A stretch of 64,000 bases of DNA. It comes from Gemmatimonadota bacterium. GTDB taxonomy: Bacteria > Gemmatimonadota > Gemmatimonadetes > Longimicrobiales > Gaopeijiaceae. Below, in pieces: positions 1 to 64,000 of the stretch; the stretch's first letter is position 1, and every line of letters starts with the position of its first letter. The notes beneath the pieces are model-generated. The model was given only the letters and a program-made list of their open reading frames with translations, searched no databases and was not told where the DNA came from. Position numbers and translations under genes: made by a program. The stretch covers positions 32,001 through 96,000 of the forward strand of contig JBDHHQ010000008.1 in the NCBI GenBank assembly GCA_039589315.1, read 5' to 3'.

Positions 1-2
1 CC

Positions 3-1616
3 TTCGTCAGAAAGCGCCTGGGGCTCGACTTCGTCGATGCGGTGAAGCACGTGGCGCAACGCACGGGCATTCCGGTCCGCGAAGTGCAGTCCGGGCGTTC
101 CGACGACCCGCTGCGGCCGTTGCGGGAGGCGATGGCGTTCGCCCGGGACTTCTTCGCTGAGCGGCTCTGGAGCTGGAAGGGGGGTGAGCTTGCCCGCGAT
201 TACCTCTCGACCCGCGGGATTCGGAGGGAGACCGCCGAGCGTTTCGGGCTGGGATTCTCGCCACCCGAATGGCGCGCCCTGCGTGAGGCCGCGGGCAAAC
301 ATGGTCTCGAAGACGACCTTCTCGAGGAGGTCGGGCTCCTGGTCAGGGGCGAGAGGCGAGACGCTCCCTATGACCGTTTCCGTGGCCGGCTCATGTTTCC
401 CATCGAGGACGGCGCCGGTAGGGTCGTGGCGTTCGGCGGTCGTGTCATGCCCGGGGTCACGGCCGGGGGAGGCAAGGGCAAATACGTCAACTCGCCCGAG
501 ACGCCGCTGTACCACAAGGGTCGTATCCTCTACGGCTTGTCGTGGGCCAAGAACGCGATCCGCCGGGAGCAGTCGGTCCTGGTGGTGGAGGGCTACATGG
601 ACGTCGTGTCCGTGGCCTCCGCCGGCGTCGAACACGTCGTGGCGGCGTCGGGGACGTCCTTGACCGAGGAGCAGGCCGAATTGCTGAAGCGGTACAGCAA
701 ACAGGTCTACCTCCTGTTCGACAGCGATCGTGCCGGCCTGCGGGCCACGTTCCGGGCCGGCGACACGCTCCTGGCCGCCGGCCTTCACCCGTCGGTGGTC
801 ACCCTTCCTCCGGCCGAGGATCCAGACAGCATCGTGCGGGCGCAAGGAGCCGAAGGGCTCCGTACCTACGTCGGCGACGCGGTCGATATCCTGGACCGGA
901 AGCTGCAGATCCTCGAGGAGCACGACTACTTCTCGAACATCGAGCGGACACGGAACGCCGTCGACCGCCTGCTGCCCACGGTGCGGGCCGCCCGCGACCC
1001 GGCCTTGCGAGACATCTACGTCGCCAAGGTGGCCGACAAGACAGGTGTCAGGCGGGAGACCCTGGAGGCGGAGCTCCTTCGTGAGGGCACGACGCGCCGG
1101 GCCCCCCGCCCGGGTACTCCACCCCCATCCCGCGACCGGAGCGCGTACCGACTGCCGAAGATGGGAGCGGAGCGCACAGTTCTCTTGTTGATGGTCCGAC
1201 GCCGGGAGTGGGTCGAGCGGGCAGCCGAGCACGTGGGCCCGGAGGACTTCCACGATGCATCGTATCGGGCGATCTTCGACGCGTTGGTGCACGATCCGGA
1301 GCTGGCCCGCCCACCGGAAGGCATGGATTCGACGGCAGCCCGGCGACTCGAGGGCCTGCTCACGGACCCGGAGGAACTCTCCCACGCGGAGCGGGTCTTT
1401 CAGGACTCGATTCATCGCCTGAAGCACGGTAGCCGGGAAGCGGCCATCCGAGAGCTCGAACAGCGCCTGGAGGGCGCGGACAGCTTCGAGGAGAAGCAGC
1501 GCCTTCTGAAGGAGATGCAGGATCTTCGGGCATCGACCAGAGACGAACGGGACTGGCTTCCGACCGTACGTCAGGCCCTGGAGCGAAAGCGGTCTCCGAT
1601 GGCGGACGGCCCCTGA
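3..1616 (+). CDS. dnaG: DNA primase (5' truncated by window edge)
   Basis: Frame is open from the window start (FVRKRLGLDFVDAVKHVA). Motifs YDRFRGRLMFPI, KYVNSPET and TOPRIM VVEGYMDV...FDSDRAG. Confidence 0.97.
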   Translation, partial: FVRKRLGLDFVDAVKHVAQRTGIPVREVQSGRSDDPLRPLREAMAFARDFFAERLWSWKGGELARDYLSTRGIRRETAERFGLGFSPPEWRALREAAGKHGLEDDLLEEVGLLVRGERRDAPYDRFRGRLMFPIEDGAGRVVAFGGRVMPGVTAGGGKGKYVNSPETPLYHKGRILYGLSWAKNAIRREQSVLVVEGYMDVVSVASAGVEHVVAASGTSLTEEQAELLKRYSKQVYLLFDSDRAGLRATFRAGDTLLAAGLHPSVVTLPPAEDPDSIVRAQGAEGLRTYVGDAVDILDRKLQILEEHDYFSNIERTRNAVDRLLPTVRAARDPALRDIYVAKVADKTGVRRETLEAELLREGTTRRAPRPGTPPPSRDRSAYRLPKMGAERTVLLLMVRRREWVERAAEHVGPEDFHDASYRAIFDALVHDPELARPPEGMDSTAARRLEGLLTDPEELSHAERVFQDSIHRLKHGSREAAIRELEQRLEGADSFEEKQRLLKEMQDLRASTRDERDWLPTVRQALERKRSPMADGP

Positions 1617-1638
1617 GGCGACACCAGAAGCGAGGACC

Positions 1639-2364
1639 ATGACCGAGAACACACGAATCTCCTTACGCGAGCTCCAGAGGCTCGACACCGACATCCGCGA
1701 AGCCCGGGAGCAGGTGGCCGGGTTCGCGCCCTTGCTGGAAGAAGTGGAGGAGCCGGCGGCGGCGTTGGAGTCGGAGGTGGAGAGCACACGTAAGCGCCTT
1801 CGTGAGATTCGCCTGGAGGAGCGGCGCCTCGAGCTGTCGGCGGACGAGAAGCGGGCTCGCTCCAAGCGCCTGCAGGACCGCCTCAACACGGTGCGTAACC
1901 TCAGGGAGGAGGCGGCCGTTCACGCCGAGCTCGACCTGGTCCGCCGGGCGCTCGAAGGTGACGAGCAGGAGGCCCTGGGGCTTCTGGACCAGATTCGCAA
2001 GCTCGAGGAACGGCTGGAAGAGCTGGAGGCCGAGCTCGGCGCCGCTCAGGCCGAGGTCGAGCCGAGGCGCGACGAGCTCCTGGCCCAGCAGGCGGCCGCC
2101 GGCACTCGACTCGAAGAGCTCATCGCGCAGCGCGACGCCTTCGCCGAGCAGATCGACAGCGGGGAGCGCCGCCTGTACGAGAGCATCAAGGCAGGGGGGC
2201 GGACCGTGGTCGTCGCCGAGCTCACGGTCGACGGTGCTTGCGGTCACTGCTTCAGCATGATCCCGCTCCAGGTCCAGGCCAACGTACGCTCGGGAGCGGA
2301 TGTGATCCGCTGCGAGGCGTGCGGTGTCATACTCGCCGCCGCGGTGGGCGGAGACGATGCGTGA
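1639..2364 (+). CDS. Coiled-coil protein with C-terminal C4 zinc ribbon (CT398/HP0958-like)
   Basis: Long coiled coil followed by CGHC...CEACGVIL; RBS GAGGA before the ATG. Confidence 0.9.
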   Translation: MTENTRISLRELQRLDTDIREAREQVAGFAPLLEEVEEPAAALESEVESTRKRLREIRLEERRLELSADEKRARSKRLQDRLNTVRNLREEAAVHAELDLVRRALEGDEQEALGLLDQIRKLEERLEELEAELGAAQAEVEPRRDELLAQQAAAGTRLEELIAQRDAFAEQIDSGERRLYESIKAGGRTVVVAELTVDGACGHCFSMIPLQVQANVRSGADVIRCEACGVILAAAVGGDDA

Positions 2365-4121
2365 GCGGAGGCGACCTCGCCACCCCACCGGTTCTCGCAC
2401 CGGCGCCCCAGCCTTCCTGGCGCACCCCTGACCCACCTGACGAGCACGCGATCTCCCACCTTCAGACAGCGCTGCGCCTCCCCCGCGCTCTCTGCGCCGT
2501 CCTCGTAGCCCGGGGACTGAGCGAAGAGACGGCGGCCAAGGCCTACCTTCGCCCCCTCCTCGACGGCCTTCACCCACCTTCGGGCCTACCCGACGCCGAT
2601 CGGGCGGCAGACCGACTTCTCGAAGCGATCCGTGGTGGTGAGCAGGTGCTGGTCCACGGCGACTACGACGTGGACGGGGTGTCCGGCGTGGCGCTCCTGA
2701 CGAGGTGGATCCGGCGTCTGGGCGGCCGCGTAACCCCGTTCGTGCCGCATCGAGTCCGCGACGGTTACGACTTCGGGCCTGCGGGCCTCCGTGTGGCCCA
2801 GGAGGCCGGTGCCCACTTGATCGTCACCGTGGACTGCGGGATCACGGCCCTCGAGGCGGTAGCCCGCGCACGCTCGATGGGGATCGACGTGATCGTGACG
2901 GACCATCACACGCCGGGCCCATCGCTTCCACCGGCCCTGGCGGTGGTCAACCCCCAGCTCCCCGACTCCACCTATCCCAATCGGGGCCTGTGCGGCGCCG
3001 CTGTGGCGTTCAAGCTCTGTCAGCTCCTGGCCCAGGCCCATGGGGTGGAGGACGAGGAGCTCTATGCGTCCCTGGACCTGGTGGCGCTGGCGACCATCGC
3101 CGACCTGGTGCCGCTGGACGGAGAGAACCGCATCCTGGCACGCTATGGCCTCAGGGCGATGGCGAGTACGACGAATCCCGGCCTGCGAGCCCTGCTCGCC
3201 AGCTCGAGGCTGGACAGAGGACCCATCGACGCCGGCAAGGTGGGGTTCATCCTGGCTCCCCGGATCAACGCCGTCGGCCGGATGGGGGCGGCTGCTACGG
3301 CCCTCGACCTGCTGCTCACCGAGGACGAGGACGAAGCGGCCCGTCTGGCCGACACGTTGGAGGAGCAGAACCGCATCCGCAGGGAGGAGGACCGACGGAC
3401 CCTGGATCAAGCCCTGGGACTGCTGGCCGCCGACTACGAGCCCGAGCGGGATTTCGGTGTGGTGCTGGGTGCAGAGGGCTGGCATCCTGGCGTCATCGGC
3501 ATCGTCGCGTCCAGGGTGGTCGAGCGCATCCACCGACCCACGGTGCTCGTGGCGTTCCAGGGGGCGGACGGTCGGGGCAGCGCCCGGTCGATCCCCGGGT
3601 TCCACCTCTACGACGCGGTTCGAGCGTGCTCCGGGCACCTGACCCGCTTCGGCGGCCACCGTCAAGCAGCGGGCATGGACCTCCGGCGCACGTCCCTGGA
3701 GGCGTTCAAGACGGCCTTCAACGAGGAGGCGAGGAGCAGGCTCGAGGGCGTGTCTCCGAAGCCCAGAATCCAGGCTGACCTGGAGGTGAGCCTCGACGAC
3801 GTGACCCTCGAGATGGCCCACTACCTGCAATACATGGGACCGTTCGGCATCTCCAATCGGAAGCCCGTCTTCTTGGCCCGGAACGTGGAGTTGACGGCGC
3901 CGCCGAACCTGGTAAAGGGAGAGCATCTGGGGCTCAGGCTCGGCCAGGACCGGGCGAGGCTCCGAGCCATCGGATTCGGGATCGCCCACCGGGTTCCTCC
4001 CGAAGCCCTCGGCATGGGGCCGGTGGACCTGGTCTTTCAGGTCGCCGAGCGTGAGTTCCGGGGATCGCGCGCCTTGCAGGCCCGGGTCCTCGACGTGCGC
4101 CCGTCGGCGGGAGCGCCGTGA
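2361..4121 (+). CDS. recJ: ssDNA-specific exonuclease RecJ
   Basis: HGDYDVDG, TVDCG, TDHH, APRINAVGR, GSARS and GGHxxAAG motifs; GTGA overlap with the upstream stop. Confidence 0.97.
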   Translation: MSGGDLATPPVLAPAPQPSWRTPDPPDEHAISHLQTALRLPRALCAVLVARGLSEETAAKAYLRPLLDGLHPPSGLPDADRAADRLLEAIRGGEQVLVHGDYDVDGVSGVALLTRWIRRLGGRVTPFVPHRVRDGYDFGPAGLRVAQEAGAHLIVTVDCGITALEAVARARSMGIDVIVTDHHTPGPSLPPALAVVNPQLPDSTYPNRGLCGAAVAFKLCQLLAQAHGVEDEELYASLDLVALATIADLVPLDGENRILARYGLRAMASTTNPGLRALLASSRLDRGPIDAGKVGFILAPRINAVGRMGAAATALDLLLTEDEDEAARLADTLEEQNRIRREEDRRTLDQALGLLAADYEPERDFGVVLGAEGWHPGVIGIVASRVVERIHRPTVLVAFQGADGRGSARSIPGFHLYDAVRACSGHLTRFGGHRQAAGMDLRRTSLEAFKTAFNEEARSRLEGVSPKPRIQADLEVSLDDVTLEMAHYLQYMGPFGISNRKPVFLARNVELTAPPNLVKGEHLGLRLGQDRARLRAIGFGIAHRVPPEALGMGPVDLVFQVAEREFRGSRALQARVLDVRPSAGAP

Positions 4122-4645
4122 GGATCATCGCCGGCCGCTGGCGGGGCCACCGCATCAAGGCCCCCCGGGGTCGGGACGTACGCCCTACCACCGACCGGGT
4201 GAGGGAAGCGTGGATGTCGGCCATCGGCGGATCGGTGGTGGGGGCCTCCGTGCTGGACCTCTTCGCGGGCTCCGGCGCCCTCGGGCTGGAGGCGCTCAGC
4301 CGCGGCGCCGACCGTGTGGTCTTCGTCGAGCGGGCTCGGGGGGCACTCCTGGCCCTGGAGTCCAACGTCGTTCTGCTGGGGGCGCAGGAGGCCTGTCGCG
4401 TGGTGCGCGCGGACGCGCTGGCCTTCGTCGCCGACCTCGACGCCGAGGCGTTCGACCTGGCACTCGCGGATCCGCCCTACGGCCGAGGGCTGGCCGCTCA
4501 GCTCATGCAGCGCTTTCTCGAGAGACCGTTTGCGCGAGAGCTTTGGGTCGAGCATCGTACGTCGGAGGACGTACTGGAAGCTCCCGGCCTTCGGCATCGG
4601 AGGTATGGGGACACGACGCTCACCCACCTGGTCGCAGCTTCATGA
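4118..4645 (+). CDS. rsmD: 16S rRNA m2G966 methyltransferase
   Basis: MRIIAG...RPTTDRVRE, LDLFAGSGALGLEALSRGA, DPPY. Confidence 0.95.
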   Translation: MRIIAGRWRGHRIKAPRGRDVRPTTDRVREAWMSAIGGSVVGASVLDLFAGSGALGLEALSRGADRVVFVERARGALLALESNVVLLGAQEACRVVRADALAFVADLDAEAFDLALADPPYGRGLAAQLMQRFLERPFARELWVEHRTSEDVLEAPGLRHRRYGDTTLTHLVAAS

Positions 4646-5139
4646 CGCCCACGCGCCCACTCATAGCGCTCTATCCCGGGTCCTTCGATCCCATCACGCG
4701 AGGTCACGAGGACATCGCCCGCCGGACTCTGGGGCTCGCCGACCGCCTCATCGTGGCCGTGGCGGCCACGGCCAGCCAGTCCAAGAGCAGCCTGTTCACC
4801 CTCGAGGAGCGCCTCGAGCTGATCGGTGAGGTCTTCTCCGACGAGGAGCGAATCGAGTGCCGGACCTTCGAGGGGTTGCTCGTGGACTTCGCGAGGGACG
4901 TGGGCGCCCGCTTCGTGATCCGTGGCTTGCGGGCCGTCTCCGATTTCGAGTACGAGTTCCAGATGGCACAGATGAACCGTGAGCTCTGGAGCGACATCGA
5001 GACGCTGTTCCTGACACCCGACCTGCACTACTCGTTTCTGTCCGCGTCGCTGGTGCGGCAGGTGGCCGCCCTCGGCGGCGACGTCACTCCCTTCGTCTCT
5101 GCCCCGGTGCTTCGGCGTCTGGAGAAGAAGCTGGGCTGA
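4642..5139 (+). CDS. coaD: Pantetheine-phosphate adenylyltransferase
   Basis: YPGSFDPITRGH, RGLRAVSDFEYEFQMA; ATGA overlap with rsmD. Confidence 0.97.
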   Translation: MTPTRPLIALYPGSFDPITRGHEDIARRTLGLADRLIVAVAATASQSKSSLFTLEERLELIGEVFSDEERIECRTFEGLLVDFARDVGARFVIRGLRAVSDFEYEFQMAQMNRELWSDIETLFLTPDLHYSFLSASLVRQVAALGGDVTPFVSAPVLRRLEKKLG

Positions 5140-6122
5140 TGGGGTTCCTGCAGGCCCTCCGTGACCGGGCCGGCGCACACCCCCGGACCCTGGTCTTCGC
5201 CGAAGGTCATGACTCCCGTGTCCGGGAGGCGTGTGTCCAGCTCGCCCGGTCGGGACTGGCCAGGCCCGTCGTCCTGGGACCGGGAGATCCGCCGGCGGGT
5301 CTGGCGGGGGGGGCGGACCTCGGCGAGCCCGAGTGGCTCGACCCTTCCCAGGGCGACGCCGACCGATACGCCGAAGTCTACCGGCGTACGCGGGCGGCGC
5401 GCTCGCGCGGCGAATCCCACGTCCGGCGGGCCGTGCAGGACCCTCTGGTGCGAGGGGCCCTCATGGTAGCCATGGGGGAGGCCGACGGCATGGTGGCGGG
5501 CCTGACCTATGCGACGGCCGACGTGGTGCGCGCCGGCATTCGCTGCATCGGACCGGCGGAAGGCATCCGCACCGTGTCGTCGTCGTTTTACATGGTGGTC
5601 CCGCCGTTCCGCTCCGACCAGGAGGAGGTCCTGACCTTCACCGACGCCGGGGTTGTCCCGGACCCGGATGCCGAGCAGCTCGCCGAGATCGCCATGGCCG
5701 CCGCCCGGGCGCGCCGCCTGGTGGTGGGAGACGACCCGCGCGTGGCCTTCCTGTCGTACTCGACCCGGGGGAGCGCGGCGGGGGCCTCGGTGGAGCGTGT
5801 GGTCGAGGCGCTGGACATCTTCCGCAGCCGCATGCCCGACGTCCCGGCCGACGGCGAGCTGCAGGCCGACGCCGCGCTGGTGGCTTCGGTGGCGGACCGG
5901 AAGGCACCCCGTTCCGAGGTGGCTGGCCACGCCAACACCCTGGTCTTCCCAGACCTCGACGCCGCCAACATCGCCTACAAGCTGGTCCAGCGGCTGGCCC
6001 ACGCGACGGCGTTGGGCCCCATCCTCCAGGGCCTCTCTCGCCCGTGCAACGACCTCTCGCGAGGGGCTAGCGCGCAGGACGTAGTGGACGTGGCGTGCAT
6101 CACCGCGCTCATGGCCGGGTGA
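5139..6122 (+). CDS. pta: Phosphate acetyltransferase (single domain)
   Basis: VAFLSYSTRGS, DGELQADAAL, FPDLDAANIAYKL, NDLSRG. Confidence 0.92.
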   Translation: MGFLQALRDRAGAHPRTLVFAEGHDSRVREACVQLARSGLARPVVLGPGDPPAGLAGGADLGEPEWLDPSQGDADRYAEVYRRTRAARSRGESHVRRAVQDPLVRGALMVAMGEADGMVAGLTYATADVVRAGIRCIGPAEGIRTVSSSFYMVVPPFRSDQEEVLTFTDAGVVPDPDAEQLAEIAMAAARARRLVVGDDPRVAFLSYSTRGSAAGASVERVVEALDIFRSRMPDVPADGELQADAALVASVADRKAPRSEVAGHANTLVFPDLDAANIAYKLVQRLAHATALGPILQGLSRPCNDLSRGASAQDVVDVACITALMAG

Positions 6123-6229
6123 CGAGGCGCAGCGGGGTGGCGGTGGCTCGAGGCGTCGCCTCGCCGGCGGAGCGCACCTGTTTCCGGCCGACGGAGCCAC
6201 CCGCGTCGGGCCTCTCGGCAGCGATCGCC

Positions 6230-6259
6230 TTGCATGGGACGCCCCGCTTCTTATATCGT
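6230..6259 (+). promoter_or_regulatory. Possible sigma70-type promoter for the rsbV/W/U-like operon
   Basis: TTGCAT, 18-nt spacer, TATCGT in a locally AT-rich patch upstream of the STAS gene. Confidence 0.35.
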
Positions 6260-6378
6260 TTTTCGATGTTTTGTCGCGGGATCGCACTCTGATTCGGTGA
6301 CCTGCCGACCCGGTCGGAGGTGACGGGCGAGGTTTCCCAGGTCCATCGGACGCTTTACGGAAAGGTCGCGGGAAACGG

Positions 6379-6711
6379 ATGAGCTTTCAGGTCAACAGGG
6401 AAGGCAACGTCACCGTCGTCGACGTGGAAGGACAGCTGATCGTCGGTAACCGCCAGGAGCTCAAGCAGAAGGTGCTCGAGGAGCTCGAGGGCGGGGAGCG
6501 GACGTTCGTGATCGACTTCGAGAACACTGGCTACATCGATTCGTCCGGTCTCGGCGTCCTCGTGAGCCTGTCGAAGAAGATCCGGGAGCAGGGCGGAGAG
6601 CTCCGTCTCGCCGGGTTGAACGAGGACCTGCGCACGCTCTTCGAGCTCACCAAGCTCGATACCCTGTTCAAGATCGCCGACACCCGATCGGAAGCTCTCC
6701 AGGGGCTCTGA
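6379..6711 (+). CDS. STAS-domain anti-sigma factor antagonist (RsbV/SpoIIAA-like)
   Basis: 110 aa with the YIDSSGLGVL phospho-serine motif and LFELTKLD. Confidence 0.95.
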   Translation: MSFQVNREGNVTVVDVEGQLIVGNRQELKQKVLEELEGGERTFVIDFENTGYIDSSGLGVLVSLSKKIREQGGELRLAGLNEDLRTLFELTKLDTLFKIADTRSEALQGL

Positions 6712-6836
6712 TCTCCGACGGAGGCCAACCGGCCCCGACCCCGCGCAGGAGACGTATGACTCGATCCCGCGGACCCGGCCCGCCGACTTCGAGGCCGCTC
6801 GTAGAGCGTGCTCCGAAGGGGAGGAAGACCCGGTAG

Positions 6837-7307
6837 ATGGACCGAGAACTCGTCCTCGAGCTCCCCAGCGACGTGCGCACCATCGAGCATGCGGTCTCGT
6901 ACGTCATGGCCCGATGTGCCGTGTGCGAGATCGCTGCGAGGAAGCTCGACCTCAACCTCCGCGTAGGACTCACCGAGGCGCTGTCCAACGCCATGCTGTA
7001 CGGCAACGCCGAGGACCCGGCGAAGCGCGTGCGCGTCGAGATCTCCCTCGAGGCCGGGTCCATCACGGCTCGCATCACCGACCAGGGCGACGGCTTCGAC
7101 CCCGGCGCCGTACCCGATCCGCGGACGCCCCGGAATCTGGTTGGCGAGAGCGGTCGGGGGCTGTTCCTGATGCGCGAGCTCCTGGATGAGGTCCACTACA
7201 ACGAGCGGGGCAACTCCGTGACGCTCGTTCTTCGTGTCGAGGCGAGCGTGGTCCAGGAGCTTTCCGAACCCCCGGACGCCGGCGGATGTCCTGGGGCCAC
7301 GGCATGA
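6837..7307 (+). CDS. Anti-sigma factor serine kinase (RsbW-like, HATPase_c_2)
   Basis: EALSNAMLYGN, DQGDGFD, GRGLFLM. Confidence 0.93.
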   Translation: MDRELVLELPSDVRTIEHAVSYVMARCAVCEIAARKLDLNLRVGLTEALSNAMLYGNAEDPAKRVRVEISLEAGSITARITDQGDGFDPGAVPDPRTPRNLVGESGRGLFLMRELLDEVHYNERGNSVTLVLRVEASVVQELSEPPDAGGCPGATA

Positions 7308-8905
7308 CCTCGGACGCTCCGACACGGGATCCCCTGCCGGAGTCCGTCCTCCTCACACTCCAAGAGTTCCGGAGTCGCCTGGGTGTGGATCTGCACCTCT
7401 GGCAGACGCTGCCCGACGGCTGCCCGGCGCATGTCTTCCCGGCCGACGGGATCGCGCCGGATCGGGCGGACCCGGCGACCTCGGTGCGCCGCTCGCTCGC
7501 CCCGAGAGGCGGTCCGCCGCTCGAGCTCGAGATCAGGAACGCCGAGGGCGATCGGACAGAGGCCCTGGCGGAGGCCCTGGGAGCGACGCTCGAGCGGACC
7601 TACGAGGCCGCGCAGGAGATCCGCTTCTTCACCTACGAGATCTCCGAGCGGTACGAGGAGATCAACCTGCTCTACTCCATCAGCGAGACCCTCGGATCGA
7701 TCCTCGATCTGAAGGAAGCGGCCCGGAACATCCTGACGGAGGTTTCCGACGTGCTGGGGGCCCGGCGTGGCTCCCTGTGGGTGCACGCTCCCGAAGCCCA
7801 CGAGTTGAGGCTCACCGCGTGGGTCGGAGAGAAGGGGCTCCAGGGCCCGCTCTCGGTGGACGATCCCCAGGCCGTCACCGCCCAGGTCTTCCGGGAAGGG
7901 CGCTCTCTCATCGTGGCCGCGGGTGCCTCGGCCAGCGAGGGGGGACCGGGTGCGGCGGGATCCGGCGATGAGGCGGCCGGGCCCGAGTCCCACCTCTCCG
8001 TTCCCATTCGCTACACGGCGCCCTCCGGGAGCGCCAAGACGGTAGGCGTCTTGAACCTCGTCGGTCGGCGCCGGGGCGGCCGCTTCACCGCCAGCGACCA
8101 GAAGCTCCTCTCCGCCATCGCGAGCCAGGTCGGCGCGGCGTTGGAGAACAACCGGCTGATCCAGGAGAGCCTCGCCCAGGAGCGGGTCGCCCGAGAGATG
8201 GAGCTGGCCCACGACCTTCAGATGAAGCTGATGCCTCCGTTGGACAGAGCGGACGGGACTCGCGTCGCGGGCCGGGTTGAGCCGGCGGTCTCGGTCGGTG
8301 GAGACCTCTACCACCTGTTCGAGCTCGAGGCGGGTCGCCTCGGCTTGATGATCGGCGACGTGTCGGGCCACGGCTTCCCGGCGGCGCTCATCATGGCCCT
8401 GTCGCTGAGCGCGGCGAGCATCTATGCCTCGGCTTCGGAGACCCCGTGCCGGGTCCTTCGGCAGATGGACGACGCGCTGCGGGACGAGTTGGAAAGCACC
8501 GAGACCTACCTGACCGCGTTCTACTGCATCCTGGATCCGGAGGCCGGCACGCTTTCGTACTGCAACGCTGGACACCCGCACGCGTTCGTGATCCATGACG
8601 ACGGTTCCGTCGATCGACTGGCCGCCACGGATCCGCCCATCGGAATCGCCGGGCCGGACGCGTACAACCAGCGAACCGTGCACTGGGCCCGGGACCGGGA
8701 TTGCCTCTTCCTGTTCACGGACGGGCTCTCCGACACCCTGGCGGCCGAGGCTCCGGGAAGCGGGGAGGACTTCGTCGTGAACCAGGTGGTGCGTCGACGG
8801 CGTGCGACGCCCGACCAGATCGTGGACGAGTTGCTGGCCATGGCCAGGGAGGCCACGCCGACGGTCCCGGCCGACGACCGCACCGCGATCGTCCTCAAGT
8901 CCTGA
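7304..8905 (+). CDS. GAF + PP2C/SpoIIE serine phosphatase (RsbU-like)
   Basis: GAF region followed by GGDLY, GDVSGHG, NAGH, FTDGL and DDRT. Confidence 0.93.
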   Translation: MTSDAPTRDPLPESVLLTLQEFRSRLGVDLHLWQTLPDGCPAHVFPADGIAPDRADPATSVRRSLAPRGGPPLELEIRNAEGDRTEALAEALGATLERTYEAAQEIRFFTYEISERYEEINLLYSISETLGSILDLKEAARNILTEVSDVLGARRGSLWVHAPEAHELRLTAWVGEKGLQGPLSVDDPQAVTAQVFREGRSLIVAAGASASEGGPGAAGSGDEAAGPESHLSVPIRYTAPSGSAKTVGVLNLVGRRRGGRFTASDQKLLSAIASQVGAALENNRLIQESLAQERVAREMELAHDLQMKLMPPLDRADGTRVAGRVEPAVSVGGDLYHLFELEAGRLGLMIGDVSGHGFPAALIMALSLSAASIYASASETPCRVLRQMDDALRDELESTETYLTAFYCILDPEAGTLSYCNAGHPHAFVIHDDGSVDRLAATDPPIGIAGPDAYNQRTVHWARDRDCLFLFTDGLSDTLAAEAPGSGEDFVVNQVVRRRRATPDQIVDELLAMAREATPTVPADDRTAIVLKS

Positions 8906-8928
8906 CGCTTCCCCCCGCCACCCACGCC

Positions 8929-9771
8929 GTGCGTGCACGCCCGTCCGAGCCCCACCGACCCAAGAAGAGCCTCGGCCAGAACTTCCTGATCGATCCCAAT
9001 CTCCAACGGAAGATCGTGGCTGCTCTCGCTCCGGGCCCCGATGACGAGATCCTGGAGATCGGCCCGGGACGAGGTGCGCTCACGGACCACCTGGTGGGCA
9101 TGCCCCGCCGGCTCACCCTGGTCGAGCTTGACGATCGCTTGAGCGAGGAGCTGCAGGTTCGGTACGAAGGGCGAGCCGACGTACACGTCGTGCACGCCGA
9201 CTTCCTGAAGGTGGATATCCGGTCCCTGACCGAACGCCCGGAGGAGCTCAAGGTGGTGGGGAACATCCCCTACAACGTCACTGCACCCATCGTGTTCAGG
9301 CTCCTGGAGCCGCCGCGGCCAGCCGAGATCGTCCTCATGGTCCAGCGGGAGGTCGCGCAGCGCATGGCGGCCTCGCCGGGGACGGCCGAATACGGTGCAC
9401 TGACCGTGGGCGTCCAGTCGGTGGCCCGAGTCGAGACCCTGTTCAAGGTGCCCCGAACGGCATTTCGTCCCGTGCCCCGGGTGGACTCCAGCGTGGTCAG
9501 ACTCGTGCCGCGGCGCCCGGCGCCCATGTCTCCCGAAGAGGAGGCCCGTCTCCGGGAGCTCACGAGGGTGGCATTCGGATGGCGCCGCAAACAGTTTCAG
9601 AAAACTCTCAGGGATCATCCCCGGTATCGCCTTCCCCGGGAGGCGGTGGAGCGTCTGGAAGCCGAATCCGGCCTCGACCTGACGGGTCGCCCGGAGACCT
9701 TCTCGCCGGGCTCGTTTCTCACGCTGTCCAGGCTCCTCGCCAGGGCCGGGCCCCACCCGAACGAGGCATGA
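8929..9771 (+). CDS. rsmA: 16S rRNA dimethyladenosine transferase
   Basis: [41 protein letters not shown]; start codon approximate. Confidence 0.96.
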
Positions 9772-9775
9772 CGGC

Positions 9776-11140
9776 ATGACCGATGCCCGAGCGACGATAC
9801 CGGAGCGCCAACCCTCCAGGTCTCGGTGGCTGAACGCGTTGGGCCTGGACCGGAAGGAGGTGCGGGCCTGGGCCATGTACGACTGGGCCAATTCCGCCTT
9901 CGCTACCACCGTCATGGCCGGGGTGCTCCCGGTCTACTACGCGACCGTGGCCGGGGCCGACCTTCCGGGGAATCGGGCCACGGTCTATTGGGCGTACACC
10001 GCCTCCATCGCGCTGGCGATCATCGCCGTCCTGTCGCCGGTCCTGGGTGCCGTGGCCGACTACCTCGGGGCGAAGAAACGATTCCTGGCCGTGTTCGCCG
10101 CCCTGGGCATCGCGGGCACGTCTCTGCTCTACTTCGTGCGGAGCGGCGATTGGCTGTTCGCCTCGTGCGTGTTCATCGTGGCCAACATCGGCTTCGCCGG
10201 CGCCAACGTCTTCTACGAGTCCCTCCTGCCTTCCCTGGCCTCGGACGAGGAGATCGACCGGGTGTCCACTGCCGGATACGCAGTGGGCTACGTCGGCGGC
10301 GGCGTGCTTCTGGCGGTGAACCTGGCGTGGATCCTCATGCCGGAGCGGTTCGGGTTCGCCGACGGTGGCGTCGCGTCGCGCGCGTCCTTCGTCTCCGTCG
10401 CCGTGTGGTGGGCGGTCTTCTCGGTACCGCTCCTTCGACGGGTGCCGGAGCCGGAGCGGAAGCTCGAGGAGGGAGAGTCGCTTTCGGCCAACCCAGTCGG
10501 GATCGGCTTCGCCCGGGTCTGGGAGACGCTGCGGGAGCTCAAGGGGCACAAGGAGATCTTCATCTTTCTCCTGGCCTTCTGGCTCTACAACGACGGCATC
10601 GGGACCATCATCAAGATGGCCACGATCTACGGCTCCGAGATCGGCATCGGCGAGAGCCACCTCATCGGTGCCCTGCTGGTCGTCCAGTTCGTGGGGATCC
10701 CCTTCACCTTCGGCTTCGGCTTCGTGGCGGGGCGGATCGGCGCCAAGCGGGGGATCTACGTGGCCCTGGCCGTCTACACCGCGATCGCCATGCTGGGGTA
10801 CTTCATGGAGTACGCCTGGCAGTTCTGGACCCTGGCGCTCATGGTGGCCATGGTGCAGGGCGGGTCGCAGGCGCTGAGCCGATCGCTCTTCGCCAGCATG
10901 ATCCCGGAGGGCAAGGCGTCGCAGTTCTTCGGGTTCTTCAGCGTCAGCGCCAAATTCGCCGGCATTATCGGCCCGCTCCTCTTCGCTGTCGTCGGGCAGA
11001 TCACGGGCGGCAGCCGCCTGAGCATTCTCTCGCTCATCGTGTTCTTCGTCGGCGGCATGGCCCTGCTCAGCTTGGTGGACGTGGAGGCCGGGCAGCGCAA
11101 GGCACGGGCCGAAGATGCCACGCTGGTGGCCGCGGACTGA
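9776..11140 (+). CDS. MFS transporter (UMF1/Atg22-like)
   Basis: [22 protein letters not shown], about 12 hydrophobic segments. Confidence 0.92.
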
Positions 11141-11250
11141 CCCTCGTGGGCCTGGGACGCCCGGGCTCCCGCGTTCACGGGTAGGAAAGGGGCCAGCGCG
11201 ACCGTGACGCGCCCAGGGAGTCCGATCAGCCGCCGATCGCCCGGGCCGCG

Positions 11251-11280
11251 TTGACGGGCTCATCCCCGGGTCGACATATT
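11251..11280 (+). promoter_or_regulatory. Putative rex promoter
   Basis: TTGACG, 18-nt spacer, CATATT, abutting the Rex operator. Confidence 0.5.
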
Positions 11281-11297
11281 TGTGAAGATTTTCACAA
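11280..11297. promoter_or_regulatory. Rex operator (ROP)
   Basis: Perfect TTGTGAA-gatt-TTCACAA palindrome 15 nt upstream of the rex start codon. Confidence 0.93.
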
Positions 11298-11312
11298 ACC
11301 TCTCGGCCCGCT

Positions 11313-11945
11313 GTGTCGCACAAGATCTCCGACTCGACAATCCGCCGACTTTCGGTTTATCTTCGCCTTCTGGAAGACCTGGAGGTGGAAGGCACCGCAA
11401 CCGTATCCAGTGAGACGTTGGCGCGGCAGGCCGGCGCAACGGCGGCACAGATCCGCAAGGACCTGTCTCTCTTCGGCTCCTTCGGCAAGCGGGGGATGGG
11501 GTACTCCGTCGCCGAGTTGGCCACGCGGGTCCGGGGCATCCTGGGCCTCGCGCGGCAATGGCGCGTAGCGCTGGTCGGAGCGGGTCGGATCGGGTCGGCG
11601 CTGTTCGCCTACCCGAATCTCTCCTCCCGGGGCTTCCACATCGTGACGGTAGTGGACAGCGACCCCGAGAAGGTAGGGAGGCGATGGGGCGAAGTGTGGA
11701 TCCGGCCGGACGACGAGCTGGAACGGGCCATCCAGGAGGAACAGGTGGACATGGCCATCCTGGCGGTCCCCGGGCACGCGGCGCAGGCGGTGATGGACCG
11801 GGTGGTCGCGGCGGGGGTCAGGGGCATTCTCAACTTCGCCCCCGTGCCGCTGCGCGTGCCGGAGGACGTCTGGCTCAAGGACGTCAATCTCGTCATCGAA
11901 ATGGAGGCGCTCTCCTATGCGCTGAGCCAGGAAGCCCCGGACTGA
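11313..11945 (+). CDS. rex: Redox-sensing transcriptional repressor Rex
   Basis: TIRRLSVYLR, QIRKDLSLFGSFGKRGMGY, GAGRIG, GILNFAP. Confidence 0.97.
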   Translation: MSHKISDSTIRRLSVYLRLLEDLEVEGTATVSSETLARQAGATAAQIRKDLSLFGSFGKRGMGYSVAELATRVRGILGLARQWRVALVGAGRIGSALFAYPNLSSRGFHIVTVVDSDPEKVGRRWGEVWIRPDDELERAIQEEQVDMAILAVPGHAAQAVMDRVVAAGVRGILNFAPVPLRVPEDVWLKDVNLVIEMEALSYALSQEAPD

Positions 11946-12772
11946 CCGGGACGTCCCTGGCGGACCGGGCGGCCGAGCTCCTGGGCGATGGCCCGGTCCC
12001 GGCCGCGGAGATCGCGCGCTGCGTCATGGGCCTGACGGGTCCGAGTGACGTCACCGGGACCGTGGTCGACGCGCTGCTCGGCACCGATCGCCGCTTCCGC
12101 CTCCGCAAGGACGGCCGGTGGGAGGTCGTGCCGCGCCCCGGTCCCCCCTCTCCGTCGCTCGGAAGCCTCCGCTACGCCGTCGTGGACGTGGAGACGACAG
12201 GGAGCCTCCGCTGGCGTGGGCATGGCATCGTGGAGATCGCCGTCGTCGAGATCCGGGACGGATTCGTCTGTGACACCTTCCAGACCCTCCTGAATCCGGG
12301 CCGACCCATACCCCCGTTCGTCACCGCGCTCACCGGTATCACGCCCGCCATGGTGGCGGGAGCCCCGCTCTTCGAGCACGTGGCGCCACGGGTGTTCGAG
12401 CGGCTTGCCGGACGCGTCTTCGTGGCTCACAACGTGGGCTTCGACTGGGGATTCGTGCGGTCCCACCTTCAGCACTCGCTGGGGCAGGTTCCCGAGGTGC
12501 CGCGACTGTGCACCGTGCACCTGGCCAGACGACTGCTGCCCCGGATTCGGCGCCGGAATCTCGATGCGCTCTCCAGTCATTTCGGGATCGAGATCCACGG
12601 GCGGCACCGGGCGCTCGGTGATGCCTTGGCGACGGCCCGGATCCTCTTGCGGCTGTTGGATGAGGCGCGCAGGGTGGGCATCGGGGACCTGAGTGCGCTG
12701 GGGGCGTTGCTCGCCATCCCGCGCCGCGGACGGGGCGGGGCCCTCCCGGCATCCAGTGCGATGCGCGCGTGA
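11942..12772 (+). CDS. DEDDh 3'-5' exonuclease (DnaQ/PolC-exonuclease-like)
   Basis: VVDVETTG, VAHNVGFD, HRALGDA. Start uncertain: CTG 11942 or ATG 12026. Confidence 0.9.
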   Translation: MTGTSLADRAAELLGDGPVPAAEIARCVMGLTGPSDVTGTVVDALLGTDRRFRLRKDGRWEVVPRPGPPSPSLGSLRYAVVDVETTGSLRWRGHGIVEIAVVEIRDGFVCDTFQTLLNPGRPIPPFVTALTGITPAMVAGAPLFEHVAPRVFERLAGRVFVAHNVGFDWGFVRSHLQHSLGQVPEVPRLCTVHLARRLLPRIRRRNLDALSSHFGIEIHGRHRALGDALATARILLRLLDEARRVGIGDLSALGALLAIPRRGRGGALPASSAMRA

Positions 12773-12987
12773 GCGAGGGCGGCAGAGCTCGGCGGGTGCG
12801 CCCCCACGGGTACAGCGAGAGCCTTCGGACGGAAGGGTAGTCCCAACCTCTTCTGGCCGGGGGGTGGTCGTGACCCTCGGGGCGAAATAACCTATGTTAT
12901 ACCGCTGTTCGGCAGTCGCCCGAACGGGCCCTGGGCCCGGCATTCCCCGCCGCCGGGCCCGACCATGAAATCGCGGGAGAGAGACGG

Positions 12988-14199
12988 ATGACCGATAGAT
13001 CGCGCACGCCTGTCCTGATCGAAGGCGCCCGCACTCCCATCGGGAGATTCATGGGCGGCCTCAGCCCCCTTTCGGCTCCCGAGCTGGGTGCGATCGCCAT
13101 CCGGGCGGCGGTCGAGCGCTCGGGCATCGACGGGGCCGAGATCGACGAGATCATCATGGGCAACGTCGTCACCGCGGGCGAAGGCCAGGCACCGGCTCGC
13201 CAGGCCGCGATCCAGGGCGGCGTCCCGGCGTCGGTTCCGGCGGTTACCGTGAACAAGGTGTGTGGATCGGGGCTCAAGGCGGTGATGCTGGCAGCGCAAT
13301 CGATCAAGGCGGGAGACAACCAGCTCGTGGTGGCCGGCGGTTTCGAATCGATGTCCAACGTACCCTACTACGTCCGGGGTCTGCGCGGCGGGGTGAAGTT
13401 CGGAAACCAGTCCCTGGAGGACGGGCTGATCCACGATGGGCTCTGGTGCTCGTTCGGCCATTGCCACATGGGTGGCCACGCCGAGTACACGGCCGCCCGG
13501 GCCGGGGTGACCCGGGGTGACGCCGACGCCTTTTCCCTGGAGTCCCACCGGCGCGCGGTCGATGCCATGGAGAGCGGCAAGTTCAAGGACGAGATCGTGC
13601 CCGTGGCGATAGAGACTCGGCGCGGCACCACCGTGGTGGACTCCGACGAGGGCCCCCGACGGGATACCAGCCTGGAGGCGCTCGGCAAGCTCCGGCCCGC
13701 CTTCCCGAAGGACGCGCCGTCGGAGATCGACGACCTGGTGGTGACCGCGGGGAACGCGCCCGGGCTGAACGACGGGGGAGCCGCCGTGGTCGTGGCCTCT
13801 CAGGCGTTCGCGGACGCCCATGGCCTGGAATACGAAGCCGTCATCACCGGGTACGCCTCGGGCGGCATGGAGCCCCAGGAGCTCTTCTTCGCCCCGGTCG
13901 TCGCGGTGCGCAACCTCATGGCGAAGGAGGGCAAGGTCATCGGCGACTACGGACTCGTGGAGCTGAATGAGGCATTCGCCGTTCAAGCGCTTGCCGACAT
14001 GCGCGAGCTGGAGATGGACCACGAGCGCGTGAACGTGCACGGTGGCGCCGTGGCCCTCGGGCATCCCATCGGCGCCTCCGGCACACGCATCCTCGTGACG
14101 CTTCTTCACGCCATGGAGGATCGCGACGTCGACTCCGGCCTCGCCACGCTCTGTCTGGGCGGCGGCAACGCGGTCGCCCTTTCCGTGGAGCGCCCCTAG
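12988..14199 (+). CDS. Acetyl-CoA C-acetyltransferase (thiolase)
   Basis: NKVCGSG, NEAFA, GHPIGASG, CLGGG. Confidence 0.97.
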   Translation: MTDRSRTPVLIEGARTPIGRFMGGLSPLSAPELGAIAIRAAVERSGIDGAEIDEIIMGNVVTAGEGQAPARQAAIQGGVPASVPAVTVNKVCGSGLKAVMLAAQSIKAGDNQLVVAGGFESMSNVPYYVRGLRGGVKFGNQSLEDGLIHDGLWCSFGHCHMGGHAEYTAARAGVTRGDADAFSLESHRRAVDAMESGKFKDEIVPVAIETRRGTTVVDSDEGPRRDTSLEALGKLRPAFPKDAPSEIDDLVVTAGNAPGLNDGGAAVVVASQAFADAHGLEYEAVITGYASGGMEPQELFFAPVVAVRNLMAKEGKVIGDYGLVELNEAFAVQALADMRELEMDHERVNVHGGAVALGHPIGASGTRILVTLLHAMEDRDVDSGLATLCLGGGNAVALSVERP

Positions 14200-14248
14200 C
14201 GTCCCACGGGCGCGAACACCCGGATCTGAACCCAGGAGCACCGCCGCA

Positions 14249-14833
14249 ATGAACGAAGCCACCGGAGCGCACCGGACTTGGGCACCTACCGAGCTGGTGC
14301 CGGACCGCCGCATGAGGACAGCCCTCGGCGGCGCGGCATTCGTGATCGCCATGACAGTGAGTGCGTACGTGGCGATCCCGGTGCCGTGGAGCCCCGTACC
14401 CATGACGCTGCAGCCCATGGTGGTCCTCCTGGCCGGGGCCCTTCTGGGGCCCGTGACCGGGGCGGCTGCGATGGCGAGCTACCTCGCTGTGGGCGTCGTG
14501 GGCGCCCCCGTCTTCGCCGGTGGCCACGCCGGGCTCCCGTGGCTCGTGGGTCCCACGGGTGGCTACCTCATGGCGTTTCCCGCCGCAGCCCTGGTGGTTG
14601 GCCTCGTGGCGGGCCGGAGTCGGCGGTGGCTCCCGGTCCTGCTCGGGCTCCTCGCGGGCCTGGGCACCATCTACCTGGGCGGCATCACCCAGCTGGCGGT
14701 GGTGACGGGACAGGATCCCCGGGCGCTCCTGGCCCTCGGCGTGGTCCCGTTCCTGGGGGGAGATCTGATCAAGGTGGCTCTCGCCCTCATCATCGTCAGG
14801 CGGTTCCGCAAGGAGGGCCTCGGAGGCAGCTAG
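14249..14833 (+). CDS. bioY: Biotin transporter BioY
   Basis: PVPMTLQ, GAPVFAGG, GPTGGYL, PFLGGDLIK. Confidence 0.93.
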   Translation: MNEATGAHRTWAPTELVPDRRMRTALGGAAFVIAMTVSAYVAIPVPWSPVPMTLQPMVVLLAGALLGPVTGAAAMASYLAVGVVGAPVFAGGHAGLPWLVGPTGGYLMAFPAAALVVGLVAGRSRRWLPVLLGLLAGLGTIYLGGITQLAVVTGQDPRALLALGVVPFLGGDLIKVALALIIVRRFRKEGLGGS

Positions 14834-14853
14834 CCGTCCGAGGCCTTCTTCTT
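14816..14853 (+). terminator. Possible intrinsic terminator overlapping the bioY stop
   Basis: GGCCTCGGA...TCCGAGGCC stem followed by TTCTTCTT. Confidence 0.4.
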
Positions 14854-14953
14854 GGCAGCGCGCCCCGGACGGCGCGCTGCGGTCGCTGGAGCCCGGGGAT
14901 CGGTCCGGGCGCGTGACCGCGCAGAGTACGGAAAGAACAGGAGGAAGAGGGAC

Positions 14954-15805
14954 TTGCAGCGGATCGTCGTCATCGGCGGTGGAACCATGGGGAATGGCAT
15001 CGCGCACGTCTGTGCCCAGCACGGCCGTGACGTGACGCTGGTGGACGTTGCGCGGAACGTGCTGGACGACGCGCTCTCGACGATCGGCCGCAATCTCGAC
15101 CGGCAAGTGGGGAAGGGGATCCTGGACGACGAGGCGCGCACTGCCACGTTGGCCCGGCTCCGGGTGTCCACCTCTCTGGAGGAGGCCTCTGCCGACGCCG
15201 AGTTGGTCGTCGAGGCCGTGCCGGAGAGGGCCGAGCTCAAGGCCCGGATCTTCGGTGCCCTGGACGAAGCGGCCCCCGAGGCCGCAGTCCTGGCCAGCAA
15301 CACGTCGTCCATTTCCATCACCGAGATCGCCGCCGCGACGTCCAGGCCCGAGAAGGTCATCGGGATGCACTTCATGAACCCGGTTCCCGTCATGAAGCTC
15401 GTGGAGGTGATTCGCGGGCTCGCCACCGACGAGGCCACCACCGCTGCGGTCATGGACCTGTCGCGTGAGCTGGGCAAGACGCCCGTGGAGGTGGCGGACT
15501 TTCCGGGGTTCGTGTCCAATCGGGTACTCATGCCCATGGTCAACGAGGCGGTGTTCGCCTTGATGGAGGGCGTAGCCGATGCCGAGGCCATCGACACGGT
15601 CATGAAGCTGGGGATGAACCATCCCATGGGCCCTCTTGCTCTCGCCGACCTCATCGGCTTGGACACCTGCCTCAACATCCTGGAGGTTCTCCATCGGGAC
15701 CTGGGGGACGACCGCTACCGGCCGTGTCCGCTGCTGAGGAAGTACGTGGCGGCGGGCTGGCATGGCCGCAAGAGCGGTCGTGGGTTCCATCGTTACGCCG
15801 GGTAG
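14954..15805 (+). CDS. hbd: 3-hydroxybutyryl-CoA dehydrogenase
   Basis: GGGTMGNGIA, ASNTSSI, GMHFMNPVP, HPMGPL, GRKSGRGF; TTG start after a purine-rich RBS. Confidence 0.95.
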   Translation: MQRIVVIGGGTMGNGIAHVCAQHGRDVTLVDVARNVLDDALSTIGRNLDRQVGKGILDDEARTATLARLRVSTSLEEASADAELVVEAVPERAELKARIFGALDEAAPEAAVLASNTSSISITEIAAATSRPEKVIGMHFMNPVPVMKLVEVIRGLATDEATTAAVMDLSRELGKTPVEVADFPGFVSNRVLMPMVNEAVFALMEGVADAEAIDTVMKLGMNHPMGPLALADLIGLDTCLNILEVLHRDLGDDRYRPCPLLRKYVAAGWHGRKSGRGFHRYAG

Positions 15806-15818
15806 AGGACGAGTCCAC

Positions 15819-17006
15819 GTGGTGCTGACACCCGAACAGATCGAGATCCGGGACCTGGCGCGAGACTTCGCCGCCGGTGAGATCCGGACCCGCGCGGGTC
15901 ATTGGGACGAACACCGGCGTCTCGACGAGGACATCTTCGCCAAGCTCGGAGAGCTGGGCTTCCTCGGCATGCTGGTGCCCGAGGAGCATGGGGGCCTGGA
16001 GTTGGACCTGACCACCTACCTCCTGGTCCTCGAGCAGCTGGCCTGGGGGGACGCCAGCGTGGCGCTGTCCGTGGGGATCCAGAACGGTCCGCTGGTGGGG
16101 CTGATCCTCGCGCACGGCACGGACGAACAGAAGGAGCGCTGGCTCCCGGAGCTGGCGAGCGGGAGTCTCCTGGGTGCCTTCGCGCTTTCGGAGCGAGCCG
16201 CCGGCAGTGATGCCGCGGCCCTCGCCGCGAGGGCCTTTCCCGCGGGCGACGGGTGGCGCTTGGAGGGCCGCAAGAAGTGGGTGACCAACGGCGACCGCGC
16301 CGGCGTCATCCTGGTGTTCGCCCGCCTGGAGGGCACCGATCACGACCCGGCCCCCATGGGTGCGTTCCTGGTGGACCGGAGCGCTCACGGCTACGAGGTC
16401 GGCCGGCGGGAGAAGACCATGGGACTCCGGGCATCCCAGACCGTAGAGGTGGTGCTGGATTCCGTGGCGGTGGACGGCGAGCGCCTGATCTCCCTGCCCG
16501 ACGACGGGTTCGTCTCGGTGCTGCGTGCGCTGGATCTGGCCCGTCTGGGGGACGCCGCCATCTCGGTGGGTATCGGCCAGTCGGCGTTCGAGCACGCCAC
16601 GGCGTATGCGCTGGAGCGCCACCAGTTCGGGACGGCCATTGCCGACTTCGGGGCGATACAGGCCAAGCTCGCCGACATGGCGACGAGAATCGCCGGGGCC
16701 CGGGCCCTCACTCTCGACGTGGCCAGCCGCTTCTCAGCGGCCCGGCAGGCGGGGAATGTGCGCGGCCCCACCGGTTCTTCGAGTCTGCGGGCCTCGGCGG
16801 CCATGGCGAAGCTGAACGCCAGCCAGGCTGCCCTCTGGGTCGCTGACGAGGCGGTGCAGATCTTCGGAGGGTACGGCTACATGCGGGACTACCCGGTGGA
16901 GAAGCTCCTCCGGGACGCGAAGGGCACGGAAATCCTCGAGGGCACCAGCGAGATCATGCGCGTGGCCATTGCCCGTGAGGTCATCAAAGAAGCCAAGGAG
17001 GCGTAG
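15819..17006 (+). CDS. Acyl-CoA dehydrogenase
   Basis: FALSE..AGSD, KKWVTNG, ERHQFG, QIFGGYGY, EGTSEI. Confidence 0.95.
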   Translation: MVLTPEQIEIRDLARDFAAGEIRTRAGHWDEHRRLDEDIFAKLGELGFLGMLVPEEHGGLELDLTTYLLVLEQLAWGDASVALSVGIQNGPLVGLILAHGTDEQKERWLPELASGSLLGAFALSERAAGSDAAALAARAFPAGDGWRLEGRKKWVTNGDRAGVILVFARLEGTDHDPAPMGAFLVDRSAHGYEVGRREKTMGLRASQTVEVVLDSVAVDGERLISLPDDGFVSVLRALDLARLGDAAISVGIGQSAFEHATAYALERHQFGTAIADFGAIQAKLADMATRIAGARALTLDVASRFSAARQAGNVRGPTGSSSLRASAAMAKLNASQAALWVADEAVQIFGGYGYMRDYPVEKLLRDAKGTEILEGTSEIMRVAIAREVIKEAKEA

Positions 17007-17104
17007 TGGCGACAGGTCAACGAACCGCGGTCGAATGGTCCGAAACGGGAACCGAGCGGCCATCGCCCCCGAAGACGACCCCAAGCACGACGGAGCCGGA
17101 GCGC

Positions 17105-18160
17105 ATGGAGATCTTCGAGATGATGGCGGTCCGCGAGCACGAGCAGCTCCTGTTCTGGAGCGAGCCGTCCATCGGGTATCGGGGCATCATCGCGATTCAT
17201 GACACGACTTTGGGCCCTGCGCTGGGGGGCACCCGCTTCTGGTCCTACGCCGGCGATCAAGAAGCGCTGGTGGACGTTCTCCGGCTCTCCCGCGGCATGA
17301 CCTACAAGGCGGCCATCACCGGGCTCAACCTCGGCGGTGGCAAGTCGGTCATCATCGGCGACAACCGCACCCTGGATCGGGAGATGATCTTCCGGGCCCA
17401 CGGTCGGGCGGTGGATTCGCTCAAGGGTCGCTACATCACGGCGGAGGACGTGGGTACGTCGGTCGACGACATGGAGTTCATCCGCATGGAGACGGACTCG
17501 GTCGTCGGCGTCTACGGCGGATCGGGCGATCCGTCCCCGGTCACCGCCTACGGCGTCTATCGCGGCATCAAGGCGTGCGCCATGTTCCGGTACGGAGAGG
17601 ACAGCCTGGACGGCAAGCACGTGGCGGTTCAGGGCGTCGGGCACGTCGGATACTTCCTGTGCGAGTATCTCGCGCAGGAGGGCGCCAGGCTCACCGTGAC
17701 GGACATCGACGACGAGCGTGTCGCCCGCGTGGTCGAGGAGTTCGGCGCGTCTGCCGTTCAGTTGGACGACATCTATGCGGTGGACGCCGACGTGTTCGCA
17801 CCATGTGCCCTCGGAGCCGTCATCAATGACGACACCCTCCCGGTGTTGAAAGTCGACATCGTGGCCGGGGCGGCCAACAATCAGTTGGCCCGGGAGAACC
17901 ATGGCCGGGAGGCCGAGCGCCACGGGATCCTCTACGCACCGGACTACGTGATCAATGCGGGCGGGCTCTGCAACGTGTACGCCGAGCTCCACGACTGGAA
18001 GCCCGAGCGCAGCCGTCGCAAGGCGGGGGAGATCTACGGGACGCTGCTCCGCATCTTCGAGCGCGCGAAGGAAGAGGGGATCCCGACGAGCGAGGCCGCG
18101 GACCGCCTCGCGGAGCAGAGGATCGAGCAGGCGCGCCAGCTACAGCGCACATGGCTCTGA
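17105..18160 (+). CDS. Leu/Phe/Val dehydrogenase
   Basis: GPALGGTR, GMTYK, GGGKSVI, TAEDVGT, GAANNQL. Confidence 0.95.
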   Translation: MEIFEMMAVREHEQLLFWSEPSIGYRGIIAIHDTTLGPALGGTRFWSYAGDQEALVDVLRLSRGMTYKAAITGLNLGGGKSVIIGDNRTLDREMIFRAHGRAVDSLKGRYITAEDVGTSVDDMEFIRMETDSVVGVYGGSGDPSPVTAYGVYRGIKACAMFRYGEDSLDGKHVAVQGVGHVGYFLCEYLAQEGARLTVTDIDDERVARVVEEFGASAVQLDDIYAVDADVFAPCALGAVINDDTLPVLKVDIVAGAANNQLARENHGREAERHGILYAPDYVINAGGLCNVYAELHDWKPERSRRKAGEIYGTLLRIFERAKEEGIPTSEAADRLAEQRIEQARQLQRTWL

Positions 18161-18244
18161 GACCCGGTAGCGGGCGGACCGCCGCGACACGGTGACGGGA
18201 CACCAGGAAACGGCAAGACGAGGACTCGAACCCGGCAGGGGCGG

Positions 18245-19501
18245 ATGGAGCACCTGAAAAACGTGGATCCGGAGATCTTCGAGACGATTCGTAGGGAAGC
18301 TGAGCGTCAGGGCTCGCAGCTCGAACTCATCGCCAGCGAGAACTTCGTGTCGCGGGCCGTCCTCGAGGCCACGGGCACGGTCCTGACGAACAAGTACGCC
18401 GAGGGACTGCCCGGAAAGCGGTACTACGGCGGGTGCGAGTTCGTGGACGTGGCTGAGGACCTCGCCCGGGATCGGGCGACGCAACTGTTCGGCGCCGATC
18501 ACGCGAACGTCCAGCCACACTCCGGCGCCCAGGCCAACATGGCGGCTTTTCTAGCCTTCCTGAAGCCCGGCGACCTGATTCTCGGGATGGACTTGAACCA
18601 CGGGGGGCATCTCACACACGGCTCACCCGTGAATTTCAGCGGCCAGCTCTTCGAGGTGGCGGCCTACGGGGTCGACGAGGCGACGGGCCGCATCGACTAC
18701 GATCGGCTCCACGCCCAGGCCCGGGAGGTCCGTCCGGCGATGATCATCGCGGGGGCGAGCGCCTACCCACGGATCATCGACTTCGCCGCCTTCGGCCAGG
18801 TCGCTCAGGACGTCGGTGCCCTCCTGCTCGTCGATATGGCCCACATCGCCGGGCTGGTAGCGGCGGAGGTCCACCCCAGCCCCGTTCCCCACGCGGACGT
18901 CGTGACGACCACCACGCACAAGACGCTGCGGGGGCCGCGCGGCGGCATGATCCTCTGCCGGGCCGAACACGCCCGAGCCATTGACAAAGCGGTGTTCCCG
19001 GGTACCCAGGGCGGTCCCCTGATGCACGCCATCGCCGCTAAGGCAGTCGCGCTCAAAGAGGCGGCTCAGCCCGACTTCACGACGTATTCCCGCCAGGTCG
19101 TGGCCAACGCCGTGGCCATGGCCGACGGGCTCCTGGAGCGGGGCTTCGACCTCGTCAGCGGCGGCACCGACAGCCACCTGATTCTCGTGGACCTGCGTAA
19201 TCGCCGCGAGCTCACCGGGAAGGACGCCGAGCTCGCATTGGAGGAGGCCGGGATCACCGTGAACAAGAACACGGTGCCGGGAGAAACCCGGTCACCGTTC
19301 GTTACGTCCGGTCTCCGCATCGGCACCGCGGCCCTGACCAGTCGCGGGATGGGAGAGACCGAGATGGCCGGCATCGCCGATTGGATCGCCGACGTCCTGG
19401 AGGACCCCGAAGACGAGGGCATCCGCAGCCGTGTCCGAGGCGAGGTCGTGGAGCTGTGCGACGCCTTCCCCCTTTACAGGGAGTTGGCGAGCCTGGCATA
19501 G
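18245..19501 (+). CDS. glyA: Serine hydroxymethyltransferase
   Basis: [33 protein letters not shown]. Confidence 0.98.
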
Positions 19502-19588
19502 TTCCCCCGGCGCCGAGCGGGCGTCGGGGACCGTATCCGGGCGAGGGCCAGGTTTGCGCCCCGCACCCGAGATCGTAAGATTCCTGAT

Positions 19589-19969
19589 ATGACTGACTTG
19601 CAGTTCGCAGAGAGCATCCTGGATCAGCTCCGGGAGAGGAACCCGCGCTTCCACGGGAAAGCGTACTTGTTCCTCCTGTCTGCCCTTCACTCGGTCATGA
19701 AGGATCTGGACGAGCCCCGCCACATCTCGGGCCAGGAGCTCGCCGAGGGCGTCCGTGAGCTTGCCCTCGAACAGTACGGCCCCATCGCACGGACCGTGCT
19801 CGAGCACTGGGGCATCCACACGACTCGGGACCTCGGGGAGATCGTGTTCACGCTGGTGGACGCTGGTGTGCTCATCAAGCAAAGTGGCGACTCGAGGGCC
19901 GACTTCGAGGACATCTTCGACTTCGAGGACGTCTTCGAGCGCGACTACCCATGGGGTGCCGCGAGCTAG
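19589..19969 (+). CDS. Minf_1886-family (PVC-type) conserved protein
   Basis: RHISGQEL...YGPIARTVLEHWGIHTTRDLGEIVF...DF pattern. Confidence 0.8.
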   Translation: MTDLQFAESILDQLRERNPRFHGKAYLFLLSALHSVMKDLDEPRHISGQELAEGVRELALEQYGPIARTVLEHWGIHTTRDLGEIVFTLVDAGVLIKQSGDSRADFEDIFDFEDVFERDYPWGAAS

Positions 19970-20026
19970 GGGCCAGGAGGGCCGCCAGCCTGCGCACGCC
20001 GCAGCTTTCCACGCAGACGGGAGGGG

Positions 20027-20230
20027 TTGAACATGGAGGACGGTCGTGGATTCCCTAGTTGTCTGAAGTGCGAGACCGGTCTTCTGCTGCCGCTTTCCGA
20101 CTACGGCAGGGACGGAGCACCGATCCGGTACAAGGCATGGGTGTGCTCGAACCCGGATTGCGGGTTCAACATCCGCATCGACAACGGGGAGATCACGCTG
20201 GGCCGAAATATCGGTCAGAGCTACAAGTAG
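20027..20230 (+). CDS. Small zinc-ribbon-like protein of unknown function
   Basis: CxxC...WVCSNPDCG; RBS GGGAGGGG upstream. Confidence 0.75.
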   Translation: MNMEDGRGFPSCLKCETGLLLPLSDYGRDGAPIRYKAWVCSNPDCGFNIRIDNGEITLGRNIGQSYK

Positions 20231-20292
20231 GTCCCACCGGAGGGTCTGCCGGCAGCGCTTCCCTGTACAAGGGACTGGAGGGGGGGTGACCC

Positions 20293-21882
20293 GTGGCAGA
20301 CCCGAGCTCTACAGAACTCCCCGCCCGACCCTTCGGTCGGACCCACATCGGAGCCCCGACCGGGTCGGAGGCAGCGGCGTTCGACCGCGAAGCCATCGAC
20401 CGGGTCGGGGTTCCGCAGTACACCCTGATGGAGAACGCGGGCCGATCCGCGGCCCAGATCGTCCAGCGGCTCCACCCCGATGGCCGGGTGGTGGGCGTGG
20501 TGGGCGCCGGTAACAACGGCGGCGACGCCCTGGTTCTCCTTCGGACGCTCTCGGCCTGGGGAAGGACCGTGCGCGCCCTGATCGTTGCAGATCGAGTGGA
20601 CGAGGGACTCCGGCACGGGTGGGACCTGCCCACGGTCCTGGACACCGATCTGGCAGGCGATGAGGCCTACGACGCGATCCTGGCCGGCGCGGGGGTCGTG
20701 GTGGACGGGATCCTCGGCACCGGCATTCGCGGGGCCCCCCGCGAGCGGCAAGCCCGTGCCATAGAGGCCGTGAACCGCAGCGAGGCACCGGTGTTCGCGC
20801 TCGACATTCCATCGGGGGTCGACGCCGCCACCGGTGCCGCGGCCGGAGCCTCGATTCGCGCACAGGAGACGGTGGCATTCGGCTGGCCGAAGCTGGGGTC
20901 CCTCGTGCCTCCGGGCCGGAGCCAGGCCGGCCGGCTGATCGCGGTGGAGATCGGGTTCCCGCCGGCCGGCCCGCCCTTCGGCGCGGCGGTCATCACGCCC
21001 GGCTGGGCGCACGCACGCCGCCCTCGGCGTGAGAGCGAGACTCACAAGTACGCGGTGGGCACACTGCTGCTGGTCGCCGGCCGGGCGGGAATGGGAGGCG
21101 CGGCGGTGATGGCCGCTCGCGCCGCGCAACGGTCGGGTATCGGGCTGCTGCGTGTGGCTTCCGCCGCCGAGAATCGAGAGATCCTCCAGACCACGGCTCC
21201 CGAGGCCATCTTCGTGGACCTCGCCGACCCGGCGGCAGTTCACGCCGCCCTCGAGAGATCCGCCACCGTCGCCGCCGGCCCCGGGTTGGGAACCGACGAG
21301 GAGGCGGGTAAGACCCTGTCGTTCGTGCTGGCCGAGTCCGGCGGCAAACCGACCGCCCTCGACGCTGACGCGCTGACCCTGGCCGCGGCGGGACGGACAC
21401 CCCGGCTCGAGGATCTTGCGCGGGATCGGCCGCTGGTCCTCACGCCCCATGCCGGCGAGTTCGAGCGCATCACCTCGCACGGCCGCGACGCCATCGCGGC
21501 GGACCGCGTGGGGGTGGCGCGGGCAGCGGCGGCCACGCTCGGGGCCACGGTGCTCCTCAAGGGGCTCCCTTCGGTGGTTGCCGCACCCGCCGGCCAGGTC
21601 CGTGTCGACGTCATGGGCACGTCGGACCTGGCCACCGGGGGCATGGGAGACGTGCTGACAGGCGTGGTGGGGAGCTTCCTGGCTCAGGGCGCTCCGCCGG
21701 CCGAGGCCGCCGCCCTGGGCCTCTACTACAGCGGCCGGGCCGCCGTTCTGGCCGGACGCGGACCGGGTCTGATCCCGGACGACGTTGTGGACCGGCTCTC
21801 CCAAGCCCTGCTGGAAGAAGGCGACGGCGTCACCGACCTGGATCTGCCCTTCGTCGTGTTCGACCAGGACCCGCCGCGGTAG
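20293..21882 (+). CDS. nnr: Bifunctional NAD(P)H-hydrate epimerase/dehydratase (NnrE-NnrD)
   Basis: LMENAG, GNNGGD, DIPSG, GPGLG, LTPHAGE, ATGGMGDVL. Confidence 0.95.
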   Translation: MADPSSTELPARPFGRTHIGAPTGSEAAAFDREAIDRVGVPQYTLMENAGRSAAQIVQRLHPDGRVVGVVGAGNNGGDALVLLRTLSAWGRTVRALIVADRVDEGLRHGWDLPTVLDTDLAGDEAYDAILAGAGVVVDGILGTGIRGAPRERQARAIEAVNRSEAPVFALDIPSGVDAATGAAAGASIRAQETVAFGWPKLGSLVPPGRSQAGRLIAVEIGFPPAGPPFGAAVITPGWAHARRPRRESETHKYAVGTLLLVAGRAGMGGAAVMAARAAQRSGIGLLRVASAAENREILQTTAPEAIFVDLADPAAVHAALERSATVAAGPGLGTDEEAGKTLSFVLAESGGKPTALDADALTLAAAGRTPRLEDLARDRPLVLTPHAGEFERITSHGRDAIAADRVGVARAAAATLGATVLLKGLPSVVAAPAGQVRVDVMGTSDLATGGMGDVLTGVVGSFLAQGAPPAEAAALGLYYSGRAAVLAGRGPGLIPDDVVDRLSQALLEEGDGVTDLDLPFVVFDQDPPR

Positions 21883-21971
21883 CGGGCCCGTCTGTGTCCT
21901 GCCGATGTCGGGTCCTGACGCCCTCGATACGGAGGCGAAGCGGTCGGGCGCGGGGCGACCGTCCACGGTGT

Positions 21972-23555
21972 GTGGTGCGGACGCCAGCCCGCGCCGCTCT
22001 GCTACTCCTACCCTTCATGGCCGGACCGCTGACGGCCCAGGAGGGCCGAGCCTGGCGACCGGAGGACCGGACGGTGCTGACGTCGTTCCACCTGGTCAGC
22101 GGAATGGCCCGGGACGACCGCCAGCTCTACGCCGCTTCCGAGGGCGGACTACAGATCCTCGACCTTCTGTCGGGGCGATGGGAGCAGCCGTCCACGATGG
22201 AGGACGGGTATCCCGTGGAGGAGGGCCCCGCGGCGTTGGCGTACGATCCCTTCGAACGCGTCGTGTGGCTCGGCACCGCCGCCGGAGGCCTCCACACCTA
22301 CCAGGTCGATTTCGGCCGATGGCGGCTGGAGGCGTCGCCCGGCCTGGGCCCCATCGTGGCCATCTTCCCCCTCGCGGGGGAGCGTGGCGACGGGGTATTG
22401 GCTCGCACGCCGACCGGCTGGTATGTCGTGGAGCGCTTCTCGGGCGCGGTGCAACCCCTGCCCCCTGGCCAGCTACCCGCCCAGGCCGCCGCCCTGGAGG
22501 TGCCGGCACACGAGCGTCTCCGCCGCCTGGAACCGGCTTACGCCGCCAGCGGGGCGACCCTGACGGCGGACCGGGGCGGCCGCACGTGGCCGGTCACCTC
22601 GTTCGTCGCCGCGGACCGCCCGGGCGTCTACTGGTTGGGTACGGCCGGGAATAACCTCTACCGATTCGATGTGCGTTTCCTCGAGGCCGAACCCCGTCCG
22701 TTCGGGCTGCTGACCCCGGGATCGGGAGCGTTGGCCCTCGGCGGCGGGTGGCTCTGGATGGGGGGCGACGGCAGAGGTCCCCGTCGGGGGCCCGTGCGGG
22801 CCAGCCAGGATCTCCAGCAGTGGCACCAGTACGAGGCCGGCATTGTCGCCGCCCCCTCGGAGCTGGTCGAGGACATCGCCGTAACGGAGGATGCCGTGTG
22901 GTTTGGCGGTCGGGGTGGGCTGTATCGCCTGGACCGGCCCTCGGACCGGTGGTCGCAGGTGGGCGGCATCGGCGGGCGCCTGCCCGTGCGGCGGCTGGCC
23001 CTCGCCGACGGCGGACTCTGGGTGGCCACGGACCGCGGCCTCACGCGGGTCTCGGCCGACGGCACCGTGGGAGACACCTTCTTCGAAGGGCGGGCGGTGC
23101 ACGCGGCAGTCGCGGCCAACGGTGGGATCTGGGTCGGCGGCGCCGGTAGCCTGGTCCACATGCTGGAGGATGGCCGGGTCGCGGCACCGGTGCCCGGCGC
23201 GCCACCCGCTCCACCCGGTCCCGTCGTGGATCTGGTCTCGGACCGAGGGGACACCTGGGCGGCAACGCCGGATGCGCTATGGCGCTTCGACGGGCGGGGT
23301 TGGGAGGGCCCCCTGCGGGAGGTGCCCACAAACGTGGGTCGACTCCGCCGGCTGAGGCTCACGGGAGATGCCCTCTGGGTGACCGGGGACGCCGGGGCCG
23401 CTCGGCGGGTGCGTGACGAGAGCGGTTGGCGCTACCTGCTGGTCGGCCGAGACCTGCCGGCCGGTCCGGCGCTGGACGTGCTGGTGACCGAGGACCGCGT
23501 ATACGTCTCGACACCTGCGGGGGTCGTGCGCCTTCAGCGGCGGCGGGGGTACTGA
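21972..23555 (+). CDS. Secreted beta-propeller-like hypothetical protein
   Basis: Signal-peptide-like AALLLLPFMAGPLTAQ; repeated xWxGTxxGL blade motifs. Confidence 0.7.
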   Translation: MVRTPARAALLLLPFMAGPLTAQEGRAWRPEDRTVLTSFHLVSGMARDDRQLYAASEGGLQILDLLSGRWEQPSTMEDGYPVEEGPAALAYDPFERVVWLGTAAGGLHTYQVDFGRWRLEASPGLGPIVAIFPLAGERGDGVLARTPTGWYVVERFSGAVQPLPPGQLPAQAAALEVPAHERLRRLEPAYAASGATLTADRGGRTWPVTSFVAADRPGVYWLGTAGNNLYRFDVRFLEAEPRPFGLLTPGSGALALGGGWLWMGGDGRGPRRGPVRASQDLQQWHQYEAGIVAAPSELVEDIAVTEDAVWFGGRGGLYRLDRPSDRWSQVGGIGGRLPVRRLALADGGLWVATDRGLTRVSADGTVGDTFFEGRAVHAAVAANGGIWVGGAGSLVHMLEDGRVAAPVPGAPPAPPGPVVDLVSDRGDTWAATPDALWRFDGRGWEGPLREVPTNVGRLRRLRLTGDALWVTGDAGAARRVRDESGWRYLLVGRDLPAGPALDVLVTEDRVYVSTPAGVVRLQRRRGY

Positions 23556-23557
23556 CC

Positions 23558-24567
23558 GTGCAGACCGGAGCCGCCGGTAGCGGTCTCGGGCCCGGGGTCG
23601 AATTCGACCGGATTCGGTCGCTCCTGGAGCAGGCACGCGTGTCTCTGCCTTCCCATGTCCGGGTGGGACCCGGCGACGACGCCGCCGTGGTGGAGGGGAC
23701 CTCTCTTGTCGTCAGCACCGACCTTTCCGTCGAGGACGTGCACTTTCGCCGGGACTGGGTCACGCCGGAAGAGATCGGCTTCCGGGCAGTCTCCGCCGCT
23801 CTCAGCGACCTCGCCGCCATGGCGGCGTCCCCCCTGGGCGTGTTGGTTTCGGTAGCACTGCCGGCAAGCGAGGGGACCCGGACATGGGACGAGCTCGGGG
23901 CCGGCGTTGCGTCCGCGTGCGAGCGGGCCCACGCGCCACTTGTGGGCGGCGACCTGTCCGCCTCGCCGGGCCCGCTGGTGCTCGACGTCACCGTGTTGGG
24001 ACAGGCCGCCTCGCCGGTGCTGCGGTCGGGCGCGGTACCCGGTGACGAGATCTGGGTCACCGGCGCGCTGGGCGGCTCCGGAGGAGCCGTGCGCCTCTGG
24101 GAGGAGGGGCTGCAGCCGCCCGAGGAGCTCCGGCAGTCGTATGCCCACCCGACGCCCCGGATCGCGGAAGCCAGGTGGTTGGCACGCCAGGGGGATCTTC
24201 ACGCCCTCATCGACCTGTCGGACGGACTCCAGGGCGACGCGGCCCACCTGGCGGCGGCGTCCGACGTAGAGGTCACGCTGGACCTCTTCCGACTGCCGGT
24301 CCACCCGCGCCTGCGGGGGCTCTTCGGCGAGCGCGTAGCGACCGAGTTGGCCCTCACCGGGGGCGAGGACTACGAGCTGTGCTTCGCGGCTCCTCCCGGG
24401 TCGGTCGAGGGACATGCCGCAGCCTTCCCGGGCGAGTTCGGCGTGGATCTGACCCGCGTGGGCACCGTTGGGGCGGGATCGGGGGTATACCTTCGCGCCC
24501 GTCCCGGTGAGGCGGGCCGGCGCACCGACACCGGTGCCTTCGATCATTTCGCGGGGGACGCGAGCGA

Positions 24568-24571
<4 letters not shown>
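23558..24571 (+). CDS. thiL: Thiamine-monophosphate kinase
   Basis: GPGDDAA, SDLAAM, GGDL, IDLSDGL, GGEDYEL. Confidence 0.96.
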
Positions 24572-26976
<2,405 letters not shown>

Positions 26977-27100
26977 GCGAGAGGGCCTCTGGCGCGCCCC
27001 AGGCGGGTCCAGCACACGGGCCGCCTCCCTCGAGGGGAGGCGGCCCGTTCTTCGGGGTGGCGTGGGCTGGTTGGCAGAGGGTGCGGCGTCGCCCTCCGGC

Positions 27101-28045
27101 TCAGCTGCCTTCCGCCGGCTCCGGATCTCCATCGGCCGCCGGAGTCTCAGCCGGGTCCCCGCTCTCGCCAACGCCGAGAAGCTGCCGGGCGGACTGGGCC
27201 AGGAGTTGCACCTCATCGTCGCTGAGCTGGGCCACCTCGTCCGGAGACGGCAGCGCGGCCGGGGTGTCGGGAATCCCTCCGCCCTGGACGCCCGTCGCCT
27301 TCTCGATGATCGGCTTGAACAGATCGATCGGGATCGGGAACAGCGTGGTGGAGTTGTTCTCGGCCGCGATCTCCACCACAGTCTGAAGGTAGCGGAGCTG
27401 CAGGGCGACGGGATGAGCCGAGATTACCTTGGCGGCCTCGGCGAGCTGTCGTGACGCCTGGAACTCGCCTTTGGCGGCAATGACCTTTCCCCGGCGCTCT
27501 CGCTCCGCCTCGGCCTGCTTGGCCATGGCCCGCTTCATTTCCTGAGGCAGGTCGATGTCCTTGATCTCCACCGCCGTCACTTCGATGCCCCAGGGATCCG
27601 TGCCCTGGTCGATGATCGTTCTCACGACCTCGTTGATCCGCTCCCGCTCAGCCAGGAGCTCGTCGAGCTCGGATTGGCCGATGACGCTGCGGAGCGTCGT
27701 CTGGGCCAATTGGCTGGTGGCGAAGTAGTAGTCCTCCACTTCGACGACCGCCTTCGCGGGATCGGCGACGCGGAAGTACACCACGGCGTTGACCGTGACG
27801 CTCACGTTGTCCTTTGTGATCGTGTCCTGCGGGTGGATGTCCAGGGCCACGACCCTGAGGTCCATCTTCCGCATCCGTTCGACGCCGAAGGGCACCAGGA
27901 AGATCAGGCCGGGCCCCTTCGCCCGGGTAAGCTTGCCCAGCCGGAAGATGACGCCACGCTCGTATTCGAAGAGAATGCGCAGGCTGGTGAGGAGCGCCGC
28001 GCCTCCGAAGATGGCCGCGGGGATGAGAATCGTGCCCAGGTCCAT
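27101..28045 (-). CDS. SPFH/stomatin-like (slipin) protein
   Basis: [53 protein letters not shown]. Confidence 0.94.
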
Positions 28046-28178
28046 CGTGATCTCCCTGATTGGGGTGTCCGTCGGGTGTCTGATCCGCGAGGAGAGCATG
28101 ACCCATAACGAAAGCTCACACCCGCCCCATCGTCTTGACAACCCAACCTGCTAGAACGAGCTTTTTCCCCACTTCTTC

Positions 28179-28252
28179 GCCGGAGTAGCTCAGTCGGTTA
28201 GAGCAGCGGAATCATAATCCGCGTGTCGGGGGTTCGAGTCCCTCCTCCGGCA
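28179..28252 (+). tRNA. tRNA-Met (CAT), elongator type; CCA not encoded
   Basis: Acceptor stem GCCGGAG/CTCCGGC, D arm GCTC/GAGC, anticodon arm GCGGA-ATCATAA-TCCGC, T loop GGTTCGAGTCC. Confidence 0.95.
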
Positions 28253-28257
28253 TCGGG
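28241..28257 (+). repeat. 17-bp direct repeat, copy 1 (tRNA 3' end)
   Basis: CCTCCTCCGGCATCGGG, identical to 54144-54160. Confidence 0.75.
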
Positions 28258-28587
28258 GCCGACGCCAGGACCCTCAGGACCGGGACGGCAGCCCCATCCA
28301 GGCTGGACCCTCGCGATCGGTCCCATCTCGACGCTCGTCTGGGGCCGTCCGCCGAGGTCGGGGCCTGGCACGAACCTTCCAACAACAGCGTTCGGCCTCC
28401 GCGACCGAGGCCGGAATCGCTGCGCGACGAAGGCAGGTCCCTCCCTTGGCACGACGCGGTGTCGCGGGGGAGCGACGTTCGTGCTGCGCTCACGCAACGT
28501 AGTCGAGGCGCTGTCGACACTCGAACGCTACGTCCTGGGTCGCGCCGGGGTCGTGCCCCCTGCGTTCGAAGTCAGCAAAAGGAGCTC

Positions 28588-31326
28588 ATGGCACATACCC
28601 CGAACCCTCCCAGGCCGGAGCTCCTGGAGGCGACTGTTCCCGGGGCTCCGGCGCCCCCCGCCGTACCCTCCGTCAGCACCTCCAGACCCTGGGTCCCCCC
28701 GTCCGCGGCCCTACCGCACGGCGGTGGGATCGGCGTCGAGGCCAGCCAGCAGCGAGACTACGTCCGGCTCACGGGAGCGCGGCCGGCAGTCACGGGCCGC
28801 TTCTTCCACACGAATGGCAGGAAGACCTACCTGACCGGCGTGACCTATGGGACCTTCCGACCCCGAGGGGACGGAACGGACTATCCCGAGCCCGACGTCG
28901 TCGACCGGGACTTCCAGGTGATGCGGGCCGCCGGCTTGACCTCGGTCAGGACCTATACGCCGCCGCCGGGCTGGTTGCTGGACCTCGCCGCCGAGAACGG
29001 GCTCCTCGTCATGGTGGGGCTCCCGTGGACCCAGCACGTGACGTTCCTCGACGACCGCCGGGTGGTACGGCAGATCCGCAAGCAGGTGCGTGACGGAGCC
29101 CGACGCATCGCCGGCCATCCGGCGCTGCTCGGGTTCGCGGTGGGGAACGAGATTCCGGCCCCGATCGTCCGCTGGCATGGGCGGGGGAAGGTGGAGCGGT
29201 TCATTTCCCACCTCCACGACATCGCCAAGTCCGAAGATCCCGACGCGCTGGTCACGTACGTCAACTATCCGACCACCGAGTACCTGGAGCTCCCGTTTCT
29301 CGACTTCGTCTCCTTCAACGTCTACCTCGAGACGCGCGGCCGCCTCGAGGCCTACCTGGCGCGCCTGCACAACCTCGCAGGCGAGCGCCCTTTGGTGATG
29401 GCTGAGATCGGTCTGGACAGCCTGCGCAACGGTCGGGAGCGACAAGCGGAGGCCCTGCGCTGGCAGCTGGAAGCGGTGCTGGGGTCCGGATGCGCCGGCG
29501 CGTATGTCTTCGCCTGGACGGACGAATGGCATCGCGGCGGGCTCGACATTCACGACTGGGACTTCGGACTCACGGCTCGGGATCGCACGCCCAAGCCGGC
29601 CCTGACCGCCGTGGCGGAGGCCTTCGCCCGAGCGCCTATCGACACGCGGGAGCGCCTACCGCGGATCTCGGTCGTCGTCTGCACCCATAACGGGAGCCGG
29701 ACGATCAGGCAGGCCCTACGGCACCTCGCCGCGCTGGACTACCCGGACTTCGAAGTGATCGTGGTGGACGACGGCTCGACGGACGGGACTCTCGAGATCG
29801 TCCGGGAGTTCGACGTACGGGTCGTGTCTACGGAGAATCGGGGGCTCAGCAGCGCCCGCAATACAGGGGCGGAGGTGGCCACGGGCGAGATCGTGGCCTA
29901 CATCGACGATGACGCCTATCCCGAGGCTCACTGGCTGCACTATCTGGGCAAGGCCTTTCGGGAATCGGACTACGCGGCAGTCGGAGGGCCCAACGTCCTG
30001 CCCCCGGGGTCTCCCATGGTGGCGGAGTGTGTGAAGCACGCTCCCGGGGGGCCCACGCACGTTCTGCTCACAGACCAGGTGGCGGAGCATCTGCCCGGCT
30101 GCAATCTGGCCGTGCGGCGGGACCGCTTGGCCGAGGTGGGTGGCTTCGACCCTCAGTTCCGGGCCGCCGGCGACGACGTGGACCTGTGCTGGCGTCTGCA
30201 GCAGAATGGGTGGGAGCTGGGCTTTCACGCTGGAGCCGTCGTGTATCACCACTCGCGGGCTTCGGTGCGGGACTACTGGCGGCAGCAGCGGGGCTACGGG
30301 AAGGCAGAGGCGCTCCTGGAGCGCAAGTGGCCCGAGAAGTACAACGCGGCCGGCCACCTGTCCTGGGGCGGGCGCCTCTATGGACCGGGGTTCTACCACC
30401 ACCTGGGGTGGAGTCCACCCCGTGTCTACTACGGGACCTGGGGCAACGCACCCTTCCAGAGGCTCTACCATCCCAGCTCGAACTTCATGCTTTCGGTGGT
30501 GATGGTACCGGAGTGGCATCTGGCCACGACCACCTTGGCGCTGCTCTCTCTGTTGGGCTTCCTCTGGGCGCCGCTTCTCTGGGCCATACCGGCTTTGCTG
30601 GTCGCCCTGCTGCTGCCCCTCGCGCAAGCCCTTCGCGCCACGGTCCGATCGGGCAGGGACCGCGCGCCCAACGGGGCGTGGAGTCAACTCCGCTTCTTCG
30701 GCACGACGGCGTTTCTCCATCTGACGCAGCCGTTCGTTCGGCTGTGGGGACGCTTCCATGAGGGGTTGACCCCATGGCGACGCCGAGGGCACGGCCGCGC
30801 CTCGTTCCCTCGACCACGGACCGTATCCCTCTGGAGCGAGGCGTGGCGGTCGCCGGAGGAGTGGCTGCGGCGGGCGGAGGCACGGCTGCGAGCCGTCGGG
30901 CTCGTGCCTCGGCGCGGGGACTGGCACGACCGCTGGGACCTCGAGGTCGGCGCGGGCCTGTGGGGCGGCGCCAGGACCGTCATGACCGTGGAGGAGCACG
31001 GTGCCGGGCGGCAGTTCGTGCGCTTCCGCCTCTGGCCAGTCGTCAGGTCCAGAGTGATCTGGGCGACTGCGCTCGGGTTGTTGGCGCTCGGCGTGCTAGC
31101 GTCGCTGGACGCTGCGCTGGGGGCTTCCCTCGGACTGCTCGTGCTCGCCCTGACCGTCGCCTCCTGGATCCTCCGGAGCTGCGCGTCCGTGAGCGGTTCG
31201 ATGCTCCAGGCCTTGCAGTCCCTGGCTCCTGATCTCGAGACCGAACCGCAGCAGGGGTCAGCGATGAGCGACTCCCTGTCCCCGGTCGGACGGGCCATGG
31301 GATCGTCGGAGGCCCAGGGGGTCTGA
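28588..31326 (+). CDS. Clan GH-A TIM-barrel glycoside hydrolase fused to GT2 glycosyltransferase with C-terminal TM helices
   Basis: GH motifs FAVGNE and PLVMAEIG; GT2 motifs VVDDGSTD, YIDDD, GDDVD, QQRGYG; hydrophobic C-terminus; RBS AAGGAG. Confidence 0.88.
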   Translation: MAHTPNPPRPELLEATVPGAPAPPAVPSVSTSRPWVPPSAALPHGGGIGVEASQQRDYVRLTGARPAVTGRFFHTNGRKTYLTGVTYGTFRPRGDGTDYPEPDVVDRDFQVMRAAGLTSVRTYTPPPGWLLDLAAENGLLVMVGLPWTQHVTFLDDRRVVRQIRKQVRDGARRIAGHPALLGFAVGNEIPAPIVRWHGRGKVERFISHLHDIAKSEDPDALVTYVNYPTTEYLELPFLDFVSFNVYLETRGRLEAYLARLHNLAGERPLVMAEIGLDSLRNGRERQAEALRWQLEAVLGSGCAGAYVFAWTDEWHRGGLDIHDWDFGLTARDRTPKPALTAVAEAFARAPIDTRERLPRISVVVCTHNGSRTIRQALRHLAALDYPDFEVIVVDDGSTDGTLEIVREFDVRVVSTENRGLSSARNTGAEVATGEIVAYIDDDAYPEAHWLHYLGKAFRESDYAAVGGPNVLPPGSPMVAECVKHAPGGPTHVLLTDQVAEHLPGCNLAVRRDRLAEVGGFDPQFRAAGDDVDLCWRLQQNGWELGFHAGAVVYHHSRASVRDYWRQQRGYGKAEALLERKWPEKYNAAGHLSWGGRLYGPGFYHHLGWSPPRVYYGTWGNAPFQRLYHPSSNFMLSVVMVPEWHLATTTLALLSLLGFLWAPLLWAIPALLVALLLPLAQALRATVRSGRDRAPNGAWSQLRFFGTTAFLHLTQPFVRLWGRFHEGLTPWRRRGHGRASFPRPRTVSLWSEAWRSPEEWLRRAEARLRAVGLVPRRGDWHDRWDLEVGAGLWGGARTVMTVEEHGAGRQFVRFRLWPVVRSRVIWATALGLLALGVLASLDAALGASLGLLVLALTVASWILRSCASVSGSMLQALQSLAPDLETEPQQGSAMSDSLSPVGRAMGSSEAQGV

Positions 31327-31690
31327 GGCTCGTGGGCCACGGAGCCAACCGCCCGGCGGGGCGCCGGTCCAGGGGCTCCGTGGCGGCGCAGCGGGCGATG
31401 TCCCCGGTCTGGGGCCGGTTGCAGGTACACCCTCACGACGCGTTCCAACCGGACGGCCGACGGTCGGTGGAAGCGGCCCTGGAGGACGACTATGTTGGGG
31501 CGTTCTCCTCGGTCCCACACCGATTCGATTCTCCTGTGCCTGATGATATCGGGCGTACGGGGGCGCCGCACCGAATGCACAGTCCCTTCCGGGAGCGCCG
31601 TCCCGGCACACTCCCGTATGGCTCGAAGCGGGCATGGACCGGGGGTAGGCGTCGCTTGGAGGACGTCGCGCGTGGGGAGGTGCCGGGCGA

Positions 31691-32995
31691 ATGAGCCTGG
31701 ATCGGCTGACCGCATGGCGAGTGGTGGCGCTCGGGGGGTCTCTCGTGGCCGCCCTGGCGGTCACCACGCGTCCAGCCCCGGCTCAGGAAGCGGCGGGGGC
31801 CGCCGCCGTCCGCGTCTTCCTGGACTGCCAGACCCGCGGCTGCGACTTCGACCACTTCCGCCGTGAGATCCGTTTCGTCAACTGGGTCATCGATCGCGCG
31901 GACGGTGACGTTCACGTCCTGATCACCTCCCAGGCATCGGGGGCGGGGCGCGCTTTCACGTTGGCGTTCATCGGCCTTGGAAGGTTCGAGGGAGATGACG
32001 CCGAGCTCATCTTCAACGCGTCCGACACGGACACGTCGGACGAGCAGCGGGGGGGGCTTACCCGGGCCATCGAGCTCGGACTGGTGCGTTACGCCAGTCA
32101 GACGCCACTGGCCGACCGTCTTTCCGTCACGTTTCAGCCCGTCGACTCCGGCGCGGTGCGGCTCACCGCCGGCGAGACGCAGATCTACGACCCGTGGGAC
32201 TACTGGGTCTTCCGCATCAGCGCCGGAGGTGAGTACAACGGCGAATCCCAGCAGCGCGGGACGAGCCTGTTCGGGTCTGTCTCGATAAACCGGACCACCG
32301 AGGCCCTCAAGATCCGTCTGAACGCTTCGATCTTCTACCGGGAGGACCAGTTCGATTTCGAGGACGAGACGTTCACCAGCATCGCCCGCTCCAACAGCGC
32401 CAGCGCGTACGCCGCACACAGCATCGGGGCGCAGTTCGCCACCGGGTTGCGGTGGGATATCTGGTCGTCGACGTTCTCCAACATCGACGTGGCCAACCGC
32501 CTGGCCTGGGCGTTCGAGTACAACGTGTTCCCATACTCGGCGTCGACCCGTCGCGAGCTCACCTTCCTCTATACCGTCGGCGTAAACGACTTCGGGTACC
32601 TGGAGACCACGATCTACGACAAGCTCGAAGAGCAGGTCGCAGATCACGCGCTGATCGTGTCGTTGGACCTGAAGCAGCCGTGGGGCGATGCGAGGTTCGA
32701 GCTCACGGGGCGACAGTACCTCCACGACGCGTCTCTCTACAGGATCTCGGGCGCCACCGGTGTGGAGGTGCGGCTCTTTCGTGGGCTCTCGTTGGACGTC
32801 TCGGGTTGGTACGCGGCCGTCAGGGACCAACTCTCGCTGCGGGCTGGGGACGCATCGCCCGAAGAGATCCTGCTCTTCAGGCGAGAGCTGGCCACCGACT
32901 TCCGCGTGGGCACGTCGCTCGGCCTGACGTATCGTTTCGGCTCCATCTTCAACAACGTCGTGAACCCCAGGCTGAACGAATTCCGGCGGCCCTGA
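31691..32995 (+). CDS. Exported protein, probable outer-membrane beta-barrel
   Basis: Signal peptide ending APA/QE; amphipathic aromatic-rich strands; C-terminus LGLTYRFGSIFNNVVNPR. Confidence 0.65.
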   Translation: MSLDRLTAWRVVALGGSLVAALAVTTRPAPAQEAAGAAAVRVFLDCQTRGCDFDHFRREIRFVNWVIDRADGDVHVLITSQASGAGRAFTLAFIGLGRFEGDDAELIFNASDTDTSDEQRGGLTRAIELGLVRYASQTPLADRLSVTFQPVDSGAVRLTAGETQIYDPWDYWVFRISAGGEYNGESQQRGTSLFGSVSINRTTEALKIRLNASIFYREDQFDFEDETFTSIARSNSASAYAAHSIGAQFATGLRWDIWSSTFSNIDVANRLAWAFEYNVFPYSASTRRELTFLYTVGVNDFGYLETTIYDKLEEQVADHALIVSLDLKQPWGDARFELTGRQYLHDASLYRISGATGVEVRLFRGLSLDVSGWYAAVRDQLSLRAGDASPEEILLFRRELATDFRVGTSLGLTYRFGSIFNNVVNPRLNEFRRP

Positions 32996-33220
32996 CGGGA
33001 CCTCCCGATCATGGTCCGTCTCTTGCTTCGTTCGTGGGTCGGCCGGCGGTACGGGTCCCGGGGCGGGGGACGGGAATGTCTCCTCCCGGGCAGGAGGATC
33101 GCGAGACCGGCTCCACTGGAGTGTAGTCCGCTGCTCCCGGAGGCAACGCAGGAGAATGAAGGCTCCCGGATGGGGCCCGTTGGGCCGGGGCAGGGCCGGT
33201 CCCTAGTCGGAGGCGCAGCC

Positions 33221-34282
33221 ATGGCACGAACGAACTCCCCGATCGACTCCCGGCGGCCCGTCGTCGTTCCGGATCCCCTCAGCGACGCCGATCTCCTGGC
33301 GGCGATCCGGCAGCATCTTCCTGGGCAGGGCCCGCATGCGATACGGGGGCGGCGTACCTTCAAGCGCCGGCAGGATTGGCGGGGCTACCGCTTGTTCGAG
33401 CGCGTGAAGGTCGACCGCCCGGGCGCGATCCCGCTGGAGCTCTGCCTCAAGTACCTCACGGCGGCCACCGGCTCGGGCCCGGCGACGGGCGCTTCGCAGG
33501 AAGCCCGCGCATACGAGTTTCTCAACGGCCTGCCGAGGGCCGGTGCGGCCCGCTACTTCGGACAGGTCCACATGCCGGAAGCCGGACATTCGATCCTGAT
33601 TCTCGAGTATGTGCACGGTAGGCGCCTCAAGAAGGTCACGAACGCCGACAGCTGGTCTGCGGTGGCCTCGTGGCTCGGCCGACTGCACGCGGAGCTTGCA
33701 GGGTCCGGCCTGAGCCACCGCGAGGATCTGGAGCTGCCCCGGCACGACGAGGGTTTCTTCCTCGGCTGGGCGGAGCGTGCCGCACGGAGCGCCGTGGAGC
33801 GCTGCCCGGAGGCCCGCACCCGGTTGGACGGCCTCCTCCAGGACTACGGCCGGGTCGCGGGGCCGCTCGCGAGCGCGAAGCCGACGCTGGTCCATGGGGA
33901 GCTCTATTGCACGAACATCATGATCCGGAACGACGCTCACCATTGCCGAGTCTGTCCCTTCGACTGGGAGACAGCCGCGATCGGGTGCGGTACGCTCGAC
34001 CTCGCCTACCTCGGGCGCCAGGAGCTGGGAATCGAGCGGGAGGACCTGCTGGCCGCGTACGCCCGCGGCTGGGCCGACGTGGCGGTCCGGCCACCCAGCA
34101 TGCCGACGCTACGGATTCAGCATGCCGCCGCGCTCGTGCACGAACGCGCATACCTCCTGTGGACCGCGGTTGTGCACCGGCGGGTGCCGGGGACGAAGAT
34201 CCTGAAGTACCTCGACATCCTGGAGCGTCTCATGACCGACCTGAAGGCGGCAGGTGGCCAGCCGGGGGCGCTTTCCGGATGA
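33221..34282 (+). CDS. APH/choline-kinase-fold phosphotransferase K1 (HGE variant)
   Basis: LCLKY, LILEYV, TLVHGELYCTNI, FDWE, LDLAYL; RBS GGAGG. Confidence 0.82.
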   Translation: MARTNSPIDSRRPVVVPDPLSDADLLAAIRQHLPGQGPHAIRGRRTFKRRQDWRGYRLFERVKVDRPGAIPLELCLKYLTAATGSGPATGASQEARAYEFLNGLPRAGAARYFGQVHMPEAGHSILILEYVHGRRLKKVTNADSWSAVASWLGRLHAELAGSGLSHREDLELPRHDEGFFLGWAERAARSAVERCPEARTRLDGLLQDYGRVAGPLASAKPTLVHGELYCTNIMIRNDAHHCRVCPFDWETAAIGCGTLDLAYLGRQELGIEREDLLAAYARGWADVAVRPPSMPTLRIQHAAALVHERAYLLWTAVVHRRVPGTKILKYLDILERLMTDLKAAGGQPGALSG

Positions 34283-34307
34283 AGCCGGCCGACGCGGGGT
34301 ATCGGTA

Positions 34308-35378
34308 GTGGGCGGCGACGACTGGGCCTCGGTCGAGGGAGTGGGCCGAAGATCCAAGTCCTGGCGGCCTGACGACATCGAGGTGGACGAAGCGACGCTG
34401 GGCGCCTCGGTTGCCAGGGCGCTGACCGAACGGTGCGGCCGGCCCGTACGCGTCACGTCCCTGGTTCGACGGCCCAGTCCCTACGCCACGGTGTTCCCGG
34501 CAGACGTCGTCGAGGTGCGCTTGGCCGACGGGGGTGCGAAGACGCTGTTCGTCAAATACCTGGGGACGGAGGAAGGAGACCACCCCGACAAGCTCGGGCC
34601 GGAGCGAGAGATCGGCCTGTACCGGGACATCCTCGACGGAGAAGGCCTACCGGTCGTGCGATGCTACGGTGCGCCCTGGGACACGCGCCTGGGCCGCTAC
34701 CAGTTGTTGCTGGAGCACGTGAACGACTGGAACTTGAAGTACCACGACCTGTCCGCCTGGTACCGGGCCGCCCACGAGCTCGGTCGGCTCCACGCCTGGT
34801 TCGCCCAGCGCGTGCCGATGCTCGAGAAGTGCGGCGTGCTGACCCGGCTGGACGGAGCCTACGTTTGGGGGTGGGCCCGCCGTGCCGGGGAGGAAGCGGC
34901 GCGACGGGGGCCGATCCTCCGCAACCGCCTGCAGGATCTGCTACGTGGGTATCATCCGGTGCCCGCTACCCTGGAGGCGGCGCCCGCCACCCTGGTCCAC
35001 AACGACTTGTCGCCGAAGAACGTGATTGCCGACCGCTCCCAGGAGCCCGCCCGCATCTGCCTCGTGGACTGGGAGAGCGCCGGGATCGGCTGCGGTCTCC
35101 TCGACCTGACCAACCTGTCCTACGGACTGGACGAGGAGGCTCAGACTCGCATGCGGGAGTCGTACCGGACCGGGCTTACCGCCGCGGGGGCCGAGGCTCC
35201 GGAGGGCAACGACGTGGCCCGTCAGGCCTTGGCGAGCGAGGCCCACAAGGCACTCTGGCGTTTGGCCCACTGCGGCGTGTGGGATCTTCCGGAGAAGGCC
35301 GTACACGGGTTCGCAGCCGAGGCCGAGGCGGCCCTGCGGGCTCTGCTCGCTCCGGTACCGGACCTCGGGGAGCGTTGA
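34308..35378 (+). CDS. APH/choline-kinase-fold phosphotransferase K2
   Basis: LFVKY, HPDK, TLVHNDLSPKNV, VDWE; start uncertain (ORF open from 34254). Confidence 0.85.
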   Translation: MGGDDWASVEGVGRRSKSWRPDDIEVDEATLGASVARALTERCGRPVRVTSLVRRPSPYATVFPADVVEVRLADGGAKTLFVKYLGTEEGDHPDKLGPEREIGLYRDILDGEGLPVVRCYGAPWDTRLGRYQLLLEHVNDWNLKYHDLSAWYRAAHELGRLHAWFAQRVPMLEKCGVLTRLDGAYVWGWARRAGEEAARRGPILRNRLQDLLRGYHPVPATLEAAPATLVHNDLSPKNVIADRSQEPARICLVDWESAGIGCGLLDLTNLSYGLDEEAQTRMRESYRTGLTAAGAEAPEGNDVARQALASEAHKALWRLAHCGVWDLPEKAVHGFAAEAEAALRALLAPVPDLGER

Positions 35379-35382
35379 TCCG

Positions 35383-36573
35383 GTGCGAATCCTCGTCGCG
35401 GGTGCACTCACCATCGAGCCCTTCTCCGCCGGCATCGCGTGGGACTGGATCCAGATCGCGGTGGGGTTGGAGAGACTCGGTCACGAGGTGTATTTCGTGG
35501 AGGAGCTGAAGAAGGGTTGGGCCGTCGACCGGGCCGGCCGCCGAAGCTCGTATGCGGGTAGTGTCAATCGTCCCCGCTTCACAGCTCTCGTGGAACGGTT
35601 TGGCCTGGGGGAGCGAGCCTGTCAGATCTACGACCGTGGGCGAGCCACGACGGGTCTGTCTCTGGCGGCCCTGCTGGCGGGGGCCGAGGACGCCGACCTG
35701 CTCCTGAATGTCTCGGGACACCTCAAGGACCCTCGGATCCTGGAGCTCGTGCCCCGGCGGGCCTACCTGGACCAGGATCCCGTGTACACGCAGCTGTGGG
35801 TCGCGGAATACGGGAAGGACCTGGGATTCGAAGATCACGACGTCTTCTTCACCGTCGGCCTCGACGTCGGTACGCCAGCGTGTCCCATCCCGGACGCCGG
35901 TGTGAGCTGGCATCCCATGCTGCCTCCCGTCGTCGTCGACTTCTGGGAGCCATCCGACTCCGGTGAGACTGGCCACTTTACCACTGTGGCCTCTCTTACC
36001 GGCTACGCGGAGCTCGGCTTCGCCGGACGGAGCTACGGCTCCAAGCACGCCGAGTTCCGCAGGTTCGCCGATCTTCCGAGACGGGCAGGCCAACCCCTGG
36101 AGGTGGCGCTCAAGGCCTTCCGCGAGGACGACCCTGTGATCCGGGAGATGCGGGCGGGCGGGTGGAAGATCAGCGACGGCAGCGAGGTGGACGGGCTGGA
36201 CAAGTACCAGGCCTACATCGCGGCCTCTCGCGCCGAGATCGGCATCGCCCAGCATGCCTACGTGGCCGGCCGATCCGGATGGTTCAGCGACAGGTCCACC
36301 CACTATCTCGCTACGGGCAAGCCGGTATTGGCTCAGGCCACGGGCTTCGAGCGCCACCTCCCCGTGGGGCGGGGACTTCTGTCCTTTGCCACGGCCGACG
36401 AGGCGCGCGGGGGCATCGAAGCCATCAACGCGGACTACCGAGCCCACTGCGAGGCCGCTCGGGAGCTGGCTGAAGTGCACCTGGACTACCGGGCCATCCT
36501 CCCGTCGTTCCTGGACGCGTGCATGTCCGCCCGGCCGCACGGGACTGCAGGCACGGGGAGCCCGGCGTCATGA
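35383..36573 (+). CDS. Atypical GT-B-fold glycosyltransferase-like protein (type a1)
   Basis: GLERLGHEVYFVE, RAYLDQDPVYTQLW, GWFSDRSTHYLATGKPVL. Confidence 0.75.
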   Translation: MRILVAGALTIEPFSAGIAWDWIQIAVGLERLGHEVYFVEELKKGWAVDRAGRRSSYAGSVNRPRFTALVERFGLGERACQIYDRGRATTGLSLAALLAGAEDADLLLNVSGHLKDPRILELVPRRAYLDQDPVYTQLWVAEYGKDLGFEDHDVFFTVGLDVGTPACPIPDAGVSWHPMLPPVVVDFWEPSDSGETGHFTTVASLTGYAELGFAGRSYGSKHAEFRRFADLPRRAGQPLEVALKAFREDDPVIREMRAGGWKISDGSEVDGLDKYQAYIAASRAEIGIAQHAYVAGRSGWFSDRSTHYLATGKPVLAQATGFERHLPVGRGLLSFATADEARGGIEAINADYRAHCEAARELAEVHLDYRAILPSFLDACMSARPHGTAGTGSPAS

Positions 36574-37751
36574 CGCGAGTCGTGGTGGCGACCACCAACT
36601 GGAGTCGACGGCCGGAGTTCGGAGGGCTTTCCTGGGTGCCCCTGCAGTACGTACTGGGGCTCCGGGACCTGGGCGTCGCCGCCTTCTGGATCGATCACCT
36701 CAAGGGCGTGGATCCGTTCCGGAAGGATCACACCGTGGACTACCTGCGGGCTCGGTTCCACGACCTCACCCGGAGCTTCGGGCTGGAAGCGGTCTCGGGC
36801 ATCGTCTATGACCACGGGCGCGCTCATTTCGGCCTACCCGCCGACGCGCTGAGGCGGCTCGCCAATGAGGCCGACCTGCTCCTGACGTTGGGCAAGCCGC
36901 CCCCCACCTCGACGCCACTCCTGACGATCGCGCGGCGCGCGTACGTGGACATCGACCCCGGTTTCACTCAGGTCTGGGCCCAGCAGCGGGACATCGGCCT
37001 CGGACCATACGACTACTTCTTCACCGTGGGGCAAAACGTCGGCTCCCCGGAGTTCCCCATCGACACGGGTGAGGTCTCGTGGCGGCCGATCCTGCCGCCG
37101 GTCCACCTTCCCTCGTGGCCGGCCCGAATCGACGATCGCTGCCGTCGCTTCTCGACAGTCGCGGACTGGCGGGGGAGTCAGACGGCTGAGCTGGACGGCG
37201 TGTGCTATGGTACGAAGCGCTCGGAGTTCATCCGGTTCCTGCAGGTGCCCCTCCAGACCGGATCTCGCATAGACCTGGCCCTTTGCATCGGTCAGCAGGA
37301 TCACGTGGACCTCGGCTTGCTGACCGGCCACGAGTGGCGGGTGCGAGATCCGTATCAGTACGCCGGTGACGCGTTCTCGTACCGGGAGTTCGTGCAGCGC
37401 TCACGGGGTGAGTTCGGGGTGGCTAAGCACGGCTATGTGCGGTCGGACTCCGGCTGGTTCAGTGACCGCACCGCATGCTACCTGGCCTCCGGCAAACCCG
37501 CCCTCGTGCAGTCGACCGGCTTCGAGGAGCGCGTGCCCACCGGCGAAGGACTCCTGACCTTCAGCGACCCGCCCGGGGCCGTGGCGGCCCTCCGTGAGGT
37601 CGAGGAGGACTACCTCCGACACTGCCACGCCGGCCGAGCGTTCGCTGAACGGCACCTCGACGCCGGTCGGATACTGACGGGCCTGCTGGAGCACGTAGGT
37701 TTGGCGCCCGGCGAGGGCGGCGTGACGAGGGCGGAAGGCCAGGCCCGATGA
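36570..37751 (+). CDS. Atypical GT-B-fold glycosyltransferase-like protein (type b1)
   Basis: RRAYVDIDPGFTQVW, YGTKRSEF, GWFSDRTACYLASGKP. Confidence 0.75.
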   Translation: MTRVVVATTNWSRRPEFGGLSWVPLQYVLGLRDLGVAAFWIDHLKGVDPFRKDHTVDYLRARFHDLTRSFGLEAVSGIVYDHGRAHFGLPADALRRLANEADLLLTLGKPPPTSTPLLTIARRAYVDIDPGFTQVWAQQRDIGLGPYDYFFTVGQNVGSPEFPIDTGEVSWRPILPPVHLPSWPARIDDRCRRFSTVADWRGSQTAELDGVCYGTKRSEFIRFLQVPLQTGSRIDLALCIGQQDHVDLGLLTGHEWRVRDPYQYAGDAFSYREFVQRSRGEFGVAKHGYVRSDSGWFSDRTACYLASGKPALVQSTGFEERVPTGEGLLTFSDPPGAVAALREVEEDYLRHCHAGRAFAERHLDAGRILTGLLEHVGLAPGEGGVTRAEGQAR

Positions 37752-38728
37752 GCCCGGACGCGGAGACCTTGCGCCGCCTCCTCGAGGGAGCGTTCCTTCC
37801 CACCCTGTCGGGAGGGCAGGATCTCGACGGATTCACCTATGCGCCCTTCGAGGGCGCAGGATGGTACCGCGCGTACACAGTGGACGTTCGGTTCCGGGAT
37901 GGCGCCGCCCACCGGCTCTTCCTCAAGGACCTCGGGGCGCCGAGGGGCGGCAAGGGAGACATGGTTGGCCGCAGGGAGCGCGAGCGCTGCGTCTACGAAC
38001 GTCTCCTACAGCCAGAGCGTGACGGAACGGCCCGTCTCTATGGGGTCGAGTGGGATCCAGAGGGGGCACGCTATTGGCTCCTGCTCGAGTACGTCGAGGG
38101 CACCCCGGTGAGGCAGCTCGATTTCGAGACCTGGCGCGGCGCGGCCGCCTGGCTCGCCCGGTTCCAGGCGGGGTTCAGCGCCCACACGGGGAGGGCCGCC
38201 CGGTGTGACCTGGTCCGGCACGACGAGCCCTTTTTCCTGGACGTGGCCCGTGGAGCCGTCGACGCGGTGACCCTGTGGTGCCGAGCGGCAGGAGCTCGGG
38301 TACTCGAGCTCCTGGATGGCTACGACCGCCATCTCTCCCGACTCCTCGAGCAGCCGCCCACCCTGGTTCACGGTGCCTTTCTTCCCATGCAGATCCTGGC
38401 CGTGGGTGACGATGGTGGGCGGTTGTGCCCCGTCGACTGGGAGCTGGCTGGCTTGGGCCCACCGCTCTACGACCTCGGCTTCCTGGCGTACGGGTTCAAG
38501 GGCGCGGAGCGGCGCTCCCTCCTGGCCGCGTACCGGGAAGAAGCCACGCAGCTGGGCTCGGCGGTACCGGAAGACCTGTCCAGGCGAGTCGCCTGCGTGG
38601 AGGTGCACCGAACGCTCGCCGCCCTCGGACAGTCAGTGGAGCGGGCCTACGACGACGAGGCGATCGGCGAGTACCTGGACATCCTGGAGGGACTGTTGGC
38701 CAGGATCGGCGCAGAGGAGGTGGTCTGA
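37748..38728 (+). CDS. APH/choline-kinase-fold protein K3 (degenerate catalytic loop)
   Basis: LFLKD, LLLEYV, TLVHGAFLPMQI, VDWE, YDLGFL. Confidence 0.8.
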   Translation: MSPDAETLRRLLEGAFLPTLSGGQDLDGFTYAPFEGAGWYRAYTVDVRFRDGAAHRLFLKDLGAPRGGKGDMVGRRERERCVYERLLQPERDGTARLYGVEWDPEGARYWLLLEYVEGTPVRQLDFETWRGAAAWLARFQAGFSAHTGRAARCDLVRHDEPFFLDVARGAVDAVTLWCRAAGARVLELLDGYDRHLSRLLEQPPTLVHGAFLPMQILAVGDDGGRLCPVDWELAGLGPPLYDLGFLAYGFKGAERRSLLAAYREEATQLGSAVPEDLSRRVACVEVHRTLAALGQSVERAYDDEAIGEYLDILEGLLARIGAEEVV

Positions 38729-38817
38729 GTGGCCACCGGATCCTGGTGCTCCGACGGGCGCGCCCCCAGCAGGCGGCACGCTTCCACGGCTTCGACCCCG
38801 GGCACGGGTCGATCTCC

Positions 38818-40008
38818 ATGAGGATCGTGCTCGGCGCCGTCGTCTCCCGTTTCCTTCCCGGCGAAGTCCTGCACCGAGCCCAGTACGTGGAGGGGCTACG
38901 CCGCCTGGGCCATGACGTGATCTGGATCGAGGAGCTGGAGCCGAAGGGCTGTGTCGACGGCCGAGGATGGCCCACGGACTATGCGCACTGCGCCAATACC
39001 GAGGGATTCCGTCGCGCCATGGCGTACTTCGGCCTGGAGGAGCGGTCCGCCCAGATCTACGACGGAGGCCGAGCCACGGTAGGGCTCGGCCTCGCTGGGG
39101 TTCTCGACGAGGTGGGCTCGGCGGACCTCCTCCTCAACTTCTCGGGGCACGTGCGTCACCCGGAGATCCTGGACCGGATTCCCAGGCGCGCCTACCTGGA
39201 TTCCGACCCCGTATTCACCCAGCTGTGGAATGACCAATACGAGGAAGACCTGGGCTTCGACGCCCACCATGTCTTCTTCACCCGGGGCGCGAATCTCGCC
39301 GCTGGTCTCTGTCGGCTTCCCGACTGCGGTCTCGACTGGCAACCCTACATGCCGCCGCTCGTCTTGGACTTGTGGCCGGCCCTCACCGCGCCGAGCCCTG
39401 GCCCGTTCACGACGATCGCGGCTTGGGGGCGGTACGGAGACCTGTTCCACGAAGGCGACTGGTATCGGTCGAAGACGTCCGAGTTCCGCCGGTTTGCCGA
39501 TCTGCCGCGGGCCTCCCCCCACGAGTTCCGTCTGGCGCTCTCCGGCCGGGAGTACGATCCGGAGACTGCCGATCACCTGGTCACCCGGGGCTGGCGGCTC
39601 TTGGAGGGCGGAGCCCTGGGGTCCGTCGACGACTACGTGGCGTTCATTCGCCACTCCGGTGCGGAGATCGGGGTGGCCAAGCACGCGTACGTCCGGGCTC
39701 GAACCGGTTGGTTCAGCGAGCGGAGCACGCAGTACCTGGCAAGCGGCAAGCCCGTGTTGGTGCAGGACACGGGACTGGAGGGGGTGCTCCCTACGGGCCG
39801 GGGATTGGTGACCTTCGAGACCCTCGACGAGGCCGCAGCCGGCGCGGCCGAGATCATGGGCAGCTACCCGGTACACGCTCGGGCGGCCCGGGAGCTGGCC
39901 ACGGCGTGCTTCGACCACGAGAAGCTGCTGGACGAGTTGCTCCAGCGATGCTTCTCTGAGGTCGAGGGCTCACCGCCGCCGAGACCGAGCGGAGGGGCCG
40001 TCCGATGA
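38818..40008 (+). CDS. Atypical GT-B-fold glycosyltransferase-like protein (type a2)
   Basis: GLRRLGHDVIWIE, RAYLDSDPVFTQLW, GWFSERSTQYLASGKPVL. Confidence 0.75.
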   Translation: MRIVLGAVVSRFLPGEVLHRAQYVEGLRRLGHDVIWIEELEPKGCVDGRGWPTDYAHCANTEGFRRAMAYFGLEERSAQIYDGGRATVGLGLAGVLDEVGSADLLLNFSGHVRHPEILDRIPRRAYLDSDPVFTQLWNDQYEEDLGFDAHHVFFTRGANLAAGLCRLPDCGLDWQPYMPPLVLDLWPALTAPSPGPFTTIAAWGRYGDLFHEGDWYRSKTSEFRRFADLPRASPHEFRLALSGREYDPETADHLVTRGWRLLEGGALGSVDDYVAFIRHSGAEIGVAKHAYVRARTGWFSERSTQYLASGKPVLVQDTGLEGVLPTGRGLVTFETLDEAAAGAAEIMGSYPVHARAARELATACFDHEKLLDELLQRCFSEVEGSPPPRPSGGAVR

Positions 40009-41189
40009 CCGCGAGTCGCGAGGCCCGCGAGGGGTGGGTGGAGGGGCGCAACACGCCCAGGGTCATCGTCTCTACCCGCAACACCAGCCTCGTGCCCGAG
40101 TTCGGCGGGTCGTTCTGGGTGCGGCTGCAGTACCTCTTGGGCTTCCGGGACCTGGGTGTCGATGCCTATTGGATCGACCGTTTGGACCCGCCCGATCCCG
40201 GCCGGCAGGCTCACAGCATCGAGTACATGATCCGGCGGTTCGCCTCCTCTCTCGAGGCCTTCGGCCTGGGAGATCGTTTCGCTGTCCTCTACGAGCGAGA
40301 GGGACAGTGCTTCGGCGGGGACCAGACGGACGTACGCGAGCGAGTGGACGGGGCAGACGTCCTGATCAACATCGGCGGATTCCTCCCCCAGGGGTCGCTA
40401 CTCACCCGGATCCCACGGCGGGCCTACGTGGACGTCGATCCCGGCTTCACCCAGATCTGGGCTCACGACGTCGACGTCTGGCTCGAGCAGCACACGTGCT
40501 TCTTCACCGTCGGTCAGAACGTGGGAGCCCCCGAGTTCCCCATCCCCACGCGTGACATCCCCTGGCGCCCCATCCTTCCGCCGGTCCACCTGCCGTCTTG
40601 GCCGGCTCGCATCGATGAGCGCAGCCGCCGCTTCTCGACGGTGGCCGACTGGCGTGGATCTCAAGACGCGCTGTTCGAGGGCGAGTATTACGGCACGAAG
40701 CGCTCCGAGTTCGTCCACTACCTGCACGTACCGTTACGGGCGGGTCGGCGCATCGAAGTCGCGCTCTGCATCGGTCAGCAGGATCACGAGGATCTGGGTC
40801 TGTTGCTGGACCACGACTGGCGAGCACGCGAGGCATACCGGTACGCCGGCGACCCATTCGCCTATCGCGAGTTCATCCAGTACTCCCGGGCCGAGTTCGG
40901 GATCGCCAAGCACGGCTACGTCAAGTCGAACTCGGGCTGGTTCAGCGACCGCACCGCCTGCTACCTGGCCTCGGGCAAACCAGCGATCGTGCAGTCGACC
41001 GGGTTCGAGCATCGACTGCCCACGGGGCAGGGGCTGCTCACCTTCCGGAGCGTGGACGAGGCTGTCGCTGCCATCCAGGACGTCGAAGAGCACTACCTGG
41101 ACCACTGTGCCGCGGCCCGCTCCTTCGCTGAAGAGCACCTCGACGCGGCGAAGACCCTCGTGTACATGCTCGAGCAGCTGGAAGGGTGA
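40005..41189 (+). CDS. Atypical GT-B-fold glycosyltransferase-like protein (type b2)
   Basis: Close paralog of 36570-37751: RRAYVDVDPGFTQIW, YGTKRSEF, GWFSDRTACYLASGKP. Confidence 0.75.
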   Translation: MTASREAREGWVEGRNTPRVIVSTRNTSLVPEFGGSFWVRLQYLLGFRDLGVDAYWIDRLDPPDPGRQAHSIEYMIRRFASSLEAFGLGDRFAVLYEREGQCFGGDQTDVRERVDGADVLINIGGFLPQGSLLTRIPRRAYVDVDPGFTQIWAHDVDVWLEQHTCFFTVGQNVGAPEFPIPTRDIPWRPILPPVHLPSWPARIDERSRRFSTVADWRGSQDALFEGEYYGTKRSEFVHYLHVPLRAGRRIEVALCIGQQDHEDLGLLLDHDWRAREAYRYAGDPFAYREFIQYSRAEFGIAKHGYVKSNSGWFSDRTACYLASGKPAIVQSTGFEHRLPTGQGLLTFRSVDEAVAAIQDVEEHYLDHCAAARSFAEEHLDAAKTLVYMLEQLEG

Positions 41190-42205
41190 CGATGGCTGAG
41201 GCCGCGGGTCCGATCCGCGTGGACGAGGATCTCCTCCGGAGGCGCGTGGAGGGCGTGCTTCGGGAGACGCTCGGTCGGCACCGGTCGGTGCGCGACCTGA
41301 GGCGCGTTCCCAGCGAGTTCGCCACCGTGTTCCCGGCCGACGTGCTCTACGTGACCTTGGACGACGGGCGGGAGCTGCGGCTGTTCCTCAAGCACCTGGG
41401 TGCCAGCGACCATCCGGAGAAGAAGAAGCCCGAAAGGGAGGCCATCGTATACCGGGAGCTGCTGGCGGGATCAGATCTGCCGGTGCCGGCTTTCTACGGT
41501 GCCGCGTGGAACCCCGACGGCGAACGGCAGGAGCTCTACCTCGAGTTCATCGACGACTGGTCCCTGAAGTACCAACCCATCGACCAGTGGTACCTGGCCG
41601 CAAGCGTCCTCGCCGAGTTCCACGTCGCGATGGCGGCTCGGGACGAGGAGCTCACTCGGTGCGACGCCCTGCAGTCCCTGGATGCGCCCTACTTTCGGAC
41701 CTACGCGAATCGGGCCCGTAACCAGCTGATGGGGCACACGCCCGCACTGCTCAACGCGTTGGACGCGGTGCTGTCTGGGTACGACCGGGTCGTTCGAGAG
41801 CTCGTCCGCGCGACGCCGACGTTGGTGAACGCCGACCTCTCTCCCCGCAACGTCCTGGCCGACCGGTCGAGGGCGCCGGCACGGGTGTGCTTCATAGACT
41901 GGGAGAGCGCAGGTAGGGGGGCTGGCGCTCTCGACATCGCTCACCTCGCCTACGGGCTCGAAGGCGAACCCAGGAAGCTGATGCTGGACGCCTACTTCGG
42001 TGGCCTGGCAGGAACCCCCCTCGATCCCGGCTCACCCCTTCGGCGCCGCCGCCTGGTGGCGGCCGCCGAGGCTCACAAGGCGTTGTACCGCATCGCCCGC
42101 TGCAACTACCGGGGCTATTCCGAGCGGACGGTGACCAAGTTGGTCGCCGAAGCGCGCACCAGCTCGCGAGAGCTCGAGCAGGCCTCCGGCGAGGAGTCGG
42201 ACTGA
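41186..42205 (+). CDS. APH/choline-kinase-fold phosphotransferase K4
   Basis: LFLKH, HPEK, TLVNADLSPRNV, IDWE. Confidence 0.83.
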   Translation: MTMAEAAGPIRVDEDLLRRRVEGVLRETLGRHRSVRDLRRVPSEFATVFPADVLYVTLDDGRELRLFLKHLGASDHPEKKKPEREAIVYRELLAGSDLPVPAFYGAAWNPDGERQELYLEFIDDWSLKYQPIDQWYLAASVLAEFHVAMAARDEELTRCDALQSLDAPYFRTYANRARNQLMGHTPALLNALDAVLSGYDRVVRELVRATPTLVNADLSPRNVLADRSRAPARVCFIDWESAGRGAGALDIAHLAYGLEGEPRKLMLDAYFGGLAGTPLDPGSPLRRRRLVAAAEAHKALYRIARCNYRGYSERTVTKLVAEARTSSRELEQASGEESD

Positions 42206-43188
42206 TGTCCCGACCGCACGTCGCCACCCGTTCCCTGGATCACGAGCGCGGTCTCCTGGAAGAGATTCTGACCGGCTGGTCGGGGGACGAGATCCGGATC
42301 CGCGCGCTGGACCGCCGGGCCTGCGAATTCGCCGGGAGGTGGCCGTCCCAGATCCTGGACGCGGAGCTCGAGAGCGGCGCTCGCCTCTCGGTCATACGGA
42401 AGCAGGTCGGCGTGAGCGGCCATCCGGACAAGTCATATCCCGACAAGGAGATCCGGATGTACGCGCGGGTGCTGCTGGGGGGGTCCCTGCCCGTGCCCCG
42501 GTACTTCGGCGCGAGGTGGGACGAGGCGGCGCAGACGCACGAGCTCTATCTCGAATACGTGGACGCCTTGTCCCTCAAGTACCAGGGCATCGCTCTGTGG
42601 TACAGGGCGGCGGAGGCCATCGGCCAGCTCCACGCGCACTTCGCGCACCGCCTCGACGACCTCAGGGCGGAGGAGGCGCTTCAAACCCTGGACGCTGCGT
42701 ACTTTCGACGTTGGGCGGAGCGGGCCCGCGTCGAGCTCGACGCGCACCTCCCGGATCTGAGCCCCGAGCTCGCCACGCTGCTGTCCGGGTACGACGACGT
42801 GGTCGTGCTCCTGGCTGAGGCGCAGCGGACCCTGGTGCACAACGACCTGGGGGCGCGCAACGTGGTGGTGGACGCCGGACGGGCCCCCCCGCGCGTGTGC
42901 ATCGTCGACTGGGAGAACGCGGGTATCGGGTGCGGCGTGGTCGATCTCACCCACCTGACCTACGGGTTGGCGGAAGACGAGCGCCGCCGGATGTGCCGGG
43001 CGTACTTCGCGAAGCTCGAGGGCTCGCCTCTGGCCGTCGGTGAAGTCGCTGGCGCGGACCGGCTGGCCGCGGCGGGGGAGGTGCATCGCGTGGTCTATCG
43101 GCTCGGACGATGCCGCCGCCGAGGTTACAGCCGGGAGGCGGTGCTGGGCCTGCTCGCACACGCCGTCCGATTCCGCAATCGCATCTGA
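42205..43188 (+). CDS. APH/choline-kinase-fold phosphotransferase K5
   Basis: HPDK, LYLEYV, TLVHNDLGARNV, VDWE. Confidence 0.85.
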   Translation: MSRPHVATRSLDHERGLLEEILTGWSGDEIRIRALDRRACEFAGRWPSQILDAELESGARLSVIRKQVGVSGHPDKSYPDKEIRMYARVLLGGSLPVPRYFGARWDEAAQTHELYLEYVDALSLKYQGIALWYRAAEAIGQLHAHFAHRLDDLRAEEALQTLDAAYFRRWAERARVELDAHLPDLSPELATLLSGYDDVVVLLAEAQRTLVHNDLGARNVVVDAGRAPPRVCIVDWENAGIGCGVVDLTHLTYGLAEDERRRMCRAYFAKLEGSPLAVGEVAGADRLAAAGEVHRVVYRLGRCRRRGYSREAVLGLLAHAVRFRNRI

Positions 43189-43258
43189 GGAGAAGCGTGG
43201 ACGCTCGGTACAACTTCCCGGACATCGCGGACGTCGTGACTCGCTCTGCCGGTCGGTC

Positions 43259-44413
43259 ATGAAGATCATCGTGTCGTCCAACTTCTCACACTGTGCCCAC
43301 CGTCCAGGGGCCCTGGACAACCGCGTGGCCCACGTACGTGGGCTGGCGAGCCTCGGTCACGAGGTCTACGTGATAGAGGACGTGGCTCCCGAGAGGTGCT
43401 TCGACGCTAGATACGAGCCTGTTCGGTTCGAGGACTGGGCCGGCCGCGACCGCTTCCGCTCTGTCGTCGGCGCGCTCGGTCTGCGGACCAGGTCCGCGCT
43501 CATCTACGACCGGGGTCGGGCGACGTACGGGATGTCTCTGGCCGAGGTGGAGTCTCACGCGAGGTCGGCCGATCTCCTCGTCAGCATCGCCAGCGCCCTG
43601 GATACGGAGTCCGTGCGAGACGTGGTCCCGTGCCGGGTCTATGTCGACACGGCGCCGGCCAAGGTCCAGGTCTACCACGCTCAGTACGGGATAGACTACG
43701 GCTTCGAGCACTATCATCACTTCTTCACGTTCGGATTGAACATCGGGTCCGCGGACTGTCCGATCCCCACCTGTGGCGTGCAGTGGCGGGGAATCCTGCC
43801 TCCCGTGGTCCTGGCCGATTGGCCCCGGGCAACGTCGCTCGAAGGCGACCGCTTCACGACCGTATCGAGCTGGGCCGGAAGCAAGCACACGTTCGACTAC
43901 GCGGGGATCTACTCGGGAGACAAGGCGGACGAGTGGAGACGATTCGCCGAGCTCCCGGGGAAGACCGACCAGACGCTCGAGATCGCGTTGAACATCCATC
44001 CCGCCTACCGGGAGGACATCGAGCTGCTGGAGGGAAACGGATGGGTCCTGCGGCCTGCGGCCGAGCTCGATTCCGTCGAGACCTACCGGACGTACCTCAG
44101 CGAATCCCGGGCGGAGCTCAGCGTCGCCAACGCCCGCTACGTGCGCTTCAACACCGGGTTCTTCGGTGACCGGACGGCTCGCTACCTCGCCTGCGGCAGG
44201 CCGGCCCTGATCCAGCGGACCGGGTTCGATGGCCAGCTGCCGGTGGGGGAAGGACTCCTGACGTTCGAGACGCTGGAGGAGGCCGCCGCAGGTATCCAGG
44301 AGATCAACGGGCGCTACGCCCGCCACGCCGAGGCGGCCCGGAGCATCGCGGAAGAGTACTTCGACGCCGAGCGCGTGCTCTCCCGAGTGCTCGCGGAGAT
44401 CGGTTGTCCATGA
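43259..44413 (+). CDS. Atypical GT-B-fold glycosyltransferase-like protein (type c1)
   Basis: MKIIVSS, GLASLGHEVYVIE, SGDKADEW, GFFGDRTARYLACGRP. Confidence 0.75.
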   Translation: MKIIVSSNFSHCAHRPGALDNRVAHVRGLASLGHEVYVIEDVAPERCFDARYEPVRFEDWAGRDRFRSVVGALGLRTRSALIYDRGRATYGMSLAEVESHARSADLLVSIASALDTESVRDVVPCRVYVDTAPAKVQVYHAQYGIDYGFEHYHHFFTFGLNIGSADCPIPTCGVQWRGILPPVVLADWPRATSLEGDRFTTVSSWAGSKHTFDYAGIYSGDKADEWRRFAELPGKTDQTLEIALNIHPAYREDIELLEGNGWVLRPAAELDSVETYRTYLSESRAELSVANARYVRFNTGFFGDRTARYLACGRPALIQRTGFDGQLPVGEGLLTFETLEEAAAGIQEINGRYARHAEAARSIAEEYFDAERVLSRVLAEIGCP

Positions 44414-46221
44414 GCAGCGAGCGCCAAGCGCCCGCCGACCTCGCGTTGATGCGCCGCGCCCTCGTCATGGCGCGGCCGTACTGGCCTCACATCGTCGCGA
44501 CGTTCCTGATCACGTTGGTCGCGACCCCCATCGCCCTCCTGCAGCCACTGCCGCTCAAGATCGCCGTCGACAGTGTCATTGGCGACGACGCCCTCCCGGG
44601 CTTTCTGGAGCCTTGGGTCCCACGGGCCTTTTCGTCCTCGACGTTGGGCCTGCTGGTCTTCTCGGCAGCCCTCGTCGTGCTGGTCGAGCTTCTGGCACGC
44701 CTGCACAAGCTGGTGACCGCGGTGCTCCAGATCTACACGTCCGAACGGCTCGTCCTGGACGTGCGCTCGCAGCTCTTCCGGCACGCGGAGGGCCTGTCGC
44801 TCTCCTACCATGACGCCAGGGGCTCGGCCGACGCGTTGTACCGGCTCCAGTCGGACGCTCCGTCCATCAACGCCATCGCGCTGGGAGGGGTCGTCCCGCT
44901 CATTCGCTCCATCGTCACGTCGATCGCCATGCTGTACGTCACCGCGCGCATCGACCTGACCCTGACTCTCGTGGCGGTCACGGTGTTTCCGGTCACGCTC
45001 ATGGTGACGCTCATCGCCAAGCGGCGATTCCGGAGCCGGTGGCGCGGCGTGAAGGAAATCGAGAGCTCTGCGCTGGCCGTGGCGCAAGAAGTGCTCACGA
45101 GCCTCCGGGTGGTGAAGGCATTCGGGCAGGAGGAGAGAGAGCGCCGGAGATTCGAGCGTGTGTCGCAACAGGGGATCGGAGCCCGGATCCGGGTCCACAT
45201 CGCCCACAGCGGATTCAGCATCCTGGCGGGGTTGATCCGGGCCGGCGGCACGGCGGCGGTCCTGTTCTTGGGCGTGCTGCACGTCCTGGATGGGACGCTC
45301 ACCTTGGGCTCGCTGTTGCTCGTGATGTCCTACCTGGCCCAGCTCTACGGTCCGCTACTCGCGCTGGGGCAGCAGTTCACGGCTCTGCAGCGCTCGTTCG
45401 CCAGCGCCGAGCGGGTGTTCGAGTTCCTGGACCGGGAGCCCGACGTGCAGGAGGCACCGAACCCACGCCGCCTGGAGAGGGCACGCGGAGCCTTCGTATT
45501 CGACGGTGTCTCGTTCTCGTACGGGGAGGAGACGGTGCTCGACGGGTTCGAGCTGTCGGTGCCTGCTGGCGCTCGCGTGGGTGTCGCAGGCCGAACCGGG
45601 GCGGGGAAGACGACCCTGATGAATCTTCTCGCTCGGTTCTACGATCCGACCAGTGGTCGTATCCTGCTGGACGACGTCGACATCCGGGAGTTCAAGGTCT
45701 CGGATCTACGGGGGCAGTTCGGCATCGTGCTGCAGGAGCCGGTCCTGTTCTCCACCACGGTCGCGGAGAACATCGCGTACGGGTGCCCGACCGCGTCGAG
45801 GTCCGAGATCGTGGGTGCGGCCAGGGCGGCCAACGTGCACGACTTCCTCGAGGGGCTGCCCAACGGCTACGAAACCGAGGTGGGTGAGCGGGGGATGCGC
45901 ATGTCCGGCGGAGAGCGACAGCGCATCGCTCTGGCCCGGGCCTTCCTGAGGGACGCACCGATCCTGATCCTCGACGAGCCCACCAGCTCGGTGGACATCG
46001 AGACCGAGAGCTCGATCATGGAGGCCATGCAGCGGCTCATGCGGGGGCGCACGACCTTTCTCATCGCCCATCGTCTGCAGACCCTGGAGGCGTGCGACCT
46101 GCTTTTGGTCATGGACGGTGGGAGGCTGATCTCGGTGACTACGAAGGTAGAGGAGGCCCTGGGCGCCGTGCAGCAGGCAGGGGCGTTGGACGCTGCAACC
46201 GAAGCCGACGGCCAGCCGTGA
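44410..46221 (+). CDS. ABC exporter, fused TMD-NBD (MsbA/NdvA-like)
   Basis: N-terminal TM domain, Walker A GRTGAGKT, signature MSGGERQR, Walker B ILILDE, IAHR. Confidence 0.95.
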   Translation: MSSERQAPADLALMRRALVMARPYWPHIVATFLITLVATPIALLQPLPLKIAVDSVIGDDALPGFLEPWVPRAFSSSTLGLLVFSAALVVLVELLARLHKLVTAVLQIYTSERLVLDVRSQLFRHAEGLSLSYHDARGSADALYRLQSDAPSINAIALGGVVPLIRSIVTSIAMLYVTARIDLTLTLVAVTVFPVTLMVTLIAKRRFRSRWRGVKEIESSALAVAQEVLTSLRVVKAFGQEERERRRFERVSQQGIGARIRVHIAHSGFSILAGLIRAGGTAAVLFLGVLHVLDGTLTLGSLLLVMSYLAQLYGPLLALGQQFTALQRSFASAERVFEFLDREPDVQEAPNPRRLERARGAFVFDGVSFSYGEETVLDGFELSVPAGARVGVAGRTGAGKTTLMNLLARFYDPTSGRILLDDVDIREFKVSDLRGQFGIVLQEPVLFSTTVAENIAYGCPTASRSEIVGAARAANVHDFLEGLPNGYETEVGERGMRMSGGERQRIALARAFLRDAPILILDEPTSSVDIETESSIMEAMQRLMRGRTTFLIAHRLQTLEACDLLLVMDGGRLISVTTKVEEALGAVQQAGALDAATEADGQP

Positions 46222-46341
46222 AGATCATCCACCCAGGGGCCGAAACCGGAATGGCGAATGCGTTCGGCGGACCTGCTCGGTGAGGCGTAGCACTCCAGCG
46301 GGGCCGAGGCCTCGCGGCCCCGCGCCGAAGAAGGGGTCGGC

Positions 46342-47508
46342 GTGCGACGCGGGTTGAGAGTGATCGTCTCGAGCGTGTTCTCACGCACGCGATACGCGGA
46401 GCTCCCCGGAGATCGCGACGCCCGGATGGCCTTCGCTGTGGGCTTCCGCGCGTTGGGGCACGACGTGTTCGTCGTGGAGGAGGTGGAAGAGGGTCAATGC
46501 CTGGATTCAAGTGGCCAGATCGTGCCCTTCGACGAGTGGCGCGGGCGTGATCGCTTCCTGGCGACCATGCGGGAGTATGGCTTCGCCGATCGATGCTGCC
46601 TCGACTACCGCGGCGGACAGGCGACGGTCGGCATGAGTCGGCACGCGCTGCGGGGTGCCGCGAGCGGTGCGGATCTGCTCCTGGCCGTCGGCGGGCGCCT
46701 CCGCAACCCTGAGCTTCTCGAGGCCGCCGGGCACCGCGCCTACGTGGATATCAACCCCGGCAAGACGCAGGTCTACGCGTTCGAGTACGACGTCGACTAC
46801 GGACTCTCCGCTTTCGACTCGCACTTCAGCGTGGGGCTCGCGATTGGCCAGCCCCAGTGTCCACTCCCGACCGGGGGCTTCCAGTGGCATCCCCTCGTGA
46901 TGCCGGTCGTCCTCGACCGCTGGCGCCCGAACGCCGCTTCAGGTCGAGCCTTCACGAGCATTACGAGCTGGAACCGCAAGCACGACTTTGACTTTCAGGG
47001 CGTCGCCTCTGGAGACAAGGTGGAGCAATGGCTGCGGTTCGTCGACCTTCCGAACCGCACCGGCCAGAGCATGGAGATCGTGCTCCCGGTTCGGGAGATC
47101 AGCGCGCGGGACCTGGGTCTCCTCACGGCCAGTGGTTGGCTGGTCAGGGATGGTGAGCGACAGGAGACGCTCAACGACTACGTGCAGTTGCTGTCTTCGT
47201 CGAAGGCGGAATTCAGCGTGGCGAACGGAAGATACGTGAAGTTCCGGACGGGTTGGTTCAGCGACCGGACTTCTCGGTACATGGCGACCGGCCGGCCCGT
47301 CCTCGTCCAGTCGACGGGGATCGAGCACCTCCTACCCGTGGGTCGAGGGTTGCTGACGTTCCGCACGATCGAGGAAGCGGTGTCGGGAATCGACGAGATC
47401 AACTCGGATCACGCGGGCCACTCCAGCGCTGCGCTGGAGATCGCCCGTGAGTTTTCGGCGTCTGACAGGGTGCTTGCCGGGCTTCTGCGCATCGTGGGGC
47501 TCTCATGA
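46342..47508 (+). CDS. Atypical GT-B-fold glycosyltransferase-like protein (type c2)
   Basis: RVIVSS, GFRALGHDVFVVE, SGDKVEQW, GWFSDRTSRYMATGRP. Confidence 0.75.
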   Translation: MRRGLRVIVSSVFSRTRYAELPGDRDARMAFAVGFRALGHDVFVVEEVEEGQCLDSSGQIVPFDEWRGRDRFLATMREYGFADRCCLDYRGGQATVGMSRHALRGAASGADLLLAVGGRLRNPELLEAAGHRAYVDINPGKTQVYAFEYDVDYGLSAFDSHFSVGLAIGQPQCPLPTGGFQWHPLVMPVVLDRWRPNAASGRAFTSITSWNRKHDFDFQGVASGDKVEQWLRFVDLPNRTGQSMEIVLPVREISARDLGLLTASGWLVRDGERQETLNDYVQLLSSSKAEFSVANGRYVKFRTGWFSDRTSRYMATGRPVLVQSTGIEHLLPVGRGLLTFRTIEEAVSGIDEINSDHAGHSSAALEIAREFSASDRVLAGLLRIVGLS

Positions 47509-48407
47509 GCACCGCGGATGGGCCCGGAGCACCTACTTTCTATCTCCTGGGTGCGCAGAAGTGTGGCACGAGCTCGCTCCACTACTACTTGCACCAGCAC
47601 CCGGAGATCTGCGTCTCATGGCCCAAGGAGCCCGTGTTCTTCGAGGCGTACTGGGACCGGGGCGTGCCGTGGTACTGGAACACGTACTTCTCGCATTGGG
47701 CCGGCGAGCCCGTCATCGGCGAGGCTCGGGTCCGCAACCTGTATCTGCCGTACGTGGCACCGCGGATCAAGCAGGTATCACCGAACGCAAAGCTCGTGGC
47801 GATTGTCCGGAATCCGGTGGATCGGGCCTTCTCGACGTGGATGATGTGGACGGCCCGTGGCCACGAGCGCCGTACGTTCGAGGAGGCGGTCGAGGCCGAG
47901 CTCGCGCTACTCGACTCGGGCACGGGGCTGGACGGAGAGGACGGGGAGCGCCGCTGGATCGAGAATCTGATCGTTGCGGACCGGAAGGGCCTCGACTTCT
48001 GGCCGCGGACCTTCATGGCATGTGTCGAGCTGGGGTATTACGCGCGGCAGCTGAGACGCTACCTCGAGTTCTTCCCCCGAGACTCCCTGCACGTGCTCTT
48101 CACCGAGGAGCTACGGGAGGATCCCGTCCGAGAGATGCAGCGCCTCTTTCGATTCCTCGATGTCGATCCGCAGGTGCCTCTGGAGGATCTGCAGGTCCTG
48201 AACCGGTCTTTTCTGAAGAAGGGCGTCCGGCGGGTGCTCGACGACCGGGCGGCAGACCTGGGAGACCCCGCAGAGGCGACGGTCACGACCTACCACCGCG
48301 CCCTCATGAAACCCGAGACCCGACGCTTTCTCCTGCGGCACTACGAAGCGCACAACCGTGATCTCGGCCTCTTGTTGGACGTGGACCTGTCGCGTTGGGA
48401 CGAGTAG
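47505..48407 (+). CDS. PAPS-dependent sulfotransferase
   Basis: 5'-PSB GAQKCGTSSL, KEPVFF, 3'-PB RNPVDRAFS. Confidence 0.92.
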   Translation: MSTADGPGAPTFYLLGAQKCGTSSLHYYLHQHPEICVSWPKEPVFFEAYWDRGVPWYWNTYFSHWAGEPVIGEARVRNLYLPYVAPRIKQVSPNAKLVAIVRNPVDRAFSTWMMWTARGHERRTFEEAVEAELALLDSGTGLDGEDGERRWIENLIVADRKGLDFWPRTFMACVELGYYARQLRRYLEFFPRDSLHVLFTEELREDPVREMQRLFRFLDVDPQVPLEDLQVLNRSFLKKGVRRVLDDRAADLGDPAEATVTTYHRALMKPETRRFLLRHYEAHNRDLGLLLDVDLSRWDE

Positions 48408-48428
48408 CGGCGTGCTCCGGCGCGAGGT

Positions 48429-49346
48429 TCACATCTTCGGGATCAGGCGCAGGCCTGCGAGATAGACGTCTTGTGCGAACGCCTTGTGGTGCTTTCGTCC
48501 CCAGCGCAACAGGTGGGGCAGGCACCTGGCCCTTTCCGTCACCGGGATTGGCGCCCTCGCGAGGCCAGCCACGTGCTCGCGAAGCAGGCGCCATTGGGGA
48601 AATGTGAGGGAGCCGGCTCGCTGCGGTGCGTACCACTCGATCGCCTCGTGCGGATTCCGCCAGGGGTACTTCCGGATTGAACGCTCCGGGTGCTCGCGGA
48701 CGCTGTACAGGGTCTCGGGCACCTCGTGGAACCGCCCAACGAGACTCAGTGCGCTCAACAGGGGCCGATCATGAGCGGCGTAATCGCCGAGCAGGGAGGT
48801 GCGGCCGAGTATCTCGCGCCGCATGACGGCCCAAACGGGGAAGGCCTTTCCCAGGAACAGGGCGTCGCGAAAGCGCTCGTTGGGTCGGGGCGAGCCGCAG
48901 CGGCCGGCGAGTGCGTGTGGCGCCAGGGTCTTCCCGGTCGCGTCGATGATCACACTCCGTGTGTGGCTCAGTGCGAGTCCCGGATCATCGTCGAGTGCCG
49001 CGACGCAACGCTCGAGATAGGTGGGCTGGCACAGGTCGTCGTGAGCCATCCACTTGAAGTAGCGTCCCTGGGTGCCTCGGAATACCCGCGTGTAGTTGGC
49101 CGAGGCTCCCAGGTTCGTCTCGTTGCGAGAATAGGTGACGCGAGGGTCCTGAGCGACGAAGGCCTGGCAGATCTCCCGTGTCCGATCAGATGAGGCGTTA
49201 TCGGAAATGAACAGCTCGAAGTCACCAAAGGTCTGAACGAGCAGCGAGTCGATGGCCTGTTCCAGGTAGTTCTCGCCGTTGAACACGGGGAGGCCGATGC
49301 CGACTGCGGGCGGCTCAGGGGGTGAGTGGGCTCCAGGATTCGTCAC
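48429..49346 (-). CDS. GT2 family glycosyltransferase
   Basis: IGLPVFNGE, SDNASSD, WMAHDD; GTGA overlap with the upstream gene. Confidence 0.92.
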   Translation of the reverse strand: MTNPGAHSPPEPPAVGIGLPVFNGENYLEQAIDSLLVQTFGDFELFISDNASSDRTREICQAFVAQDPRVTYSRNETNLGASANYTRVFRGTQGRYFKWMAHDDLCQPTYLERCVAALDDDPGLALSHTRSVIIDATGKTLAPHALAGRCGSPRPNERFRDALFLGKAFPVWAVMRREILGRTSLLGDYAAHDRPLLSALSLVGRFHEVPETLYSVREHPERSIRKYPWRNPHEAIEWYAPQRAGSLTFPQWRLLREHVAGLARAPIPVTERARCLPHLLRWGRKHHKAFAQDVYLAGLRLIPKM

Positions 49347-50635
49347 TGACGCGGTTTCCCCAGTGCCACCGCGGGCCAATCGATCTCCATGGACGACAGC
49401 GAGGCGCGGACCTCTTCCAGGTAGAGCGGGTTCATGACGATCACGAGCGAATCTGGCCGTCCCCTCAGACGTTGCGGAGACACGACTTCGAGTCCGCTCC
49501 CCGGAAGGAACGTCCCCTGCTTGTGGGGATTCATGTCGACGACCAGATCAGGCTGATGCGAAGCGCCCATGGCAGAGCAGAACGCGACGGCTTTGGACCC
49601 GCCTCCCCAGAGAATGGTCTGCCGTCCCTCTGAGCGCGCCTCCGCGATCCGGGCTCTCCAGCCCTCCACCTGTTCGGCGACTCTGGCTTCGAACATGCGC
49701 GCGCCATGGGCGATGAGCGCCCGCTCTCCAGCCGTGCCGAGTGTCGGAACGGGCCGGACGGCTCGCGCCGGGCGGCCAGGGGTGATGTCTGGTGGGGCTG
49801 CGGCAACGGCCGGATGCGCGGCTCCGTCGCGGTTGGCGTGAACGGCGGCGAGCATGAGGTACTGGCCACCGTAGTCGGTCCAGGTGTCGAGCACGTGGAA
49901 CCCGGCACCCTCGAACAACCCCGTGAGGCACGAGGCCGTGAAGTACGAGCAGTGTTCGTAGTACACGTCCCAGAATGCCGCCTCTTCGACGATGCGGCGG
50001 GCGTCTGGAACCTGAAAGAAGACGACAGCTCGCGGCGCGCTCCGAACCCCGTGGCGGATCGTGCGGACGAAGTGACGGACGTCGCGCACGTGCTCGAGGG
50101 TCATCTTGCAGCAGACGAAGTCCGGCGCCTCCCACCCAGGGGGTAGACCCGCGGGCGGTGGATAGAGGGTCCGTTCGTAGCGGACCCTCTCGTCGCCGGC
50201 TGCAGGATTTCGCTCGGGCACGAACGCCGGGTCGAATCCGAGGCCCTCGTTGTCTCCCATCCGACAGAGCAGGGCCAGAAACTCCCCCTTGCCACAGCCG
50301 ATCTCCAGGATCCGCTTGCCTCGGAGGTTCCATCGCTCGATGAGGTCTTCGGCCAGCCTTTCGTGGAAGGCCTGGAAGGTGGGGGAAAAGCCCTGGGTCT
50401 CCTCGTAGCGCGCGGAGAACTCCTGAATCTGCGGGTCGAAGGCGTAGTTGTAGATGAACTCGCACGCGAGGCACAGGTGAAGATCGACGTCTCCCCTGAG
50501 TTGCGCGGCGGCCGCGGCTCGGGTGTCCATGAGGAGCACCGATTGCACCGGCACGTCGCGGACGAAATACAGACGCCGGCCGGGACCGCTCCCACACGCG
50601 GGACACGTCGAGGCCTGTCTCCCTCGGCGGGGCAA
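49343..50635 (-). CDS. NDP-hexose C-methyltransferase-like protein (Zn-binding, SAM-dependent)
   Basis: CPACG...CLAC, EIGCGKG, YYEHCSYF, WGGGSK, VDMNPHKQG. Confidence 0.85.
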   Translation of the reverse strand: MPRRGRQASTCPACGSGPGRRLYFVRDVPVQSVLLMDTRAAAAAQLRGDVDLHLCLACEFIYNYAFDPQIQEFSARYEETQGFSPTFQAFHERLAEDLIERWNLRGKRILEIGCGKGEFLALLCRMGDNEGLGFDPAFVPERNPAAGDERVRYERTLYPPPAGLPPGWEAPDFVCCKMTLEHVRDVRHFVRTIRHGVRSAPRAVVFFQVPDARRIVEEAAFWDVYYEHCSYFTASCLTGLFEGAGFHVLDTWTDYGGQYLMLAAVHANRDGAAHPAVAAAPPDITPGRPARAVRPVPTLGTAGERALIAHGARMFEARVAEQVEGWRARIAEARSEGRQTILWGGGSKAVAFCSAMGASHQPDLVVDMNPHKQGTFLPGSGLEVVSPQRLRGRPDSLVIVMNPLYLEEVRASLSSMEIDWPAVALGKPRQ

Positions 50636-50665
50636 GGAGCTCAGAGGTAACCGCCTTTCCGGGGT

Positions 50666-51925
50666 CTACACCAATCCGGGCTCTGGCACTGGCACGATGA
50701 ACCGTCCCCCGCGGCGCACGTACTCCTGCTGTTGTGCCATGATCTCGGATGCGAAGTTCCATGCCAGGAGCAACGTGTAGTCAGGCATGTCCTCCTCCAG
50801 CCGGCCGACCGGGTGTATGGGAAGGTGGTTGCCCCCCATGAAGCGGCCGTGCTTGAAGGGGTTGAGGTCCACGATGTAGTCGAGTTGGCTGTCGTCGATC
50901 TCACAGTAGCTCATCAACGTGGCAGCCTTGGCGGCGGCACCGTACCCCACGATGCGGTGTCCCTCCGCCTTCAGCCTGGCCAGCAGCTCCTGAAGCTGCC
51001 GGCGAATCCCGTGTACGCGCTCGGCGAAATCGCGGCAGTAGGCCAGCGTCTCCACTCCGTCCCGGGCCTCCCGGGTCAGCAAAGCCGATACGGAATCTCG
51101 GACTGCGGACCGGTGCCCCACCTGGAGTCGAAGGGACCCGCCGTGGATCGGGATCCGGTCGATCTGGTTCAGGGCGAGGCCGTTGCGCGCGAAGAGCCGA
51201 TCCAGCGCCGTTAGCGAGAAGTAGCACAGGTGCTGGTGGTAGATCGTGTCGAACTCGCAGTGCTCCATGAGGTCCACCACGTATGGGACCTCGATCACCG
51301 CCACGCCGTCGTCGGCCAGGAGGATCTGGATTCCCCGGACGAAGCCGTTCAGATCCGGGACGTGGGCCAGGACGTTGTTGGCGATCACCACGTCCGCCCG
51401 CTTCCCCTGCCGCCGAAGCTCCGCCGCCAGCTCTTGGCCGAAGAACTCCTTCAAGGTGGGGATGCCCTCCCGCAGGGCAGCATCGGCTGGTGCGCTGGCC
51501 GGATCGATCCCCAACACCGGGATCCCCCGGTCGCGGAAGTTGCGCAGCATGTAGCCGTCGTTGCTCGCCAGCTCGACCACCAGGCTGTGTGGACCCAGCT
51601 CACGTGACGCCAGCAGGGACTCGGCGTTCGAGCGCGCATTCTCCAGGACGGTCTTCGATACGGACGAGAAGTAGGGGTAGTCCCGGCAGAACAGCTCCTC
51701 CGGCGATACCGATTCCGTGATCTGAACCAAACCACATCCGCCACAGAGAGCGACCCGGAGGGGAGCCATGGGCTCGGGCTGGTCCAGCTGCTCGACCGTC
51801 AGCAGACGGTCGGCCAGGGGCGTGACCCCGAGGTCCAGGAACACACCGACTGCGTCTCCCCGACAGGAACGGCAGACGGACCCTTCGGGTGCGTCCACCC
51901 GGCGGCGGGTGGGCGGCGAGCTCAC
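50666..51925 (-). CDS. NDP-hexose C3-methyltransferase-like protein (TylC3/EryBIII/TcaB9 family)
   Basis: CRSC...[39 protein letters not shown]. Confidence 0.9.
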
Positions 51926-52995
51926 CCGGAGTGGCCGGCGAGAAGCGTGGACGAGGAGGGTAGGGTCCCCGCGTCGACCCACCGCAGCTCCCGCCCGAGC
52001 AGCCCCCGCTCCATGAGCAGCCGGAGCTGCTGAAGGCGGCGGTAGCGGGCGCCCTCGAAGTCCTCGAGCACCAGCCCCGTATCGGCGTACGCCCGGTAGA
52101 GCTCCTGGGCGCCTTGGCGCGCCGTCCACGACGGCTGGAACCCCGGGATCGTCCGGGGCAGCCGGTCACACGACACCCGGTAGCAGCGCAGGTCTGCTCC
52201 GGCCCCGGGCGCGAGCTCGACGCTCGACCCGGGCACGGTCTCCCTGACGATCTCGGCCAGGTCACGAACCCGGTAGTTCTCGGTCGTCCGTCCGACGTTG
52301 AAGCCACGGTTGTGGACGAGGTCCCGAGGTGCCTCGAGCACGGCCGCGAAAGCCCGGGAGATGTCGTCGATATGCACAACGGGACGCCAGGCCATCCCGT
52401 CGCTCTTGAGACGCACGACCCCGGTGGTGAACGCCCACGCCACCAGGTTGTTGAGCACGAGATCGAAGCGAAGGCGTGGCGACACGCCGAAGGCCGTGGC
52501 ACTGCGCAGGAACACGGGGCTGAATCCTTCGTCGGCCAGGGCCGAGACTTCCCACTCCACCATCACCTTGGATTTGCCGTATGGCGTCACCGGATTCAAC
52601 AGCGACGATTCGTCGAGGAAATCGTCGCCTCCGGCGCCGTAGTTGCTGCACGACGACGAGAAGACGAAGCGTCCGACGCCCGCCTCCCTCGCCAGCTTCG
52701 CGAGCCTCACGGACGCGTGGAAGTTGATCTCGTAGGTCAGCGCGGGGTCCAGGTCTCCGAGGGGATCGTTGGAGAGGCCCGCCAGGTGCAGCACGGCGTC
52801 AAACCCCTGCAGGTCCGACAACGCCACGTCCCGGATGTCCATGCCGAGGTTGGGGATCTCCGGGGGAGGCTCGCCGAACGAAGAGAAACGATAGAGGTCG
52901 GTGTCGAGTCCGACGACGTCATGGCCGCGGTCCGCGAGCATCGGTACGAGGATCGTGCCGATGTATCCGCGGTGTCCGGTGACGAGGACCCTCAC
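51922..52995 (-). CDS. NAD-dependent nucleotide-sugar epimerase/dehydratase (extended SDR)
   Basis: [30 protein letters not shown]. Confidence 0.92.
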
Positions 52996-52998
52996 GGG

Positions 52999-53793
52999 CT
53001 ACTTCCAGGTCTTCCAGGGCGCACGGCCGCTGGCCCAGAGCTCTTCGAGGATGCGCTTCTCCCGGAGGTTGTCCATGCACTGCCAGAAGGAGGTATGCTT
53101 GTACGCCATGAGCTGTCCATCCCGGGCGAGCCGTTCCATCGGCTCCCGCTCCCAACTCGTCTCGTCTCCCTCGATATAGTCGAGAACCCCGGGCTCGAGC
53201 ACGAAGAAGGCGCCGTTGATCCACCCCTCGCCGGCCTGCGGCTTCTCCGAGAACTCCACGACCTCGTCGCCTTCGATCTCGACGTGGCCGAAGCGCGCAG
53301 GGGGACGCACGACCGTGACCGTCGCCAGCCGCCCGTGGGCCCGGTGAAAGGCCAGCAGCCGGTTCAGGTCCACGTCGGAGACGCCGTCTCCCCAGGTGAG
53401 CATGAACGTCCCGTCTCTCAGGTACGATGCCAGGCGCTTCACTCTGCCCCCCGTCTTGGTGCGAAGGCCCGTCTCCACCAGCGCGACGTGCCAGTCGGGG
53501 GTGCTCGAGCTCTTCCGTTGCACCTGCCCTCGGCCGAAGTCCACGGCAAGGTCACCCGCGAACTGCGACGCCTCCACCATGTACCGCTTGATGACCTCGC
53601 CCCTGTACCCCAGGGCGATGATGAAGTCGTCGAAGCCGTGGCCGAAATAGTGCATCATGATGTGCCACAGGATCGGCCGGCCCCCGATCTCCACCATGGG
53701 CTTGGGCGTCCGGTCGGTATGCTCGGAGAGACGCGTGCCGAAGCCGCCGGCCAGGATGACGCAAGGCGGAGTGGACGATTCGCTGTGATCCAA
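52999..53793 (-). CDS. rfbF: Glucose-1-phosphate cytidylyltransferase
   Basis: ILAGGFGTRLSE...PKPMVEIGGRPILWHIM, TGGRVKR, WINGAFF, FWQCMD. Confidence 0.93.
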   Translation of the reverse strand: MDHSESSTPPCVILAGGFGTRLSEHTDRTPKPMVEIGGRPILWHIMMHYFGHGFDDFIIALGYRGEVIKRYMVEASQFAGDLAVDFGRGQVQRKSSSTPDWHVALVETGLRTKTGGRVKRLASYLRDGTFMLTWGDGVSDVDLNRLLAFHRAHGRLATVTVVRPPARFGHVEIEGDEVVEFSEKPQAGEGWINGAFFVLEPGVLDYIEGDETSWEREPMERLARDGQLMAYKHTSFWQCMDNLREKRILEELWASGRAPWKTWK

Positions 53794-54115
53794 GGGCTCG
53801 ATGCTCGTTGTAGGGCGTTCGCGAGTCGGGTCGGCGGGCCCGGAGGCATATCAGCAGGTTTCGTACCCCCGTCGACGGGGCTCGCGGCCGTGGCTGAATC
53901 GCGAGACACAGGGCCGGGAGAGCCTGCGGTGCCGCAGAGATCGTGCTGCCCGGAACGCGCGAGCGTCGCTCCGGTAACACCAACCCCCTCAAGGGGCCTA
54001 ATTGCGGCAGTCTGTCGCTGATTTGCAACACTGGGCTCGACCCGATGCGATCGCCGAAGACACTACCAGCTCACGTCGAGATCGGTGCGAAACGGCCGGT
54101 CCATGGGCCCGCCCG

Positions 54116-54916
54116 ATGTCCCCAGTTGCCCTCGTAACCGGTGCCTCCTCCGGCATCGGGCGCGCTCTGGCAGCTCGCCTGGCCCGGGACGGCTACGCCG
54201 TGGCACTGGCTGCCCGGCGAGCCGAGGCGCTCTCACGCGCGGCTGCGGAGATCGACGAGGACGGCGGCCGCGCGCTGCCCCTACCCACAGACGTCTCCCT
54301 GCGCGCCTCCGTGCAGCAGGCCGTCCAGCGCTGCGAAGCCGAGCTCGGCCCCATCGACCTCCTGGTGGCGAACGCCGGCGTCACCGCCAGGAATCGACCC
54401 GGAGACCCGGACTGGGTGGACGACGTCGAGCGGGTGCTGCGGACGAACTATCTGGGAGCCGTGTACGCGACCGGGGCGGTCCTCCCCGGCATGCTGGCTC
54501 GGCGCGCCGGTCACCTGGTGGGCATCGGCTCGGTCGCCGGCTTTCGCGGCCTGCCACGGAGCGCCGCCTATACGGCCAGCAAGGCAGCTCTGGCCAACTA
54601 CTTCGAGAGCCTCCGCATCGACCTGCGGGGCACCGGCGTCGCCGTGACGCTGATCCGTCCGGGCTACGTGCGGACCCCCCTCACGGACCGGCAGGATCAC
54701 CCCATGCCCTTCATGATGGACCTGGACGCAGCGGTGGAGCGGATGATGCGCGCTATCCGGGCTCGACGGCGATCGGCCCTGTTTCCCAGGGTCTGGGGCG
54801 GCGCAGCCTGGATCTCCCAGCTGTTGCCGGACGTGGTGTACGATTGGATCGGCTCGAAGGTCCCCCGGGGTGGTGGCTCGAGCTCCGGCGACCCCGGCGG
54901 TGGCGGCACGGACTGA
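54116..54916 (+). CDS. Short-chain dehydrogenase/reductase
   Basis: TGASSGIG, ANAG, YTASK, PGYVRT. Confidence 0.93.
   Translation: MSPVALVTGASSGIGRALAARLARDGYAVALAARRAEALSRAAAEIDEDGGRALPLPTDVSLRASVQQAVQRCEAELGPIDLLVANAGVTARNRPGDPDWVDDVERVLRTNYLGAVYATGAVLPGMLARRAGHLVGIGSVAGFRGLPRSAAYTASKAALANYFESLRIDLRGTGVAVTLIRPGYVRTPLTDRQDHPMPFMMDLDAAVERMMRAIRARRRSALFPRVWGGAAWISQLLPDVVYDWIGSKVPRGGGSSSGDPGGGGTD
54144..54160 (+). repeat. 17-bp direct repeat, copy 2 (inside the 5' end of the SDR gene)
   Basis: CCTCCTCCGGCATCGGG, identical to 28241-28257. Confidence 0.75.
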
Positions 54917-54928
54917 GCTGCCCTTCGG

Positions 54929-56203
54929 TCACGGCGTCCGGTAGACCTGGCCCCCCTTCATCACCAGCTCCACTCGCCGGAGCACGGCCACGTCGCTCGA
55001 CGGGTCTCCCCGTACCGCGATAAGGTCGGCCAGCAAGCCCGGGCGGATCGCCCCCACCTCGTCGTCGATGCCGAAGATCCGGGCGTTCCCGGACGTGGCC
55101 GCCCGGGCCGCGTCCAGGTGGCTCATGCCGTACTCCACCATGAGCTCGAGCTCCCGCACATTGTCGCCGTGGGGGTAGACGCCCACGTCCCCGCCGAAGC
55201 ACATGTCGACGCCGGCCGCCAGGGCGAGACGCACGGTATCCCGCTTCCGCCCGATGCGGTCCGGTTCCGGATCCACGCCCTTGCGCCAGCCGCCGTACTG
55301 GGAGATGGCGTCTCCCGCCGCGATCGTGGGGCAGAACGCCACGCTGCGCTCCGCCATCGCGGCGAACACCTCGGCGGTGCCGCCGTCGCCGTGCTCGACG
55401 GTGCGGACACCCGCCGCCACGGCCCGCCGCATGCCCTCCGCGGTGGACGCGTGGGCAACCACCGGACGGCCCGAGGAGCCGGCCACTTCCACCACCAGGC
55501 GCAGCTCGTCCACCGTGTAGGTGGGCTGGGCGGTGCCGCCCGGACCCCAACGGTAGTCGGCGTAGACCTTGATCCAGTCGGCGCCGCGGCCGATCTGGTC
55601 GCGGGTTGCCCGCATCAGGTCGTCGACCCCGTCCGCCACCTCGGCCCCTTTGTGGAAGGCGAGCTCCGGCGCCCCCTTGGGGTTGTAGCTCCCGGTGGCC
55701 ACCAGGGCCTTGGTGGTCACGATCATCCGCGGTCCTGGGATCACGCCCTTCTCGATGGCGCTCTTGAGGCCCACGTCGGCGTAGTCGGCGCCCTCGGACC
55801 CGAGGTCCCGCACCGTGGTGACGCCGGCCAGGATCGTGCGCTCGGCGTGGACCACCGCCCGGGCCACCCGTTCGGCCAGCGGCTCCAGCAGCACCTGATC
55901 CACCCAGCGGGTCTCGTCGTACGGGTGGAGCAGCAGATGGGAGTGGCCTTCGATCAGCCCCGGCATGAGCGTCAGGCCCGGAAGCTCCAGCACCGTGGCT
56001 CCCGCTGGGACGGTGAGGGAGCCTGCCGGTCCCACGGCCTGGATGCGGCGGCCCGAGACCAGGACGCCCTGTCCGGGTACCGGCCTGTCCGCGACACCGT
56101 CCCAGACCGCCTCGGGAACGAGAAGGACGACTTCCTGTGCGGTGGCCGGCAGGCAGATGAGACCGGCGGCCGCGGCCGTCAGGAACAGGGTGCGGAGTGT
56201 CAT
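54929..56203 (-). CDS. Exported metal-dependent amidohydrolase (Xaa-Pro dipeptidase-like)
   Basis: Signal peptide, PGLIEGHSH, GVTTVRDLG, WIKVY, VEHG, GLLADLIAV. Confidence 0.9.
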   Translation of the reverse strand: MTLRTLFLTAAAAGLICLPATAQEVVLLVPEAVWDGVADRPVPGQGVLVSGRRIQAVGPAGSLTVPAGATVLELPGLTLMPGLIEGHSHLLLHPYDETRWVDQVLLEPLAERVARAVVHAERTILAGVTTVRDLGSEGADYADVGLKSAIEKGVIPGPRMIVTTKALVATGSYNPKGAPELAFHKGAEVADGVDDLMRATRDQIGRGADWIKVYADYRWGPGGTAQPTYTVDELRLVVEVAGSSGRPVVAHASTAEGMRRAVAAGVRTVEHGDGGTAEVFAAMAERSVAFCPTIAAGDAISQYGGWRKGVDPEPDRIGRKRDTVRLALAAGVDMCFGGDVGVYPHGDNVRELELMVEYGMSHLDAARAATSGNARIFGIDDEVGAIRPGLLADLIAVRGDPSSDVAVLRRVELVMKGGQVYRTP

Positions 56204-56393
56204 GGCAGCCTGGTTCTCCGGGGGTCGGTGGGGAAGGGACGCGGTCGGATGCCGGAACCCGCACAATCGCAGGCGGGTGGGTCATGGCGCCAGCGCCCCG
56301 GCGACGCCGCGTCCTGGCCATTCGCGAACTGCCGCCGCACCGCGCTAGTTTGCCGGCTCCTGGAATCCCGACACTCCTCGACGAACCACGGCC

Positions 56394-56912
56394 ATGAACG
56401 AACGCGTAAGAACACTGGTGGAGGGTCGCAAGGAGAGAATCCGGCGGGCCCTCGGCCGGGAACCCGCACGGCGGCCCGGAGACCCGGCTCTCCTGTCCCC
56501 TGAAGATCGGGAACACCTCCTCGGGTATGCCCGCGATCTCTACGAGAACGAGCTGGCATGGGAGGATATTACCGAGGAGGAGTATCTCGAGGACGGCCCG
56601 ATCGTCGCCCTGACCTTTCCCGGATTCATGGCTTTCGTGCGCGGTCTGCTCCTGGCAGAGGCCATGCCCGACTCCCTGGCCCCGGCGTCGCCGCGTCCGG
56701 AGGTCGTGGAGGACGTGCTCGTCTTCCTCGGCGAGCGTTGCCTGGCTCTGAAGGAGGAGCTCACCGCGGGAGGGCCCGAGCCCGACGAAGACGCACGCCG
56801 AGGCGCGGCGCTGGACATGACCGGACGGCTCATGGACCTGGTCCTGTTCGAGCTGTATGGCCTCGACGAGAACGAGGTGAGGGCGGTGGAGGCCGCGGGG
56901 GCCCCGGGCTGA
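56394..56912 (+). CDS. Hypothetical acidic helical protein
   Basis: 172-aa ORF with gene-like codon usage; no family recognised. Confidence 0.7.
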   Translation: MNERVRTLVEGRKERIRRALGREPARRPGDPALLSPEDREHLLGYARDLYENELAWEDITEEEYLEDGPIVALTFPGFMAFVRGLLLAEAMPDSLAPASPRPEVVEDVLVFLGERCLALKEELTAGGPEPDEDARRGAALDMTGRLMDLVLFELYGLDENEVRAVEAAGAPG

Positions 56913-56973
56913 GCCATCGGGGCGCCACGCCCCCGTCGTGACACGCGAGGTCCGGCATGGACGCATTGGGACG

Positions 56974-57957
56974 ATGACACGAATCCGTCCGGGCCACCCA
57001 TACCTGGCGGGGGCCCCCCTCTTGATGGCCCACCGCGGGGGTGCTGGGTTGGCGCCCGAGAACACGTTGGAGGCCTTCGTCCAGGCGGTGGATGTCTGGC
57101 AGTCGGACGCCCTCGAGCTGGACGTTCGCGCGACGGCGGACCGTCGAATCGTGGTGATCCACGACGACACGGTGGAGCGCACCACCGACGGGACCGGGCC
57201 GGTCGCGTCGTTCCCCTGGGACACGTTGCGGGAGCTGGACGCCGGGTACCGCTTCCTCGATCCGTCGGGGAAGCCCACCTACCGCGGACGAGGCGTCCGC
57301 GTGCCCCTCTTCGAGGAGGTCCTGGACGCGTGTCCCCGCGTCCGGATCAACGTGGAGACCAAGGAGCGCGCAGCGACCCGCGGCCTGCTGGAGATCATCC
57401 GCCGACACGGCGCCCAGCACCGCGTCCTTTTCGCCGCGGCCCACGAGCGCGACCGAGCAGAGGCGCGGGGCTACGAAGGGCCGTGGGGTGCGTCGACCCA
57501 GCAGATCCGGCGTTTCTACCTCTTGCATCGCCTGCCGTTCTGCGCCGGGTACACGCCGCGCGTCGACGCGCTCCAGGTGCCCGACGTATGGAAGGGCCGC
57601 CGCGTCGTGACGCCCCGCTTCCTCGAGGTGGCTCACCGCCAGAACATCGCGGTCCACGTGTGGACGGTGGACGAGGTGGACGACATGCGTCGCCTGCTCG
57701 GCTGGGGCGTGGACGGCGTCCAGACCGACCGTCCGGACCGGCTGGCCCGGCTGCTCACCGAAGAGTTCGGTCGCCCGCCGGCGCCGGGATTGGCAGGCGA
57801 CGCCTCCACGGCGCAGGGACTGGCAGGCGAGGCGTCGACAACGCCGGGGTCGGCGGGCCATGCGTCGTCGGTGCCGGACACACCTGCGGTGAAGGCGAGT
57901 GGGACGCCGGGTTCGCCCGCGTCCGACGGTCGGAAGGGGCCCGGGGACTCCCGGTGA
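56974..57957 (+). CDS. Glycerophosphodiester phosphodiesterase
   Basis: AHRGG, PENTLEAF, ELDV, HDDT, NVETK, WTVD, TDRP. Confidence 0.94.
   Translation: MTRIRPGHPYLAGAPLLMAHRGGAGLAPENTLEAFVQAVDVWQSDALELDVRATADRRIVVIHDDTVERTTDGTGPVASFPWDTLRELDAGYRFLDPSGKPTYRGRGVRVPLFEEVLDACPRVRINVETKERAATRGLLEIIRRHGAQHRVLFAAAHERDRAEARGYEGPWGASTQQIRRFYLLHRLPFCAGYTPRVDALQVPDVWKGRRVVTPRFLEVAHRQNIAVHVWTVDEVDDMRRLLGWGVDGVQTDRPDRLARLLTEEFGRPPAPGLAGDASTAQGLAGEASTTPGSAGHASSVPDTPAVKASGTPGSPASDGRKGPGDSR
57781..57870 (+). repeat. Degenerate 30-bp tandem repeat (about 3 copies) in the GDPD C-terminal tail
   Basis: GCGCCGGGATTGGCAGGCGACGCCTCCACG / GCGCAGGGACTGGCAGGCGAGGCGTCGACA / ACGCCGGGGTCGGCGGGCCATGCGTCGTCG. Confidence 0.7.
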
Positions 57958-59315
57958 GGGGACTGGCCCGGGCGTTCGGGGCGCACCTCCGCGATCTCGG
58001 TGGACCTGGCGAGGGAGACACCGTGTTGGTGGCGGTCTCGGGAGGGGTGGACTCCCTCGCGCTTCTGCACCTGCTCCGCTTCTCGCCGGCAGTGCCCCCC
58101 CTGGATCTGCGGGTGGGTCACTTCGACCACCGCATGCGACCCGGCAGCCGGGAAGATGGCCAGTGGGTGGCGGGCGTGGCCCGGGCGTGGGCGCTGCCGG
58201 TGGAGATCGGTCGGGCCGAGGCTCCCCCGACGGGCGAGGAAGCGGCGCGCGCGGCTCGCTACGGTTTCCTGGTCGCGCTGCGGAACAGGCTGGACGCGCA
58301 GTGGATCCTGACAGCGCACCACGCCGACGACCAGGCCGAGACCGTGCTGTTCCGTATCTTCCGCGGCACCGGCATCCGAGGGCTCGCGGGGATCCCCCCG
58401 CGGCGGGAGCCCGGCATCCTCCGACCCCTCTTGCCCTTCTGGAAGTCCCAGATCCTCGAATACGCCGGCGAGGTGGGCCTCCAGCCCAGGATCGACCCGA
58501 CGAACCGCGATCCGTCCTTCGCTCGAAACCGGATCCGCCACGAGGTGATCCCCTCTCTCGAGGCCCGGGCGGCGCCACGTCTCCGCCACTCGCTGGCACG
58601 TCTGGCCCGGTTGGCGCGGGAGAACGAGCTGGCCTGGTCCCACGTCGTTCCTGATCTGCTCGAGCGCGTCGACGCCGACGAGGGGGAAGGCCGTATCTCG
58701 GTTGATCTGGCCGGTTTGCTCCGGTATGATTCATCCGTTCAGGCCCGCCTTGTGCGAGCGCTCGCACGCCGCCTGGGAAGCCGGCTCGACGAAGCCGGCA
58801 CGCAGGCGGCGCTCGATTTCGCGGCTGCCGGTGCCAGTGGCCGGGAAGCGCGGCTACCGGACGGGATGGCGGTCACCCGGGAGTTCGACCGCCTGGTCAT
58901 GACGCACACGGCCGAGCCCGGTGCGAACCGGCCGCTGGAGGTGCCGGCACGCCGCCCGGGGTCCGGTGGCTTCGTGATCGGTGGGCGACGGTACGAGGCT
59001 CGTTGGTCCGACCGGGAGGCGGTGCAGGGTCGTTGGGTGGCGCGGTTCGATGCCGCGGAGCTGGCCTTTCCGCTCCGCTTCCGCGAGTGGCGTCCCGGAG
59101 ATCGGATCCACATGCCCTATGGTAGAAAGAAGCTGAAGAAGCTGCTGGCGGAAGCGCGCGTGCCCACCCGAGAGCGGAGCCGGCGCGCCGTGCTGCAGGA
59201 TGCGGCCGGGAGGGTCCTCTGGGTGCCCGGCATCGCACGATCGACGTGGAACCCGCCGCGGGATCACGCCTATACCATGGCCGTCTGGATTGTGGATGAC
59301 ACACACGTCCCTTGA
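57954..59315 (+). CDS. tilS: tRNA(Ile)-lysidine synthetase
   Basis: VAVSGGVDS, HFDHRMR, ARAARY, TAHHADDQAET, RNRIRH. Confidence 0.96.
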   Translation: MRGLARAFGAHLRDLGGPGEGDTVLVAVSGGVDSLALLHLLRFSPAVPPLDLRVGHFDHRMRPGSREDGQWVAGVARAWALPVEIGRAEAPPTGEEAARAARYGFLVALRNRLDAQWILTAHHADDQAETVLFRIFRGTGIRGLAGIPPRREPGILRPLLPFWKSQILEYAGEVGLQPRIDPTNRDPSFARNRIRHEVIPSLEARAAPRLRHSLARLARLARENELAWSHVVPDLLERVDADEGEGRISVDLAGLLRYDSSVQARLVRALARRLGSRLDEAGTQAALDFAAAGASGREARLPDGMAVTREFDRLVMTHTAEPGANRPLEVPARRPGSGGFVIGGRRYEARWSDREAVQGRWVARFDAAELAFPLRFREWRPGDRIHMPYGRKKLKKLLAEARVPTRERSRRAVLQDAAGRVLWVPGIARSTWNPPRDHAYTMAVWIVDDTHVP

Positions 59316-59850
59316 CACGAAGCGTCAACTCGGAGGTCGCGAGCTGCGCCGGGTCGTGTACTCTGAAGAGCAGATCGCGACCCGGGTTCGGGAGATGGGC
59401 CGCTCCATCTCGCAGGCCTACGGACCCGAGGACAACCTGCTCGTGCTGGGCCTCCTGAAAGGGTCCTTCATCTTCCTGGCCGACCTGGTGCGGGAGATCC
59501 AGGTGCCGCTGCACGTGGATTTCCTCGTAGCGTCGAGCTACGGCACGGATACGGTCAGCAGCGGCGACGTGCAGTTGCTTTACGATCCGGACGCGTCCGT
59601 GGAGGGACGCGCCGTCCTGCTGGTCGAGGACATCATCGACAGCGGGACGACCATGAACCGGCTGATTCCGTTGCTCGAGGAGCGCGGTCCAGCCAGTCTC
59701 GAGATCTGCGCGCTGCTCCACAAGCGCCTCACTCGGCTGGTCAAGGAGGCCCGGTGGGTCGGGTTCGACGCCCCCGAGGAGTTCCTCGTGGGGTATGGAC
59801 TGGACTACTCCGAGAGCTTCCGGCACCTACCTTACATAGGAAGTCTCTGA
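59296..59850 (+). CDS. hpt: Hypoxanthine phosphoribosyltransferase
   Basis: LLKGSFIF, SSYG, LVEDIIDSGTT, FLVGYGLD. Confidence 0.96.
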   Translation: MTHTSLDTKRQLGGRELRRVVYSEEQIATRVREMGRSISQAYGPEDNLLVLGLLKGSFIFLADLVREIQVPLHVDFLVASSYGTDTVSSGDVQLLYDPDASVEGRAVLLVEDIIDSGTTMNRLIPLLEERGPASLEICALLHKRLTRLVKEARWVGFDAPEEFLVGYGLDYSESFRHLPYIGSL

Positions 59851-59950
59851 CCGCAGGGCGGAGAAACCTCCGCTCCGGTTCCGAGTAGTGGTAGGGTACC
59901 GGGTGGAGAAGGGGTCTCCGCTCCGGACGCAGCCGGCAGTCGGATTACGC

Positions 59951-62009
<2,059 letters not shown>

Positions 62010-62010
<1 letters not shown>

Positions 62011-62945
62011 TGAGCGAGGCGCCCCCCAAGTCCGGCTCGACCCCGGGGACCGCCGTGCCGCCGGCAGGCGGTCCCCTCTTCGCACACGACCGGCAGGCGG
62101 TGCCGCAGTGGCGGCTCCGTGACTGCTCGGTGGACCTCAGCCGACCGGTCGTGATGGGTATCGTGAACCTCACCCCCGACTCCTTCTCGGATGGAGGCTC
62201 CTGGCCCAACGTCGAGGCGGCCCTCTACGCCGCCGAGCGAATGGTGCGGGGGGGCGCGGGTATCCTGGACGTGGGGGGAGAGTCGACGCGGCCCGGAGCC
62301 GGCGAGGTCCCGGCCCACGAAGAGCTGCGACGGATCCTGCCCTTCGTGAAGGCGGCGGTCGAGCACTTCGACGTGCCGATTTCGGTGGATACACGAAAGG
62401 CCGACGTGGCGGCGGCGGCGCTGGAGGCCGGGGCCCACGGTGTCAACGACGTCTCGGGCTTGCGCCACGACCGACGGCTTGCCGAGGTCGTGGCCTCGGT
62501 CGGTGCCGGCCTGATCCTCATGCACATGCGTGGGGAGCCCGGGACCATGGCGCGGTTCGCCACCTACCGGGACGTGATTGAAGAGGTGCGGTCGGAGCTG
62601 GCAGACTCCGTGGCGCGCGCACGGGCAGCCGGCGTCGAGCGGAAGAACATCGTGGTCGATCCCGGCATCGGCTTCGCCAAGACGCCGGCCCAGAGCCTCG
62701 AGCTGATCGCGGGGCTGGAGCGTCTCACGACCATCGGCCCACCGGTGATGGTGGGGCCGTCTCGCAAGAGCTTCCTCGGGGCCGTGTTGGGGCTCCCCCC
62801 GGGCGAGCGGGTGGAGGGAACGTTGGCGGCATGCGTTGCGGCGTACCTGGCGGGCGCCCGCATCTTCCGGGTCCACGACGTGGAGGCGGTCTCCAGGGCC
62901 CTGCGCGTGGCCCACGCCATACGGAATCCGGAGGGCGTGGCGTGA
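62010..62945 (+). CDS. folP: Dihydropteroate synthase
   Basis: MGIVNLTPDSFSDGG, GGESTRPG, DPGIGF, SRKSF, RVHDV. Confidence 0.97.
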
Positions 62946-63742
62946 GCTTTCTCAGGGAGCAGTTCCTGCTCCTGTCGCCGGGGTGGGGGGACCTGATCGA
63001 GATCCTCATCGTCACGGTCCTCCTCTATCGCATCCTCATCCTCATCCAGCGCACCCGGGCCATGCAGATCCTCCTCGGGATCATGCTTCTGGGCCTCATC
63101 TACCTGGGTGCGCGACTCCTGGACTTCGTCCTGATCCGGTACCTGCTGGAGACGTTCTTCCAGTATGGTGCCATCGCCGCCCTGGTGGTGTTCCAGCCGG
63201 AGCTGCGGGCGGCGCTGGCCAGGCTCGGGCAAACCCGGATGGTCCGCTTCCTCTACCGGGAACAGGGCAGCCAGGTCGTGGACGAGATCGTGGAGGCGAC
63301 GGAGCACCTGGCCCGGGCCAAGATCGGCGCCATCATCGCGGTCGAGCAGGAGGTGGGGCTGGAGGAGTACGCGGTCACCGGCAGCCCGATCCAGGCCAAG
63401 GTCTCGAAGGAGATGCTGACGACCATCTTCACGCCGTACTCCCCGCTCCACGACGGCGCCGTCGTGATCTCTGGGGACTCCATCAGAGCGGCGGGGGCGA
63501 TCCTGCCTCTGACCCAGTACTCCCTCCCCGACCGCTCCCTCGGCACCCGGCACCGCGCCGCGCTGGGGCTCTCCGAGGAGACGGATGCCATCGTCGTGGT
63601 GGTCAGCGAGGAGACGTCCCGCGTCTCGGTCGCACAGCGGGGACGACTGGAGGCGGGCGTCGACGGCCCGCGCCTCCGCCAGATCCTCAGCGGCGGCCTG
63701 CCCGAACCGGTAGGTGGGCTCGCGCTGCCGTTCCGGACGTAG
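62942..63742 (+). CDS. dacA: Membrane-bound diadenylate cyclase (CdaA/DacA)
   Basis: Three TM helices, FQPELR, LHDGAV, GTRHRAA, VSEET. Confidence 0.93.
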   Translation: MSFLREQFLLLSPGWGDLIEILIVTVLLYRILILIQRTRAMQILLGIMLLGLIYLGARLLDFVLIRYLLETFFQYGAIAALVVFQPELRAALARLGQTRMVRFLYREQGSQVVDEIVEATEHLARAKIGAIIAVEQEVGLEEYAVTGSPIQAKVSKEMLTTIFTPYSPLHDGAVVISGDSIRAAGAILPLTQYSLPDRSLGTRHRAALGLSEETDAIVVVVSEETSRVSVAQRGRLEAGVDGPRLRQILSGGLPEPVGGLALPFRT

Positions 63743-63874
63743 AGCGCCCCGGGCACGCCGCACGGCACGCCCGCCGTCGATCGAGGCGATCGCGGGAAAC
63801 GACCAGCGCCACTTGACGTATCCTTCGACACGAAGCAGGGTTGCGGGTGTGCACGCACGCCCCGGCCAGGCGCG

Positions 63875-63904
63875 TTGACAGCCTGACGGCGCACTCCGTA
63901 CATT
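63875..63904 (+). promoter_or_regulatory. Sigma70-type promoter
   Basis: TTGACA, 18-nt spacer, TACATT, followed by RBS AAGGAG at 63936. Confidence 0.65.
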
Positions 63905-63948
63905 TTGCGGCTCCAGCACCAGGCGCCGGTCAACCAAGGAGATTCGGC

Positions 63949-64000
63949 TTGGGAAGCAGCCAATATCAACTCCTGACGCTGTTCGCGGACGGCGGGCTCA
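63949..64000 (+). CDS. 5' fragment of the next gene, possibly MotA/TolQ/ExbB family
   Basis: TTG after AAGGAG; reads MGSSQYQLLTLFADGGL. The family guess rests only on LFADGG. Confidence 0.4.
   Translation, partial: MGSSQYQLLTLFADGGL

Follow-up and report, generated by a model that had tools for sequence, protein, structure and literature searches.

What does a Gemmatimonadota bacterium make with five APH-fold proteins, six GT-B-like proteins and an ABC exporter encoded back to back? In the window, that is, the whole stretch of 64,000 nucleotides analyzed here, these genes form 12 plus-strand ORFs in the order K1-K2-GTa-GTb-K3-GTa'-GTb'-K4-K5-GTc-ABC-GTc' (Table 1), exactly as a preliminary description had listed them. 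Most junctions had been said to overlap, and 7 of the 11 do, the K1/K2 overlap being counted only with the longest K2 start; the others are gaps of 4, 70, 89 and 120 nt. The GC3 of the array genes (0.82–0.88) is close to that of enolase, glyA and ftsH in the same host (0.86–0.88), supporting ordinary coding rather than shadow ORFs, and a recent horizontal arrival of the operon was discarded because both GC and GC3 match the host values. An operon spanning 33221..47508 had been proposed. The array within these limits is real, but part of the fixed core lies outside them, namely the gene of a fusion protein (hereafter T), to which the unit reaches upstream. Downstream the unit reaches a sulfotransferase gene, likely its last tailoring gene; both genes had been overlooked. 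A scan for promoters and terminators returned one site of each kind, at or below shuffle expectation. A 120-aa ORF (31332-31694) was rejected as a gene on account of its non-coding-like composition, the lack of a Pfam match and a same-genus match over 51 residues only.

Table 1. Features of the operon and its flanks, numbered by position in the window. Coordinates of T are those of the longest ORF; its true start is possibly further downstream.
Feature	Position	Strand	Remarks
T, GH2-like clan GH-A TIM barrel + MftF-like GT2 + C-terminal membrane helices	28459..31326	+	
Signal-peptide protein, DUF481-like family	31691..32995	+	
K1, APH-fold protein	33221..34282	+	loop HGELYCTN, Glu for catalytic Asp
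K2, APH-fold kinase	34254..35378	+	loop HNDLSPKN intact; uncertain start
GTa, GT-B protein, subtype G8	35383..36573	+	structure-modelled GT
GTb, GT-B protein, subtype G9	36570..37751	+	
K3, APH-fold predicted pseudokinase	37748..38728	+	loop HGAFLPMQ, without catalytic Asp or metal Asn
GTa', GT-B protein, subtype G8	38818..40008	+	
GTb', GT-B protein, subtype G9	40005..41189	+	60% identity with GTb
K4, APH-fold kinase	41186..42205	+	NADLSPRN, catalytic Asp present
K5, APH-fold kinase	42205..43188	+	intact HNDLGARN
GTc, GT-B protein, subtype G7	43259..44413	+	without second Asp of DxDP
ABC, single-chain exporter	44404..46221	+	PF00664 + PF00005
GTc', GT-B protein, subtype G7	46342..47508	+	
Sulfotransferase	47505..48407	+	overlaps GTc' by 4 nt
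Convergent operon, CDP-sugar pathway	48429..53793	-	cytidylyltransferase, epimerase/dehydratase, methyltransferases, GT2

The gene of the DUF481-like protein, which we take to be an outer-membrane barrel, adjoins the system only in the source genus and at one other locus, and the protein is therefore an accessory or a passenger. The convergent operon, a candidate partner encoding a glucose-1-phosphate cytidylyltransferase, an NAD epimerase/dehydratase, two C-methyltransferases and a GT2, is likewise retained next to the system within that genus alone.

The locus had been interpreted as built from repeated kinase+GT modules, a design that comparison with relatives contradicts. The parts that vary least are the exporter, T and a single GT-B protein, the kinases being common but optional, and the array of five kinases and six GTs is a genus-level tandem expansion of this gene set, so that its repetition reflects duplication within the genus. 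Among 400 sampled genomes of the phylum, the GT family was found in 29, with T present in 28 of them and in none of the 371 GT-negative genomes; a sample of a second class gave T in 3/3 GT-positive genomes versus 0/147 others, and in other phyla T accompanied the GT family in 47 of 50 cases, making it the most constant partner of the family. In the phylum sample, 23 of the 29 genomes with the GT family also yielded kinases and six did not, and no linked kinase accompanied the family in any of the three of the second class, which argues that the family can do without phosphorylation. The linkage between kinases and GTs that had been expected is nonetheless conserved (66 of 76 loci across phyla), and GT+kinase fusions, covering four GT subtypes, occur in six of the best 150 family representatives. 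The same 150 include six ABC+GT fusions, one GT+YdjC fusion and many GT+GT2 fusions, some of these with a sulfo- or methyltransferase, and the ABC protein is fused to a kinase in 6 of 20 loci. Among relatives, adjacency is strictest between a transferase of subtype G10 and a kinase with Glu at the catalytic position (Glu-type).

Neighbors in relatives are nearly all glycan enzymes, with deacetylases, sulfo-, methyl- and ATP-grasp enzymes swapped in; YdjC is encoded in 39/76 loci and was absent from a search of the source genome (95% complete). Recurring neighbors included no priming phosphoglycosyltransferase, ligase or polymerase, and no nucleotide-sugar pathway was a conserved neighbor, an epimerase cluster being present in 11 of 87 loci. 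The system occurs in at least seven phyla, Gemmatimonadota, Verrucomicrobiota, Acidobacteriota, Planctomycetota, Actinomycetota, Chloroflexota and Deinococcota. As the preliminary description had anticipated, no characterized pathway matched among the families tested and in the literature, and the literature searched, supplementary gene lists aside, yielded no description of the operon.

T joins a glycosidase-fold and a GT2-fold domain in one membrane protein, and its gene adjoins that of the ABC exporter in most loci, resembling NdvB (GH17-GT2) and the Cgs/ChvA pair as presented in the available text of PMC10237404 and PMC10901819. The first of these sources gives NdvB the same domain order (GH-A, GT2, membrane), and the second places all soluble domains of Cgs in the cytoplasm, as predicted for T. 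Both catalytic Glu residues of the barrel are kept here and invariant in 16/16 T proteins, weak matches to GH72 transglycosylases were obtained for 7 of the 16, and PDB searches returned GH158 beta-1,3-glucanases; the top PDB match of the barrel was 9fz9/9g4n/9g5g (E 3e-18). The resemblances would suit a cyclic or periplasmic glucan synthase whose GT2 domain polymerizes beta-glucan and whose barrel acts as a transglycosylase to close the ring. Branches and charge would come from the GT-Bs and kinases before a ChvA/NdvA-like ABC protein exports a soluble, osmoregulated glucan. We consider this unlikely, as the barrel is GH2-like (PF02836 in 16/16, GH17 in none of the 16) and the hydropathy profile of T has no hydrophobic segment before residue 688, that is, none ahead of GT2, predicting a cytoplasmic barrel and not the periplasmic GH17 domain of NdvB. 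Processive synthases carry a QxxRW motif, whereas the GT2 domain of T, closest to MftF (162 bits), has the non-processive-type QQxGY. ABC export and later decoration would be shared with the cyclic beta-glucan systems of the Cgs/ChvA type, from which T differs in having an obligatory GT-B partner family. Moreover, the system is present in Actinomycetota and Chloroflexota, which to our knowledge have no classical periplasm, and the exporter scored 274 bits against a cut-off of 585 with the glucan exporter model ChvA. This protein is MsbA/HepA/ChvA-like, with MsbA-like models matching best, but it reaches none of the NCBIfam cut-offs for these exporters and could be assigned to no substrate class.

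Sequence analysis of the six GT-like proteins (384–396 aa with the starts chosen) gave pairwise local identities of 36–60%, and the motifs first noticed in them were all recovered in the alignment (GLxxLG/GFxxLG, an RAYLDQDP-type stretch, SK/TK/DK-xx-EF/EW/QW and a GWFSDRSTHYLATGKP-type segment). Their proposed GT-B fold was borne out for GTa, the one modelled (pLDDT 94.7; Foldseek E 1.6e-11), with fold matches to BshA (Z 24.1, rmsd 3.7, 322/396 residues aligned) and PimA (Z 23.4) at 12% identity. In an alignment of 206 family members, R304 and K/R221 were found in 206/206 and D130 in 190/206; mapped by motif order, not superposition, they appear to parallel Arg179/Lys246 and Asp101 of Gtf3, which bind diphosphate and are catalytic, respectively, in the available text of PMC12809243. 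The second Asp of DxDP, otherwise near-invariant, is lacking in GTc (subtype G7). By hydropathy, the six GTs and five kinases are free of membrane and signal segments, and the six soluble paralogs are predicted to be retaining NDP-sugar transferases.

The family shares the GT-B fold, the YLAxGxP tail and an Asp plus two basic residues in comparable order with CgeB-like PF13524, GT113 and GT4. PF13524 is the nearest Pfam family, with GTc (28.3 bits) and GTc' (26.7) above the 25-bit cut-off, GTb' (23.1) below it and no match for the others, all matches being confined to the C-terminal part. None of the six matched PF00534 (GT4) in Pfam, and the ribose-binding Glu that GT4 possesses is missing, the second-Glu position of the E-x7-E donor motif being C, R, H, T, A or Q, never E, in 206/206. 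The GT113 (Gtf3/GtfC) profile matched at E 0.1–0.25 in the tail only, with a Z of 18.8 at 10% identity, that is, without family-level similarity, members of GT113 being ~40% identical with Z ~45 among themselves (PMC12809243, same portion). A GT-profile search of PDB sequences returned nothing below E 0.03, and identities to all solved chains were 10–14%. In the ESM Atlas, GTa and T matched only generic or unnamed clusters, and a plasmid collection held no GTa match. The GT-B proteins thus form a family of their own, for which a search with E up to 1e-30 gave no fewer than 1534 clusters (50% identity).

The assignment of five kinases stood for the family and for the DWE motif (5/5 in both cases; PF01636, 34–50 bits against a cut-off of 23.2) but only in part for the catalytic residue, the Asp of the HxDxxxxN loop being kept only in K2, K4 and K5, a point missing from the preliminary description. 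With Glu (K1) and Ala/Gln (K3) in this loop, K1 and K3 are predicted to be weak or inactive. In the commonest kinase subfamily of relatives, the catalytic position was Glu in 48 and Asp in 4 of 52 sequences. In the kinase tree (a quick version with SH-aLRT support only, as was the GT tree), K1 forms a long branch where the fork stays open, and it is at most a putative orthologue of the Glu-type core kinase. We also considered whether a single obligatory kinase might in every case be a pseudokinase, but abandoned this because G6-type loci carry canonical HGD kinases and some loci have no kinase. The K3 model matched APH-like, homoserine, NahK and choline kinases with Z values of 21.3–20, followed by the spore kinase YtaA (19.8).

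The best sequence matches of the kinase profile were the capreomycin, viomycin and corramycin phosphotransferases, which raises the possibility of a secreted small-molecule glycoside or signal, either an aminoglycoside/pseudo-oligosaccharide or Nod-factor-like, with phosphate as self-protection or export tag. Partners such as YdjC or GT4+PIG-L deacetylases, a NodS-type methyltransferase, the sulfotransferase and RimK-like ATP-grasp enzymes, a phosphoesterase/beta-propeller gene upstream in some loci and the ABC-kinase fusion are all consistent with such a product. We regard it as rather improbable, since the NCBIfam natural-product kinase models gave 15–31 bits against cut-offs >180, recurring neighbors included no cyclitol synthase, NRPS/PKS, acyltransferase or aminotransferase, and many loci contain long runs of GT2/GT4 genes, which are typical of envelope glycan clusters.

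Glycosylation of a protein or peptide followed by ABC export, as by CgeB on CgeA, by Gtf3 on serine-rich proteins or in a RiPP with LanK/pseudokinase pairs, is suggested by the CgeB-like affinity of the GTs, CgeB transferring weakly from UDP-glucose to CgeA (PMC13577073, available text), and by the kinase/pseudokinase pairs of class V lanthipeptides (K3 versus LxmKY, Z 18.8; versus TvaE, Z 14.5). This is very doubtful: with ORFs of at least 90–100 aa called, the recurring neighbors included neither a conserved gene for an acceptor or precursor nor one for a HopA1-type lyase, nor did a class V lanthipeptide/thioamitide lyase recur as a match among those scanned; the exporter has no peptidase domain in Pfam; and the tight link with T would be left unexplained. 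Least credible is a role of the kinases in anomeric sugar phosphorylation (NahK/AmgK/maltokinase type), with the sugar-1-phosphates passed directly to GT-Bs that act like phosphorylases in synthesis, since the presence of NahK (Z 21.1) among the tied top matches of K3, the missing ribose-binding Glu, the lack of a conserved nucleotidyltransferase and the GT-kinase fusions are offset by Z differences that lie within ties among APH-type kinases, by Gtf3/GtfC, UDP-sugar-binding enzymes that have this YLAxGxP tail but not that Glu, by the two invariant basic residues of diphosphate type and by kinase-free GT loci.

Our main reading, to which we give a probability of about 0.55, is that the operon directs assembly of a short glycan or glycolipid with heavy decoration at the inner membrane face, its phosphorylation and sulfation, and its export by the ABC protein. 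The order of the genes, their co-occurrence and fusions, and the folds and motifs of their products are directly observed, and from them we infer the following steps. The GT2 domain of membrane-anchored T would place the first sugar or sugars on a membrane-held acceptor, and the six soluble GT-B paralogs (G7, G8, G9) would then add one linkage each. K2, K4 and K5 would add phosphate to hydroxyl groups of the glycan, either during growth or once it is complete, with K1 and K3 serving as binding or scaffold partners, and the sulfotransferase would add sulfate. The cytoplasmic GH-A barrel of T may trim the chain, or release or transfer it from its carrier. Finally, the single-chain exporter would flip or pump out the product while the last GT or kinase acts on the cytoplasmic side of this exporter. 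The tailoring enzymes plugged into the shared T-ABC-GT core would differ from lineage to lineage.

By analogy, the operon is best read as a modular assembly and export pathway for a phosphorylated/sulfated glycan or glycolipid that would work like kinase-capped, ABC-dependent O-antigen synthesis without being a member of it. E. coli O9a (WbdA/WbdD/Wzm-Wzt) makes an ABC-dependent O-polysaccharide with kinase capping, and in Klebsiella O7 an AmiN-like kinase phosphorylates the terminal sugar in ABC-dependent glycan assembly (PMC3482155 and PMC11231755, available portions). The likeness to O9a and to Klebsiella O7 ORF6 lies in cytoplasmic GT modules and an enzyme of kinase fold that modifies the glycan ahead of ABC export, the O7 kinase being of the AmiN/APH type and those here of APH fold. 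In Wzm/Wzt pathways the growing chain is undecaprenyl-PP-linked and receives its cap at the non-reducing end. O-polysaccharide systems use the two-component Wzm/Wzt, however, whereas the exporter here is one chain with both PF00664 and PF00005; no methyltransferase-kinase terminator was seen, and the system, which has multiple stand-alone kinases and pseudokinases and a GH-A/GT2 fusion core, also occurs in phyla without LPS. The inner-core LPS locus of Pseudomonas likewise groups several kinases (waaP/wapP/wapQ) with the GT-B gene waaG and the exporter gene msbA. The kinases here are of the APH/CAK type, unlike WaaP (Z 10.6 vs 21), with a Kdo/WaaP Pfam match in 0/5 at E 0.01, and the system extends to Actinomycetota and Chloroflexota. 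Besides Klebsiella O7, kinase and GT-B pairing has a precedent in the bacterial spore kinase genes cotS/ytaA of B. subtilis, which go with cotSA/ytcC (PMC2860764, available portion); there, APH/CAK kinases and pseudokinases are co-inherited with paired GT-Bs and the catalytic Asp is repeatedly lost. That system belongs to spore formers, pairs its kinases with GT4s of COG0438 alongside UDP-sugar genes, and has neither T fusion nor exporter, whereas the partner GTs here are not GT4 and the host records were non-Firmicutes in 76/76 loci, two being titled only 'bacterium'.

A bolder reading, held tentatively as the odds are somewhat against it, is that of an unrecognized phylum-spanning glycoconjugate pathway with its own GT-B family, in which T starts and releases the chain, fused GT or kinase domains gate the single-chain exporter, and the conserved Glu-type APH subfamily has a non-canonical role. 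As part of this bolder reading, the Glu-type proteins might act as allosteric or scaffold partners of the G10 transferase, or transfer phosphoryl groups to an acceptor that is already anionic.

If the assembly of an exported, phosphorylated and sulfated glycan or glycolipid is correct, an uncharacterized charged product would come from some of the bacteria common in soil and sediment, the GT family being present in 29 of the 400 genomes sampled from this phylum. The operon also offers a large GT-B family without assignment and a GH-A/GT2 fusion of unassigned chemistry. Moreover, with active, Asp-to-Glu and dead APH kinases encoded beside their GT partners, the function of CotS-type kinase/GT pairs becomes directly testable with soluble enzymes.

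Twelve plus-strand ORFs were found in the window in the claimed order, K1-K2-GTa-GTb-K3-GTa'-GTb'-K4-K5-GTc-ABC-GTc' (K, APH-fold kinase-like proteins; GT, GT-B paralogs; ABC, a single-chain exporter). The preliminary description spoke of most junctions as overlapping; seven of the 11 do overlap and the remaining four do not. Alignment of the six GT-like proteins, which show pairwise local identities of 36-60%, revealed that all the motifs listed for them are common to all six, and the five kinases, called APH-fold in that description, all scored over the Pfam APH cut-off and share K, E and DWE. By codon position, the GC of the array genes equals that of the housekeeping genes of the same window, and a genome search returned six GT-family and five kinase-family matches, all inside the array, with no further copy. 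Features of the window and of related loci are collected in the table.

Location of features in the window, in related loci and among GT-family representatives
Feature	Location	Strand	Remarks
Housekeeping flanks	window 1-28100, 54000-64000		ordinary (dnaG, recJ, ksgA, glyA, enolase, tilS, hpt, ftsH, folP, cdaA)
T	window 28459-31326	+	
DUF481-like exported protein	window 31691-32995	+	between T and K1
Kinase-GT-ABC array	window 33221-47508	+	
Sulfotransferase	window 47505-48407	+	
CDP-sugar operon	window 48429-53793	-	RfbF, epimerase/dehydratase, two C-methyltransferases, GT2; converges on sulfotransferase
Tandem double-APH fusions	L003:5963-7978, L007:5918-7879, L008:6742-9096		right after ABC gene
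Kinase cluster	L014-L081 (e.g. L017:12308-13345)		HGEF(Y/F)xSN loop; ATP/metal residues all kept
ABC-kinase fusion	L087, L088, L089 (5279-8344), L090, L103, L104		C-terminal APH domain, canonical HGD loop; RimK-like ATP-grasp gene next
GT-kinase fusions	P0247, P0351, P0345, P0316, P0298, P0343		four GT subtypes
ABC-GT (G3) fusions	P0293, P0271, P0269, P0274, P0302, P0259		among these and the GT-kinase fusions, some extended by GT2

The proposed GT-B fold was borne out by a structural model of GTa (125 sequences, pLDDT 94.7), whose best matches among solved GT-B chains were BshA (Z 24.1, rmsd 3.7, 322 aligned), PimA (23.4) and AviGT4 (22.9), at 10-14% identity throughout. In an alignment of 206 full-length family domains taken from the fetched loci, with L077/L078 left out because they duplicate L001, every domain has R304 and either K or R at position 221, and D130 and D132 are kept in 190 and 203, respectively; Glu occurs in none of them at the site aligned with the ribose-binding Glu of GT4 enzymes. 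Gtf3/GtfC, whose YLAxGxP tail is the same as that of the GT family (a weak match), bind UDP-sugars through two basic residues and have a catalytic Asp (PMC12809243), so the simplest reading of the family is as retaining NDP-sugar transferases. Pfam gave partial CgeB-like matches only (PF13524, two of the six window GTs over the cut-off; CgeB is treated in PMC13577073), and NCBIfam gave no match for the six. The family is large: 1937 of 8000 scored candidates matched, and at 50% identity at least 1534 clusters were counted (E up to 1e-30). In a quick tree, GTb and GTb' form a lineage-specific pair, and subtype G7 (GTc/GTc') is sister to G8 (GTa/GTa').

Upstream of the array, a 955-aa ORF (T) combines three parts in one chain: a GH2-like barrel in which the two clan GH-A Glu residues are invariant (16/16), an MftF-like GT2 domain with QQxGY, and membrane helices found only beyond residue 688. 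The nearest solved structure to the barrel (PDB 9fz9/9g5g/9g4n, E 3e-18) is labelled only as a GH2 catalytic domain protein.

Recurring partners were derived from ORF clustering of 87 stretches and from gene maps. Linkage of kinases and GTs extends to other genomes: among 76 loci, drawn from the best 80 of 408 matches (a set skewed toward the query patterns, in which contig ends truncate many loci), a kinase is present in 66, a YdjC deacetylase in 39 and an ABC within reach in 18. Among 400 genomes sampled once from the phylum, with only 4-5 candidates scored per genome and related genomes not independent, the GT family was detected in 29; T was found in 28, every one of them GT-positive (0/371 elsewhere), and kinases in 23 of the 29, with two weak matches in the other 371. 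In other phyla, 50 GT-positive genomes, corresponding to 50 of the 76 loci, were searched for T, and it was found in 47; unpublished G431/L018 is one of the 47 and also contributes to the counts over the 76 loci and to alignments A8/A9. In the class sample of G443 (Solirubrobacterales), GT and T occurred in the same three of 150 genomes, 4-8 kb apart, and no linked kinase was found in these three. As T accompanies the GT and kinases were not found in some GT genomes, the core is T, ABC and one GT-B, and the kinases are a frequent module. The repeated kinase+GT modules on which the preliminary description built the pathway are present in the window, but the system as a whole is not built from them.

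A model of K3 (pLDDT 92.8) adopts the CAK/APH fold, with APH-like, homoserine, N-acetylhexosamine and choline kinases tied at Z 20-21, compared to 10.6 for WaaP. The catalytic Asp is kept in K2, K4 and K5; it is replaced by Glu in K1 and by Ala in K3, where Gln also takes the place of the metal Asn. The commonest kinase cluster of relatives, located immediately after subtype G10 in 48/58 cases, carries Glu at this position in 48/52 and Asp in 4/52 (one locus counted twice), and keeps K, E, N and D despite the Glu. A quick tree nests K2, K4 and K5, as a lineage-specific group, in an Asp-keeping clade, places K3 in a 13-row clade where the catalytic-Asp site is highly variable, and leaves K1 unplaced.

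The gene order of the window recurs in L001, with a GTa counterpart 78% identical, and among the loci compared the 5+6 array was seen only in the window and in the same-genus genome G001, so the repeats represent a local expansion. Simpler versions exist, namely T-ABC-four kinases-G8-G9 (L002) and T-ABC-one K3-type kinase-G8-G9 (L005, L006). Besides this G8/G9/G7 type, three others occur. In the minimal type, T-ABC-G1 is continued by GT4 and a PIG-L deacetylase; the long type reads T-ABC-G3-(GT2s, GT4, sulfo/methyltransferases)-G11-G12-G10-Glu kinase-YdjC. The G6 type combines canonical kinases and YdjC with a RimK-like ATP-grasp, and here six of 20 fetched loci, all of one family, carry an ABC-kinase fusion, probably a single event. 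In L095-L098, which are of the minimal type, GT4 and PIG-L stand where others have kinase and YdjC, with two such loci in G004. A homologue of the DUF481-like protein follows G9 in L091, and DUF5916 or TonB-type barrels adjoin the cluster elsewhere. Several loci that closely resemble one another are labelled with unrelated taxa (L014/L015, L037/L067, L068), which suggests that the host labels of some assemblies may be wrong.

At least 480 aa were recorded for 53 of the top 150 GT-family representatives, and 52 of these were scanned for domains. GT-kinase fusions were detected in six, from four subtypes (four by Pfam at 1e-10, six by a custom profile), ABC-G3 fusions in six, a GT-YdjC fusion in one, and GT-GT2 fusions in many, some with sulfo- or methyltransferase domains. 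By joining GT to kinase and GT to ABC, such fusions place all three in a single pathway at the cytoplasmic face.

In the reading that we favor, at a probability of roughly 55%, T would prime a membrane-held acceptor, the GT-B paralogs would add sugars, the Asp-bearing kinases and the sulfotransferase would charge the product, with K1 and K3 as weak or non-catalytic partners, the T barrel would trim or release it and the ABC would export it. Anatomy, folds, residues and linkage come from observation, and from them we infer the mechanistic steps. Against this reading, neither a priming transferase nor conserved nucleotide-sugar genes were found among the recurring neighbours, kinases are optional across GT-positive genomes, and YdjC was not found in the source genome, whose PIG-L genes lie on other contigs. 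The CDP-sugar operon adjoins the system in the same genus only, and a branched methyl sugar may be its product. Some glucan synthases are built as GH/GT fusions (PMC10237404, PMC10901819), and synthesis of a cyclic glucan is the foremost alternative, albeit an unlikely one. A secreted small glycoside as product is doubtful too, and glycosylation of a protein or peptide is distinctly improbable. Sugar-1-phosphates as donors are the least probable reading of all.

The window operon could not be assigned to any of the named systems against which it was compared. In spore formers, cotS/ytaA and cotSA/ytcC are inherited together, and the catalytic Asp has been lost from several spore kinases (PMC2860764); in ABC-dependent O7 synthesis, the terminal rhamnose is phosphorylated by an AmiN-like kinase (PMC11231755). 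As judged from its genes, the operon is predicted to work like such ABC-dependent assembly with kinase decoration. In agreement with the claim that no characterised pathway is built this way, no paper on the operon or the GT family was found in the literature searched, which covered main texts, few of them from subscription journals. The pathway, for which that literature gave no description, is real and widespread, and the window holds its most expanded copy among those compared.
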